Shown here: positions 1 through 64,000 of the stretch, piece after piece
Layout of the letters: each line of letters opens with the position of its first letter
Position numbering within the stretch: position 1 is the first letter of the stretch
Assembly (NCBI RefSeq): GCF_006345805.1
Contig: NC_043024.1
Span: 11,842,001 to 11,906,000, forward strand
Source of the DNA: Octopus sinensis
Lineage: Eukaryota
DNA length: 64,000 bases
Direction of reading: 5' to 3'
Notes under the pieces: model-generated
What the model saw: the letters and a program-made list of their open reading frames with translations, nothing else
What the model was told of the DNA's origin: nothing
Databases searched by the model: none
Made by a program: the position numbers and the translations under genes

Positions 1-186
1 TTTAACGCATACATATAATATTACAATAACTGATGATGTTGCATTTTCGACCCAAACTATACAAAATTCATATTTTCAATCAAATGTTCAAGTACAGTAA
101 CACCCGCGATAGGTGAAAATCCGCGAAGTAGAAACAGTACTGTACTGTATGTTTTTTAAAATTATTTTTATAATTTGTATATATAC

Positions 187-330
187 AGGTGCAGGAGTGG
201 CTGTGTGGTAAGTAGCTTGTTTACCAGCCACATGGTTCCGGGTTCAGTCCCACTGCGTTGCATCTTGGGACTGAACCCGGAACCATGTAGTGGGTAAACA
301 AGCTACTTACCACAGCCACTCCTGCGCCTA
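187..330. repeat. Fold-back of two inverted SINE-C tRNA heads
   Basis: 187-252 is the near-perfect reverse complement of 266-330; 13-nt loop. Confidence 0.85.
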
Positions 331-375
331 TAATAATAATTATTATTTCATTTCTGTTTGAAAATCCTACTTCAG

Positions 376-530
376 GTTACTTAAAGATAAAGAAATATTT
401 ACTATAAACTGCACCTCGTCAGAAAGCAATGTTAAAGATGTTTGGACGAAGATATGGAAAGCCTTTAATAATTCACAGGAATTTCAAGACAGAGGAATTC
501 CGAAAAATAGCATGATGTTACTTCGTGAAA
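376..530 (+). CDS. aGPCR extracellular exon ([51 protein letters not shown])
   Basis: ttcag acceptor and gtaagt donor; open frame; ends phase 1, matching the next exon. No domain motif recognised. Confidence 0.75.
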
Positions 531-3500
531 GTAAGTGGTGAAGTTCTTGTAATTTTTATCGCACTCAAAATCATCATTAACGCAGCGAGCTGGCAGAATC
601 GTTAGCACGCTGGATGAAATGCTTAGCAGTGTTTCGTCTGCCCTTACGTTCTGAGTTCAAATTCCGCCGAGGTCGACTCTGCCTTTCATCCTTTCGGGGT
701 CGATTAAATAAGTACCAGTTACGCACTGGGGTCGATGTAATCGACTTAATCCGTTTGTCTGTCCTTGTTTGTCCTCTCTGTGTGTAGTAAAGAAATAGGT
801 ATTTCGTCTGCTGCTACGTTCTGAGTTCAAATTCCGCCGAGGTCGACTCTGCCTTTCATCCTTTCGGGGTCGATTAAATAAGTACCAGTTACGCACTGGG
901 TTTGATGTAATCGACTTTATCCGTTTGTCTGTCCTTGTTTGTCCTCTCTGTGTTTAGCCCCTTGCGGGTATTAAAAGAAATAGGTATTTCGTCTGCCGTT
1001 ACGTTCTGAGTTCAAATTCCATCAAGGTCGACTCTGCCTTTTATCTTTTCGGGGTCAATTAAATAAGTACCAGTCACGCACTGGGGTAGATGTAATCGAC
1101 TTAATCCGTTTGTCTGTCCTTGTTTGTCCTCTGTGTTTAGCCCCTTGTGGGTAGTAAAGAAATAGGTATTTCGTCTGCCCTTATGTTCTGAGTTCAAATT
1201 CCATCAAGGTCGACTCTGCCTTTCATCTTTTCGGGGTCGATTAAATAAGTACCAGTTACGCACTGGGGTCGATATAATCGACTTAATCCGTTTGTCTGTC
1301 CTTGTTTGTTCTCTCTGTGTTTAGCCCCTTGTGGGTATTAAAAGAAATAGGTATTTCGTCTGCTGCTACGTTCTGAGTTCAAATTCCGCCGAGGTCGACT
1401 CTGCCTTTCATCATTTCGGGGTCGATTAAATAAGTACCAGTTACGCACTGGGGTCGATGTAATCGACTTTATCCGTTTGTCTGTCCTTGTTTGTCCTCTC
1501 TGTGTTTAGCCCCTTGTGGGTATTAAAAGAAATAGGTATTTCGTCTGCCGTTACGTTCTGAGTTCAAATTCCATCAAGGTCGACTTTGCCTTTCATCTTT
1601 TCGGGGTCGATTAAATAAGTACCAGTTACTCACTGGGGTCGATATAATCGACTTAATCCGTTTGTCTGTCCTTGTTTGTTCTCTCTGTGTTTAGCCCCTT
1701 GTGGGTATTAAAAGAAATAGGTATTTCGTCTGCTGCTACGTTCTGAGTTCAAATTCCGCCGAGGTCGACTCTGCCTTTCATCCTTTCGGGGTCGATTAAA
1801 TAAATACTGGATTCAAATTCCGCTGACTTGCATCCATTTGGAGTTGATGAAACAAGCACCTGTTACTTTTATTAACGTGTATTCTTGACTCCAGAAATTA
1901 AATAAGACCTTGTAGGAGATGCGTTGATTACGTCGACACCAGTACTTCACTCTTCCCCCCTTGTTCTTGTAAAGGTGCACGATGTTGGCATCCTTGAAGT
2001 CCTGCGGCACTGACCCTTCATCCCAGAACTGCTGTATCGGCTCAGTCGTCTTGATGGCAACAGCTTCACCTCCCTCTTTGAAGATCTCTGGGTGTATTCC
2101 GTCAGGACCAGGTGCTTTCCCCACATGTAGTTGCGTGATGGCCTTCTGGATTTCTGCTAGTTCTTGGGGTGTGGGTGTGGGGGTCATCAAGCGACCCCAG
2201 GACTGGGTACTGTGGCATGTCTTGGATGGCCTGCTGGTCGATCGGGGTAGGTCTGTTTAGCGGCTGACTGAGGCACTCCAACGCTGCATGATGCCGCTCT
2301 TCTCAGTAAGCAGCGTTCCATCGGCAGCGCACACAGGTGCCATTGCATTCATCCTGGGGCCATACATGTCCTTCAGGCCGGCAAAGAATTTCTTCGAGTT
2401 GTCCTCGTCTGCAAACTGCTGTAGTTCTGCAGCCTTGTTTCCCTACCATTTGTCTTTCATCTGTCGCAGCTCAGTCAGGCACCTTTCCTCTGCGCCCTTA
2501 CTACTACTAGTCTGATTGTGGAGGCGCAATGGCCCAGTGGTTAGGGCAGCGGACTTGCAGTCGTAGGATCGCGGTTTCGATTCCCAGACCGGGCGTTGTG
2601 AGTGTTTATTGAGCGAAAACACCTAAAGCTCCACGAGGCTCCGGCAGGGATGGTGGTGATCCCTGCTGTATCTTTCACCACAACTTTCTCTCACTCTTAC
2701 TTCCTGTTCTGTTGTACCTGTATTTCAAAGGGCCGGCCTTGTCACTCTCTTGTCACGCTGAATATCCCCGAGAACTACGTTAGGGGTACACGTGTCTGTG
2801 GAGTGCTCAGCCACTTACACGTTAATTTCACGAGCAGGCTGTTCCGTTGATCGGATCAACCGGAACCCTCGTCGTCGTAACCGATGGAGTGCTTCCCTTA
2901 ACTAGTCTGATTGAAACACACTTGCTCATTGTCGTTTGTAAACACATGCATTTTTAGTATATAAATCCATGCAAAAGAATTCGTTTTGCTTCTTTTTCAG
3001 CATTTTGCGATGAAGACACAACATCAAATAACGGTGAAACTTACAATTGGCCGATAACAGCAGTAGGAACTCCTGCAACGTTGCCATGTCGTGCGCATAT
3101 CGCCACAAGAATCTGGTTCGTTTGAATCGTATCACTTGTTTTCTCTCAAATTTTGAAGTTTTTAGTGTCGTCTTTTTGCGACAGTATGTCATATGTTATA
3201 TTTAACTAGCAGTATCCCCCGGCGTTGCTCGGGTTTGTAAGGGAAATAACTACATAAGCATTTTTAGAGAGTTACTTCCCTTATATAAACCGAGAAAAAA
3301 TGGATTAAAAATGCGGAAAAATGATGGTAATTTTTTTTAAAATCGTAGACTCATCGTAGACGCGCGCTGATACACAGAAGGGCTCGATATGAATCACGAC
3401 TATAAGATACCCGCTTTTGGTTAAACTGCACCGCAAAATGTGGGAGTAGTTAGGAATCTAAATCGGAGTAGACAGACACTCACACACACAACTTCAGTTT

Positions 3501-6500
3501 TATATATAAAGACTAGCGGTATCGCCCGGTGTTGCTTGGGTTTGTAAGGGAAATAACTATATATGCATTTTTAGAGATGTAAAGTATAATAGCCATCTCA
3601 ATATGGCTAACTACAAAGGGGGGGGGTTACTATAGCTTTTTACGTTCTGAGATTTAATAATAAATTTTTAGAGAGTTACTTCCCTTATATATGCCAAAAA
3701 TGCATTAAAAATGGGGAAAATTGATGGTAATTTTTTAAAAATCGTAGACTCATCGTAGACGCGCGCTAATACTCAGAAGGGCTCGATATGAATCACGACT
3801 ATAAGATACCCGCTTTTGGTTAAACTGCACCGCAAAATGTGGGAGTAGTTAGGAATCTAAATTGGAGTAGACAGACACTCACACACACAACTTCACTTTT
3901 ATAGATAAAGATTAGGCACCTTATCAGATTAAGCTGGTTGAATTAATGACCACCGCTTCAGATCACATCAAGTAGCTATTGGTTGGATTTTGGTTTAAGC
4001 TTCCCATATAATCCCTCGTAACTTTTTGTGTTTTTTGGAATTTTCAGAAAGCATTTGTGGATTTATGTTCTACACACAGGATTCTACCAGGTTGCTGACT
4101 GAATAATAATTAATAATGATTTCAAATTTTTGCCACAAGGACAGCTTGGGGCAGGGGATTAAGTCGATTACATCGACCCCAGTGTTTACACTGGTACTTA
4201 ATTTATCAACTCCGAATCTCCGAAAGGATGAAAGGCAAAGTCGACCTGAGCGGAATTTGAACTCAGAACGTAGCGGAAGACGAAATACCGCTAAGCATTT
4301 CGTCCAGCACGCTAACCACTCTGCCAGCACGCCGCCTTAAACTTATCTACCCTTATAAAAGAGGAAAAAAAACTTGCACACTTTGGCTTTGGTAAGGATT
4401 CAATGGCACTAGACGTGTTAGGATCGAGCTGAAAATTTACACACCTATAGAAGGCGTAGTATAGTTACGGCCAGAGTAGGTTTCAAGTCTCTATTTCGAT
4501 AACAAAGACCCGAAACAATGCATTTTCTGCGAGTGTCTGGGTGTCTGGGTTAGGGTTATCTATATATATAAAGCTGAAGTTGTCTGTGTGTAGCAGGTTT
4601 GGTAACCTTCAACTAATACTATCTCCTCCGAGACCCTGCGGCGCAAGTTGACTAAAATTGAGAGTATGGTAAAAGAAGGCTTGCTCTTCATTCCGTAGAA
4701 GAAAAAATTCAAATCGGACCATGTTAACACCAAAAATTATTTAACAAACAAATCAAAAAGGTGCTTTTTTTTTCTATGAAAATCCCTATTTTTTACGATT
4801 TTTTGACTGCTGTGTCGCCATTTTTCGGTGTATTTCAACCAGAAAAATGTTCACTTAAAGAGAATAACAAGCTACATAATGCAAAACTTTTTACTTTTCA
4901 AAAATTCCAAGTCTAAAGAGTGGAAACAAACCCGAGCAACAGTGGGTGATACTACTAGTTATAAATAAAGGCAATATATTTTTTTTAAAATCTGATCTGT
5001 TGTTAGAAAATATTTGATATCGTTTTTGAAAAGAGGGAGGTGGAGTAAGTAATAAATTTGTGACGAAATACATTACAGAATTTATCCTGTTTCGCAAGAT
5101 TGAGAGTTCAATTCTCGACCAAGTCTTTGTTTACTTGTATTTCTCTGAGATGGATAAATAAGCATGAATGATAATATTTTACATTTATTTTCAGTCCTGC
5201 CAGGACGACGCCACTCCTGCAAACCCCAACAAGTCAAGATATGCCATCGCCAAAGTGTTCACCATTTACAGGCGTCTGGCAAACACCAGACATGTCTCAA
5301 TGTAACAATACAAAGGAGATCACTCAAAAACTGGAACACCTGAACAATCAAGATATTAATAAACGTGAGTGAGCATTTGTAACAGCTGTAGTAGTAATAG
5401 TTGCAGGAGGAGGTCGAGGTGGGAGAGGATGAGTATAGAACTACAAGGAGACCCACCTGCAACTACAAGGGGGGCCCACCTGCAACTACAAGGGGGTCCA
5501 CCTGCAACTACGAGGGGGCCTACCTGCAACTACAAGGGGGATCACCTGCAACTACAAGGAGACCCACCTGCAAATACAAGGGGGCCCACCTGCAACTACA
5601 AGGGGGCCCAGCCGCAACTACAAGGGGGCCCACCTGCAACTACAAGGGGGCCCACCTGCATCTACAAGGAGACCCACCTGCACCTACAAGGGGGCTCACT
5701 TGCATCTACAAGGAGACCCACCTGCAACTACAAGGAGGCCCACCTGCATCTACAAGGAGACCCACCTGCAACTACAAGGAGACCCACCTGCAAATACAAG
5801 GGGGCCCACCTGCAACTACAAGGGGACCCACCTACAACTACAAGGGGACCCACCTGCAACTACAAGGGGGCCCACCTGCAACTACAAGCGGCCCCACCCG
5901 CATTTAATATGCTATCATTTAATTTTATTTTGTTAAAAGTATTCTTTTCAACTGTCTACAAACACAGCCAGGCTGAAATAATTAATGCATTCTTCCAGGA
6001 GTGAAGAAAAAAATTTCTCAAACTGGAGGGGATGTGCCCCTTAGATACTAACATGGGCCCCCCATATATAGATTCTAATGGTGCAGGGGCCATCGAGCAA
6101 GCTGGCAATCCAGATCGTAAGATTGTGGTTTCGATTCCTGGACCAGGCGACGTGTTGTGTTCTTGAGCAAAACACTTCATTTCACGTTGCTCCAGTCCAC
6201 TCAGCTGGCAAAAGTGAGTAACGCTGCGATGGACTGGCGTCCCGTCCAGGTGGGGAACACATACGCCATAGAAACCGGGAAACCGGGCCCATGAGCCTGG
6301 CTAGGCTTTAAAAGGGCGCATTTATTTGTGGAGGCACGTGGCTTAGTGGTTAGGGTGTCAGTACCATGATCGTAAGATTGGGGTTTCGATTCCTGGACCA
6401 GGCGACGTGTTGTGTTCTTGAGCAAAACACTTCATTTCACGTTGCTCCAGTCCACTCAGCTGGCAAAAGTGAGTAACGCTGTGATGGACTGGCGTCACGT

Positions 6501-7097
6501 CCAGCTGCGGAACCCATACGCCATTGAAACGGGGAAACCGGACCCATGAGCCTGGCTAGGCTTTAAAAGGGCGCATTTATTATTTCTTTTTTCAAAGTGA
6601 TTGTAAATTTCCTTAAATTTTATTTTAAAATTTTCCCGTTGCAGGAAATATTCCGAAAGTTGTGAAAAGATTTAGTAATGTTTTGCGGAAATCGGAGCAT
6701 TTCAAAAAAGAAGAGATAGGCTTGAGTATAAGCCTTCTAGAGAAACTGTTGCCATTGGTACCAAAAGTGCCCGCTGCTACAACACTGGACAATATTTCTT
6801 CGTGTGTCAACGATTTAATGAACGCAAAAGAAGACGTTTGGGCTGACGCAGAACAAGCGAATGGATCTACCAGCAGGTAAAAGTCAAACTAAGTTCGCTG
6901 CTAGTAGTAGTAGTAGTAGTAGTAGTAGTAATGTTTGTGGTGGTGGTGGTAATAGTATTAGTGGATGAAGGCGGCGAGCTGGCAGAAACGTTAGCACGCC
7001 GGACGAAATGCTTAGCGGTATTTTCGTCTGCCGCTACGTTCTGAGTTCAAATGCCGTCGAGGTCGACTTTGCCTTTCATCCTTTCGGTGTCGATTAA

Positions 7098-7135
<38 letters not shown>

Positions 7136-8040
7136 TTTAGAAGAAATAAGGTACTGAGAAATCTGGATGGTTTCATATTTACAGATTTTCATTAATATGT
7201 CACATGCCTTTTATAAATCATATATTAGCGCTTGCATCTACTCTAGTAGACTCTTCAGATTTGAATGTGTTTGAGATGATTCCTCTCTTTTTATAGTATT
7301 ATTGAGTGTGTAGGGGTGGGGAGAGATATAGGATAGTAAAAGAGGGTGAGGAAGGGGGAGAAAGTGAGAGATAGTGTGTGTGTGTGTATGTATTTGTGTG
7401 TGTGTCTGTGTATCTGAAAGGAGTGTCAATGGAAAAGAGAAGGAAAGAAAGAAGGAAGAAAGAAAAAAAAATTTGTTTACATCTTTACAGCTGGCCAGTT
7501 CTTTCAATAGAAGGTGATGAGTTGATTCTTGGCCTTTAAAAATGGTAAAACCATGTGGCTACTCTGAGTGGGTCTTGATAAAAGTTATTTTTCAAAAAAT
7601 TGTCTGGATTTATTATCATCGTCATCATCATTGTCTTTTACTATCCTATGGCAGCACTCCGTCGGTTACGACGACAAGGGTTCCGGTTGATCCGAATCAA
7701 CAACGGAACAGCCTGCTCGTGAAATTAACGTGTAAGTGGCTGAGCACTCCACAGACACGTGTACCCTTAACGTAGTTCTCGGGGATTCATGTGACACAGA
7801 GAGTGACAAGGCCGGCCCTTTGAAATACAGGTACAACAGAACAGGAAGTAAGAGTGAGAGAAAGTTGTGGTGAAAGAGAACTGCAGGGATCACCACCATC
7901 CCCTGCCGAGCCTCGTGGAGCTTAGGTGTTTTTTCGCTCATAAACACTCACAACGCCCGGTCTGGGAATTGAAACCGCGATCCTATGACCACGAGTCCGC
8001 TGCCCTAACCACTGGGCCATTGCGCCTCCACATACATGCA

Positions 8041-8086
<46 letters not shown>

Positions 8087-8112
8087 ATTATATATATATA
8101 TAATTATATATA

Positions 8113-8163
<51 letters not shown>

Positions 8164-10291
8164 TATATAGTATATATATATATATATAATCTATATATAT
8201 AATATATATAGTATATATATATATATATAATCACCGTGATCACCGTGATCACCGTGACCGACCAGCTATCAGATGTTGTTATACATCGCTGGTCACAATG
8301 CACTTTGCATTGTTTTAGCCTTCAAATGATGCCACCATGCTGGCTAAGCAAGCAGGCCAACAGAAGAAAGAGTGAGAGAAAGTTGTGGTGAAAGAGTACA
8401 GCAGGGATCACCACCATCCCCTGCAGGAGCCTCGTGGAGCTTTTTAGGTGTTTTCGCTCAATAAACACTCACAACGCCCGGTCTGGGAATCGAAACCGCG
8501 ATCCTACGACCGCGAGCCCGCTGCCGTAACCACTGGGCCATTGCGCCTCCACTACTATCCTATATCTCTCCCCACTCCTACTCACTCAATAATACTATAA
8601 AAAGAGAAGAATCATCTCAAACACATTTAAAAAGCAGTTGCATCAACCAAAGCAGTAACCGACCGCAGACGTGTCCGAGCAACATTAGCAATAGTAGCAT
8701 ACAAAGATTTGTTGATCAATATACTCTCTCTCTCTCTCTCTCTTTTTGCTCTCTTTTACTTGTTTCAGTCACTTGACTGCGGCCATGCTGGAGCACCGCC
8801 TTTAGTCGAGCAACTCGACCCCGGGACTTATTCTTTGTGAGCTTAGTACTTGTTCCATCGGTCCCTTTTGCCGAACCGCTAATTGACAGGGACATAAACA
8901 CACCAGCATCGGTTGTCAAGCAATGCTAGGGGGACTAACACAGACACACCAACATACACGGACAACAACACACACATCATATTATATTTATATATATATA
9001 CGACAGGCTTCTTTTCTTTCATTTTCCGTCTACCAAATCCACCCACAAGGCTTTGGTCGGCCCGAGGCTATAGTAGAAGGACACTTGCCCAAGATGCCAC
9101 GCAGTGGGACTGAACCCGGAACCATGTGGCTGGTAAACAAGCTACTTACCACACAGCCACTCCTGCGCCTATAGTTCACTTTTATATTAATAACTATGGA
9201 AAACTGGTGGGAATATGTGCGTAGACTTCAAAGGGCTAGGTTGCTATTTAGTTAATGTAGGAGTTAGTTATAGGTTTACCTGCTCAATTAGTTTACCGAT
9301 ACTGTTTTTGTACATAGGGTAAATGTGCTTCTTTGTCGCAGTTTAGTTAATAATATTAGCGTTTAATCCTCCCTAGAATTAAGATTGAATGAATGTGGTG
9401 ATATCTAAGGTATATTTGTTCCCAAACAACACTTATTTCAGTACTGTTGACACCGCCCGATTGAACGGTACTGTCCAGGTGTCGAAACCACAGTGATATC
9501 CGTGGGGCAGCTGATGATGGGGGTATGTCGGAGTGTTGGTACGGCTGTTATTGTATGTGCGGAATAGTTTTTTAAGACATCCATTTAGTATATAGTTAAT
9601 TACGTATTTGAAACCATCTCAATTACAAGTTAGTACGTTTAAATATTTGTTGTGCAAGATTTTTTATGTGAAGTCGTGTGTTGAAACAGATATTGTTATA
9701 TTTCGGAATGGTCATTTTGCCAGTTTAGCCAATAAAAACACACGCACTATATATTTGGTGTTACTTTGCTTCAGTGTTATTTATTTTTTACATTAATCTT
9801 AATCTTATTTCGGCTAGAGTTCTTTCGTCACACTACTGTGACCGCATCAGTGGTCCTTTGTTTTCTTCTTTCTTATTTGTGTCTCTCCTTACTAACCGTC
9901 AGCCATTTTGTATTTCTATTGTATCAATTACAAGTTGTTTTCTTGATTTTCTTACAGAATTTTGAAAGTTATTGAAGCAATCCCGGAATTGATTCCACTG
10001 AAAGAACAACATGTCACAGTTTCGTATCCCAATTTTGGTTTTGGTGTTATCAAAGTGGACAAGGACACTTTCAATGGTGTTACCTCTACAATTTTATATG
10101 GAAATCATGAAGCAAATACTACGGTAAAGTACTTTTTCAACATTACTCTCCTATTAAATGCATACATCTGTCGTTACCTTTCATAAAAATCCTTTTCTTT
10201 TTTTATTTACAATGTGCATTTTCGTTGATTTTTTTTATTTTCCCCTTACATTTCCACGTGTATTTTATATTTTCTTTTTGTAACATATTTC

Positions 10292-10351
<60 letters not shown>

Positions 10352-10712
10352 TATATATATACTATATATATATATAATATATATATATATATATACACAA
10401 TCAAGGAATGGCCATCAGGAGGCCATTCACCCACTAGAATAACAGCCAAAGCTTCAACCGCAAAATAACATTATTCCGCAAACCAGGAGAAAATTAAAAA
10501 AAACATTTACTAATTTGTCTCCTGGTTTTGCGGAATAATGTTATTTTGCGGTTGAAGCTTTGGCTGTTATTTCTAGTGGGTGAATGGCCTATTATGGCCA
10601 TTCCTTGATTGTGATGTTGAACTTATAAATGGTCTATGACTATTTATTTTTTCCCACTACTTCAGGCCGCTGGTGGCAAATAAATTTTACGAAATTTTTG
10701 CCACCCATATTG

Positions 10713-10759
<47 letters not shown>

Positions 10760-13700
10760 GTAGATATATATATATGTATATACATATATATATACATATA
10801 TATATATATATAACATACATATACATGTTATATATATAAATATATATATACATATTTATGAATATATGTATATGTATACATATATGTTTATGTATATATA
10901 TATATGCTTTGTGTATATATATGTATATGTATATGTATAAATATATATGTAATATATGTACATGATACATATATTATATATATATTAAATATATATATAT
11001 ATATAAATATATTATATATATATTATTTACATATCTATCTATCTATCTATATATATATAATAATATTATATACACATACATACATACAGACATACATCCA
11101 TACATACATAATAACATATATATATATATATATATTATATATTATATATATATATATACACGAGTGAGGGGACAACAAAGAAGGGCACTCAACCAATTTA
11201 TTGGGAGTTACATGTTTGGATCAAAACAGTTTGATTCAAATTCGTTGGTACTCAGAGTTTCAAGCGTGATGCTAGTCGTCAGTCATTTTGAATTTGGATG
11301 GCAGAAGTTGATTGTTATTACCGTAAGGTGGGCTGCCATTGGTCGAGGAAGGTCACGCGGTGTCATGGTTTGCTGTTGGTATAAGGGTAATAGTTAGTTA
11401 GAAAATACCGCGTGGCGAACAGGAAATTGACACGTGGATGACAGGAAATAGACCACGTGTCAACTAGAAATCGGTCAGGTCGTTGAGGTGGGGAACTGAA
11501 GAGGGTGGCATGTGCAAATATATAGTTCTATATGTGGGTGTGTAGACGCGCTCATATAGTTTTGCGTGCATGTGTATAGTGATGCGGGTGTGCGCATCAG
11601 TATCTGGATGCGCACGCGCACGTCTGCATACACACACACACACACAAACACACATACTCGTACACGCATACACACACATATACTCGAGAATAACAATGTT
11701 GAGTCAGGAAGCAGAAAAACTACAGAATCCATTAATTATTTCAAATTTTTGCCACAAGGGCAGCTTGGAGGAGGTAGAGATGAGACGATTACATCGACCC
11801 CAGTGCGTAACTGGTACTTATTTTATCGACCCCGAAAGGATGACAGGCATAGTCGACCTCGGCGGAACTTGAAGTCAGAACATAGCGATAGGCGAAATAC
11901 CTATTTCTTTACTACCCACAAGGGGCTAAACACCGAAGGGACAAACAAGGACAGACAAACGGATTAAGTCAATTATATCGACCCCAGTGCGTAACTGGTA
12001 CATTATTTAATCGACCCCGAAAGGATGACAGGCAAAGTTGACCCCGACGGAATTTGAACTCAGAACATAGCGATAGGCGAAATACCGCTAACCATTCTGC
12101 CAGTTCGCCGCCTTCTACCGAATTCATTAATAATTAGTTGCCCAACATAGAAATCCCTATTGGCTGTTTGCCTATGTGCTGGTGGGGTTGGGTTATGATT
12201 GTAGTAAAGTAGTAGTCGCAAGGACGTAGAATTTCCACAACAGTAGTAGTAGTAGTAGTAGTAGTAGTAGTTGTAGTTGTAGTAGTAGTAGTAGTAGTTG
12301 TAGTAGAAGTAGTAGTAGTTGTTGTAGTAGTAGTAGTAGTAGTTGTAGTAGAAGTAGTAGTAGTAGTTGCTGTACTAGTGGTAGTAGTTGTAGCTGTAGT
12401 ATTAGTATTAGTATTAGTAGTAGTAGTAGTAGTAGTATTTGTAGTAGTAGCAGCAGCAACAGTAGTTGTAGTAGTAGTAGTAGCAGTTGTAGTAGTAGTA
12501 ATAATAGTAGTAGTAGTTGTAGTAGTAGTAGTAGTTGTTGTTGTAGTAGTAGTAGTAGTAGCATTATTATTATTATTAGTAGTAGTAGTAGTAGTAGCAG
12601 TAGTAGTAGTAGTTGTTGTTTTGTTGCTGTTGTTGTAGTTGTGGTAATTGTAGTAGTCGTAGTAGTAGTAGTATTTTGTGTCTCTGAATTGCATTTTTTC
12701 CTTTCGCTTTCTTCCCCCAGGTACTCAACTCCTCACACCCGGGTCAACACGAACAAGACATCAAAAAGTTTAACTACATTTCGTTACCAAAGAGTATTTT
12801 AAAAAACCAACTGAGCACGAAAGAACGACTAAACGCTTCAAGGATTGTATTTTCTTCTATGCGAGATGATATGCTATACAGGCTACGGAACAAAAACGTA
12901 AATTTTCTTCTTCCACCTGACTAGAGAATACGTGAATTCATTGATACGGTATTTTAAAAAAGGCGGCGAGCTGGCAGAAACGTTAGCACACCGGGCGAAA
13001 TGCTTAGCGGTATTTCGTCTGCGTTACGTTGTGAGTTCAAATTCCGCCGAGGTCGACTTTGCCTTTCATCCTTTCGGGGTCGATAAATTAAGTACCAGTT
13101 ACGCACTGGGGTCGATGTAATCGACTTAATACCTATGTCTGTCCTTGTTTGTCCTCTCTGTGTTTAGCCCCTTGTTGGTAGTAAAGAAATAGGTATTTCG
13201 TCTGTCGCTACGTTCTGAGTTCAAATTCCGCCGAGGTCGACTTTGCCTTTCATCCTTTCGGGGTCGATAAATTAAATACCAGTTACGCACTGGGGTCGAT
13301 GTAATCGACTTAATACCTATGTCTGTCCTTGTTTGTCCGCTCTGTGTTTAGCCCCTTGTGGGTAATAAAGAAATAGGTATTTTAAAAATTCTGATCTGTG
13401 CTTATAAAATTTTGTCTTAGGAAAACATTTTTTAAAGAATTTGGCATGTTAAAAACATCTCATTCAGAAATAATTATAAATGAATCATCAGACACCGGCG
13501 TTTCGGCTTGATTTGACCCCTCAGATATGGAGACTCCTCATTCTGAGCTAATAATTTAGAATCTTCGTTCCAATATGTAACTAAACAAAGCGTTCACTGA
13601 TTTCTGGCCGTGTTTTAATTTAATTAATATATGCATTTGAAAAGCATTAGATTAATTCTATGCCATTCCAAAGAATTTCAATAGTTTGTCCTTGCTACTT

Positions 13701-16700
13701 TTAGACTATTAGCTAGCTCTTGTTTCATAAATCCTAAATAATATAAAACTTTCCTTTCATATGTCCCAAGTTATAATGGAGATTTAAAAGAATCGTAAAT
13801 ATTTATCACATACGATGCATGGACATCGAGGAAATATGTCTAGTGTATCACATGCGATACACAAGACTGCAAACGGTTAACACATCAATGTGTATAATAT
13901 ATTTATAATGTGTATACAATTATAGGCGCAGGCGTGGCTGTGTGGTAAGTAGCTTGTCTACCAACCACATTATTCCGGGTTCAGTCCCACTGCGTGGCAC
14001 CTTGGGCAAGTGTCTTCTACTATAGCCTCGGGCCGACCAAAGTAGCCTGCTAACCAACCACATGGTTCCGGGTTCAGTCCCACTGCGTGGCACCTTGGGC
14101 AAGTGTCTTCTGCTATAGCCCCGGGCCGACCAATGCCTTGTGAGTGGATTTGGTAGACGGAAACTGAAAGAAGCCTGTCGTATATATGTATATATAATAT
14201 ATGTATGTATGTGTGTTTGGTGTGTTTGTGTTTGTTCCCCTAGCATTGCTTGACAACCGATGCTGGTGTGTTTACGTCCACGCCACTTAGCGGTTCGGCA
14301 AAAAGAGACCGATAGAATAAGTACTGGGCTTACAAAAAGAATAAGTCCCGGGGTCGAGTTGCTCGACTGAAGGCGGTGCTCCAGCATGGCCGCAGTCAAA
14401 TGACTGAAACAAGTAAAAGAGTAAAAGAGTAAAAGAGTAAGTGCAAGGTGACTATTTGAAAGGAGATAACGTGAAGCCTCAGGTAAATAAGTTACTTTTT
14501 ATTAATATAACTAGTATGAGAACCTTTTTGATACCACCTTATATATCATTGTTTTTATATCCTGGTGCTGGATAAATAATTTAACGAAGCAAGGAAGAGA
14601 GAAAGTAATCACACGACGCAATACGATTACTATTACATGAGTGGAGGCGCAATGGCCCAGTGGTTAGGGAAGCGGACTCGCGGTCATAGGATTGCGGTTT
14701 CGATTCCCAGACCGGGCGTTGTGAGTGTTTATTGAGCGAAAACACCTAAAGCTCCACGAGGCTCCGGCAGGGGATGGTGGTGATCCCTGCTGTACTCTTT
14801 CACCACAACTTTCTCTCACTCTTACTTCCTGTTTCTGTTGTACCTGTATTTCAAAGGGCCGGCCTTGTCACTCTCTGTGTCACGCTGAATATCCCCGAGA
14901 ACTACGTTAAGGGTACACGTGTCTGTGGAGTGCTCAGCCACTTACACGTTAATTTCACGAGTAGGCTGTTCCGTTGATTCGGATCAACCGGAACCCTCAT
15001 CGTCGTAACTGACGGAGTGCTTCCACTATTACATGAAGTCAAACACTCACTGCTAACGGCTCACAGTGAACGGCTTGCCCAATTGCTCACAGAAATTTAT
15101 TTCATAGCGATGTGTGAGTCCACTTTTAGTCACTTTGGGGTGGTTAGAATCCCTCCACAACAATTGCATTAAGTTTTACTGATAATATTGTAATAATAAT
15201 GTTGTAATAATGTCTAAGAATAACAACACTAAAGTTTGGTTCCATACTTTAACATTGTATTAATCTCATTTATTGACTTCTGTTTGCAGGCAATATTAAG
15301 CTCTACCAGCAAACCAAAAACGAAAATTAACAGCCATATTATTTCTGCAAGTATTCCTAAAATCTCAGTAACCGACCTTGATGAACCAGTTACCATATCA
15401 TTCATATTATTAGATAAGGTAATATCTCTCTCTCTCTCTTTTCTCTTTTACTTGTTTCAGTCATTTGACTGCGGCCATGCTGGATCACCGCCTTTAATCG
15501 AGCAACTCGACCCCGGGACTTATTCTTTGTAAGCCCAGTACTTATTCTATCGGTCTCTTTTTTGCCGAACCGCTAAGTGACGGGGACGTAAGCACACCAG
15601 CATCGGTTGTCAAGCGATGCTAGGGGGACAAACACAGACACACAAACATACACACATATATATATATACATATATACGACAGGCTTCTTTCAGTTTCCGT
15701 CTACCAAATCCACTCACAAGGCATTGGTCGGCCCGGGGCTATAGCAGAAGACACTTGCCCAAGATGCCACGCAGTGGGACTGAACCCGGAACCATGTGGT
15801 TGGTTAGCAAGCTACCTACCACACAGCCACTCCTGCGTATTTATTATTTCTGTTGCTGTTGTTAATGACACTGTGTAACAGGATTTTTGTCCTTGGAGAG
15901 CAACTGTTATTTCCTGTGTGCTGACCCCTAGAAAGTCATGAAAAATGGTTAAAATTTCTTTAAAACTTTGCTTTTCTTATGATATTTATTCAAACTCCAA
16001 AGAATCCCTTTCAACTTATGGCTATGATGCTCCCTCACTACTCGTGGTCATGATCAGAGAGCACATATTGTCAGCCATTAAGGGATACGCTCAAGTGGTT
16101 GAGGTCAAGCAGCTCATAAGTGAGCCTGTGGTATTGAGCAGAATATTTGTTATAACGATATTTCTGCTTCAGCAACTCAGAGTTGAATCTATGGGAAATG
16201 TAATGGAAAATTGGTCAGTTTCAAAAAAATTGATGTCCAACTGACAAAAAGCAAAATGTGAAGGGAATAGCAGTCATTTCCTTTGATTTCTTGATAGAAG
16301 TAATTAAGAAATAACGTGGAGGCGCAATGGCCCAGTGGTTAGGGCAGCGGACTCGCGGTCGTAGGATCGCGGTTTCGACTCCCAGACCGGGCGTTGTGAG
16401 TGTTTATTGAGCGAAAACACCTAAAGCTCCACGAGGCTCCGACAGGGGATGGTGGTGATCGCTGCTGTACTCTTTCACCACAACTTTCTCTCACTCTTAC
16501 TTCCTGTTTCTGTTGTACCTGTATTTCAAAGGGCCGGCCTTGTCACTCTCTGTGTCACGCTGAATATCCCCGAGAACTACGTTAAGGGTACGCGTGTCTG
16601 TGGAGTGCTCAGCCACTTACACGTTAATTTCACGAGAAGGTTGTTCCGTTGATCGGATCAAGCGGAACCCTCATCGTCGTAACCGACAGAGTGCTTCCAT

Positions 16701-18465
16701 CCATCCATAAGAAATAACACTTATTGACCAAAGACAAGTAAATCTGTTGTATTGAGCAGAATATTTGCTATAATGTATTGTCATCCACTAAGGAACATGC
16801 TCAAGCGGTTGAGGTTAAGCATCTGACAAGTAAATCTGTGCTATTGAGCAGAATATTTGCTATAACGATATTTCTGCTTCAGCAACTCAGCACTGAGTCG
16901 GTCTGAAATGTAATGGAAAATGGGTCAGTTTGGAAACATTGATGTCCAGATGACAAAAGCAAAATGTGAAGGGAATCGCAGTCGTTTCCTTTGATTTCTA
17001 GATAGAAGTAAATAGGAAATAACACTTAATGACCAAAGACAACAAGCATCTGTGGTATTGCGCAGAATATTTGCTGAAACGTATTGTCAGCCACTAAGGG
17101 ACATGCTTAAGTGGTTAAGGTCAATCAACTGATAAACAAATCTGTTGTATTGAGCAGAATATTTGCTATAACGATATTTCTGCTTCAGCAACTCAGCACT
17201 GAGTCAGTCTGAAATGTAATGGAAAAGGGGTCAGTTTATAAACATTGATGTCCAGGTCAGGAAATGAAAGTTTGAAGGGACTAGTAGTGATTTTCTTTGA
17301 TTTCTAGATAAAAGCAAATAAGAAATAAAACCGAACAAAGACAAAATAAAATTAATAAATTTTTTTACGCATTATTAATAACTAGCAGTATAGCCCGGCG
17401 TTGCTCGGGTTTGGACTGGAAATAACTATATAAGCATTTTTAGAGATGTAAAGTATAATAGCCATCTCAATATGGCTAACCACTAGGGGGGGTTGTTACT
17501 GTAGCTTTTTACGTTCTGAGATTTAATAATAAATTTTTAGAGAGTTACTTCCCTTATATATGCCAAAAATGCATTAAAAATGGGAAAAATTGATGGTAAT
17601 TTTTTTTTAAATCGTAGACTCATCGTAGACGCGCGCTAATACCCAGAAGGGCTCGATATGAATCACGACTATAAGATACCCGGTTTTGGTTAAACTGCAC
17701 CGCAAAATGTGGGAGTAGTTAGGAATCTAAATCGTAGGAGACAGACAGCACACAACCTCACTTTTATATATAAAGATGTACAACCTAAGGCGGCGATCTG
17801 GCAGAATCGTTAGCACGCCGGGCGAAATGCGTAGCCGTATTTCGTCTGCCGTTACGTTCTGAGTTCAAATTCCGCCGAGGTCGACTTTGCCTTTCATCCT
17901 TCCGGAGTCGATAAATTAAGTACCATTTACGCACTGGGGTCGATATAATCGACTTAATCTGTTTGTCTGTCCTTGTTTGTCCCCTCTATCGCTTGACAAC
18001 CGATGCTGGTGTGTTTACGTTCCCGTAAATTAGCGGTTCGGCAAAAGAGACCGATAGAATAAGTACTAGGCTTACAAAGAATAAGTCCTGGGGGTCGATT
18101 TGCCCGACTAAAGGTGGTGCTCCAGAATGGCCACAGTCAAATGACTGAAACAGGTAAAAGAGTAAATGTTTGACTCGACGCAGCGATTACAAAGTATTCT
18201 GATTAAATTACCAAAATAATTTTTTTTTTCCAGAATACCTATAACGCACGGTGTGTTTATTGGGATGAAGCCCCTGGAAGGAATCCCCAATGGTCAACAG
18301 CAGGCTGCAATATATCCTACGATGATCCTGGAAAGAGAGTATTGTGTTCTTGTAACCATCTTACAAATTTTGCTTTACTAATGGTTGGTGAAATTATTAG
18401 AACTTATTAATTACCTGTGATTTGACAGTTCTGTCTGTGCATTAACAATTTTAAAGAGTTGTATA

Positions 18466-18538
<73 letters not shown>

Positions 18539-18788
18539 CATACATATATATATGCGACTGAGGTAGGATTAATGCCAAGAGGTAAAATTTATCCCCACTT
18601 TATATATATATATATATTATATATAGGCGCAGGAGTGGCTGTGTGGTAAGTAGCTTGCTAACCAACCACATGGTTCCGGGTTCAGTCCCACTGCGTGGCA
18701 TCTTGGGTAAGTGTCTTCTGCTATAGCCCCGGGCCGACCAATGCCTTGTGAGTGGATTTGGTAGACGGAAACTGAAAGAAGCCTGTCG

Positions 18789-18825
<37 letters not shown>

Positions 18826-19324
18826 ATGTGTGTGTGTTTGTATGTCTGTGTTTGTCCCCCTAGCATTGCTTGACAACCGTTGCTGGTGTGTTTACGTCCC
18901 CGTCACTTACCGGTTCAGCAAAAGAGACTGATAGAATAAGTACTGGGCTTACAAAGAATAAGTCCCGGGGTTGATTTGCACGACTAAAGGTGGTGCTCCA
19001 GCGTGGCCGCAGTCAAATGACTGAAACACGTAAAAGAGTAAAGAGTATATATATATATTAGGTGGTGTTTTTCAAACGATGAATAGATTTGTGTAAACCA
19101 TGGTTCGCTTTGTACTCTTACTTTATTATCATCTTATAATCATCTCATAATAATGACTTCAATGACTCGTATTACTACCTCAGTCATTCTAAATGTATTT
19201 ATGTGTCGTTACCTGTCATAAATAGCCTTTTTCTATTTGCAATATGCATTTTCGTTGATTTTTCATATTTTACCCTTACATTTCCACGTGTATTTCATAT
19301 TTTCTTTTTGTAACACATTTCTAC

Positions 19325-19404
<80 letters not shown>

Positions 19405-19959
19405 TGCCCTGATGCAGTACCAGGCAGTGGCTCTCATGGCTTCTGATCTTAACTGATTGGAAGTGTTATCATGTACATTGTTTTGTCTTGGTATAAAAGA
19501 TGGGCTACAGCAAATATTCTGCTCAATACCACAGATTTGCTTGTCAGTTGTTTGACCTTAACCAGTTGAGCATGTCCCTTAGTGGCTGACGATATGTGCA
19601 TCTCTGATCACGAGCAGAAGTAGTGGGGGAGCATCATAGCCATGTGTTGAGAGGGATTCTTTGGGGTTTGAATAGTTCACCTCTGGAAACATGGGTGGTT
19701 CTTTCAACATCCTTAAACAACCCTTATTCAGGGACCGTTTGAGCGGGATGGGCTACTCAACCTGAAGAAAATTCTAACTGGGCCCCACCCGCAAGGTCAT
19801 GTGCTGTTTATCTTGATATGAGATCACCATGTCGCGCACATATGGTTGTGATGCATGTGCCTGGTGTACCTTTATCAGACGGGTAGTCATGATGGGTATA
19901 TTGGGCTTCGTATATTTTACCCCAGTGTCACTTTGATGGCATGAACTGCTCTCTCACTC

Positions 19960-20008
<49 letters not shown>

Positions 20009-20697
20009 TTAGGGAATAAATCCAAACTTACAGGGAAAAATTAGATTTAGGATTAAATCCAATTTTATAGTATAAATATATTATATTATATTATATTATA
20101 TTAAATTAGAGATAAAACCACTATTAGGCAAATCAAACAGTGAAAAACATAAGCCAATACATAAAATTAATTTAAAAATATAAAAGTTAAAAATCAAAAA
20201 AAATTATTTAAATAAATTAAACTTATAAATTTTAAATATATATATATACAAATATATATATATATATGTATATATATACTAAGTAATTAAGGGTTTAGCA
20301 ACGATTTGCCTCACCACACACCGAATTTAGAAATAGCAGTCAAAGAGTTATGGCTATTCTTTCTACTTAAAAGAGAGATCTCAGTAAAACCACAGCACTT
20401 AAAAGGGAAACAACGCAAGTAAAAGAGAAAGAAATGACGACAATCATTCTATATTAAGTCACCTACGGACGTACGTTTCGAAATTAAGTCATAGGAAAGC
20501 ATAAAAATTAAATAATTATGTCTTACCCGACTATTTTTCTCCTCAGCGTAGGACTCTACAATCATAAATGATTGTGTATTAAATTTGGAGGCACTAGAAG
20601 GCATCACCTCAACTCATGGTATCAGAGCGAGTGTAAGCCGTGACCAGTATCACCAAATTCAAAGTGTGAATGACAGTATGTGTCACCATCCTCCTCC

Positions 20698-20757
<60 letters not shown>

Positions 20758-20900
20758 CATATATATATATATATATGTATGTATATTTTTATATTTATTT
20801 TATTAATTAATTAATTAACTTATTTATTTATTTATTCATTTATTTAAAAAAAAATAAATATCAAAAGTATTAAAAGTTTAATAAAATATATATATATATT

Positions 20901-20952
<52 letters not shown>

Positions 20953-20965
20953 ATATTATATATAT

Positions 20966-21061
<96 letters not shown>

Positions 21062-24000
21062 GTATTGCCAGTGAGTTTGTAAGATTATAGACGACCATAT
21101 AAAAGAGATGAAGGGGAGCTAACTGATGTTTTTTTTCTTTTTTTGGCAGAATGTCTACCAGAAGGAAGTCAATATAAAGAATACCGAAGTCTTATCTGCA
21201 ATATCTAACGCTGGATGTGGAATATCGTTAGCTTGTCTCGTTCTTACAATAATACTTTATGTTTCTTTAAAGTAAGCATTTCAATTTCTGTTTGTTTGTG
21301 CAAACATGGCTGTGTGTGCGGAAAAAAACGCTTGGTTCACGACCACATGGTTCCAGGTTCAGTCCTAATGCATGCCATGTTGTGCAAGTGTCTTCTACCA
21401 TAGCCTCAGGCCAACCAAACCCTTGTGAGTAAATTTGTTAGATGGAAACTGTTAGAAGCCTATCGTATACATGTAATGTATACAATGGGAGAAGAGTCTA
21501 TGGGAGAAGAGTCTATGAGGATGGAGGAAGGGTCTGTCAGGATGGGAGAGAGGTCCACTAGGTTGGGGGAAGGGTCTGTCAGGATGCAGAGGGGTCTGTA
21601 AGGATGGGGAAGGGGTCTGTCAAGATGGGAGAAGAGTCTATGAGGATGGGGGAAGGGTCTGCAAGGATGGAGGAAGGGTCTGTCAGAATGGGAGAGAGGT
21701 CCACTAGGTTGGGGGAAGGGTCTGTCAGGATGCAGAAGGGTCTGTAAGGATGGGGAAGGGGTCTGTCAAGATGGTAGAAGAGTCTATGAGGATGGGGGAA
21801 GGGTCTGAAAGGATGGAGGAAGGGTCTGTCAGGATGGGAGAGAGGTCCACTAGGTTGGGGGAAGGGTCTGTCAGGATGCAGAGGGTCTGTAAGGATGGGG
21901 AAGGGGTCTGTCAAGATGGGAGAAGAGTCAATGAGGATGGGGGAAGGGTCTGAAAGGATGGAGGAAGGGTCTGTCAGGATGGGAGAGAGGTCCACTAGGT
22001 TGGGGGAAGGGTCTGTCAGGATGCAGAGAGGTCTGTAAGGATGGGGAAGGGGTCTGTCAGGATGGTGTGTCTTTGTGTCTATTTCCACACCATCCTGACA
22101 GACCCCTTCCCCATCCTTACAGACCCCTCTGCATCCTGACAGACCCTTCCTCCAACCTTGTGGACCTCTCTCCCATCCTGAGAGACCCTTCCTCCGTTCT
22201 TTCAGACCCTTCCCCCATCCCCATAGACTCTTCTCCCATCTTGACAGACACTTCCTCCATCCTGGAAGATCTCTCCCCAGTCTGACAGATCCTCTACCCA
22301 TCCTAACAGACCCCTCTGCCATCCCGACAAAGCCTTCTCCCATTCCGACAGACCCCTACCTCTATTCTGACAGACCCTTCCCCCATCCTGACAGACTCCA
22401 CCCCCATCCTGACAGACCACTCCCTGATCCTAACAGACCCATCCCCATCCTTACAGACCCCTCCCCATCCTGACAGAACCCTCCTCATCATGATAGACCC
22501 TCCCTCATCCTTACACACACCTCCCCCATCCTTACAGACCCCTCTCCCATCCTGACAGACCTCCCTGATCCTAACAGACCCTTCCCATCCTTACAAATCC
22601 CTCCCCATCCTGCCAGCCCTCCTCCCTGATCCTAACAGACCCCTCCCCATCCTGACAGACCTCTCCCCGTCCTGACAGACCCCTCCCCATCATGATAGAC
22701 CCTCCCCCATCCTCTATTCTGACAGACCCTTTCCCCATCCTGACAGACTCCACCCCCATCCTGACAGACCCCTCCCTGATCCTAACAGACCCATCCCCAT
22801 CCCGACAGAGCCCTCCCCATCCTTACAGACCCCTCCCCATGCTGACAGCCCTCCTCCCTGATCCTAACAGACCCCTCCCCATCCTGACAGAACCCTCCTC
22901 ATCATGATAGACCCTCCCCCATCCTTACACACACCTCCCCCATCCTTACAGCCCTCCTCCCTGATCCTAACAGACCCCTCCCCATCCTGACAGACCTCTC
23001 CCCGTCCTGACTGACCCCTCCCCATCATGATAGACCCTCCCCCATCCTTATACACACCTCCCCCATCCTTACAGACCCCTCCCCCATCCTGACAGACCTT
23101 CTCCCTGATCCTAACAGACCCTCCCCATCCTTACAGACCCCTCCCCATCCTGACAGCCCTCCTCCCTCATCCTAACAGACCCCTCCCAATCCTGACAGAC
23201 CCCCCATCATGATAGACCCTCCCCCATCCTTACACACACCTCCCCCATCCTTACAGACCCCTACCCCACCCTGACAGACTCCACCTCCCTCTTTACAGAC
23301 CCCTCCCTCATCCTGACAGACTTTCTCCCCGATCCTGACAGACCCCTTCCCATCCTGACAGACCTTTCTTCCATCCAAAGTCAATTTTGCCTTTCATCCT
23401 TTGAGGGGAGTTGTCAATAAAATTAGTACCAGTTGCACACTGGGGGAGGTCTATATAATTGACCTAATCCCCTATCTCCCAAAACTGCTTGCCTTGTGCC
23501 AAAATTTAAAACCAATATTTCTTCATTCGTTATTTCAGAAATCTGTGGAAAATGTTGTTTTCAAAGATTTTAGTCAGCTTGTGCGTTTCTTTGGCAATCA
23601 CAAACCTTATCTTTATTGCTGGGATGCAGGCGCATGCTGTAAAATCAATAGTTATCTGTAAGGTAAGTGAAAATGCATTTATGCTTGTACATGCTTTGCT
23701 TTATATTAAGCACGAGTGGTGGAAGCACTCCGTCGGAAAGAAAGAAAAAAGAAAGAAAGAAGAAAAAAAATTGTTTACATCTTTACAGCTGGTCAGTTCT
23801 TTCAATAGAAAGTGATGAGTTGATTCTTGGCCTTTAAAAATGGTAAAGCCATGTGGCTACTCTGAGTGGGTCTTGATAAAAAGTTATTTTTCAAAAAATT
23901 GTCTGGATTTATTATCATCGTCATCATCATTGTCTTTTACTATCCTATGGCAGCACTCCGTCGGTTACGACGACGAAGTTTCCGGTTGATCCGAATCAAC

Positions 24001-27000
24001 GGAACAGCCTGCTCGTGAAATTAACGTGTAAGTGGCTGAGCACTCCACAGACACGTGTACCCTTAACGTAGTTCTCGGGGATATTCAGCGTGACACAGAG
24101 AGTGACAAGGCCGGCCCTTTGAAATACAGGTACAACAGAAACAGGAAGTAAGAGTGAGAGAAAGTTGTGGTGAAAGAGTACAGCAGGGATCACCACCATC
24201 CCTGCAGGAGCCTCGTGGAGCTTTAGGTGTTTTCGCTCAATAAACACTCACAACACCCGGTCTGAGAATCGAAACCGCGATCCAACGACCGCGAGTCCGC
24301 TGCCCTAACCACTGGGCCATTGCGCCTCCACTAAGCACGAGTAAAACGCCCCCGTCCAATGGACGGTGCTGAACTGTCAAACATGTAAACCAAATTATCT
24401 CAAAACAACTTGTCCGACCGTCCCATAGGCCTCCCCTGGGGAAATGACACTGACCAAAGAAAAAAGAAAGATTAAAATTTTGCTACATAGGTACAGCTGT
24501 GGCCTGTGGTAAAAAGCTTGCTTTCCAACCACGTGGTTCCAGGTTCAGTCCCATTGCATAACACCTTGGGCAAGTGACTTCTACTATGGCCTCAGGCTGA
24601 CCAAAGCCTTGTGAGTGGATTTGGTACATTGAAACTGAAAGAAGCCCATTGTGTATATACATATATGTATCTACGAGCAAAACATCCCCTGTCTAATGGA
24701 AGGTGCTGAGTTGTCAAACATTTAAACCAAATTTTCTCAAAACAACTTGTCCGACCGTCCCATAGGCCTCCCCTTTGAGAAACACGCATTTAACCTAAAT
24801 TTCAGACACCATCAAAGGAAGAAATAAAGATAGACTTTTTTTCTATTCCAAAGAAAAACGATTTTATTCACACAAATATGTAACCCAAGAGTTTAAAGTA
24901 CAAGTAATGATAAGACTGTTGGCTGGGAGAACACAAACATGGTTTAAACAGTAAGCTTGGCAGGAAAGAAACGTGCCTTTAAGCAGTACAAAAGCAACAA
25001 AAAATGGAAGGTGCAGTTATGTACAGATTGATGGAAGAAAAGCAAGATAAAAATGGCTTTATCGATCGCATTCTCACCTGGAATCGATTTTTGTAATTTT
25101 TTCAAGACTTATACACGCCCTGATACCTATTTCTTTATTACCCACAAGGGGCTTAACATAGAGGGGACAAACAAGGACAGACAAACGGATTATCCAATAG
25201 GACTGTGGTGGATTAGCAAAATCATTATATGAACTTATTTTCTCTACTGAATTTACGTCACTACATCGAACTTTGAGCAGGGCCTGGTTTTGATTTTCAT
25301 CCTTCTGGATGTAAAATATCAATCAATAGCAGTATCGTCCGGCGTTGCTCCGGTTTGTTTCGACCCTTTAGAATTGGAGGTTTTGTAGCTTGCATTATGT
25401 AGCTTGTTATTCTCTTTAAGTGAACATTTTTCCAGTTGAAATACACCGAAAAATGGCGACACAGCAGTCAAAATATCGTAAAAAAATAAGGATTTTCATA
25501 GAAAAAAAAGCACCTTTTTGATGTAAGTAATTTTTGGTGTTAACATGGTTCGATCTGAATTTTATCTTCTACGGAAGGAAGAACAAGCCTTCTTCTATCA
25601 TACTCTCGATTTTGATCAACTTGCGCCGCAGGGTCTCGGAGGAGACAGTGTTAGTTGAAGGCTGCCAAACCTGCCACACACAGCCAACTTCAGCTTTATA
25701 TATATAGACTAGCAGTATACCCGGCGTTGCTCGGGTTTGTTTCGACCCTTTAGAATTGGAATTTTTGAAAAGTAAAACTTTTGCATTATGTAGCTTGTTA
25801 TTCTCTTTAAGCGAACATTTTTCTGGTTGAAATACACCGAAAAATGGCGACACAGCAGTTAAAAAGTCGTAATAAATAGGGATTTTCATAGAAAAAAAGT
25901 ACCTTTTTGATGTAAATAATTTATGGTGTTAACATGGTCCGATTTGAATTTTTTCTTCTTTGAAAGGAAGAGCAAGCCTTCTTTTATCATACTCTCAATT
26001 TTGGTCAACTTGCGCCGCAGGGTCTCGGAGGAGATTGTGTTAGTTGAAAGTTACCAAATCTGCCATACACAGACAACTTCAGCTTTATATATATAGATAA
26101 TTGGTATGTGTTCACAAAGTCCAAACGATTAATACGAAAAAACCCTCCAGGCTACATCCCGAAAATTCATTTCTTTGCCGAATTTCTACAATGTTTACGG
26201 CGATTCGTTTTTATATCTTGATTTTTTTTTTCATGCAATTTACGCATGCTTGCACGCGTGGTGAAAACAGTTCACGTCAAACAGCTGACTGAGTAAAGTT
26301 CACTATTCAATGCATGGGATAAGGCCTAAACAGACACATTATCGATTTTTGCACTTGCGAGATGAATTTCGGAACAGAAAAAGCGCAGTTCAATTTTCAT
26401 TCGCCTAAACTTTAAGTGACCCATTTTTTTTGTGGTTCTACGATTTGTTGGCTAGGAGGAGATGTGCCGGGAAGTTAAACACACAGACACACAAGTTGAG
26501 TTTTATATATATAGAAGTACCAGCACCGATACTGTTAACTATATCCCCACCCCTGCAAAACAATATATTCAATATATACCCGAGGCCGTGTGTCGATGGC
26601 AGAAGTCATTATTGTTGGTGCTGATGTTGTTATTGTTGTCATTACAGTTGGTGGCTGCTCTGTTACACTACTTCCTTCTGGTGTCTTTCATGTGGATGGC
26701 TATAGAAGCAGTACATCTTCTCTTAAATATCGTTGTTTGCTTCAAAACGTTTGAGGCATCTTTCATAATGAGAGCTTCAATTTTAGCATGGGGTATGTAT
26801 AACGATTTTTTGTTACTTTATCTATCTCTCCCTCACACACACACACACACACACACCACACACACACACACACACGCGCGCGCAGACACACAATTTCCCT
26901 ATCTGTCTGTCTGTCTCTTTCTCTCTTTGATAGACATATAAGCTGAAAATAATACGAATTAAATCTAAAGTGAATATCAAATAAATAGTGCTTGCTTCAT

Positions 27001-27497
27001 TGGCTCAAAAACTGACCATCTGTTTCGTTATTACTCACAAGGGGCTAAACACAGAGGGGACAAACAAGGACAGACAAACGGATTAAGTCGATTATATCGA
27101 CCTCAGTGCGTAACTGGTACTTATTTAATCGACCCTGAAAGGATAAAAGGCAAAGTCGACCCGACCTCGGTGGAATTTGAACTCAGAACGTAGAGGCAGA
27201 CGAAAAACCTATTTCTTTACTACCCACAAGGGGCTAAACATAGAGAGGACAAACAAGGACAGACAAACGGATTGAGTCGATTATATCGACCCCAGTGCGT
27301 AACTGGTACTTAATTTATCGACCCCGAAAGGATGAAAGGCAAAGTCGACCTCGGCGGAATTTGAACTCAGAACGTAGAGGCAGACGAAATACGGCTACGC
27401 ATTTCGCCCGGCGTGCTAACGATTCTGCCAGCTTGTCGCCCTATCAAAACTGACCATCTCCAAGCATAACAATGCACGCACACGCACACACGTATGT

Positions 27498-27539
<42 letters not shown>

Positions 27540-30500
27540 GCGCACATGATGGTCTCTCTCTTCGAAGGTTATGTCTGAGTGTGCAACTGTTTCCGAATGA
27601 CCTGCACAAATGTTTTGTTTATAATGATCGAATGTATGTCCCGTGCATCAAACCGCTTCCTTCATCAAATAACAAAAACCGATCTGTGCGTAATACGAAA
27701 TAAAATAGTGACTTTCTTTTGTATTTGACAATTTTCCGGAAAAAAAAGCAGTCAAAAAATCGATTCAAATGTCACGTATTTATGATTCTAAATATTAATA
27801 AATATCTCCTTATTTATCTTCATTTATGTAAATATCGTTTCCAGGTCTTCCAGCTTTCATTGTTATACTTACTTTGTCAATCAATTACACAAACAATTAT
27901 ACGAGGGTTGCTGAAGTGTAAGTATTTCTGTGTTTTATCCATCTCATTTTTCTCTGGTCTTCGCTACTAACACAATAAAACACCAACTTTCCATACAAAG
28001 AATGCCGTGACCTAAATTCTCAGACGTTTCCCAGACGCTCAACCTCCTATTCTCGTGCCGCACTAATGAAATTCTTATAACCCATACTGAGGTGTTTCAT
28101 AATGCCGCTGATATTTGAAACTCTCTTCACAGCAACAGTTTCTCGACAAATTAAACAAACTCATTTTCTTTGGTGCTTGGTGAAAAAGTAGTTGATTAAA
28201 ATTTCGGTGAAAAAGTAGTTGATTAAAATTTCGGTGAAAAGTAGTTGATTAAAATTTCGTGTGAAAAAGTAGTTGCATAAAATTCGGTGAAAAAGTAGTT
28301 GATTAAAATTTCGGTGAAAAAAAAGAGTTGATTAAAATTTCGGTGAAAAAGTAGTTGACTAAAATTTCGGTGAAAAAGTAGTTGATTATAATTTCGGAGA
28401 AAAAGTATTTGATTAAAATTTCTGTTTGATTGTGAAAAAGTATTTGATTAAAATTTCGGTGAAAAAGTAGTTGATTAAAACTTCGGTGAAAAAGAAGTTG
28501 ATTAAAATTTCGGTGAAAAAGTAGTTGATCAAAATTTCGGTGAAAAAGTAGTTGCATAAAATTTCGGTGAAAAAGTAGTTGATTAAAATTTCGGTGAAAA
28601 AGTAGTTGATTAAAATTTCGGAGAAAAAGTAGTTGATTAAAATTTCGGTGAAAAAGTAGTTGATTAAAATTTCGGTGAAAATGTAGTTGATTAAAATTTC
28701 GGTGAAAAAGAAGCTGATTAAAATTTCGGTGAAAAAGTAGTTGATTAAAATTTCGGTGAAAAAGTAGTTGATTAAAATTTCGGTGAAAAAGTAGTTGATT
28801 AAAATTTCGGAGAAAAAGTAGTTGATTAAAATTTCGGTGAAAAAGTAGTTGATTAAAATTTCGGAGAAAAAGTAGTTGATTAAAATTTCGGTGAAAAAGT
28901 AGTTGATTAAAATTTCGGTGAAAAAGTAGTTGATTAAAATTTCGGTGAAAAAGTAGTTGCATAAAATTTCGGTGAAAAAGTAGTTGATTAAAATTTTGGT
29001 GAAAAAGTAGTTGACTAAAATTTCGGTGAAAAAGTAGTTGATTAAAATTTCGGTGAAAAAGTAGTTGATTAAAATTTCGGTGAAAAAGTAGTTGATTAAA
29101 ATTTCGGTGAAAAAGTAGTTGATTAAAATTTCGGTGAAAAAGTAGTTGACTAAAATTTCGGTGAAAAAGTAGTTGATTATAATTTCGTTGAAAAAGTATT
29201 TGATTAAAATTTCGGTGAAAATGTAGTTGATTAAAATTTCGGTGAAAAAGAAGCTGATTAAAATTTCGGTGAAAAAGTAGTTGATTAAAATTTCGGTGAA
29301 AAAGTAGTTGATTAAAATTTCGTTGAAAAAGTAGTTGATTAAAATTTCGGTGAAAAAGTAGTTGCATAAAATTTCGGTGAAAAAGTAGTTGATTAAAATT
29401 TCGGTGAAAAAGTAGTTGATTAAAATTTCGGAGAAAAAGAAGTTGATTAAAATTTCGGTGAAAAAGTAGTTGATTAAAATTTCGGTGAAAAAGTAGTTGA
29501 TTAAAATTTCGGTGAAAAAGTAGTTGATTAAAATTTCGGTGAAAAAGTAGTTGCATAAAATTTCGGTGAAAAAGTAGTTGATTAAAATTTCGATGAAAAA
29601 GTAGTTGACTAAAATTTCGGTGAAAAAGTAGTTGATTAAAATTTCGGTGAAAAAGTAGTTGATTAAAATTTCGGTGAAAAAGTAGTTGATTAAAATTTCG
29701 GTGAAAAAGTAGTTGACTAAAATTTCGGTGAAAAAGTAGTTGATTATAATTTCGTTGAAAAAGTATTTGATTAAAATTTCGGTGAAAATGTAGTTGATTA
29801 AAATTTCGGTGAAAAAGAAGCTGATTAAAATTTCGGTGAAAAAGTAGTTGATTAAAATTTCGGAAAAAGAAAAAGAAATTTCGGTGAAAAAGTAGTTGAT
29901 TAAAATTTCGTTGAAAAAGTAGTTGATTAAAATTTCGGTGAAAAAGTAGTTGCATAAAATTTCGGTGAAAAATAGTTGATTAAAATTTCGGTGAAAAAGT
30001 ATTGATTAAAATTTCGGAGAAAAAGAAGTTGATTAAAATTTCGGTGAAAAAGTAGTTGACTAAAATTTCGGTTAAAAAGTAGTTGATTAAAATTTCGGTG
30101 AAAAAGTAGTTGATTAAAATTTCGGTGAAAAAGTAGTTGATTAAAATTTCGGTGAAAAATTAGTTGATTAAAATTTCGATGAAAAAGTAGTTGACTAAAA
30201 TTTCGGTGAAAAAGTAGTTGATTATAATTTCGGAGAAAAAGTATTTGATTAAAATTTCGGTGAAAAAGTAGTTGATTAAAACTTCGGTGAAAAAGAAGTT
30301 GATTAAAATTTCGGTGAAAAAGTAGTTGATTAAAATTTCGGTGAAAAAGTAGTTGCATAAAATTTCGGTGAAAAAGTAGTTGATTAAAATTTCGGTGAAA
30401 AAGTAGTTGATTAAAATTTTGGTGAAAAAGTAGTTGATTAAAATTTCGGAGAAAAAGTAGTTGATTAAAATTTCGGTGAAAAAGTAGTTGATTAAAATTT

Positions 30501-31584
30501 CGGTGAAAAAGTAGTTGATTAAAATTTCGGTGAAAAAGTAGTTGATTAAAATTTCGGTGAAAAAGTAGTTGATTAAAATTTCGTTGAAAAAGTAGTTGAT
30601 TAAAATTTCGGCACTCAAAATCCACTTAGCTTTTCTTGTTTTCCTTTTTTTGTTATTATTCAAGAGATGCAGGATCCTGGAATGGAAGGTGAAATGTATG
30701 AATAAGAATAAGTCAGAACAAAAGCAAACGTGATAATCCACTGAAGATGTATAGCAATGAATAACCATACAAATACATTATCGGAAGAGTTTCTCTACAT
30801 GGTCAGAGTGGCCACTTTGTTTCTCACGATGCCATTTCAATAAATAACAATAAGCAGCAATTATTGATCAACAGAACTTCTTACCGGTGATCGCCAAAAC
30901 ACAAGGTAAAGGTGATGGTAGACAATGTATGGATGTCAGAAGGCCTGCGCTGTACACGTGCCAAGCAGTAAGATTGAACCAAGAACTATGTGGTTGTGAA
31001 GCAACCTTCGTACCACACAGCTACAAGTATGGGGCCGTGTTTTCGTGTGGCTGGATATTGAAAGACATAATAAGAATATCTTAGATAACGATGTATATAA
31101 CATGTTGGAGCGAGGTCACTTGACCCTGTTATCTCCCCTACTATCGCTCTAGCGTCTAACGTCTGACCTCTAACGTTTGACCTCCGATCTCTGACTTCTC
31201 CTGAAATCAGAACGCCATGTTGGATCGTTAGCCCCTACACGCAATTTTTTCTCTCTCCTTGTTTCTTTTCTGTGTATCTTTCTGTCGAAGAGCGTAGGCT
31301 CGAAACGTAAAAGACTTGTTTTATTTCTATTCCTGAGCGCCATACTAATACATTTGTTTGTTTGTACTCCACCTGCCTTCGTCTTTTGTTTATTTTCATA
31401 AAGCTTCCCGTTATATATATATATACCTGTATATTACATAAGGCATATATATATATAACTGTATATTACATCTATATATATGTGTGTATGTATATCTGTA
31501 TATATATATAAATATATATTATATATAATATATATATATATTACATCTATATATATGTGTGTATGTATATCTGTATATATATAT

Positions 31585-31619
<35 letters not shown>

Positions 31620-31651
31620 TACATCTATATATATGTGTGTATGTATATCTG

Positions 31652-31742
<91 letters not shown>

Positions 31743-33079
31743 CGCTAGCTTCTGCACGCATTTTTCTCTCTCCTTGTTTGTCTCCTTGTTTCTTTTCTGT
31801 GTATCTTTCTGTTGAAGAGCGTAGGCTCGAAACGTAAAAGACTTGTTTTATTTTTATTCCTGAGCGCCGTACTAATACATTTGCTTGTTTGTACTCCACC
31901 TGCCTTCGTCTTTTGTTTATTTTCATAAACCTACCTTCGTCTTTTGTTTATTTTCGTAAACCTTCCCGTTATATAACTCACTGCAAGTATGAGAATGTTA
32001 TCCCCTTTCCTTTTGGATCAAAATCACTTCACCTTAATCCCTCTGTGACACTTCAATTTATTGACTGAACTTTTGACAGATTTCCTTTAGTAATTGTCTT
32101 TCTATTTCTTTTGTAGCTGTTGGTTGTCCAAGACACCTTTCTATGCTGCTCTACTCACTCCCGTGGGTGCCATTCTTGCCTTTAACATTATCACATTCGT
32201 TTACGCTTTCGTGCGAATTGCTATGATGCAGAATTTCAACCACGCTTTGAAGAAAGCAAGAAAGGTACGCGTTTTGGGCGTCGTCGGTCTTTCCCTCCTT
32301 CTGGGTTTCACCTGGGTCATAGCATTCTTTTCTATTGATAAAGCGGCGGAAGTATTTCAATATCTCTTTGCTATCTTCAATACTCTTCAAGGAACGTTTA
32401 TCTTTATAATCTACTGTATATACAAGAAAGATACCAGAGATATCGTGAGCCAGTTTATACGTAATCAAAGGAAAAATTTGGCCAAGAAGAGAGAGGGTAA
32501 GTGCAATTTCGTCTTTCTTACTTACTCTTTCCACTCTTTACTCTTTTACATGTTTCACTCATGACCCCAGTGAGTAACTGGTACTTATTTAATCGACCCC
32601 GAAAGGATGAAAGGCAAAGTCGACCTCGGCGGAATTTGAACTCAGAACGTAAAGACAGACGAAATACCTATTTCTTTACTACCCACAAGAGGCTAAACAC
32701 AGAGAGGACAAACAAGGACAGACAAAGGGATTAGGTCGATTATATTGACTCCAGTGCGTAACTGGTACTTATTTAATCGACCCCGAAAGGATGAAAGGCA
32801 AAGTCGATCTCGGCGGAATTTGAACTCAGAACGTAACGGCAGCCAAAATACAACTATGCATTTCGCCCGGCGTGCTAACGTTTCTGCCAGCTCGCCGGTA
32901 ATGCTATCTTTTCATTTATAAGAAAAAAGTTACTGGCAATTTGGTTTACATAGGAATGCAATGTTTAAGATTGATTGTGCTTTTTCTCCAAAAGAATAAT
33001 ATTTTCTCTACTTTTTTCAGATACATATGATAACACGAGGACAGAAGGTGGAACAGCAGAAACGGTGTTGCAGAATTAA
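376..33079 (+). CDS. Adhesion GPCR (ADGRG2/G4/G6-like), 5'-partial; join(376-530,3001-3115,5195-5364,6645-6876,9958-10123,12721-12897,15290-15418,18234-18383,21150-21271,23539-23662,26648-26792,27845-27917,32117-32496,33021-33079)
   Basis: Manual splicing: all 13 introns GT..AG with compatible phases, 2197 nt, one open frame to TAA (about 731 aa). Domain order HRM, GAIN/GPS, 7TM is diagnostic of adhesion GPCRs. Exact orthology is not assignable without a search. Confidence 0.93.
583..1805 (+). mobile_element. SINE family B (tRNA head, Meta-domain-like core) with about 6.5 tandem ~183-bp modules
   Basis: One head (gcgagctggcagaatcgttagcacg) then repeats of tatttcgtctg...gagttcaaattcc...gtcgactctgcctttcatcctttcggggtcg...aaagaaatagg. 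Meta-domain resemblance is from recall. Confidence 0.85.
1870..2500 (-). mobile_element. RTE-clade LINE ORF2 fragment (pre-RT region), degenerate
   Basis: [17 protein letters not shown]...[18 protein letters not shown] and upstream LRQMKDKW...[11 protein letters not shown] motifs typical of RTE elements. Confidence 0.85.
2518..2900 (+). mobile_element. SINE family A1 (tRNA-derived), full length
   Basis: A box tggcccagtgg, B box ggtttcgattcc; 12-bp TSD actagtctgatt (2506-2517, 2901-2912). Confidence 0.9.
3001..3115 (+). CDS. aGPCR HRM domain exon, N-half ([37 protein letters not shown])
   Basis: Polypyrimidine/cag acceptor, GT donor; C..WP.T..G..ATLPC...ATR.C hormone-receptor motif. Confidence 0.9.
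3206..3911 (-). mobile_element. Non-autonomous Helitron (family H1), head-to-tail dimer 3206-3512 + 3513-3911
   Basis: Minus strand 5' TC, 3' CTAG preceded by a cccg..cggg hairpin; no TSD; CTAG abuts the TC of the next copy. Confidence 0.8.
4110..4340 (-). mobile_element. SINE family B monomer, variant tail
   Basis: Reverse complement of the B head and core. Confidence 0.8.
4559..4958 (+). mobile_element. Non-autonomous Helitron (family H2)
   Basis: A|TCtatatatata ... cccgagcaacagtggg..CTAG|T; homologous to 25326-26097. Confidence 0.78.
5195..5364 (+). CDS. aGPCR HRM domain exon, C-half (...[30 protein letters not shown]...)
   Basis: ttcag / gtgagt; W..PD.S.C motif; the split codon TG|T gives the conserved Cys. 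Confidence 0.9.
5438..5900. repeat. 22-bp minisatellite (caactacaagggggcccacctg), about 21 copies
   Basis: Direct periodicity; three units give the 22-aa repeat in ORFs 5369/5401/5700. Confidence 0.92.
6110..6582 (+). mobile_element. SINE family D (V-domain-like), tandem pair: 5'-truncated 6110-6327 and full 6328-6582
   Basis: tRNA head with B box gtttcgattcc; gctgcgatggactggcgtcccgtccagg...gaaaccggg resembles the V-SINE domain (recall). Confidence 0.7.
6645..6876 (+). CDS. aGPCR GAIN subdomain A exon (...[24 protein letters not shown])
   Basis: ttgcag / gtaaaa; matches ORF-track frame 6662..6880; helical GAIN-A-like sequence. Confidence 0.9.
6968..7100 (+). mobile_element. SINE family B, 3'-truncated
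   Basis: Head plus core, running into (TA)n(TG)n. Confidence 0.8.
7650..8551 (-). mobile_element. Composite SINE-A insertion (A1 7650-8030, (TA)n, A2 8230-8551)
   Basis: Flanked by tactatcctat on both sides; two identical heads with different tails. Confidence 0.8.
8745..9172 (-). mobile_element. SINE family C (CORE-like, internal TA/TG microsatellite)
   Basis: Reverse complement of ataggcgcaggagtggctgtgtgg...gggttcagtccc...cttgggcaagtg...gtaaaagag. Confidence 0.85.
9958..10123 (+). CDS. aGPCR GAIN exon ([40 protein letters not shown]...)
   Basis: ttacag / gtaaag; phase 2 in, phase 0 out; matches ORF 9962..10186. Confidence 0.9.
10396..10613. repeat. Near-perfect fold-back, ~100-bp arms, ~14-nt spacer
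   Basis: cacaatcaaggaatggcc...ccaggaga versus tctcctgg...ggccattccttgattgtg. Confidence 0.9.
10700..11160. repeat. (TA)n/(TACA)n compound microsatellite
   Basis: Visible; source of IYIY ORFs. Confidence 0.9.
11735..12115 (-). mobile_element. SINE family B, head + 2 modules
   Basis: Reverse complement with the same module junction (cctatttcttt). Confidence 0.8.
12203..12672. repeat. (TAG)n/(TTG)n trinucleotide tract, ~470 bp
   Basis: Visible; explains poly-T/L/V ORFs. Confidence 0.95.
12721..12897 (+). CDS. aGPCR GAIN exon (...YISLPKSIL...[16 protein letters not shown]...)
   Basis: Strong ttcccccag acceptor; ISLPKS and RIVF..M.DD.LY GAIN-B-like motifs; donor position uncertain (see findings). 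Confidence 0.82.
12961..13375 (+). mobile_element. SINE family B dimer with TSD
   Basis: ggtattttaaaaa at 12948-12960 and 13376-13388. Confidence 0.88.
13921..14440 (+). mobile_element. SINE family C with internal ~90-bp tandem duplication
   Basis: Head/CORE segment repeated at about 14040-14130; (gtaaaaga)n tail. Confidence 0.85.
14641..15024 (+). mobile_element. SINE family A1
   Basis: 12-bp TSD actattacatga (14629-14640, 15025-15036). Confidence 0.9.
15290..15418 (+). CDS. aGPCR GAIN exon ([43 protein letters not shown])
   Basis: ttgcag / gtaata; INS.IISASI...L.EPV.I.F GAIN motif. Confidence 0.93.
15440..15838 (-). mobile_element. SINE family C
   Basis: Reverse complement of the family consensus; begins about 20 nt after the exon donor. 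Confidence 0.85.
15990..17335. repeat. Old diverged ~305-bp tandem repeat (about 3 units) partly derived from the (TAA)n-tailed element, interrupted by a SINE
   Basis: Recurrent tattgagcagaatatttgctataacgatatttctgcttcagcaactcag near 16135, 16845 and 17150; part is the reverse complement of 19505-19670. Confidence 0.7.
16316..16707 (+). mobile_element. SINE family A1 with (CCAT)n tail
   Basis: 11-bp TSD taagaaataac (16305-16315, 16708-16718). Confidence 0.9.
17382..17776 (-). mobile_element. Helitron family H1
   Basis: CTAG/hairpin and TC ends; homologous to 3513-3911. Confidence 0.8.
17787..18165 (+). mobile_element. Chimeric SINE: family B 5' part fused to family C 3' half
   Basis: Switch at the shared tgtttgtcccc motif near 17980. 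Confidence 0.7.
18234..18383 (+). CDS. aGPCR GPS exon ([20 protein letters not shown]...[13 protein letters not shown])
   Basis: Canonical GPS C-x2-W...W-x3-GC...C-x-C-x-HL|T; ccag / gttggt. Confidence 0.97.
18622..19045 (+). mobile_element. SINE family C, full length
   Basis: Matches the family consensus seen in other copies. Confidence 0.87.
19402..20007 (+). mobile_element. ~570-bp non-coding retroelement 3' end embedded between (TAA)n tracts
   Basis: Flanked by (TAA)n on both sides; fragments recur on the minus strand at 16.0-17.2 kb. LINE 3'-UTR origin is inferred. Confidence 0.55.
20008..20560 (-). mobile_element. Putative non-autonomous Penelope-like element carrying a hammerhead; 3'-end fragments also at 52125-52240 and 58282-58430
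   Basis: Shared attaggg..aaacttacagggaaaaattagatttagg block in three places; hammerhead at its 5' end. PLE assignment is inference. Confidence 0.5.
20462..20552 (-). ncRNA. Type I hammerhead ribozyme motif
   Basis: Minus strand: ccuacg CUGAGGA G[60-nt stem II]C GAAAC GUAC GUC|cguagg; 6-bp stem I, full conserved core, palindromic stem III. Confidence 0.8.
21150..21271 (+). CDS. aGPCR TM1 exon ([27 protein letters not shown])
   Basis: ggcag / gtaagc; IS..GC.IS...L..T secretin/adhesion TM1 motif. Confidence 0.95.
21495..23370. repeat. Inverted (fold-back) ~21-bp minisatellite: G-rich arm 21495-22069, C-rich arm 22086-23370
   Basis: ggatgggggaagggtctgtca units, 146-bp higher-order period in the left arm; centre gatggtgtg-16nt-cacaccatc. 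Confidence 0.9.
23539..23662 (+). CDS. aGPCR TM2 exon ([22 protein letters not shown]...ICK)
   Basis: ttcag / gtaagt; hydrophobic helix; phases compatible. Confidence 0.95.
23718..24331 (-). mobile_element. SINE-A1 insertion carrying ~200 bp of flank copied from 7445-7650
   Basis: 11-bp TSD taagcacgagt (23707-23717, 24332-24342); flank nearly identical to the upstream locus. Confidence 0.85.
25326..26097 (-). mobile_element. Helitron family H2, head-to-tail dimer (25326-25708 + 25709-26097)
   Basis: Junction tatatagactagc = CTAG|TC on the minus strand. Confidence 0.8.
26099..26515 (-). mobile_element. Helitron family H3, 5' portion only
   Basis: Nearly identical to 40878-41321. Confidence 0.7.
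26648..26792 (+). CDS. aGPCR TM3-TM4 exon ([21 protein letters not shown]...LAWG)
   Basis: ttacag / gtatgt; A.LLHYF.L.SF.WM..EA family motif. Confidence 0.97.
27035..27440 (-). mobile_element. SINE family B dimer with TSD
   Basis: aaaactgaccatct on both sides. Confidence 0.85.
27845..27917 (+). CDS. aGPCR TM4/ECL2 exon ([25 protein letters not shown])
   Basis: ttccag / gtaagt; WG.PA motif spans the junction. Confidence 0.93.
27970..30660 (-). pseudogene. hAT (Buster/SPIN/GTF2IRD2-like) transposase N-terminal relic split by a satellite
   Basis: KK(S*)VDFECRNFN...[20 protein letters not shown](fs)RHYET...[15 protein letters not shown] matches the BED-finger N-terminus of this family (recall). 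Confidence 0.75.
28179..30611. repeat. 27-bp satellite (gaaaaagtagttgattaaaatttcggt), about 90 copies
   Basis: Direct periodicity; 27 nt = 9-aa repeat in the minus-strand ORFs. Confidence 0.97.
31240..31972 (+). mobile_element. Direct-repeat pair (31240-31410, 31755-31972) resembling Penelope pseudo-LTRs, each with a variant hammerhead, separated by a TA-rich array
   Basis: Near-identical ~170-bp repeats containing tcttt-ctgt(c/t)gaa-gagcgtaggctc-gaaacgta-aaaga. Confidence 0.55.
32117..32496 (+). CDS. aGPCR TM5-TM7 exon (CWLS...[10 protein letters not shown]...[14 protein letters not shown])
   Basis: ttgtag / gtaagt; CWL, LG.TW and FN.LQG..IF motifs; ORF 32094..32564. Confidence 0.97.
32560..32897 (-). 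mobile_element. SINE family B, head + ~1.6 modules
   Basis: Family sequence, same junction. Confidence 0.82.
33021..33079 (+). CDS. aGPCR last coding exon ([19 protein letters not shown])
   Basis: tttttttcag acceptor; phase 1 matches; ends TAA. Confidence 0.8.
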
Positions 33080-33126
33080 AATCAAGGAATTGTCTGGAAA
33101 TCGTCCTTGATCATATTTTTCGTTAT

Positions 33127-33203
33127 AAATTTTAGTCAACTACTTTTTCACCGAAATTTTAGTCAACTACTTTTTCACCGAAATTTTAATCAAGTACTTT
33201 TTC
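33127..33203. repeat. About 2.8 copies of the 27-bp satellite unit, inverted, in the putative 3' UTR
   Basis: aaattttagtcaactactttttcaccg... is the reverse complement of the 28-30 kb unit. Confidence 0.92.
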
Positions 33204-33348
33204 ATATAAGGAAACTTTATTTTTACTTATCAACACAACACTATATAAGCGTGAAACCATATAATCCGCAATGTAATTAAAACGAAATGCTGTGCCTTAT
33301 AAGTTTACTGGAAAACAGAAAACCTGAAAAACTTTTTTATAATATATA

Positions 33349-34376
33349 CTAGCAGTATCGCCCGGCGTTGCTCGGGTTTGTAAGGGAAATAACTATATAA
33401 GCATTTTTAGAGAGTTACTTCCCTTATAGATGCCAATTCGGGCTTTCTTAGCCATTTCTGTTTTGGTGTCTTCAAGCCATGAAGTCGTTGTTCTAAAAGA
33501 ACGCTGGTCTCCTTGACAACGCTTTACGACGTTGATTTCCTTACACTCCCTTCCCCACAGCTTCACGAGGGAGGGAAGAAGGGGGAGAAGCAACACAGGT
33601 GCAGGTGTTTGAGCGTGGACGCCAACTCCGCCGCCATCGACACACGGAAAATTATGCATTAAAATGGAATAAAAAATGATGTTAAATTATTTTTTAAATC
33701 GTAGACTCATCGTAGACGCGCGCTAATACTCAGACGGGCTCGATATGAATCACGACTATAAGATACCCGAATTTGGTTAAACTGCACGGCAAAATGTGGG
33801 AGTAGTTAGGAATCTAAATCGAAGGGGACAGACACTCACACAACTACAGTTTTATATATATAGATATACTAGCAGTATCGCCCGGCGTTGCTCGGGTTTG
33901 TAAGGGAAATAACTATATAAGCATTTTTAGAGAGTTACTTCCCTTATAAATTCGGGCTTTCTTAGCCATTTTTGTTTTGGTGTCTTCAAGCCATGAAGTC
34001 GTTGTTCTAAAAGAACGCTGGTTTCCTTCACAACGCTTTACGACGTTGATTTCTTTACACTCCTCTTCCCCACAGCTTCACGAGGGAGGGAAGGGGAGAA
34101 GCAAACAGGTGCAGCTGTGAGCGTGGACGCCAACTCCGCCGCATCGACACACGATGCATTTTATGCATTAAAATGGAATAAAAAATGATGTTAAATTATT
34201 TTAAAATCGTAGACTCATCGTAGACGCGCGCTAATAGCCAGACGGGCTCGATATTAATCACGACTATAAGATACCCGAATTTGGTTAAACTGCACCGCAC
34301 GCAAATGTGGAGTAGTTAGGAATCTAAATCGTAGGAGACAGACACTCACACAACTACAGTTTTATATATATATAGA
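33349..34376 (-). mobile_element. Helitron H1 variant with ~220-bp internal insert, tandem dimer (33349-33864, 33869-34376)
   Basis: H1 ends plus an extra segment absent from other H1 copies. Confidence 0.8.
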
Positions 34377-34804
34377 TATATATCTAGAATTGTGTTTTCT
34401 AACTGCCAATTTCTTTATTAACACTTTTAATGTAATTCTTAAAATTTCTGAATAAAAGAATAAATTTGATTTGTGATTATAATCTGTCAGTTGAAAAACT
34501 AATATTGCAATCACGGAGAGAGACATTGATTTCATTGGTTGTTAAAAAGTTCACTAAAAATGTGCGATCTCACAACATCGATTAGTTTTATAATCGCTTA
34601 TCTGATTTCTGATATCAGGTCTTTCAACTATTATTGTCATAGGCGCAGGTGTGGCAGTGTGATAAGAAACTTGCTTCCCAACTGCATGGCTTCGGGTTCA
34701 GTCACGCTGCTAGGCACCTTGAGAAAGTGGTTCTTCTATAGCCTCAGTCAGACCAAAGCCTTGCGAGTGGATTTGGTAAACAGAAACATAAAGAAGCCCG
34801 CCGT

Positions 34805-34894
<90 letters not shown>

Positions 34895-34899
<5 letters not shown>

Positions 34900-35185
34900 A
34901 CGTTACCATCAGATGTTGTTACACATCGCTGGTCACAATGCGTTCGCATTGTTTTAGCCTTCGAATGACGCCACCCCGCTGGCTAAGCGAGCAGGCCAAC
35001 AGAAGAAAGAGTGGGAGAAAGAGTGGTGAAAGAGTACAGCAGGGATCACCACCCCCTGCCGGAGCCTCGTGGAGCTTTTAGGTGTTTTCGCTCAATAAAC
35101 ACACACAACGCCCGGTCTGGGAATCGAAACCGCGATCCTGCGACTGCGAGTCCGCTGCCCTAACCACTAGGCCATTGCGCCTCCA
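34895..35185 (-). mobile_element. SINE family A2
   Basis: A head with the alternative tail also seen at 8230-8400. Confidence 0.85.
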
Positions 35186-35633
35186 ATCTATACTTATATT
35201 TATATTTACTTATATTTATATTCTCTTTTTTATATATATTCTACTTATTATACAACATTACTCTTTTATGTACACTTTTTTTATGTACATTCCTTTATGT
35301 ACACTGATTTGTTCTGCTTTTTTATGTTTACCCTACAGTCTCTTATGTGGTGGTTTAATAAAGTATGTGATTGAGTATTATGTGGTAATTGATATTTGAT
35401 TTAGATGTATTTCTCCATTTTCTTATCTTGTATTAGTAATTTGTGGTAATCATTTTACCTTTGCCCATATAATACAGTAAATGAATTGATTGCATCGCAA
35501 TCCTTAACATTTATGTATTAACTTTTGTGGGTACTTCACTAGCAGTATATTGGATATATGTTATCCCATGGAGGGTTGCATTTACAACCCCTATCTCAAT
35601 TTGTATATATATATATATATATATATTATATAT

Positions 35634-35706
<73 letters not shown>

Positions 35707-35999
35707 CGTATGTGTGTGTGTGCGCGTGTGTCTTTGTATTTGTCACCCAATCACCCCTTGGGAACCGATGGTTGTGTGTCTATGTCCCCGTAACTTAGTG
35801 GTCCGGTAAAAGATATCGATAGAATAAGTACCAGGCATTAAAAAAAGTACTGGAGTCGATACATTCAACAACAAATTCTCCAAGGCGATGCCCCAGCATG
35901 ACCGCAGTCTAATGACCGAAACAAGTAAAAGATAAAAGATATTTGATCGCGTACTGGTCATTTCACAAACAGCTAAATTCCGCTCACCACGTTTATGTA

Positions 36000-36564
36000 T
36001 TGAGTTGTCCGGAAAGTTCGTGCCGATTTATAGTAGCTTACCTTTCCACTTATTTTAGAACGTGGTTGAGTCCACAAAATAGCACTTGACTACACCTCCA
36101 TTTAGAGCAAAATTTAAGCTAGCTTTTCGTGGAAGAAGATTTATGTTCCTATAACTGTTAATTCTGTAACCCTTTAAAATGGAAGATAAGAAAGTTCATT
36201 TTCGGCACTTGATGCTTTGGGAACCAGACAAAAAATGCTGCAGCTCGGCTGGGATGTGTTATCCCACCCTCCATATTCACCAGATATTGCTCCATCGGAT
36301 TTCCACTTATTCAGGTCTCTGCAGAATAGTCTTAATGGTAAAAATTTCAATTCCTTGGATGACGTAAAAAGATACCTTGATGAATTCTTTGCCATGAAAC
36401 CACCTCAATTCTGTGAAGAGGGTATTTTCAAGTTAAAAGGAAAGATGGAGACGCATTGTGCAACAAAATGGTTCATATTTGGTTAATTAAAAATGTAATG
36501 GCAAGTATTTATCGACCATTTTTCTTTCCTTCAAAAATCGGCACGAACTTTCCGGACAACCCAA
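36000..36564 (+). mobile_element. Internally deleted mariner (Hsmar-like) with intact TIRs
   Basis: ~30-bp TIRs ttg(a/g)gttgtccggaaagttcgtgccgattt, TA at both ends; MEDKKVHFRH... fused to LGWDVLSHPPYSPDIAPSDFHLFRSLQN. Confidence 0.92.
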
Positions 36565-36777
36565 TATTTCTGCCTTTCGTAAATCCATTCTACACACACG
36601 TACTGGCATGCATGCCTGAATGTCTTCGTTGAAATATTATAAGACTTAAATTCACTTCCTGATGTTCTGACTCGTCACACCACAACATATCCCAGTTCTT
36701 GAGGTACATTTAAACAAATAGAAGTACCAGACACTCCACTATATATGAAGAAAAGGTTAAGCGGTGTTATTACTGTA

Positions 36778-37005
36778 AAGGCGGAGAGCTGGCAGAATGG
36801 TTAGCACGCCGGGCGAAATTCTTAGCGGTATTTCGTCTGCCGCTACGTTCTGAGTTCAAATTCCGCCGAGATCGACTTTGCCTTGCATCCTTTCGGGGTC
36901 GATTAAATAAGTACCAGTTACGCACTGGGGTCGATATAATCGACTTAATCCCTTTGTCTGTCCTTGTTTGTCCTCTCTGTGTTTAGCCCCTTGTGGGTAG
37001 TGAAG
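36778..37005 (+). mobile_element. SINE family B monomer
   Basis: Head, core and tail. Confidence 0.85.
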
Positions 37006-37387
37006 ACATAGGTGTTATTACTGCTACTCATTTTACAGGTGAATGGCCTGGCAGTACCTTTCTCAAGAACACAAGGCACCATTCTCTCCTGGGAATTGAA
37101 CACAAGGACTTCCGACTGGAAGTACCAGACTGTCCCCTATATATGGAGACGCCAATTTGTCGCAAGATTAAGCAGTGATGTTACTGCTACTCATTTTACA
37201 GGTGAATGGCCTGGAAGTTTCGTTTTCAAGAATACAACGCACCAGTCTGTCCTGGAAATTGAACTCAAGGATTTGCGACTCATATAGTTGAGAAACAAGC
37301 TTCTTATCACACAGCCACACCTGCGCCTATGACAATAATAGTTGAAAGACCTGATATCAGAAATCAGATAAGCGATTATAAAACTAT

Positions 37388-37770
37388 ATAGGCGCAGGAG
37401 TGGCTGTGTGGTAAGTAGCTTGCTAACCAACCACATGGTTCCGGGTTCAGTCCCACTGCGTGGCAACTTGGGCAAGTGTCTTCTGCTATAGCCCCGGGCC
37501 GACCAAAGCCTTGTGAGTGGATTTGGTAGACGGAAACTGAAAGAAGCCTGTCGTATATATGTATATATATATATGTATGTGTGCGTTTGTGTGTCTGTGT
37601 TTGTCCCCCTAGCATTGCTTGACAACCGATGCTGGTGTGTTTACATCCCCGTCACTTATCGGTTCAGCAAAAGAGACCGATAGAATAAGTATTGGGCTTA
37701 CAAAGAATAAGTCGACTAAAGGCGGTGCTCCAGCATGGCCGCAGTCAAATTATTGAAACAAGTAAAAGAG
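37388..37770 (+). mobile_element. SINE family C
   Basis: Family consensus. Confidence 0.85.
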
Positions 37771-38839
37771 TAATCGGTTAAATATATGTGTGTGTGTGTG
37801 TCTTTGTGTCTGAGTTTGTCACCCAATCATCCCTTGGGGACCGATGTTTGTGTGTCTATGTCCCCGTAACGTAATGGTCCGGTAAAAGATATCTATAGAA
37901 TAAGTACTAGGCTTTAAAAAAAGTACCGGAGTACTCACCCAGTATCATATTCAGTAGACCATGCTTCCATATACATCTATGTGCGTGAATACATTATTCC
38001 CTCCTTGCACTCCGTCGGTTACGACGACGGGGTTTCATTTAATATGATCAACGGAACAGCCTGTTCTTTAAATTAACGTACAAGTGACTGAGCTCCCTAC
38101 AGACACGCGTGCCCTAATCGTGGCTCTCTGAAACTAGAGCGATGTGAATTATATCTAAGTATCATTTCATTTTTGGTTGCTCCAGTATAAGACTTTTTGT
38201 AATTATTTGCAAGTACATCGCATTGGTAGATTACGTTTTTAGCTTTACATATATTCGAGAATTTACGATTACCGTATATATATATATATATACGTTATGA
38301 GAGGTAATGGTGTCAATAAGACCCAAAGGTGTCAGGTATTAGTGAGTAAGTGCTATGGACAGACTATAGTTAAGCTCCAGGTTTGGTGATTATGCGAATG
38401 AGGAGTCCAACGTAGGTCGTATATCAGCATGTGTATATACAAAATTTTTCGGACTGGGATAAAAAATCCAAGGCTGTGAAAGATTTTAGAGCATTTATAA
38501 ATAGAAAGTCTTACAGGTGTTTCCGGGATACTTTATATATTCCTTCTTCGGAGACGATGTGAGGAGATGGTTAAGCAATAGTTATTCCAGATAAGATATG
38601 AAATAGGGAATGAAGTGGAGGAATGGAAATAGACGTGAGATATGTAGGGATATTGCATCTGTAGATCCCTTATTTAGGCAGAATGGTGTACATAGAAGAT
38701 CCCTATACCATGTGAGTAACTTCCAATAGTATTTAAAATTTGTCTTTCCAAGTATAGAGTTCGTACACGGTATTATTGAATCATAAACTAGAGGATTTAT
38801 ATACATATACATATATATATATACATATATATATATATA

Positions 38840-39222
38840 CTAGCAGTATCGCTCGGGTTTCTAAGGGAAATAACTATATAAGCATTTTTAGAGAGTTATA
38901 GCCAAAAAGTAGCAAAAAATGCATTAAAAATGGAAAAAAATGATGGTAAATTTTTTTTAAATCGTTGACTCATCGTAGATATTTTTAGAGAGTTACTTCT
39001 CTTATATAATAGCGAAAAAATGCATTAAAATGGAAAAAAATGAGGGTAAATTTTTTTAAATCGTAGACTCATCGTAGACGCGCGCTAATACCCAGAAGGG
39101 CTCGATATGAATCATGACTATACGAAACCCGGTTTTGGTTAAACTGCACCGCAAAATGTGGGAGAAGTTAGGAACCTAAATCGTGGGAGACAGACACACA
39201 ACTTCACTTTTATATATAAAGA
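38840..39222 (-). mobile_element. Helitron family H1
   Basis: CTAG and TC ends; internal duplication. Confidence 0.78.
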
Positions 39223-39878
39223 TATATATGTTTGACGTTGTTTGTGGATATGTATGTGTATGAGTGTATGTATGTGTGTATACATATAATTATGTATGTA
39301 TGTGCGATTGATCTGTGGCTGTGCGTGTGCGTATGTGCGTTTCTTGACTAACTAACCGTAAAATTTCTTTTGTGATTCAAATTTTAAACTATAAGCCAAT
39401 CGAATTAATCTAGAATAATCAATATCAAGCGGACAGAATAACCAGACTCATAGATATGTCGATGTCCGATGGATGTACTTGGTACAGACATAATTGTATC
39501 TATTATTATTATTATTATTATTAATATTAATAGTAATTTTTATTAACTTTTACAGGCTTATAATTTTATGAACTGAACTGTGTTTTTTTATTATTTTTCA
39601 TGTATAGGTCTGATTTTAATTTAAATGTGAGTGTGCATATATTTTCCTGTGTGTTAGTTTTTAGAACTATTAGCCCAATATGTAGAATAACTGTGCTTAT
39701 TAATATATATTGATATATATTTTGTTTTATTTTGTTTTGTTTATTTTGTATTATTGTATTAATGAGTATATATATATGTGTAGTATTATGGGTGTCTATG
39801 CACACGTTTTTATATTTTATATTTTTATATTTATATGTATATAAAAAAAATTTTTTTCACACTTATAATAAATTAAAT

Positions 39879-39989
39879 TCTCTGAAGAGGCCGTGGGGCA
39901 TCCTTGTTAATGTCTCATTTATACCTGCCTTATATGGCTTATAGGTTAAATGAGGCATGCTTGCCCTTACTGCCGAAACAGCTGTCAGA
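39879..39989 (+). ncRNA. Type I hammerhead ribozyme motif with long stem II
   Basis: ucu CUGAAGA GGC[86-nt stem II]GCC GAAAC AGCU GUC|aga; nested helices ggccgtggggca/tgcccttactgcc and tgtctcattta/taaatgaggca; palindromic ACAGCUGU. Confidence 0.75.
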
Positions 39990-40181
39990 TATGATATAAT
40001 TACATATTATATTTTATATTTTATATTTCTATTTCCTTGTCTAATTATATTTATAACATATTTTGTATAATGCCTTTACTGTTATGTAATGGTGTAATAA
40101 AGTATTGATTGGTATCATCTGATGGTTGATGTTTGATTGATTTAAGTATGTTTCTCCATTTTCTAATTTTGTAGTTATATA

Positions 40182-40251
<70 letters not shown>

Positions 40252-40398
40252 AACATATATAGGACGCAGGGATTTTGCAGTACCGCAAAATCCTTTGCGT
40301 CCTGTTTTTCATTTGATACATATATCCTATCACCTATGCCACTAACGGGCATATACAGGTGCTTGCATTTATCAAGTATTCACCCTGAATTTATTATA

Positions 40399-40472
<74 letters not shown>

Positions 40473-40482
40473 TATATATATA

Positions 40483-41321
40483 CTAGCAGTATTGCCCGGC
40501 TCGTGCGCTCATGCGTTCTATGCACGCGCGAATTAAGTTAAACTTGGATGAAGTTCAATCAAAATTCAATTATTTTGGTTTTAAAATCAAGCATTTAATG
40601 CCCTCTATTTTTGCGCTTATGTGTTCCATTTCCTCAATAGGAAGTACGTAGAAGCGTTTCATAAATTTTTGTTGATCAAATAATTGCATTGTGAAATTAT
40701 TCTTTTAGATCAGTATTTCTCAACGGGGATTTCAGGGGAGAGTTTCAGGGAGTCGCTGGCAATGTATCGTGATGATCAAAAATCCGGCCTGCTAAAATTT
40801 GGTTAAAGTGATTCAAACTGCAGACTCAACGCAAAATGGTCACATTTAATTCAAAGCGTTAAAAATGTTATGAAAGCAATTGGTATGTGTTCACAAAGTC
40901 CAAACAATTAATACGAAAAAACCCTCCAGGCTACATCCCGAAAATTTATTTCTTTGCCGAATTTCTACAATGTTTACGGCGATTCGTTTTTATATCTTGA
41001 TTTTTTTTTATTTTTCATGCAATTTACGCATGCTTGCACGCGTGGTGAACACAGTTCACGTCAAACAGCTGACTGAGTAAAGTTCACTCTTCAATGCATG
41101 GGATAAGGCCTAAACAAACACATTATCGATTTTTGCACTTGCGAGATGAATTTCGGAACAGAAAAAGCGCAGTTCAATTTTCATTCGCCTAAACTTTAAG
41201 TGACCCATTTTTGGTGGTTCTACGATTTGTTGGCTAGGAGAAGATGTGCCGGGAAGTTAAACACACAGACACGCACACAGATACACACAGAGACACACAA
41301 GTTGAGTTTTATATAGAGAGA
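40483..41321 (-). mobile_element. Helitron family H3
   Basis: actagcagtattgcccgg... and ...ttttatatagagagat ends like H1/H2. Confidence 0.7.
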
Positions 41322-41415
41322 TTTAATCTTTCTATATGTAATTTTTCTAAATGGTATAATTTAATTTTTCATTATTGAATTGATAAAAGCGTGCTAACGT
41401 CTCTGCCAGCTCGCA

Positions 41416-44400
41416 GAACTGTCCGGAGTGTTGCCATAGTAACGGAGCTAAATCAGGCAGAGTAAAGCCGCTCAGCACAGATTAACCTCGAACACTGCTG
41501 TGCATGTGCACGAAGTTTTAACGTTCTGGCTCACTTCCGGTATTTAAAGCAGTGCTTGGAAGAAAGGTGTGTAGCGTGTGATCATCGCATTGATCATGGT
41601 AAAGGTGAGTAGAGAATCTGCATCAATTTGTCAAAAGCTTGGTGATACCTGCTCAGAGGAGTGTGCGAGTGTTCAGACGTTTCCCAGAATGGCCGAGAAA
41701 TGTCGATATTGACGAAGGTTCTGGGAGACCCACAACCAGCAGGACAGAGCAAAACATCGCAGATGTGCGTGCAGCCGTGAAGGGGAAATCGTCGAATCCC
41801 CATCTGTGAGTTATCAGAGGTTGTGCAGGTTAGCTACGGTTCAGGTCAGTCCATTATCACTGAAGATTTCGGTGTGAGACGCGTGTCTGCCAAGTTTTTA
41901 AGCAGACTGCTTTCAGCTGACCAAAAATACACTCAGGATTCAATTGCCCAAAATCTCCTTCACTGTATCGAGAACGATGAGAACTTTTTGACAACGGCCA
42001 TAACAGGTGAGGAATCGTGGGTCTGTGGAAATGACCCCGAAACAAGGCTCGGTATTCGCAGTGGAAGACCCCAACCTGTCCGAGACCGAAGAAAGCGCGA
42101 ATAACTTGAAGCAATGTGAAGACACAAATAACTGCGGCGTTTACAGGATGCTATTCGTCGGAAAAGGCTATTCTGCGGAAAAGGCTATTCGGCGGAAAAG
42201 GCTATTCGTCGGAAGATGTTATTCGTCGGAAAATGCTATTCATCGGAAAAGGCTATTCGTCGGAAAAGGCGATTCGGCGGAAAAGGCTATTCGTCGGAAA
42301 AGGCTATTCGTCGGAAAAGGCTATTTGTCGGAAAAGGTTATTATTCGGAAAAGTCTATTCGTCGGAAAAGGCTATAGGTCGGAAAAGGCTATTCGTCGGA
42401 AAAGGCTATTCGTCGGAAAAGGCTATTTGTCGGAAAAGGTTATTATTCGGAAAAGGCTATTCGTCGGAAAAGGCTATAGGTCGGAAAAGGCTATTCGTCG
42501 GAAAAGGCTATTCGTCGGAAAATGTTATTCGTCGGAAAATGCTATTCATCGGAAAAGGCTATTCGTCGTAAAAGGCTATTCGTCGGAAAAGGCTATAGGT
42601 CGGGAAAAGCTATTCGTTGGAAAAGGCTATAGGTTGGAAAAGGCTATAGGTCGGAAAAGGCGATAGGTCGGAAAAGTCTATTCGTCGGAAAAGGCTATTC
42701 GGCGAAAAAGGCTATTCGGCGGAAAAGGCTATTCGTCGGAAAAGGCTATTTGTCGGAAAAGGTTATTATTCGGAAAATTCTATTCGTCGGAAAAGGCTAT
42801 TCGTCGGAAAAGTCTATTTGTCGGAAAAGGCTATTCGTCGGAAAGGCTATTTGTCGGAAAAGGTTATTATTCGGAAAAGTCTATTCGTCGGAAAAGGCTA
42901 TAGGTCGGAAAAGGCTATTCGTCGGAAAAGGCTATTCGTCTGAAAAGGCTATTTGTCGGAAAAGGTTATTATTCGGAAAAGGCTATTCGTCGGAAAAGGC
43001 TATAGGTCGGAAAATGTTATTCGTCGGAAAATGCTATTCATCGGAAAAGGCTATTCGTCGTAAAAGGCTATTCGTCGGAAAAGTCTATTCGACGGGAAAT
43101 GCTATTCGTCGGAAAAGGCTATAGGTCGGGAAAAGCTATTCGTTGGAAAAGGCTATAGGTTGGAAAAGGCTATAGGTCGGAAAAGGCGATAGGTCGGAAA
43201 AGTCTATTCGTCGGAAAAGGCTATTCGGCGAAAAAGGCTATTCGGCGGAAAAGGCTATTCGTCGGAAAAGGCTATTTGTCGGAAAAGGTTATTATTCGGA
43301 AAATTCTATTCGTCGGAAAAGGCTATTCGTCGGAAAAGTCTATTTGTCGGAAAAGGCTATTCGTCGGGAAAGGCTATTTGTCGGAAAAGGTTATTATTCG
43401 GAAAAGTCTATTCGTCGGAAAAGGCTATAGGTCGGAAAAGGCTATTCGTCGGAAAAGGCTATTCGTCTGAAAAGGCTATTTGTCGGAAAAGGTTATTATT
43501 CGGAAAAGGCTATTCGTCGGAAAAGGCTATTCGTCGGAAAATGTTATTCGTCGGAAAATGCTATTCATCGGAAAAGGCTATTCGTCGTAAAAGGCTATTC
43601 GTCGGAAAAGTCTATTCGTCGGGAAATGCTATTCGTCGGAAAAGGCTATAGGTCGGGAAAAGCTATTCGTTGGAAAAGGCTATAGGTTGGAAAAGGCTAT
43701 AGGTCGGAAAAGGCGATAGGTCGGAAAAGTCTATTCGTTGGAAAAGGCTATTCGGTGGAAAAGGCTATTTGTCGGAAAAGGTTATTATTCGGAAAAGTCT
43801 ATTCGTCGGAAAAGGCTATTCGTCGGAAAAGTCTATTTGTCGGAAAAGGCTATTCGTCGGAAAAGGCAATTCGTCGGAAAAGGCTATTCGTCGGAAAAGT
43901 CTATTCGTCGGAAAAGGCTATAGGTCGGGAAAAGCTATTCGTTGGAAAAGGCTATAGGTCGGAAAAGGCTATTCGGCGGAAAGACTATTCGTCGGAAAAG
44001 GCTATTCGGCGGAAAGACTATTCGTCGGAAAAGGCTATTCGTCGGAAAAGTCTATTCGTCGGAAAAGTCTATTCCTCGGAAAAGGCTATTCGTCGGAAAA
44101 GTCTATTCGTCAGAAAAGGCTATTCGTCGGAAAATGCTATTCGTGGGAAAAGATTATTATTCGGGAAAGTCTATTCGTCGGAAAAGGCTATTCGTCGGAA
44201 ACGGATGTAGGTCGGAAAAGGCTATTCGTCGGAAAAGGCTATTCGTCGGAAACGGATATAGGTCGGAAAAGGCTATTCGTCGGAAAAGGCTATTCGTCGG
44301 AAAAGGCAATTCCTCGGAAACGTCTATTCGGTGGAAAAGGCTATTCGTCGGAAACGGATATAGGTCGGAAAAGGCTGTTCGTCGGAAAAGGCTATTCGTC

Positions 44401-46790
44401 GGAAAAGGCTATTCGTCGGAAAAGGCTATTGGGCGGAAAGGCTATTCGTCTGAAAAGGCTATAGGTCGGAAAAGTCTATTAATCGGAAAAGGCTATTCGT
44501 CGGAAAAGGCTATAGGTCGGAAAAGGCTATTCGGCTGAAAGACTATTCGTCGGAAAAGGCTATTCGGCGGAAAGACTATTCGTCATAAAAAGGCTATAGG
44601 TCGGAAAAGGCTATTCGGCGGAAAAGGCTATTCGTCGGAAAAGAATATTCGTCGGAAAAGGCTATTCGTCGGAAAAGGCAATTCGTCGGAAAAGGCTATT
44701 CGTCGGAAAAGGTTATTCGTCGGCAAAGGCAATTCGTCGGAAAATGCTATAGGTCGCAAAAGGCTATTCGTCGGAAAAGGCAATTCGTCGGAAAATGCTA
44801 TTCATCGGAAAAGGCTATTCATCGGAAAAGGCTATTCGTCGGAAAAGTCTATTCGTCGGAAAAGGTTATTCGTCGGAAAAGTTTATTCATCGGAAAAGGC
44901 TATTCGTCGGAAAAGGCTATTCGTCGGAAAAGGCTATAGGTCGGAAAAGGCTATTCGTCGGAAAAGGCTATTCGTCGCAAAATGTTATTATTCGGAAAAG
45001 TCTATTCGTCGGAAAAGCCTATTCGTCGGAAAAGGTTGGGAATGGCTATTCGTTGGAAAAGGCTATAGGTCGGAAAAGGCTATAGGTCGGAAAAGGCTAT
45101 TCGGCGGAAAAGGCTATTCGTCGGAAAAGGCTATTCGTCGGAAAAGGCTATTTGTCGGAAAAGGTTATTATTCGGAAAAGTCTATTCGTCGGAAAAGGCT
45201 ATTCGTCGGAAAAGTCTATTCGTCGGAAAAGGCTATTCGTCGGAAAAGGCTATAGGTTGGAAAAGGCTATAGGTCGGAAAAGTCTATTCGTAGGAAAAAG
45301 CTATTCGTCGGAAAAGGCTATTCGTCGGAAAAGGCTATTTGTCGGAAAAGGTTATTATTCGGAAAAGTCTATTCGTCGGAAAAGGCTATTCGTCGGAAAA
45401 GTCTATTCGTCGGAAAAGGCTATTCGTCGGAAAGACTATTCGTCGGAAAAGGCTATTCGTCGGAAAAGGCAATTCGGTGGAAAAGGCTATTCGTCGGAAA
45501 AGGCTATAGGTCGGGAAAGGCTATTCGTTGGAAAAGGCTATAGGTCGGAAAAGGCATTAGGTCGGGAAAGGCTATTCGTTGGAAAAGGCTATAGGTCGGA
45601 AAAGGCATTAGGTCGGAAAAGTCTATTCGTAGGAAAAAGCTATTCGTCGGAAAAGGCTATTCGTCGGAAAAGTCTCTTCGTCGGAAAAGGCTATTCGTCG
45701 GAAAGACTATTCGTCGGAAAAGGCTATTCGTCGGAAAAGGCAATTCGGTGGAAAAGGCTATTCGTCGGAAAAGGCTATAGGTCGGGAAAGGCTATTCGTT
45801 GGAAAAGGCTATAGGTCGGAAAAGGCATTAGGACGGAAAAGTCTATTCGTCGGAAAAGGCTATTCGCCCGAAAAGGCTATTCGTCTGGAAAAGGCTATAG
45901 GTCGGAAACGCTAGTCTATTCGTCGGAAAAGGCTATTTGTCGGAAAAGGTTATTATTCGGAAAAGTTTATTCGTCGGAAAAGGCTATTCGTCGGAAAAGG
46001 CTATTCGTCGGAAAAGGCTATTTGTCGGAAAAGGTTATTATTCGGAAAAGGCTATAGGTCGGAAAAGGCTATTCGTCGGAAAAGTCTATTCGTCGGAAAA
46101 GGCTATTCGTCGGAAAAGGCTATAGGTCGGAAAAGGCTATAGGTCGGAAAAGTCTATTCGTCGGAAAAGGCTATTCGTCGGAAAAGGCTATTCGTCAGAA
46201 AAGTCTATTCGTCGGAAAAGGCTATTCGTCGGAAAAGGCTATAGGTCGGAAAAGGCTATAGGTCGGAAAAGTCTATTCGTCGGAAAAGGCTATTCGTCGG
46301 AAAAGGCTATTCGTCAGAAATGTCTATTCGTCGGAAAAGGCTATTCGTCGGAAAAGGCTATAGGTCGGGAAAGGCTATTCGTTGGAAAAGGCTATAGGTC
46401 GGAAAAGGCATTAGGTCGGAAAAGTCTATTTGTTGGAAAAGGTTATTCGCCCGAAAAGGCTATTCGTCTGGAAAAGGCTATAGGTCGGAAAACGCTATTC
46501 GTCGGAAAAAGCTATTCGTCGGAAATAGGCTACAGTTGCATGCATCCGTTGAGTGGCAATTGCACCATGACAACGCACCTGCCGATTCAGCGCAGCTTGT
46601 GCAGCAGTTTTTGGCTAGGCATAGCATTCCCCATGTTCGACATCCACCGTATTCCCCAGATCTCGCCCTTCGAGAATTTTTCCTTTTTCCAAAAATCAAA
46701 TCTGGCTTCAAATGAAGATTTCAGGACGTCGAGGAAATCTGATTATCACAGGAACCCCGTGCTGCTAAAACAAATATCATAAAGTACTGA
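41416..46790 (+). pseudogene. Mariner (DD34D) transposase relic split by a 4.4-kb minisatellite
   Basis: RICI..CQKLG, GRPTTSRT, RRVSAKF..RLL, GEESW..DPET, PRPKKAR, LRRLQDAIRRKR | array | WQLHHDNAPA..HPPYSPDLA...FFLFPKIK; stops and frameshifts. Confidence 0.9.
42150..46528. repeat. 17-bp minisatellite (gctattcgtcggaaaag), about 258 copies, with higher-order blocks
   Basis: Direct periodicity; three units = the 17-aa AIRRKRLFVGKGYSSEK repeat in the ORF track. Confidence 0.97.
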
Positions 46791-46840
46791 AAACGCATCA
46801 TTCTAACAACCTTTAGCATCTGCGTAGCTTTTGTCGCATA

Positions 46841-47236
46841 TCTTTATATATAAAAGTGAAGTTGTGTGAGAGTCTGTCTCCTCCTATTTAGATTCCTAAC
46901 TGCTCCCACATTTTGCGGTGCAGTTTAACCAAAACCGGGTATCTTATAGTCGTGATTCATATCGAGCCCTTCTGGGTATTAGCGCGCGTCTACGATGAGT
47001 CAACAATTTAAAAAAAAATTTAATTATTTTTTCATTTTAATGCATTTTTTCGCTATTATATAAGGGAAGTAACTCTCTAAAAATGTCTACGATGAGTCAA
47101 CGATTTAAAAAAAATTTACCATAATTTTTTTTCCATTTTTAATGCATATTTTTGCTATTTTTGGCTATAACTCTCTAAAAATGGTTATATAGTTATTTCC
47201 CTTACAAACCCGAGGAACGCCGGGCGATACTGCTAG
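46841..47236 (+). mobile_element. Helitron family H1
   Basis: A|TC...cccgaggaacgccggg..CTAG|T, the canonical AT target. Confidence 0.85.
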
Positions 47237-47302
47237 TTTTCCGATATACACAAACTACTCAACACCTCCTTACTGCCTTTTGTTTTGTCAAGTCTTTATA
47301 AC

Positions 47303-47390
47303 ACTGTAATCCCCCGACTATCGCGGGTGTTACGTTCCAAACCACCCGCGATAGGTGAAAATCCGCGAAGTAGAAACAATACTGTACTGT
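47303..47390 (+). mobile_element. Tigger/pogo-like MITE 5' fragment (second fragment at 92-150)
   Basis: ctgtaatcccccgactatcgcgg... terminus; shared acccgcgataggtgaaaatccgcgaagtag. Confidence 0.55.
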
Positions 47391-47638
47391 ATCCTTTTAC
47401 TCTTTGCTCTTTTACTTGTTTCAGTCATTTTGACTGCGGCCATGCTGGAGCATCGCCTTTAGTCGAGCAAATCGACCCCAGGACTTATTCTTTGTAAGCC
47501 TAGTACTTATTTTATCGATCTCTTTTGCCGAACCGCTAAGTTTCGGGGACGTAAACACACCAGCATCGGTTGTCAAGCGATGTTGGGGAACAATTACAGA
47601 CACACAAGCGTATATACATACATACATACATACATACA

Positions 47639-47673
<35 letters not shown>

Positions 47674-47780
47674 GTCTTTTGACGACGGTCGTCGCTCTGA
47701 CAAACATTGTTATATTCCGAAGACATCGATAGAACGTACAGTGCCAGATAGAACGTACAGTGCCAGATAGAACAGTTCTC

Positions 47781-48200
47781 AGAGAGAAAAAAGGAGGGAA
47801 AAAAGGAGAGAAAAAGGAGAGAGAAAAAAGGAGAGAAAAAAGGAGAGAAAAGAGGAGAGAAAAGAGGAGAGAAAAAAGAGAGAAAAAAGGAGAGAAAAAA
47901 GAGAAAGGAGAGAAAAAGAGAGAAAAAAGGGAGAAAAAAAGGGAGAAAAAGGAGAGAAAAAAAGGCGAGAGAAAAAAGGGAGAAAAAGGAGAGAGAAAAA
48001 AGGAGAGAGAAAAAGGAGAGAAAAAATGAGAGAAAAAAAGGAATTTGAACTCCTATTTCTTTACTACCCACAAGGGGGCTAAACACAGAGGGGACAAACA
48101 AGGAGAGTAAAAAGGAGAGAGAAAAAGGAGAGAAAAAAGGAGAGAGAAAAAAGGAGAGAAAAAAGTAGAGAAAAAAGGAGAGAGAAAAAAGGAGAGAAAG
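47781..48200. repeat. Homopurine tract, (GAGAAAAAAG)n-like, interrupted by a SINE-B fragment
   Basis: Almost only A/G over about 270 + 95 bp. Confidence 0.9.
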
Positions 48201-48949
48201 AAATATGTAACAGTTACAAATATGTAACAGTTTATGGAAAGAAAGTCATGGATATATTCGACTAACGGAAGCATTGACATAAAACAGGTTGAAATGTGAG
48301 AAACATTATTCTATCGAAATTGTTGACTCCAGTTTTGCATGCGATTATATTTCACCTAAAATCACAGATAAAAAGATAAATCCGAATAAATCTGTCAGAC
48401 AACATTTTTCATGTAACTCCATTATTTTCGCCTGTGTTTTACACCATATTTGATCAACTAAAAGCGATTATTTTATAAGTGGACACAACGGTGCCTTTCC
48501 TAGATACTAAAAGATAGCCGTTAAAGTCACAGCTGCCGCTTATCAACCAATTTGTTTTTACTATTGATTTTTTTTTTCGTTTTGTTTCTTTCTTTTTTCT
48601 TTTTACGTTAACTAAAATTGGAAAACATTTTGTTTGGAAAATCCAATACTGTTCCTCCTTCATCACCGTATTCCTGCCAGGACAAGAATTCGTTTGTTTC
48701 TCATTCATTATGTCAGGTATGTTCTTGAATGAAAGAATTACGACGCTCATCTACAATGTTACGTCAGATGGTGTTCGAAAAAGAGTCGTTTAGAAATCAA
48801 GTATTCAAGAACAGCTTTTAAATGTTGTTTCATGTTTATAGCATCGTTATAGACCCGACATGTTAAGCTTATTTTCAATTACTACATCTTGATACGTAGG
48901 TCTGTTACGATAACATTACTAAATGAAGTGAGACAATCAAGGGAGATTG

Positions 48950-50622
48950 CTATTTTTATTTCTTTATTGCCCACAAGAGGCTAAACATAGAGGGGACAAA
49001 CAAGGACAGACAAACGGATTAAGTCGATTACATCGACCCCAGTGCGTAACAGGGAACTTAATTTATCGATCCCGAAAGGATGAAAGGCAAAGTCGACCTC
49101 GGAGGAATTTGAACTCAGAACGTAGCAGCTGACGAAATACCTATTTCTTTACTACCCACAAGGGGCTACACACAGAGGGGACAAACAAGGACAGACAAAG
49201 TGATTAAATCGATTACATCGATGCCAGTGCGTAACTGGTACTTAATTTATCGATCCCGAAAGGATGAAAGGCAAAGTCGACCTCGGCGGAATTTGAACTC
49301 AGAACGTAGCGGCATACGAAATACCTATTTCTTTACCACCCACAACCGGCTAAACATAGAGGGGAAAAACAAGGACAGATAAAGGGACTAAGTCGATTAT
49401 ATCGACCCTGTGCGTAACAGGGAACTTAATTTATCGACCCCGAAAGGATGAAGGGCAAAGTCAACCTCGGAGGAATTTGAACTCAGAACGTAAAGACAGA
49501 CGAAATACCTATTTCTTTACTACCCACAAGGGGCTAAACACAGAGAGGACAAATAAGGACAGGCAAACGGATTAAGTCGATTATATCGATTCAGTGCGTA
49601 ACTGGTACTTAATTTACCGACCCCGAAAGGATGAAAGGCAAAGTCGACCTCGGCGGAATTTGAACTCAGAACGCAACGGTAGACGAAATACCTATTTCTT
49701 TACTACCCACAAGGGGCTAAACATAGAGAGGAAAAACAAGGACAGACAAAGGGATTAATTCGATTACATCGATGCCAGCGCGTAACTGGTACTTAATTTA
49801 TCGACACCGAAAGGATGAAAGGCAAAGTCGACCTCGGAGGTATTTTGAACTCAGAACGTAGCGGCAGACGAAATACCTATTTCTTTACTACCACAAGGGG
49901 CTAAACATAGAGAGGAAAAACAAGGACAGACAAAGGGATTAATTCGATTACATCGATGCCAGCGCGTAACTGGTACTTAATTTATCGACACCGAAAGGAT
50001 GAAAGGCAAAGTCGACCTCGGAGGTATTTTGAACTCAGAACGTAGCGGCAGACGAAATACCTATTTCTTTACTACCCACAAGGGGCTAAACGTAGAGAGG
50101 ACAAACAAGGACAGACAAATGGATTAAGTCGATTACATCGATGCCAGTGCGTAACTGGTACTTAATTTATCGATCCCGAAAGGATGAAAGGCAAAGTCGA
50201 CCTCGGCGGAATTTGAACTCAGAACGTAGAGACAGACGAAATACCTATCTCTTTACTACACACAAGGGGCTAAACACAGAGAGAACAAACAAGGACAGAC
50301 AATAGGATTAAATCGATTACATCGATGCCAGTGCGTAACAGGGAACTTAATTTATCGATCCCGAAAGGATGAAAGGCAAAGTCGACCTCGGCGGAATTTG
50401 AACTCAGAACGCAACGGTAGACGAAAATACCTATTTCTTTACTACCCACAAGGGGCTAAACACAGAGAGGACAACCAAGGACAGACCAAGGGATTAGGTC
50501 GATTAAATCTACCCCAGTGCGTAACTGGTACTTAATTTATCGACCCCGAAAGGATGAAAGGCCATGTCGACCTCGGAGGAATTTGAACTCAGAACGTAGC
50601 GGCAGACGAAATACCTATTTCT
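48950..50622 (-). repeat. Headless tandem array of 9 SINE-B modules (~184 bp)
   Basis: Junction cctatttct near 49140, 49325, 49508, 49690, 49876, 50060, 50243, 50430, 50613. Confidence 0.92.
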
Positions 50623-51177
50623 ACAATGGCTGGAGTTGATTCGTTCGGCTAAACAATTTTCAGGCGGTGCCCCAGGATGGCCGCAATCTACTGACTGAAA
50701 TAAGTAAAAGATAAAAGATAATATATGTACTTTTTAAATCTTTGAACGTGTGGGTATATTTTAGCGAACGCAGTTTCGTTTGACCTTTGCCCCTGGAAGA
50801 CAGAAAAGCGGACGGCTGCAGGGTTTTGGGTGTATGGTTCACTACTTGGCAGAAACAATTATTTCCAGCCTTAAACACAAAATTATGTGGTTGCTCGCTT
50901 TTGCGTCTTCCAGGGCTATAGTCAAGCGAAATTGTGAGCTCAAAGAGTGAGATAAGAGGGAGATTTGGCTGTTGTTTTTCGCAGAAATAGCAATCTGCCT
51001 TTGTCGGTATTTGGTCGGTGGAAACTGTTCGGGAGATGCTTGTGGGACTGTTTCTGTTCTTTGTAGTTGTGTAACCAGGTTCTAAAGATGGCGCGAGCGA
51101 GCACTTAAGAAAAAGGAACTGTAACACATCCCAAACGATTTTTTAACTCATTTCTCTCAATATTTCATTAGTGTTAG

Positions 51178-51575
51178 GGCGGCGAGCTGGCGGAACCGTT
51201 TGCACGCCGGTCGAAATGCTTAGCGGTATTTCGTCTGCCGTTACGTTCTGAGTTCAAATTTCGCCGAGGTCGACTTTGCCCTTGATCATTTCGGGGTCGA
51301 TAAATTAAGTACCAGTTACGCACTGGGGTCGATATAATCGACTTAATCCGTTTGTCTGTCCTTGTTTGTCCACTCTATGTTTTAGCCCCTTGTGGGTAGT
51401 AAAGAAATTGGTATTTCGTCTGCCGCTACGTTCTGAGTTCAAATTCCGCCGAGGTCGACTTTGCCTTTCACCTTTCGGGGTCAATAATTTAAGTACCAGT
51501 TACGCACTGGGGTGTTCTAATCGATTGCCCTCTCCCCACAAATTTTGGGCCTTGTGCCTAGAGTAGAAAAGAATA
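51178..51575 (+). mobile_element. SINE family B, head + 2 modules, second with variant tail
   Basis: Family sequence. Confidence 0.82.
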
Positions 51576-52060
51576 TAAGACAATGAGTGTAAAATAGTTA
51601 CAACATATATATACACAGACACACACGTTTTCTCTCAACCTTTAATTCATATTTTAAAAACCAAAACCAAAATTACTTTTTGATTGGTTATGTGAATCTA
51701 AAGACATTCTACAGAAGGTTTTTTTTTTTGCTGAATGGGGACTTCAAAAAGTCTTCAGCGCGATTCAAATGATTCAAGGTACCTGCAGCTTTCATATTTA
51801 ATATCTTGCTGGTTTGCATCACCGATGTAAAGACAAGTTCATTCTTGTTTCTCTCTGGGAAGCACTCCGTCGGTTACGACGACGAGGGTTCCGGTTGATC
51901 CGATCAACGGAACAGCCTGCTCGTGAAATTAACGTGTAAGTTAATCTTCCTTACAAACATAGACACACACACACATAAATATATGACAACTTATATATAT
52001 TTATGTGTGTGTCTAAACATACATATATACATACATACATACATACACACACACACATAT

Positions 52061-52091
<31 letters not shown>

Positions 52092-52479
52092 ATATATATA
52101 TATATAATATATATATATATATAATATTAGGGAGTATAACTCCAAACTTACAGGGAAAAATTAGATTTAGGATTAAATCAAATTTCACAGTATAGATATA
52201 AATTAAATTAGAGATAAAACCACTATTAGGCAAATCAAACCGGTCTGGGAATCAAAACCGCGATCCTATGACCGCGAGTCGGCTGCCCTAACCACTGGGC
52301 CATTGCGCCTCCACTGTTTCTCTCTAGTGGGATGGCAGAAATGCCTGTACTTTTGAATATGTATTTAAATAGATATTTTATAGTTTTGACAGTTACGTAT
52401 CATTCGACAGTGCTGTGGGCGCCGTATTTCTGAAGTAAGCAAGCATTGACAATTATCCACCTCGATGTCTCTCTCTTTA

Positions 52480-52872
52480 CTCTTTTACTCTATTACTTGT
52501 TTCAGTCATTTGACTGCGGCCATGCTGGAGCACCGCCTTTAGTCGAGCAAATCGACCCCGGGACTTATTCTTTTGTAAGCCCAGTACTTATTCTATCGGT
52601 CTCTTTTGCCGAACCGCTAAGTAACGGGGACGTAAACACACCAGCATCAGATGTCAAGCAATGCTAGGGGGACAGACACAAACATAGACGCAAGCACACA
52701 TATACATATACATACATATATACGACGGGCTTCTTTCAGTTTCCGTCTACCAAATCCACTCACAAGGCATTGGTCGGCCCGGGGCTGTAGCAGAAGACAC
52801 TTGCCCAAGATGCCACGCAGTGGGACTGAACCCTGAACCATGTGGCTGGTTAGCAAGCTACTTACCACACAG
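52480..52872 (-). mobile_element. SINE family C
   Basis: Family consensus. Confidence 0.85.
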
Positions 52873-53171
52873 CCTCTCTCTTTGCATCTTACACATAAGT
52901 AGTGTGACTTCCATCAGAAGGACTTCACCGATGATAAAACGGGCGACAGTTGTCACCATTTAACGTTTGTGAACGTAATTCGTAGGGATAATTCTTACTG
53001 CAATATCTGTTTATCAGTGAAAGAAAAGGATGAAAGGCAAAGTCGATCTCGGCGGAATTTGAACTCAGAACGTAACGGCAGACGAAATACGGCTACGCAT
53101 TTCGCCCGGCGTGCTAATGATTCTGCCAGCTCGCCGCCCTTTATTTATATTGTTACTATTACCTTTACTAG

Positions 53172-53548
53172 TGGAGGCGCAATGGCCCAGTGGTTAGGGC
53201 AGCGGACTCGCGGTTTCGATTCCCAGACCGGGCGTTGTGAGTGTTTATTGAGCGAAAACACCAAAAGAGCTCCACGAGGCTCCGGCAGGGGATGGTGGTG
53301 ATCCCTGCTGTACTCTTTCACCACAACTTTCTCTCACTCTTACTTCCTGTTTCTGTTGTACCTGTATTTCTAACGGGCCGGCCTTGTCACTCTCTGTGTC
53401 ACGCTGAATATCCCTGAGAACTACGTTAAGGGTGCACGTGTCTGTGGAGTGCTCAGCCACTTACACGTTAATTTCACGAGCAGGCTGTTCCGTTGATTCG
53501 GATCAACCGGGGCCCTCGTCGTCGTGACCGACGGAGTGCTTCCATCCA
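53172..53548 (+). mobile_element. SINE family A1
   Basis: TSD attacctttac on both sides. Confidence 0.88.
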
Positions 53549-53754
53549 TTACCTTTACACTGTAAATTACAACTGTTTTGTGTTGTTTGTGTGCACTATT
53601 TATTTATTGTTCTATAATTCATCCTGTATGGTAGTTAGCTTCGTCTATTGGTGAATTCTAGGGAGAGAAAGACCATACTAGAAATGAGAAAAAGAGATGC
53701 TCTCTGATGAGCGTCCAAGACACCAGAGAGAGAGACACACACACAGAACTGATT

Positions 53755-54156
53755 TACTCTTTACTCTCTTTTACTTGTTTCAGTCATTTGACTGCGGCCA
53801 TGCTGGAGCACCGCCTTTAGTCGAGCAAATCGACCCCGGGACTTATTCTTTTTGTAAGCCCAGTACTTATTCTATCGGTCTCTTTTGCCGAACCGCAAAG
53901 TGACAGGGACGTAAACACACCAGCATTGGTTGTCAAACAATGCTAGGGGGACAAACACACACACACACACATATATATATATACATATATACGACAGGCT
54001 TCTTTCAGTTTCCGTCTACCAAATCCACTCACAAGGCATTGGTCGGCCCGGGGCTATAGTAGAAGACACTTGCCCAAGATACACGCAGTGGGACTGAACC
54101 CCGAACCATGTGGTTGGTTAGCAAGCTACTTACCACACAGCCACTCCTGCGCCTAT
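53755..54156 (-). mobile_element. SINE family C
   Basis: Family consensus. Confidence 0.85.
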
Positions 54157-54989
54157 TTGAGGTTGTTTATCTAATTCTTTGCAGCCAAACCTAATCAAGC
54201 GAAACAAAGGATTTTCCTCTGTATCCGCTTTGACCCATGTATGACTCAAAAACGTTAAGAAGTCAGTTTATTCTCTTAAACAGGTGAAAACAATAGGCAG
54301 AGGACTTGTGGGAAAATGTGGATTTGGTTTCAAATCTGTAACTGGCGCCGCTGGCTTTCTTCTTGGATAAATGCAAGTTAGTGGCCGCAGGGGAAATGTA
54401 GAAAGGGGGAGTCTAGGGGAAATGGTTTCATGGGAACGGAATAGATGTAATGATTAGTGTAGACCCCTATGGATGGTTAGAGTAAACATGGCTGAAGAAA
54501 AGGAGGGGTGATGAGTCAGTGGGGTGTATGGTAGTTCCGAAGAATAGAAGCCACGGGAAGCTGTGGTACAAAGGGCAGAGAGAGAAGAGATAGCAGGTTC
54601 ATAATAGAATTTGCCAATCCTATGGGAAAATATCTGTTCCGACAAAATGTGAATTTGGTTTCAAATCTTGGTTTAGCCATTTGGAAAGTATTCGGTATAA
54701 ATATAATCGATCACAAAACTGCTGAATATGTATTGATCAGGAACTAAACCACATCAATAACAACATGTCACTTTATTCTTTCCTAAATCGATAATCTGTT
54801 CTGCCACTGCTTCAACATAACAAATAATTCTAAATATTAAATTACATAAAAAAACATTCTCTCCTAGCAACTGTCTAAATTCTGAATTGAGTTACTTGAC
54901 CAAGTTGGCTCGGATTTCATCTTGATCGACTAATCTTTATCCACAAGATTTCGGTAAATATAAATATGAAGCTCATTTGAGCTCTTGTT

Positions 54990-55773
54990 GTTGTTATTGT
55001 TGTTGTTGTTGTTATTGTTGTTGCTGCTGTTGCTGTTGAGCGAACGGTCTTCGTCCCAGAGCTCACAAGATGGGAGAAGTCCGAAACGTGGTCCTTTTGC
55101 TATTCGTAAGACCTGCAGAAGAGAAAGCAGGTCAACCCCCGACACCGAGAGCATCGACGGATGGATGAATGCTCATCCAGGCTCAGCGGTTGCGTAGGAA
55201 GTCGGGGGACAAGAAACAGGAAGAAAGGGTGAGAGAAAGTTGGAGCGAAAGAGTACAACAGGGATCACCAACCCCTGCCGGAGCCTCATGGAGCTTTAGG
55301 TGTTTTGGCTCAATAAACACACACAACGACCGGTCTGGGAATCGAAACCGCGATCCCCCGACCGCGAATCCGCTGCCCTAATCATTGGGCCATTGCGCCT
55401 CCACTGTTGCTGTTAAGCGTAGCGGTCTTCGTCCAGTGGGAGAAGTCCGAAACGTGGTCCTTTTGCTATTCGTAAGACCCGCAGTAGAGAAAGCAGGTCA
55501 ACCCCCGACACCGAGAGCATCGACGGATGGATGAATGCGCATCCAGGCTCATCGGTTGCGTAGGAAGTTGGGTACAAGAAACAGGAAGAAAGAGTGAGAG
55601 AAAGTTGAAGCGAAAGTGTACAACAGGTACAACCACCCCCTGCCGGAGCCTTGTGGAGCTTTAGGTGTTTTCGCTCAATGAACACACACAACGCCCGGTC
55701 TGGGAATCGAAACCGCGATCCTCCGACCGCGAGTTCGCGCTGCCCTAACCACTGGGTTAACCATTGCGCCTCC
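54990..55773 (-). mobile_element. SINE family A3, tandem pair, (CAA)n tail
   Basis: A head with a third distinct tail; two adjacent copies. Confidence 0.8.
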
Positions 55774-55877
55774 ACTGTTGTTGCTGCTTTAGATGAAGGT
55801 TTTCTTATTTACCTTGACTCCTTCCGGGGCCGGTGTAACTGGTGCCGCTGGTTTTCTTCTTGGATAAATGCAAGTTA

Positions 55878-57455
55878 GGGGAGGAAGCACTCCGTCGGTT
55901 ACGACGACGAGGGTTCCGGTTGATCCGAATCAACGGAACAGCCTGCTCGTGAAATTAACGTGTAAGTGGCTGAGCACTCCACAGACACGTGTACCCTTAA
56001 CGTAGTTCTCGGGGATATTCAGCGTGACACAGAGAGTGGACAAGGCCGGCCCTTTGAAATACAGGCACAACAGAAACAGGAAGTAAGAGTGAGAGAAAGT
56101 TGTGGTGAAAGAGTACAGCAGGGATCACCACCATCCCCTGCCGGAGCCTCGTGGAGCTTTAGGTGTTTTAGCTCAATATGGAAGCATTCCGTCGGTTACG
56201 ACGACGAGGGTCCCGGTTGATCCGATCAACGGAACAGCCTGCTCGTGAAATTAACGTGTAAGTGGCTGAGCACTCCACAGACACGTGTACCCTTAACGTA
56301 GTTCTCAGGGATATTCAGCGTGACACAGAGAGTGACAAGGCCGGCCCGTTAGAAATACAGGTACAACAGAAACAGGAAGTAAGAGTGAGAGAAAGTTGTG
56401 GTGAAAGAGTACAGCAGGGATCACCACCATCTCCTGCCGGAGCCTCGTGGAGCTTTAGGTGTTTTAGCTCAATATGGAAGCATTCCGTCGGTTACGACGA
56501 CGAGGGTCCCGGTTGATCCGATCAACGGAACAGCCTGCTCGTGAAATTAACGTGTAAGTGGCTGAGCACTCCACAGACACGTGTACCCTTAACGTAGTTC
56601 TCAGGGATATTCAGCGTGACACAGAGAGTGACAAGGCCGGCCCGTTAGAAATACAGGTACAACAGAAACAGGAAGTAAGAGTGAGAGAAAGTTGTGGTGA
56701 AAGAGTACAGCAGGGATCACCACCATCCCCTGCCGGAGCCTCGTGGAGCTTTTTTGGTGTTTTAGCTCAATATGGAAGCATTCCGTCGGTTACGACGACG
56801 AGGGTCCCGGTTGATCCGATCAACGGAACAGCCTGCTCGTGAAATTAACGTGTAAGTGGCTGAGCACTCCATAGACACGTGTACCCTTAACGTAGTTCTC
56901 AGGGATATTCAGCGTGACACAGAGAGTGACAAGGCCGGCCCGTTAGAAATACAGGTACAACAGAAACAGGAAGTAAGAGTGAGAGAAAGTTGTGGTGAAA
57001 GAGTACAGCAGGGATCACCACCATCCCCTGCCGGAGCCTCGTGGAGCTTTAGGTGTTTTAGCTCAATATGGAAGCATTCCGTCGGTTACGACGACGAGGG
57101 TCCCGGTTGATCCGATCAACGGAACAGCCTGCTCGTGAAATTAACGTGTAAGTGGCTGAGCACTCCACAGACACGTGTACCCTTAATGTAGTTCTCGGGG
57201 ATATTCAGCGTGACACAGAGAGTGACAAGGCCGGCCCGTTAGAAATACAGGTACAACAGAAACAGGAAGTAAGAGTGAGAGAAAATTGTGATGAAAGAGT
57301 ACAGCAGGGATCACCACCATCCCCTGCCGGAGCCTTTTGGAGCTTTTTTGGTGTTTTCGCTCAATAAACACTCACAACGCCCGGTCTGGGAATCGAAACC
57401 GCGATCCTATGACCGCGAGTCCGCTGCCCTAACCACTGGGCCATTGCGCCTCCAC
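55878..57455 (-). mobile_element. SINE-A1 multimer: one head + five 296-bp bodies
   Basis: ORF-track period 296/296/298/296; 13-bp TSD taaatgcaagtta (55865-55877, 57456-57468). Confidence 0.92.
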
Positions 57456-57483
57456 TAAATGCAAGTTAATGGCTGCTGGGAAA

Positions 57484-57710
57484 GGCGTCGAGCTGGCAGA
57501 AACGTTAGCACGCCGGGCGATATACGGAGCCGTATTTCGTCTGCCGCTACGTTCTGAGTTCAAATTCCGCCGAGGTCGACTTTGCCTTTCATCCTTTCGG
57601 GGTCGATAAATTAAGTACCAGTTACGCACTGGGGTCGATGTAATCGACTTAATCCCTTTGTCTCTGTTTAATCCTTTCTGTGTTTAGCCCCTTGTGGGTA
57701 GTAAAGAAAC
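57484..57710 (+). mobile_element. SINE family B monomer
   Basis: Family sequence. Confidence 0.82.
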
Positions 57711-58175
57711 AGGCTGCAGGGAAAATGCAGAAAGGGGGAGTCTAGGGGAAATGGTTTTATGGGAAAGAAATAGATGTAATGATTAGGGAAGACCCCTATG
57801 GATGGTTAGAGTAAACATGGCTGACAAAAAGAGGGGAGATGAGTAAGTGGGGTGTACGGTAGTTCCGAAGAACCGAAGCCACGGGAAGCTGTGGTACAAA
57901 GGGCAGAGAGAGAAGAGATAGCAGGTCCATAATAGAATTTGTCAATCCTATGGGAAAATATGTGTCACGACAAACCAATTTCGACTGCGGCCGTGATGGA
58001 GCGTCGCATTTTAGTCCAAGAAATCGACCCCCAGGACTTATTCTATCAGTCTATTTTGCTGAACCGTTAAGTTAAACTGCCCAACAACAGTTGTCAAGCG
58101 ATGGGTGGAGGACAAACATAGACATACAGACATATATATGACAACTTATATATATTTATGTGTGTGTCTATACAT

Positions 58176-58289
<114 letters not shown>

Positions 58290-58610
58290 GGGAGTATAAC
58301 TCTAAACTTACAGGGAAAAATTAGATTTAGGATTAAATCAAATTTCACATTTTAAATATAAATTAAATTAGAGATAAAACCACTATTAGGCAAATCAAAC
58401 AGTGAAAAACATAAACCAAAACATAAAAAACAAAAAATAAATATAATTAATATAATATACAGTATATATATAAAATATAAAATTTAAAATTTAAATTATT
58501 AAAATTTTAAATTTTTAAATTTTTGTATTTTTAAATTTTTAAATTAAAAAAATTTTTAACTTTTAATTTTTTAATTATTTATATATATATATATATATAT
58601 ACAAAGGGCT

Positions 58611-58658
<48 letters not shown>

Positions 58659-58808
58659 GATACAAAGAGATCTTCTACGTAGGTGATCGACTTGCTTGTA
58701 GTAGCAAGCAAATCTTTAGCTAATCAAACCTTTAAATAAAAAAAGGATGCGTGAGTGGATGTAGGCCTTTATACCCTTATTAAAAACGGGATAGTCAAAG
58801 TTGGAACG

Positions 58809-60959
58809 CACGCGTTCTCAACCATTTTTTAATCTATGGACCCCTTTCATTACTATTTTATTCTGATGGACCTCCCTTAGACATTCGATGTTGAAAAACT
58901 AGTTTTATAGAAATTTTTTTCAGAATTCCTGTTTTGTTTTCCCCACATGAACTTGAGTCGGTTGGTCGATGTAAAAATGTCAGATAAAGAAACCCAACTG
59001 TTTCCTGCAATGCATAACAATACATACATCCAAATCAGGGGTTCTCAGCCATTTCATATCTACAGACCCCTTTATTTACTATTTCATTCTGGTGGGCATA
59101 TCATATCCATTCAATATTTGAAATCTAGTTTTATAGAAACTTCTTTCAAATCCCCTGTTTTGTTTCCCCCGCATGAACTTGAGTCGGTTGAACGATGTAA
59201 AAATGTCAGTTAAAGGAACCCAGCTGTTTCCTGCAATGCATATCAATACATACATCCAAATCAGGGGTTCTCAGCCATTTCATATCTACAGACCCCTTTA
59301 TTTACTATTTCATTCTGGTGGGCATATCATATCCATTCAATATTTGAAATCTAGTTTTATAGAAACTTCTTTCAAATCCCCTGTTTTGTTTCCCCCGCAT
59401 GAACTTGAGTCGGTTGATCGATGTAAAATGTCAGATAAAGAAACCCAACTGTTTCTTGCTACACATACCAATACATACATCCAAATCAGGGGTTCTCAGC
59501 CATTTCATACCTACAGACCCCTTTATTTACTATTTCATTCTGGTGGGCATATCATATCCATTCGATATTTGAAATCTAGTTTTATAGAAACTTCTTTTAA
59601 ATCCCCTGTTTTGTTTTCTCCGCATGAACTTGTGTCGGTTGATCGATGTAAAATGTTAGAGAAAGAAACCCAACTGTTTCTTGCAACACATACCAATACA
59701 TACATCCAAATCAGGGGTTCTCAGCCATTTCATATCTACAGACCCCTTTATTTACTATTTCATTCTGGTGGACATATCATATCCATTCAATATTTGAAAT
59801 CTAGTTTTATAGAAACTTCTTTCAAATCCCCTGTTTTGTTTTCCCCGCATGAACTTGTGTCGGTTGAACGATGTAAAATGTCAGATAAAGAAACCCAGCT
59901 GTTTCTTGCAACGCATACCAATACATACATCCAAATCAGGGGTTCTCAGCCATTTCATATCTACAGACCCCTTTATTTACTATTTCATTCTGGTGGACAT
60001 ATCATATCCATTCAATATTTGAAATCTAGTTTTATAGAAACTTCTTTCAAATCCCCTGTTTTGTTTTCCCCGCATGAACTTGTGTCGGTTGAACGATTGT
60101 AAATGTCAGATAAAGAAACCCAGCTGTTTCTTGCAACGCATACCAATACATACATCCAAATCAGGGGTTCTCAGCCATTTCATATCTACAGACCCCTTTA
60201 TTTACTATTCATTCTGGTGGACATATCATATCCATTCAATATTTGAATCTAGTTTTATAGAAACTTCTTTCAAATCCCCTGTTTTGTTTTCCCCGCATGA
60301 ACTTGTGTCGGTTGAACGATGTAAAATGTCAGATAAAGAAACCCAGCTGTTTCTTGCAACGCATACCAATACATACATCCAAATCAGGGGTTCTCAGCCA
60401 TTTCATATCTACAGACCCCTTTATTTACTATTTCATTCTGGTGGACATATCATATCCATTCAATATTTGAAATCTAGTTTTATAGAAACTTCTTTCAAAT
60501 CCCCTGTTTTGTTTTCCCCGCATGAACTTGTGTCGGTTGAACGATGTAAAATGTCAGATAAAGAAACCCAGCTGTTTCTTGCAACGCATACCAATACATA
60601 CATCCAAATCAGGGGTTCTCAGCCATTTCATATCTACAGACCCCTTTATTTACTATTTCATTCTGGTGGACATATCATATCCATTCAATATTTGAAATCT
60701 AGTTTTATAGAAACTTCTTTCAAATCCCCTGTTTTGTTTTCCCCGCATGAACTTGTGTCGGTCGATCGATGTAAAAATGTCAGAGAAAGGAACCCAGCTG
60801 TTTCTTGCACTGCATACCAATACATACATCTAAAGAGAGATTTTTTCAGGGGCCCTTAAAATACTATTGTGGATCCTCAATTTGCTATATTGTTGTGTGA
60901 ACCCCAAAAATCTTATATGGACCTTGAGGAACCATTTGGACCCCAGCTGAGAACCACCG
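58809..60959 (+). repeat. ~225-bp tandem array (about 9 copies) inside a hAT-type MITE
   Basis: Marker atgaacttg at 58947, 59173, 59399, 59624, 59849, 60074, 60297, 60522, 60747; each unit has caggggttctca; inverted end gctgagaaccaccg at about 60946-60959. Confidence 0.85.
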
Positions 60960-61222
60960 AAGTAAAGGGTTTTTATTTCTAAAATTCCCTACTAATAAAA
61001 TTACTACGGTAACATCTGTGAATGCAATCTATCTAGATGAATGTCACCTATCAAGAGAACGCCTTATCTGTTGTCCACACTGCAACAACATATGACGTCA
61101 TTGTAACGAGTCAAAAAGGACGTTTTTCACGTGGTCATTCGACATGTTAGAAATAGCAGTCATTTCTTTCCTAAACCACACGCTATTATTTTAAACAAAA
61201 TGATAAATGAAATAATATAGTC

Positions 61223-61624
61223 CCTATTTCTTTACTACCCACAAGGGGCTAAACACAGAGGGGACAAACAAGGACAGACAAACGGATTAAGTCGATTACA
61301 TCAACTCCAGTGCGTAACTGGTACTTATTTAATCGACCTTGAAAGGATGAAAGGCAAAGTCGACCTCGGCAGAATTTGAACTCAGAACGTAGCGGCAGAC
61401 GAAATACCTATTTCTTTACCACCTACCAGGGGCTAAACACAGAGGAGACAAACAAGGACAGACAAACGGATTAAGTCGATTATATCAACCCCAGTGCGTA
61501 ACTGGTACTTAATTTATCGACCCCGAAAGGATGAAAGGCAAGTCGACCTCGGCGGAATTTGAACTCAGAACGTAACGGCAGACGAAAAACTGCTAAGCAT
61601 TTCGCCCGGCGTGCTAACGTTTAT
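61223..61624 (-). mobile_element. SINE family B dimer with 19-bp TSD
   Basis: taaatgaaataatatagtc at 61204-61222 and 61625-61643. Confidence 0.88.
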
Positions 61625-61734
61625 TAAATGAAATAATATAGTCTCGTGTACACTTTAAAAAACAGGTTGGTCATGACTGGAATGGATGGGAGTCGATATA
61701 CCTTTTTTGTAGAGATAGGTGTAGAGAGAGAGTT

Positions 61735-62175
61735 CACTTGATGCTAGGGAATCTTGGACTAGCTGTGAAGATATTGCCAGAAAATTGCTGGAAGCTGCTG
61801 AGAAAGCAAGATGTTAGATTTAGTCCAAGAGAGAGGACGATGAGTGCAAGAATAATGAACAGTGATCATGGTAGGAACATCTGGCCCACAGTCACAAACC
61901 AACAAACCTCGTGCTGCTGTGCGGGAGTTTTGTTGTCTACATCGGTGGGTGCCCTCCCCCGGGTAGCTTAGGTTTCGCAGTGGAAGTGGGTAGCTTAGGT
62001 TTCGCACCTATAAAGCTGCTTCACCGCCTTATGAGAGATCGAATTCTACATTCGGAGACGGATCGCAGCAGCATCCTCATCCCACAAACGTTTACCTTAA
62101 AAGGCTATCATAGGTCTACTACATCGCATATTGACCTGATACCACAGAGCAAGACTAGCAACTGTGCAATCATGT
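61735..62175 (+). mobile_element. HERO/NeSL-like non-LTR retrotransposon 3' end, degenerate
   Basis: IARKLLEAAEKARC*I*SKRE resembles the EAAE.AS.WLW.KR C-terminus (recall); two TGG>TAG changes. Confidence 0.5.
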
Positions 62176-62191
62176 CCTCCACCAGAATTCT

Positions 62192-62783
62192 TATTTCTTT
62201 ACTGCCCACAAGGGGCTAAACATAGAGGGGACAAACGAGGGCAGACAAACGGATTAAGTCGATTATATCGACCCCAGTGCGTAACTGGTACTTAATTTAT
62301 CGACCCCGAAAGGATGAAAAGCAAAGTCGACCTCGGCGGAATTTGAGCTCAGAACGTAGCGGCAGACGAAATACCTATTTCTATTTCTTTACTGCCCACA
62401 AGGGGGTACACACAGAGGGGACAAACAAGAACAGACAAACGGATTAAGTTGATTATATCGACCCCAGTGCGTAACTGGTACTTAATTTATCGACCCCGAA
62501 AGGATGAAAGGCAAAGACGACCTCGGCGGAATTTGAGCTCAGAACGTAGCGGCAGACGAAATGCCTATTTCTTTGCTAAACACAGAGAGGACAAACAAGG
62601 ACAGGCAAACGGATTAAGTCGATTAAATCGACCCCGGTGCGTAACTGGTACTTATTTAATCGACCCCGAAAGGATGAAAGGCAAAGTCGACCTCGGCGGA
62701 ATTTGAACTCGGAACGTAACGGCACACGAAATACGACTACGCATTTCGCCCGGCGTGCTAACGGTTCTGCCAGCTCGCCGCCT
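62192..62783 (-). mobile_element. SINE family B trimer with TSD
   Basis: ccaccagaattct on both sides; head + 3 modules. Confidence 0.87.
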
Positions 62784-63284
62784 CCACCAGAATTCTGTGT
62801 ATCACTTAATCAACCATCATCTTTTTTGGTTGGGGATGCAAAACACACACACACACACACATATGGAGAGAGAAAGAGGACATCTGTGGACCATTGAAAG
62901 GGAGTTTGCAAATCCAGTACCCAAAATAGACTTTCAGTGTCATACCTATTATTATTATTATTGGACAGAATACCTACAAACCCTTTTGGAGCAAAGTATG
63001 GCTGACCTTGGAATCTTGGGGAGAAATGCAAATCCTTAATTTATACTCTACAAATGATCACGATATGAGGAGCAATAAAAATCTGCAAGATCTTCTTAAG
63101 ATTTAAAGGATGATGGTTAAAAGAAGATACATTCCTCCATAGCCAATAAAGGCGGTGCTGCAGCATGGCCGCAGTCAAATGACTGAAACAAGTAAAAGAG
63201 AGTAAAGAGAGCCTTGCTTCCAAGTAGGTGGCTGGTCAACATTTACTCTAAAATCAGAAAGAGAAAGAGAAGAACATACATATA

Positions 63285-63965
63285 TATACATACATACACA
63301 CATACATACATGCATACATACATACATGCATACATGCATACATACATATATACATGCATACATACACACATATACATCCATAATACATACATACACGCAT
63401 ACATACATACACACATACATAAATACATTCATACATGCATACATACATACATACATACATACATTCATACATGCATACATATATACATACATACATACAT
63501 ACATATATACATACACACATACATACACAGATACATACATACACGCATACATACATACACACATACATAAATACATTCATACATGCATACATACATACAT
63601 ACATTCATACATACATATATACATACACACATACATACACAGATACATACATACACGCATACATACATACACACATACATAAATACATTCATACATGCAT
63701 ACATACATACATACATTCATACATGCATACATACATACATACATTCATACATACATATATACATACACACATACATACACAGATACATACATACATGCAT
63801 ACATGCACTCATACATACATACATACACACATACATACATACATACATACATGCATGCACACACACATACATACATACATACATACACACACATACATAC
63901 ACACACACATACATACATACATACATACATACATACATACATACATACATACATACATACATACA
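63285..63965. repeat. (CATA)n compound microsatellite
   Basis: Visible; source of HTYI/MYVC ORFs. Confidence 0.95.
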
Positions 63966-64000
63966 TAGAAGTTGACTCGAGACTATGTAAGACCACTTCC

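What the first reader, a model, noticed from the sequence alone, without database searches (positions are those of the whole stretch)
27970..30660. A second satellite (27 bp x ~90) born inside a hAT transposase N-terminus, in an intron
Seen on the minus strand: the flank before the array reads [11 protein letters not shown] and the flank after reads [22 protein letters not shown]. The unit cgaaattttaatcaactactttttcac encodes RNFNQ in one frame and NYFFTE in another. Known: Buster/SPIN/GTF2IRD2-like transposases begin KRKVD.ECR.F...W...YFF.E..K.VCLIC.E..AV.K..N.KRHYET.H. Inference: a small deletion plus CGAA microhomology created the monomer, which expanded to 2.4 kb, independently of the mariner case 12 kb away.
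Basis: partly seen in the sequence, partly recalled or inferred. Interest (0 to 1): 0.75.

Follow-up and report, generated by a model that had tools for sequence, protein, structure and literature searches.

The report
Minisatellite grown inside dead hAT transposon
A 27-base piece of a broken hAT "jumping gene" was copied about 90 times where it sat, inside an intron of an octopus receptor gene; the process is well known, and the one unusual detail is a small inverted copy in the same gene's 3' end.

Summary
TRF finds 27 bp x 90.1 copies at 28179-30611. A whole-genome pattern search finds the unit only at this locus in the 2.7-Gb octopus assembly.

Read on the minus strand, the two flanks are the two halves of a decayed hAT transposase N-terminus ([13 protein letters not shown] ... 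[22 protein letters not shown]).
- A relative on another chromosome carries both halves 43 bp apart, with no array.
- Intact octopus hAT ORFs hit the array-collapsed sequence at 37 bits. None of 300 shuffles reached that score.
- The unit lacks 14 bp present in every relative, so the deletion came before or with the first duplication.

The "intron" claim also holds. The array lies antisense in a 4.2-kb intron (27918-32116) of a plus-strand 7tm_2 GPCR gene.

It could pair with the intronic array in the pre-mRNA.

TE-born minisatellites are well documented. This scan already found the same kind on other DNA of this genome (s1-108478, s1-110516) and 12 kb away in this window (s1-255010). Verdict: real, correctly read, a new member of a known kind, of modest interest.

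The parts
28179..30611 (-). Main minisatellite: 27-bp unit, about 90 copies, 26% G+C. The unit spans hAT codons ..R-N-F-N.. to ..Y-F-F-T-E.. with a 14-bp internal deletion.
   Evidence: TRF; unit search; whole-genome pattern search finds it only here; unit-variant map with duplicated multi-unit blocks.
30612..30681 (-). 5' half of the hAT remnant: KxRK motif, a 5-bp insertion, then VDFEC, running directly into the first unit.
   Evidence: Translations; alignment to relative L026 starts at about 30681; alignment to the intact L042 subfamily.
28023..28178 (-). 3' half of the hAT remnant: ..[22 protein letters not shown], a frameshift, RHYET, then about 25 further decayed codons. This is the BED-like / Spin-doc zinc finger.
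   Evidence: Pfam zf-BED E 0.007 and zf-C2H2_12 E 0.04, both below cut-off; tblastn of intact ORFs covers 28193-28023; 82% DNA identity to L026.
33114..33206 (+). Inverted mini-array of about 3.4 units, carrying the AGTC unit variant that is a minority type in the main array. Inferred to lie in the host gene's 3'UTR.
   Evidence: arms 91 nt at 90%, 78 nt at 97%; paralogues have 35 nt of other sequence at that site; stop codon inferred at 33077-33079.
26646..26791 (+). Host gene exon (7tm_2, TM3 region).
   Evidence: Pfam 7tm_2 positions 78-127, E 9.5e-8, 32 bits, over cut-off; a 3528-nt contig of run X9 covers exactly 26646-26791.
27845..27917 (+). Host gene exon (TM4: (G)[23 protein letters not shown]). 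Acceptor ..tttccag, donor GTAAGT.
   Evidence: Conserved with C27 paralogues including the splice sites; frame; X9 bin depths fit coverage of 27845-27917 only.
27918..32116 (+). Host intron, 4199 bp, holding the hAT remnant and the array in antisense orientation. The same intron is about 620 bp in paralogues.
   Evidence: Donor at 27918; acceptor AG at 32115-32116; phases fit; paralogue spacing and absence of hAT there.
32117..32496 (+). Host gene exon (7tm_2, TM5-TM7). Donor GG|GTAAGT is conserved in paralogues.
   Evidence: Pfam 7tm_2 positions 148-250, E 2e-10, 40.8 bits.
33021..33079 (+). Inferred last coding exon, ending ..TAETVLQN followed by stop TAA.
   Evidence: Phase-1 continuation from exon 32117-32496. 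The C-terminus is conserved with paralogues (..TAETDL stop). Inferred; not checked with reads.

Best explanation
A hAT transposon of the octopus subfamilies whose transposase starts with a Spin-doc/BED-like zinc finger inserted, in antisense orientation, into an intron of a 7tm_2 GPCR paralogue. It decayed to a remnant of about 230 bp covering only the first ~75 codons.

Within that remnant, 14 bp were lost between the codons for NFN and YFF. The resulting 27-bp stretch lay between two short direct repeats: CCGA in ..TGCCGAAAT.. and, by inference, in ..CACCGAx... It was duplicated by slippage or microhomology-mediated repair.

Once two or more copies existed, replication slippage and unequal exchange of multi-unit blocks grew the tract to about 90 copies (2.43 kb). 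It now makes up more than half of the intron.

Later, a piece of about 3.4 units was copied in inverted orientation to a site 2.5 kb away, just after the host gene's stop codon. This probably happened by a template switch at a site with weak pre-existing likeness.

Shown: the array, its uniqueness in the genome, the hAT identity and continuity of the flanks, the 14-bp deletion, the block duplications, and the intronic position.

Inferred: the order of events, the microhomology, the mechanism of growth, and the direction of copying to the mini-array. The array most likely has no function.
For: Array and uniqueness:
- TRF finds 27 bp x 90.1 copies.
- There are 86 genome-wide matches at up to 2 mismatches, all within C28:11870179-11875179, which lies in this window. 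The reversed-pattern control gave 0. The DNA search agrees.

hAT identity of the flanks:
- tblastn of 13 intact octopus hAT ORFs against the collapsed locus gives at best 37.0 bits. None of 300 dinucleotide shuffles reached that (maximum 30.0).
- Of the intact ORFs scanned, L040 and L045 have zf-C2H2_12 and Dimer_Tnp_hAT over cut-off, plus a weak DUF4371 hit.
- The genome holds at least 766 PF18658 candidates.

Continuity of the flanks:
- L026 (C3) carries [48 protein letters not shown] in one piece with no array.
- L026 matches the intact L049 ORF at E 5e-10.

Deletion and microhomology:
- The window is 14 nt shorter than L026 and than the intact L042 subfamily between NFN and YFF.
- No long insertion turned up among the 89 segmented units; apart from two short irregular stretches they are about 27 bp.
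- The L042 subfamily reads ..TTTACCGAC.. where the array junction reads ..TTCACCGAA...

Growth by blocks:
- The unit-variant string repeats FGNECAAA twice and BAIJ.E(K/C) at both ends.

Relative age:
- 36 of 89 units equal the consensus, with a mean of 1.2 edits per unit.
- The flanks are only about 82% identical to L026.

Independent data:
- Contigs from three other organism labels cross the flank/array junction with 2 differences in about 500-650 nt.
Against: - The remnant alone does not reach Pfam's cut-offs (zf-BED 16.8 bits, zf-C2H2_12 14 bits). The hAT call rests on targeted comparison with genomic relatives.
- No terminal inverted repeats or target-site duplication were found, so the transposon's borders are undefined.
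- Only one close relative (L026) exists in the genome.
- The right-hand CCGA is not present in today's flank, which reads CCAAG, so it is inferred.
- The site of the mini-array in paralogues shows about 59% likeness to the unit, so the direction of copying is not proven.
- The copy number of 90 rests on one assembly. Contigs from short reads reach only the junction.
Confidence: 0.85

Rival explanations
1. The tandem repeat was already an internal feature of a (non-autonomous) hAT element and arrived by transposition. The locus would be a normal family member rather than a local birth.
For: Many TE families carry internal tandem repeats that seed satellites (review PMC9659126). Both known copies of this subfamily (the window and L026) are short N-terminal remnants.
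Against: The unit occurs nowhere else in 2.72 Gb. L026 has the region unexpanded and 14 bp longer. None of the 13 intact ORFs has a repeat there.
Confidence: 0.04
2. The unit is native to the host gene's 3'UTR site (33114-33206). It first triplicated there, and the intronic array is a secondary inverted copy that landed in the hAT remnant because of chance likeness.
For: Paralogues on C27 and C30 have, at the homologous 3'UTR site, 35 nt that resemble the unit weakly (about 16 of 27 positions, with an 8-nt gap).
Against: The unit matches the hAT relatives better: about 21-22 of 27 positions to L026, including 10 of 10 at GAAATTTTAA. It continues the hAT reading frames of both flanks without any extra base. 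The mini-array carries the AGTC variant, a minority type in the main array, whereas the majority AATC state matches hAT relatives.
Confidence: 0.05
3. The hAT-like reading of the flanks is a chance resemblance in AT-rich DNA, and the array is an ordinary minisatellite of unknown origin.
For: Pfam hits on the remnant are below cut-off. The remnant is short and carries stops and frameshifts.
Against: None of 300 shuffles reached the observed tblastn score. A second genomic remnant aligns over both flanks at DNA level (82% over 76 bp and 93% over 28 bp) and itself matches hAT ORFs at E 5e-10. There is 83% DNA identity over 30 bp to the CLICSETVAV codons of the L042 subfamily.
Confidence: 0.02
4. 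The array is an assembly artefact, either a collapsed or over-expanded repeat or a chimeric join.
For: Tandem arrays are error-prone in assemblies. No single contig from the public runs spans the array.
Against: Independent contigs from runs of three other organism labels cross the downstream junction into the first unit. Array words have raised depth compared with the flank in all of them. The assembled array has an ordered pattern of variants and duplicated blocks, not a featureless run.
Confidence: 0.04

Closest known systems
Transposon-derived minisatellites and satellites (Ahmed & Liang 2012, PMC3389668; review by Zattera & Bruschi 2022, PMC9659126)
   Same: A short segment of a dead transposable element is amplified head to tail on the spot. 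Proposed mechanisms are microhomology-mediated duplication, followed by slippage and unequal exchange.
   Different: According to the review, monomers mostly come from non-coding, already repetitive parts (TIRs, LTRs, UTRs). Coding-derived cases are fewer, for example LINE ORF2, gag and a CACTA transposase. Here the monomer comes from the zinc-finger-proximal N-terminal codons of a hAT transposase and is confined to a single locus.
Sister cases in this same genome found by this scan (s1-255010 mariner 17 bp x 258 in this window; s1-108478 hAT 3' end 212 bp x 34; s1-110516 hAT stop-codon region 27 bp x 96)
   Same: A dead DNA-transposon coding fragment, an array of a few kb at a single locus, and an octopod genome.
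   Different: This case uses a different part of the transposase (the N-terminus) and a different unit. It adds an intronic position in a GPCR gene and an inverted copy in the inferred 3'UTR. Those notes were not re-tested here, apart from the TRF row for 42150-46532.
hAT transposases with an N-terminal Spin-doc/BED-like zinc finger (Pfam PF18658 + DUF4371 + PF05699; the Buster / GTF2IRD2 / ZBED5-like group, named from my own knowledge)
   Same: The remnant reads KxRK-VDxECRxFN..YFF..VCLICxExVAV..N..RHYET, like the N-termini of the intact octopus copies.
   Different: Only about 75 decayed codons remain. There is no catalytic core, no dimerisation domain and no recognisable ends. It is a fossil, not an element.
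Inverted-repeat dsRNA substrates of ADAR (for example paired young repeats; PMC9989829)
   Same: Two young, nearly identical repeats lie in opposite orientation within one transcription unit. The predicted duplex is about 85 bp.
   Different: Editing was not tested here. One arm is a 90-copy intronic array and the other a 3.4-unit 3'UTR copy, not two dispersed TE insertions.

Membership tests
hAT-superfamily transposase gene (zf-C2H2_12 / Buster-like subgroup) | N-terminal BED-like / Spin-doc zinc finger (C-x2-C ... H-x3-5-H) preceded by KRK..ECR.F..W...YFF | tested here: inconclusive
   The motif is visibly present across three frames. Pfam hits are below cut-off (zf-BED E 0.007, PF18658 E 0.04). 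Targeted tblastn beats all 300 shuffles. The W block is deleted and the second His is lost.
hAT-superfamily transposase gene (zf-C2H2_12 / Buster-like subgroup) | RNase-H-like DDE catalytic core with insertion domain | tested here: not met
   tblastn of full-length ORFs against the whole window hits only 28193-28023. The remnant lacks everything after about codon 80. It derives from a hAT gene but is not a hAT element.
hAT-superfamily transposase gene (zf-C2H2_12 / Buster-like subgroup) | C-terminal hAT dimerisation domain (PF05699) | tested here: not met
   Absent from the window remnant. Present over cut-off in the intact relatives L040 and L045 used for comparison.
hAT-superfamily transposase gene (zf-C2H2_12 / Buster-like subgroup) | Short terminal inverted repeats and an 8-bp target-site duplication | tested here: inconclusive
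   Homology to L026 begins at a shared CAGRA at about 30681, which might be a terminus. The 3' end is missing, so no TIR pair or TSD can be shown.
TE-derived tandem repeat born in situ | The monomer is homologous to a TE segment, and both array flanks continue that TE without a break | tested here: met
   The first unit follows ..GAGTGCC directly, and the last unit runs into ..AAGCACC.. of the same reading frame.
TE-derived tandem repeat born in situ | Unexpanded state exists in other copies of the TE, and the array is absent elsewhere in the genome | tested here: met
   L026 has the single, longer version. The 13 intact ORFs have no repeat there. All 86 genome-wide matches lie in this window.
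Satellite DNA in the strict sense | Long arrays (tens of kb to Mb), usually at many loci or in heterochromatin | tested here: not met
   There is one 2.43-kb array plus an 81-93 bp copy, both inside one gene. By size and unit length it is a minisatellite.
7tm_2 (secretin/adhesion-type) GPCR host gene | 7tm_2 profile over Pfam's cut-off, in exons with consistent splice sites and phases | tested here: met
   Two exons score 32 and 40.8 bits against a cut-off of 20.6, covering profile positions 78-127 and 148-250. The TM4 exon between them supplies the GWGLP motif. Phases fit. A probable RNA contig covers the first two exons.

The most novel reading that the evidence does not exclude
The intronic array (90 antisense units) and its 3.4-unit sense copy, about 35 nt after the stop codon, lie on the same GPCR pre-mRNA. 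There they could form an AU-rich duplex of about 85 bp, predicted at -116 kcal/mol against -24 +/- 5 for shuffles. That would make this transcript a strong ADAR or dsRNA-pathway substrate. If so, a transposon-born minisatellite would have created, in two steps, a private editing or regulatory hairpin for one member of an expanded cephalopod receptor family. More broadly, several such arrays found by this scan hint that this genome turns dead transposase fragments into arrays unusually often.
Probability: 0.15. Interest if true: 0.55.

Novelty: new member of a known kind. Interest (0 to 1): 0.3.

Why it matters
This is a very clean, fully traceable example of how a minisatellite is born. The parent sequence, the unexpanded relative, the small deletion that defined the monomer, the probable microhomology, and the later block duplications are all readable in one locus.

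It shows that a coding remnant of a DNA transposon, not only TIRs or UTRs, can seed an array. The array has roughly sevenfold enlarged an intron compared with the gene's paralogues.

Taken with the sister cases in this genome, it could feed a genome-wide count of TE-born arrays in cephalopods.

The inverted 3'UTR copy gives a concrete, testable candidate for repeat-driven dsRNA in an animal known for heavy RNA editing.

For annotation, the array creates spurious minus-strand ORFs of 550, 232 and 202 aa that gene callers may report.

Tried and rejected
- Pfam on the remnant pieces by reference gave only sub-threshold zf-BED and zf-C2H2_12 hits. The two shortest pieces gave nothing.
- A search of the whole genome with the 37-aa zinc-finger piece found only itself and L026 (E 0.1).
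- A DNA search with the upstream flank found nothing but itself.
- The intact L042 ORF has no relative among solved structures by sequence.
- My first collapsed construct dropped two bases (CC) and put the upstream half out of register. It was rebuilt and re-run.
- Base-level autocorrelation of the array was uninformative because small indels shift the phase. The unit-variant string was used instead.
- I looked for the hAT remnant in the same intron of paralogues. There were no tblastn hits in L058-L062 and no DNA hit to the hAT part in the 36 paralogous loci.
- I rejected reading independent transcription of the array from its depth in the probable RNA run X9. The 3'UTR copy, or low-level pre-mRNA multiplied by 90 copies, explains it.
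- I rejected using the depth ratios as copy numbers, because the tool warns against it.
- The array-collapsed sequence and frame checks with carried bases were made only inside scripts from the session's files.
Full report
**1. The observation**

- Tandem Repeats Finder reports one array at 28179-30611: period 27, 90.1 copies, 92% matches, 1% indels, score 4200.
- The consensus unit has 87 matches at up to 3 mismatches in the window, against none in 100 dinucleotide-preserving shuffles. Of these, 84 lie head to tail on the minus strand.
- On the minus strand the upstream flank reads ..[17 protein letters not shown].
- The downstream flank reads [28 protein letters not shown] and, one frame over, QRHYET.
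- The unit reads RNFNQLLFH in one frame and EILINYFFT in another.
- The description and coordinates are correct.

**2. Where it is**

- The window is C28:11842001-11906000 of a 2.72-Gb assembly. Earlier notes of this scan call it an octopus.
- An exhaustive pattern search of that genome finds 86 matches at up to 2 mismatches. All lie between C28:11870179 and 11875179, inside this window. The reversed-pattern control finds none.
- A BLAST-type search with four units agrees.
- The repeat is therefore a single-locus minisatellite, not a dispersed satellite family.

**3. Are the flanks a hAT transposase N-terminus?**

- Taken alone, the 37-aa open piece after the array gives only sub-threshold Pfam hits: zf-BED E 0.007 and Spin-doc zinc finger PF18658 E 0.04.
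- The genome is full of intact relatives. PF18658 gives at least 766 candidates, and the 150 scored are all over cut-off. Many sit in open frames of 590-640 aa.
- I cut out 13 of these ORFs from several subfamilies.
 - They begin like ..KKRKIEGECRVFNENWTEKYFFTDVGVKAACLICSETVAVFKEYNLKRHFQTKH (L042).
 - Another example is ..KKRKVDDECRIFNKEWGEKYFFVETNNQKASCLICNESVAVMKEYNIRRHYEAKH (L051).
- L040 and L045 carry PF18658 at the N-terminus and the hAT dimerisation domain PF05699 at the C-terminus, both over cut-off. They also have a weak DUF4371 hit.
- Inside a script I collapsed the array to one unit and ran tblastn.
 - All subfamilies hit the junction region. The best score was 37.0 bits, with E 4e-7 to 1e-4 for this small target.
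 - None of 300 dinucleotide shuffles of the same 1.6 kb reached that score. Their mean maximum was 18.8 bits and their largest 30.0.

**4. Do the two flanks belong to one element?**

- Yes. One relative exists at DNA level, at C3:42.94 Mb (L026). It matches the downstream flank at 82% over 76 bp and the upstream flank at 93% over 28 bp. The two matches are only 43 bp apart.
- L026 reads K(L)[49 protein letters not shown] in one piece, with no repeat.
- It matches intact hAT ORFs at E 5e-10.
- It sits in unrelated surroundings, so it is an independent insertion of the same old subfamily.

**5. How the monomer arose**

- Between the NFN and YFF codons, every intact copy and L026 have six codons (xxWxxx). 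The window has four bases there.
- Alignments put the loss at 14 nt.
- No long insertion turned up among the 89 segmented units; apart from two short irregular stretches they are about 27 bp. The deletion therefore preceded or accompanied the first duplication.
- The periodic tract runs from ..GTG|CCGAAATTT.. to ..TTTTTCACC|AAGCACC...
- Inside the array the junction is CACC|GAAA. The intact L042 subfamily reads TTTACCGAC at that same place.
- The ancestral right flank therefore very probably read CACCGAx. That gives a CCGA direct repeat at both ends of the 27-bp stretch.
- Today's flank reads CCAAG, one CpG transition away. Two array units show the same G-to-A change.
It is an inference.
- The window remnant also has a 5-bp insertion after KxRK and a frameshift before RHYET.

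**6. How it grew**

- Coding each unit by its variant gives a string in which multi-unit blocks recur.
 - FGNECAAA occurs twice, and its first two units (FG) a third time.
 - BAIJ.E(K/C) occurs near both ends.
- This is the footprint of unequal exchange or slippage of blocks of 8 to about 20 units on top of single-unit changes.
- Thirty-six of 89 units equal the consensus, with a mean of 1.2 edits per unit. The hAT flanks differ from L026 by about 18%. The array is therefore much younger than the insertion.

**7. The host gene and the intron claim**

- While tracing a repeat next to the array, I found that four blocks of the window are collinear, at 72-76% identity, with many loci on C27, C29, C8 and C14. 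The blocks are 26633-26829, 27759-27970, 32087-32464 and 33189-33272.
- They are exons of a plus-strand GPCR.
 - Window 26633-26827 matches Pfam 7tm_2 positions 78-127 (E 9.5e-8).
 - Window 32094-32462 matches positions 148-250 (E 2e-10).
 - Both are over cut-off.
- Between them, a 73-bp exon (27845-27917) with conserved acceptor and GTAAGT donor supplies ..(G)[11 protein letters not shown].., completing the GWGLP motif of TM4.
- The next acceptor is at 32115-32116, and the phases fit.
- The exons were searched one by one by reference.
- In a small run labelled as probable RNA (X9), a 3528-nt contig covers exactly 26646-26791.
 - The bin depths of 8.85 and 9.34, against the contig's 14.8, fit coverage of 27845-27917 only.
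 - Depth is nil over 27940-28119.
- The hAT remnant and array therefore lie antisense in a 4199-bp intron (27918-32116).
- In paralogues that intron is about 620 bp and holds no hAT, so the insertion is specific to this gene copy.

**8. The inverted mini-array**

- At 33114-33206 the plus strand carries about 3.4 units. Its arms pair with the main array at 90% over 91 nt and up to 97% over 78 nt.
- Its left flank is unique in the genome.
- Continuing the gene model:
 - Exon 32117-32496 ends at a donor conserved in paralogues.
 - A last exon starts at 33021 and ends ..TAETVLQN-stop at 33077-33079. Paralogues end ..TAETDL-stop.
 - An ATTAAA lies at 33276.
- The mini-array would thus lie in the 3'UTR, about 35 nt after the stop codon. 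This is inferred, not checked with reads.
- Paralogues have 35 nt of different sequence there, with weak likeness to the unit.
- I read that likeness as an anchor for a template switch from the main array, for two reasons.
 - The unit fits the hAT relatives better than it fits the paralogue sequence.
 - The mini-array carries a variant (AGTC) that is a minority type in the main array.
- The reverse direction of copying is kept as a rival at low odds.
- On the pre-mRNA the two would be complementary. RNAduplex gives -116 kcal/mol against -23.7 +/- 4.6 for shuffles.
- Since metazoan A-to-I editing mainly targets dsRNA made by young repeats, octopus included in that survey (PMC9989829), this is a testable side hypothesis.

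**9. Independent data**

- Public runs under four coded organism labels hold about half of the sampled words of the locus.
- Contigs of three of them cross from the flank into the first unit, with 2 differences in about 500-650 nt. Examples are X3 at 27551-28207 and X5 at 27683-28195.
- The junction is therefore not an artefact of this assembly.
- The labels are too close to each other to date the array.
- Depths are not copy numbers, and I do not use them so.

**10. Comparison with what is known, and verdict**

- Tandem repeats born from transposable elements are well documented. Thousands of human minisatellites derive from TEs (PMC3389668, listed).
- The review PMC9659126 lists TIRs, LTRs and UTRs as the usual sources. 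It gives fewer cases from ORFs, including a CACTA transposase.
- This scan has already reported the same kind of thing on other DNA of this genome, and 12 kb away in this window.
It is a new member of a known kind: a neat teaching example with one modestly interesting extra, the inverted 3'UTR copy.

Noticed in passing
window 33114-33206 (+): An inverted 3.4-unit copy of the 27-bp repeat lies about 35 nt after the inferred stop codon of the host GPCR gene. It is complementary to the intronic array on the same pre-mRNA, with a predicted duplex of -116 kcal/mol. Paralogues have 35 nt of weakly similar native sequence at the site.
   Followed up: partly
window 26646-33079 (+); paralogues L058-L061 (C27) and further hits on C29, C8, C14, C9: The host gene is a 7tm_2 (secretin/adhesion-type) GPCR belonging to a family with at least 36 paralogous loci, many clustered on C27 at 8.4-9.7 and 17.4-18.3 Mb. 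Exon blocks are 72-76% identical and the introns are not conserved.
   Followed up: partly
window 28303-29955, 29927-30625, 30160-30768 (-): Two of the three minus-strand frames of the unit have no stop codon. As a result the array creates spurious ORFs of 550, 232 and 202 aa that a gene caller could report as proteins.
   Followed up: no
window 632-1807, 5439-5902, 21500-23364, 42150-46532, 47782-48199, 48957-50622, 55883-57366, 58814-60834: The 64-kb window is unusually dense in tandem arrays of many unit sizes (12, 17, 21, 22, 184/369, 225 and 296 bp). Several are built from a tRNA-like SINE of about 184 bp. This suggests a regional or genome-wide tendency toward tandem amplification.
   Followed up: no
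window 33327-34377; L062 5573-6094: A unit of about 520 bp is present twice in tandem right after the host gene's inferred 3' end. It is 91-94% identical to a copy on C30, so it is a young repeat family.
   Followed up: no
L026 4897-5084 (C3:42938596-42938783): This is the only other remnant of the same old hAT subfamily. It is likewise reduced to the first ~60 codons and cut off by another repeat. Both remnants share a CAGRA about 60-70 bp upstream of the VDF codons that might be the element's 5' end.
   Followed up: partly
window 28031-28093, run X4: One DNA run shows a second contig with seven clustered differences in the hAT flank, at depth 32.6 of 53.7. It looks like a second haplotype of the locus.
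   Followed up: no

What the first reader, a model, noticed from the sequence alone, without database searches (positions are those of the whole stretch)
42150..46528. A 4.4-kb minisatellite born from six codons of a mariner transposase
Seen: the array starts exactly at ...LRRLQD-AIRRKR and the transposase resumes right after it (LQLHASVEWQLHHDNAPA). The 17-bp unit gctattcgtcggaaaag is the coding sequence for AIRRKR. Collapsing the array gives gct att cgt cgg aaa agg cta cag, with GCTA repeated 17 bp apart, a ready slippage seed. Known: mariners usually read RRKRP here. Inference: a Pro>Leu codon change created the microhomology, and one duplication expanded to about 258 copies. This is an unusually clear birth record of a satellite.
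Basis: partly seen in the sequence, partly recalled or inferred. Interest (0 to 1): 0.8.

Follow-up and report, generated by a model that had tools for sequence, protein, structure and literature searches.

The report
Minisatellite grown inside a dead mariner
A 17-base piece of a decayed mariner transposase gene was copied about 258 times where it sat, making a 4.4-kb array found nowhere else in this 2.7-Gb genome; it is a very clean example of a process that is already well known.

Summary
Window 42150-46532 holds 258 tandem copies of a 17-bp unit, GCTATTCGTCGGAAAAG, with 84% matches. The array sits inside a degraded mariner copy at 41422-46739.

- At least 87 other copies of this mariner family carry the 17-mer once, at the same position. 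Nearly all are followed by GCCACA, which reads RRKR-PQ. None is followed by GCTACA.
- A dimer of the unit, and a 601-bp piece of the array, match nothing in the genome outside this array.

With the array collapsed, the locus lines up with family copies as a single alignment. The C>T change (Pro>Leu) at 46531 is private to this copy: 0 of 30 aligned copies and 0 of 87 junctions share it. Whether it came before the expansion or was copied out of the array afterwards cannot be told from one genome.

The array did not grow one unit at a time only. It contains a 31-unit (527 bp) higher-order repeat, about 3.4 copies at 95% identity, and several smaller multi-unit duplications.

Minisatellites derived from transposable elements are well documented (PMC9659126), so this is a new member of a known kind, of modest interest.

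The parts
41422..42125 (+). 5' part of a degraded mariner copy: untranslated leader, N-terminal DNA-binding region and the first catalytic-Asp region. It has several stops and frameshifts, and the first ~21 bp of the family's 5' inverted repeat are missing.
   Evidence: More than 50 genomic relatives at 73-83% identity begin at window 41422. Family copies continue ~21 bp further upstream to TA|CGTGGTCTGATCAATAAGTA. The three frame translations show the stops.
42126..42132 (+). Breakpoint of a deletion of about 86 bp, seen in none of the sampled copies, lying 17-24 bp upstream of the array.
   Evidence: Family copies have 94-97 bp between the positions that align to 42125 and 42133; the window has 7. 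None of the sampled copies shares the deletion.
42133..42149 (+). Transposase segment (R)RLQD directly upstream of the array, continuous with the family sequence.
   Evidence: A single alignment runs 42133 -> one unit -> 46739 in more than 25 family copies.
42150..46532 (+). The 17-bp minisatellite: 258 units plus the partial unit GCTA. Its consensus is identical to the commonest state of the 17-mer among the family junctions.
   Evidence: It is unique in the 2.72-Gb assembly.
42151..43917 (+). Zone of a 31-unit (527 bp) higher-order repeat, about 3.4 copies. Adjacent copies are 95.4% identical; copies 1 and 3 are 92.4% identical.
   Evidence: Self-BLAST of the array. Unit-variant map: 34 of 38 units identical at a lag of 31 units. 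The genome DNA search gives 97% identity at a 526-bp offset.
46529..46532 (+). Terminal partial unit GCTA. The T at 46531 is a private C>T (Pro>Leu; the family reads GCCA) that lengthens the boundary microhomology from GC to GCTA.
   Evidence: 0 of 30 aligned copies and 0 of 87 junction matches have GCTA here.
46533..46739 (+). 3' part of the mariner relic, holding the second and third catalytic positions (HHDNAP...PPYSPDL). The third Asp reads Glu in this copy. Homology to the family stops at 46739, and the last ~215 bp, including the 3' inverted repeat, are absent.
   Evidence: At least 40 relatives at 80-89% identity over 46533-46739. Local alignment ends at 46739. No 3' inverted repeat was found anywhere in the window. 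Weak DDE_3, Mos1 and SETMAR matches.

Best explanation
A copy of an old, abundant mariner family inserted here and decayed. It lost both ends, about 86 bp internally, and its reading frame.

Inside the dead copy, the 17 bp that once coded for AIRRK(R) were duplicated in tandem. The likely cause is a replication-slippage or template-switch event between short direct repeats 17 bp apart: GC..GC in the ancestral sequence, GCTA..GCTA in this copy. Once two or more units existed, the array grew by further slippage and by unequal exchange between misaligned units. Point variants arose along the way, and blocks of 7, 11, 16 and 31 units were re-duplicated, giving 258 units (4.4 kb).

Shown here: origin in place, uniqueness of the locus, the private C>T, and the higher-order structure. 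Inferred: the molecular mechanism, the order of the C>T relative to the first duplication, and the absence of function. I regard the array as a neutral by-product.
For: 1. At least 87 family copies carry the 17-mer once at this position, followed by GCCACA(A/G)TTGCATG (alignment).
2. The collapsed locus aligns to more than 25 copies as one uninterrupted alignment, 42133 -> 46739, with no extra bases and no target-site duplication.
3. The dimer pattern with up to 2 mismatches gives 97 hits, all inside C28:11884150-11888356. A CpG-tolerant dimer pattern gives 184 forward and 0 reverse hits, although family copies lie on both strands (41 forward, 46 reverse). A 601-bp array query hits only the array.
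4. The family is mariner. Pfam PF01359 scores 47.1 bits against a cut-off of 24. Mos1 transposase (3hos) is the best solved structure at E=1.9e-14. Family copies show TA-flanked inverted repeats and D-34-D spacing.
5. The array consensus equals the commonest family state of the 17-mer.
6. A nested duplication pattern is present: a 527-bp higher-order repeat at 95.4% identity, against 86-88% identity for other long off-register self-alignments.
7. The T at 46531 is shared by 0 of 30 and 0 of 87 copies.
Against: - Only one genome is available, so the timing of the C>T, the age of the array and the order of the duplications are not observed directly.
- The array length rests on one assembly, and no reads could be checked.
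- No strand-structure signal favouring slippage was found (DNA folding z-scores from -1.45 to +1.1).
- The listing shows only the first 100 of the 184 forward hits. All 100 lie in the array.
Confidence: 0.9

Rival explanations
1. One reading: the C>T (Pro>Leu) happened first, lengthened the microhomology from 2 to 4 bp, and thereby caused the first duplication.
For: The only copy with GCTA at this site, out of at least 88, is also the only copy with an array. The chance that this particular site carries this particular change by coincidence is low. The copy differs from the family majority at 8.2% of sites.
Against: The same association is predicted if the T was copied from the array into the flank after expansion, for example by a slipped strand ending ...GGCTA re-priming on ...GGCCA, or by mismatch repair in misaligned heteroduplex DNA. 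The ancestral GC..GC microhomology may have been enough. No unit or flank feature in this genome orders the two events.
Confidence: 0.4
2. One double-strand-break repair event made both the ~86-bp deletion and the first tandem duplication. An example would be interrupted gap repair with template switching, the process that makes internally deleted DNA transposons. The array then grew as in the best explanation.
For: The deletion breakpoint (42125/42133) lies only 17-24 bp from the array start. The deletion is seen in none of the sampled copies, and the array is unique to this copy.
Against: Proximity is the only evidence. No filler DNA or clear microhomology is seen at the deletion junction. 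Old copies carry many independent deletions: this copy also lacks about 24 bp just after 46739, and other copies show other gaps.
Confidence: 0.15
3. Assembly artefact: the array is real but far shorter, or its length and higher-order pattern were produced by long-read mis-assembly.
For: Nine units show a 1-bp loss in the A-run, and a few have small indels, which could be long-read errors. No reads were available.
Against: There are 72 unit variants arranged in consistent multi-unit patterns. The diverged (95%, 92%) higher-order copies look like evolved sequence, not a collapsed or stuttered consensus.
Confidence: 0.04
4. The array was made elsewhere and inserted or recombined into the mariner copy.
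For: GCTA on both sides could be read as a 4-bp target duplication.
Against: No other locus carries the array. The unit is the family's own sequence at exactly this position. No foreign bases lie at either boundary.
Confidence: 0.01

Closest known systems
Minisatellites derived from transposable elements. [quoted passage not shown]
   Same: A short internal segment of a dispersed element is amplified in tandem inside one copy. The flanks remain recognisable element sequence, and the array is locus-specific.
   Different: Here the donor is the coding region of a DNA transposon (mariner) in an invertebrate genome. The family sequence holds only one unit, with no pre-existing two-unit 'proto-repeat'. 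A private base change lengthens the boundary microhomology.
Satellites derived from coding parts of LINE elements (PROsat and Pvc20 from L1 ORF2; chicken HinfI/SCR1 from CR1), as tabulated in PMC9659126.
   Same: Tandem arrays whose monomer is a piece of a transposable-element open reading frame.
   Different: Those are multi-locus, high-copy satellite families with monomers of hundreds of bp. This is a single 4.4-kb locus with a 17-bp unit.
Tandem arrays associated with Tc1/mariner elements (Bari1 clusters in Drosophila melanogaster; miDNA4 in a Xenopus Tc1/mariner MITE; Mboumar inside an ant satellite), from PMC9659126. Also Tetris in Drosophila virilis (PMC4079207).
   Same: A link between a DNA transposon and tandem repeats.
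   Different: In Bari1 the whole element is the repeat unit. In miDNA4 and Tetris the repeats are part of the mobile element and travel with it. In the ant case the mariner lies inside the satellite. Here a 17-bp coding fragment expanded in one immobile, truncated copy and did not spread.
Mos1 / Hsmar1 (SETMAR) mariner transposases.
   Same: The family's transposase aligns to Mos1 (E=1.9e-14) and SETMAR. It has the D,D34D spacing, the (R/Q)RKRP motif before the second catalytic Asp, and TA-flanked inverted repeats.
   Different: All copies inspected are old, about 10% from the family majority, with stops. The window copy is truncated at both ends, and its third catalytic Asp reads Glu.

Membership tests
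mariner family of Tc1/mariner DNA transposons | Transposase homologous to Mos1 (Pfam Transposase_1, PF01359) | tested here: met
   Family copies: PF01359 at 47.1 and 28.1 bits against a cut-off of 24. Mos1 3hos E=1.9e-14 and SETMAR E=1.9e-11. The window copy's own fragments give only weak matches: DDE_3 E=0.001 and Mos1 E=0.004. Its membership therefore rests on 73-89% DNA identity to the family.
mariner family of Tc1/mariner DNA transposons | D,D34D catalytic spacing | tested here: met
   Counted by eye on the L044 translation printed: HHDNAP ... CDFF, with 34 residues between the two Asp. In the window copy the third position reads E (LREFF), which fits a dead copy.
mariner family of Tc1/mariner DNA transposons | Terminal inverted repeats of about 30 bp flanked by a TA target duplication | tested here: met
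   Family copies start TA|CGTGGTCTGATCAATAAGTATCCGGAC and end with the reverse complement followed by TA. This is not met in the window copy itself: its 5' repeat lacks ~21 bp and its 3' repeat is absent.
minisatellite | Unit of roughly 10-100 bp repeated head to tail over 0.5-30 kb | tested here: met
   17 bp x 258 = 4.38 kb.
minisatellite derived from a transposable element | The unit maps to one position of the element, and the array is bounded on both sides by colinear element sequence | tested here: met
satellite DNA family | Many loci or long arrays making up a notable genome fraction | tested here: not met
   There is one locus in 2.72 Gb, and 4.4 kb is about 0.00016% of the genome.
hypervariable minisatellite | Length polymorphism between individuals | not testable with these tools
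   Only one assembly is available, and no reads.

The most novel reading that the evidence does not exclude
The locus is a natural experiment on what starts a minisatellite. Among at least 88 copies of the same 17-mer context in one genome, the single copy whose flank mutated from GCCA to GCTA (microhomology 2 -> 4 bp) is the only one that ever duplicated. On this reading, one base change in a dead transposon was the trigger.
Probability: 0.35. Interest if true: 0.45.

Novelty: new member of a known kind. Interest (0 to 1): 0.3.

Why it matters
The birth of a tandem array is rarely seen with both the 'before' state and the 'after' state in one genome. Here the 'before' state is dozens of unexpanded sister copies, and the 'after' state is a single expanded copy.

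That makes the locus a good teaching case. It is also a possible test bed for how much boundary microhomology matters, and for how higher-order repeats build up.

It does not change what is known. Tandem repeats derived from transposable elements are common, and this window alone holds many other arrays, several built from a SINE-like repeat.

Tried and rejected
- **Inserted-array hypothesis:** rejected. There is no second locus and no foreign bases at the boundaries.
- **Hairpin or slipped-strand propensity of the unit:** DNA folding of 2-3 units on both strands, and of the left junction, is no better than shuffles (z from -1.45 to +1.1). No support.
- **Array as coding sequence:** the consensus unit has no stop in any + frame, so open frames reach 242 aa. 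A 241-aa array translation found no relative among 5.8 billion proteins. Rejected.
- **Pfam and PDB on the window copy's own fragments:** the 5' pieces gave nothing, and the 3' piece gave only weak DDE_3, retroviral-integrase and Mos1 matches. Family copies had to be used instead.
- **Search for the missing 3' inverted repeat in the window:** none found with up to 3 mismatches.
- **Edge-versus-centre divergence gradient in the array:** none seen, 7-10% throughout.
- **Ungapped lag autocorrelation for higher-order periods:** blurred by indels. Replaced by unit-by-unit parsing.
- **Organism identity:** literature search did not confirm the assembly statistics I recall.
- **Consensus sequences:** no full-length consensus of the transposon was built or printed. 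Column majorities were used only inside a script, to count differences over 245 bp.
Full report
**1. What is there**

Tandem Repeats Finder reports one array at 42150-46532: period 17, 258.2 copies, 84% matches, 1% indels, consensus GCTATTCGTCGGAAAAG.
- Upstream, the frame reads ...LRRLQD, then AIRRK from the first unit.
- Downstream, after a terminal partial unit GCTA, it reads LQLHASVEWQLHHDNAPADSAQ...PPYSPDL.

The DNA added relative to a single unit is 4362 bp. That happens to be a multiple of three, but every frame through the array is interrupted by stops.

**2. The flanks are a dead mariner**

The window is G000:C28:11842001-11906000, in a 2.72-Gb eukaryotic assembly.
- The left flank (41416-42149) has more than 50 relatives at 73-83% identity.
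- The right flank (46533-46790) has at least 40 relatives at 80-89% identity, over its first 207 bases.

Longer open stretches from family copies identify the family as mariner:
- They hit Pfam Transposase_1 (PF01359) at 47.1 and 28.1 bits against a cut-off of 24.
- Their best solved structure is Mos1 transposase (3hos, E=1.9e-14), followed by SETMAR.
- Family copies begin TA|CGTGGTCTGATCAATAAGTATCCGGAC and end with the inverted complement plus TA.
- They show 34 residues between the second and third catalytic Asp (L044 translation).

The window copy is a relic:
- Homology starts at 41422, about 21 bp inside the 5' inverted repeat, and stops at 46739. The last ~215 bp, including the 3' repeat, are missing.
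- It has several stops and frameshifts.
- It has a deletion of about 86 bp between 42125 and 42133 that none of the sampled copies shares.
- Its third catalytic position reads Glu.

**3.

*Do uninterrupted family members have the 17-mer here?* Yes. A pattern made of the unit followed by GCNACARTTGCATG, with up to 3 mismatches, finds 87 places on both strands (41 forward, 46 reverse).
- In almost all of them the variable base is C, giving GCCACA, which reads RRKR-PQ.
- None reads GCTACA.
- By my count of that listing, about 13 of the 87 keep the exact 17-mer. Many of the others differ at its two CpG sites.
- Direct alignment of plus-strand copies shows ...GGGAT|unit|GCCACA(A/G)TTGCATG.
- With the array collapsed to one unit, more than 25 copies align from 42133 straight through to 46739 in a single alignment.
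- Mos1 aligns QRKRPEY at the same place, so 'RRKRP' is indeed the conserved reading.

*Does the array occur elsewhere?* No.
- The 34-bp dimer with up to 2 mismatches gives 97 hits, all listed, all within C28:11884150-11888356, and none on the reverse strand.
- A version tolerant of CpG decay, with 3 mismatches, gives 184 forward and 0 reverse hits. The 100 that are listed all lie in the array.
- A 601-bp piece of the array used as a DNA query matches only the array.

So no other family copy shows even a two-unit duplication at this site.

**4. The C>T at 46531**

The family reads GCCA after the unit; the window reads GCTA.
- In an alignment of 30 distinct copies, 0 share the T.
- Overall the window differs from the column majority at 20 of 245 sites (8.2%). 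The family median is 9.8%.

The change is therefore private, and unlikely to sit at this exact site by coincidence (roughly 5-10%). Two readings predict it equally well:
- (a) It came first and lengthened the direct repeat from GC to GCTA.
- (b) It was copied from the array into the flank after expansion, by slipped re-priming or heteroduplex repair at the array's end.

Nothing in this single genome orders the events. No unit carries C at unit position 3, but neither model predicts one. I put (a) and (b) at about 0.4 each and coincidence at about 0.2.

**5. How the array grew**

Parsing the array unit by unit gives 258 units:
- 61 are exact consensus, and there are 72 variants.
- The main variants are TCTATTCG... 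(24 units), GCTATAGG... (24), GCTATTTG... (13) and GTTATTATT... (12).
- Mean divergence from the consensus is 8.7% per site, with no gradient from edge to centre.

The variants are not scattered at random.
- Positions 42151-43917 form a 31-unit (527 bp) higher-order repeat of about 3.4 copies.
- Adjacent copies are 95.4% identical over 1241 bp. Copies 1 and 3 are 92.4% identical. Other long off-register self-alignments run at about 86-88%.
- 34 of 38 units are identical at a lag of 31 units.
- Smaller duplications occur at lags of 16, 11 and 7 units, near 45.1-45.7 kb and 46.1-46.3 kb.

This is the usual signature of unequal exchange acting on blocks, on top of unit-level slippage. 'One duplication expanded' is therefore too simple.

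As rough relative dating, higher-order copies differ by 4.6%, or about 2.3% per copy, against 8.2% for the relic's flank versus the family majority. The last block amplification is therefore old, but clearly younger than the insertion. This is an inference that assumes equal rates.

**6. Mechanism and function**

The most likely sequence of events is:
1. A microhomology-mediated 17-bp tandem duplication inside an already inactive copy.
2. Growth by slippage and unequal sister-chromatid or allelic exchange.

The unit has no notable single-strand structure. A translation of the array has no protein relatives. By construction the array is CpG-dense, with 399 CpG and an observed/expected ratio of 2.1, against 0.88 for the rest of the window. 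I found no sign of function and treat it as a neutral by-product.

The ~86-bp deletion 17-24 bp upstream raises the possibility that one repair event made both lesions. Proximity is the only evidence for that.

**7. Comparison with what is known**

Tandem repeats derived from transposable elements are well reviewed.
- PMC9659126 lists about 7,276 human minisatellites derived from transposable elements, satellites derived from L1 ORF2, and Tc1/mariner-associated arrays (Bari1 clusters, miDNA4).
- PMC4079207 describes Tetris.
- PMC12628747 and PMC7004042, seen only as titles and abstracts in the search results, treat the same theme.

This locus belongs to that kind. It fails the test for a satellite family, because it is a single locus.

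Its particular merits are cleanliness:
- a one-unit ancestral state documented by dozens of sister copies;
- exact colinearity across the collapsed array;
- uniqueness in the genome;
- a private base change at the boundary.

Context lowers the surprise further. The same 64-kb window holds many other arrays, including several built from a 184-bp SINE-like repeat.

**8. Verdict**

Origin in place is strongly supported (0.9). The causal role of the Pro>Leu change is open. Novelty: a new member of a known kind. Interest is about 0.3.

Noticed in passing
window 632-1807, 13009-13382, 48957-50622, 61223-61587, 62192-62734: Five tandem arrays with a 184-bp (or 367-369-bp dimer) unit. The unit looks like a SINE-like dispersed repeat (...GGGGTCGATAAATTAAGTACCAGTT...GGGGTCGATGTAATCGACTTAA...). 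The same repeat appears as single copies in flanks of unrelated loci such as L050. Arrays made from dispersed repeats seem common in this genome.
   Followed up: no
window 28179-30611: A 27-bp x 90 array (92% matches). It lies between two open stretches that match the secretin-family 7TM receptor domain (PF00002): 26456-26941 (profile 78-127) and 32094-32564 (profile 148-250), both on the + strand. It is therefore probably inside an intron of a GPCR gene. The mariner and its array lie about 9 kb downstream of the last detected exon.
   Followed up: partly
G000:C11444:2702-3513, C17:17201062-17201894, C7:77525480-77526283, C7:21485279-21486121, C20:15048808-15049630 (loci L028-L030, L019): A derivative of the same mariner family in which the first ~240 bp are present twice, head to head, about 10 bp apart, next to a copy ending near family position 580. 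This is a foldback-like or long-inverted-repeat deletion derivative, present at several loci.
   Followed up: no
one search list: C1:40994809, C1:41211669, C1:206481341, C9066:100148, C9483:61788, C9494:65944; also C8:98203331 and C8:98204570: Groups of mariner copies share identical junction variants: six with ...CATTGG...GTTGGATG, and two copies 1.2 kb apart on C8. This suggests segmental duplication, uncollapsed haplotigs, or a younger sub-lineage.
   Followed up: no
window 42150-46532: The array is a CpG-dense block, with 399 CpG and an observed/expected ratio of 2.1, against 0.88 in the rest of the window. In dispersed copies many of the changes to the same 17-mer fall at its two CpG sites.
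   Followed up: partly
window 5439-5902, 21500-23364, 55883-57366, 58814-60834, 47782-48199: Further arrays with units of 22, 21 (146), 296, 225 and 12 bp. By my rough sum of the rows, about a quarter of the window is tandem repeat.
   Followed up: no
whole genome G000: The assembly size (2,719,151,902 bp, 13,516 contigs) and the length of C10 (105,892,736 bp) match my recollection of the published Octopus sinensis assembly (2,719 Mb, scaffold N50 105.89 Mb). This was not confirmed with the tools.
   Followed up: partly
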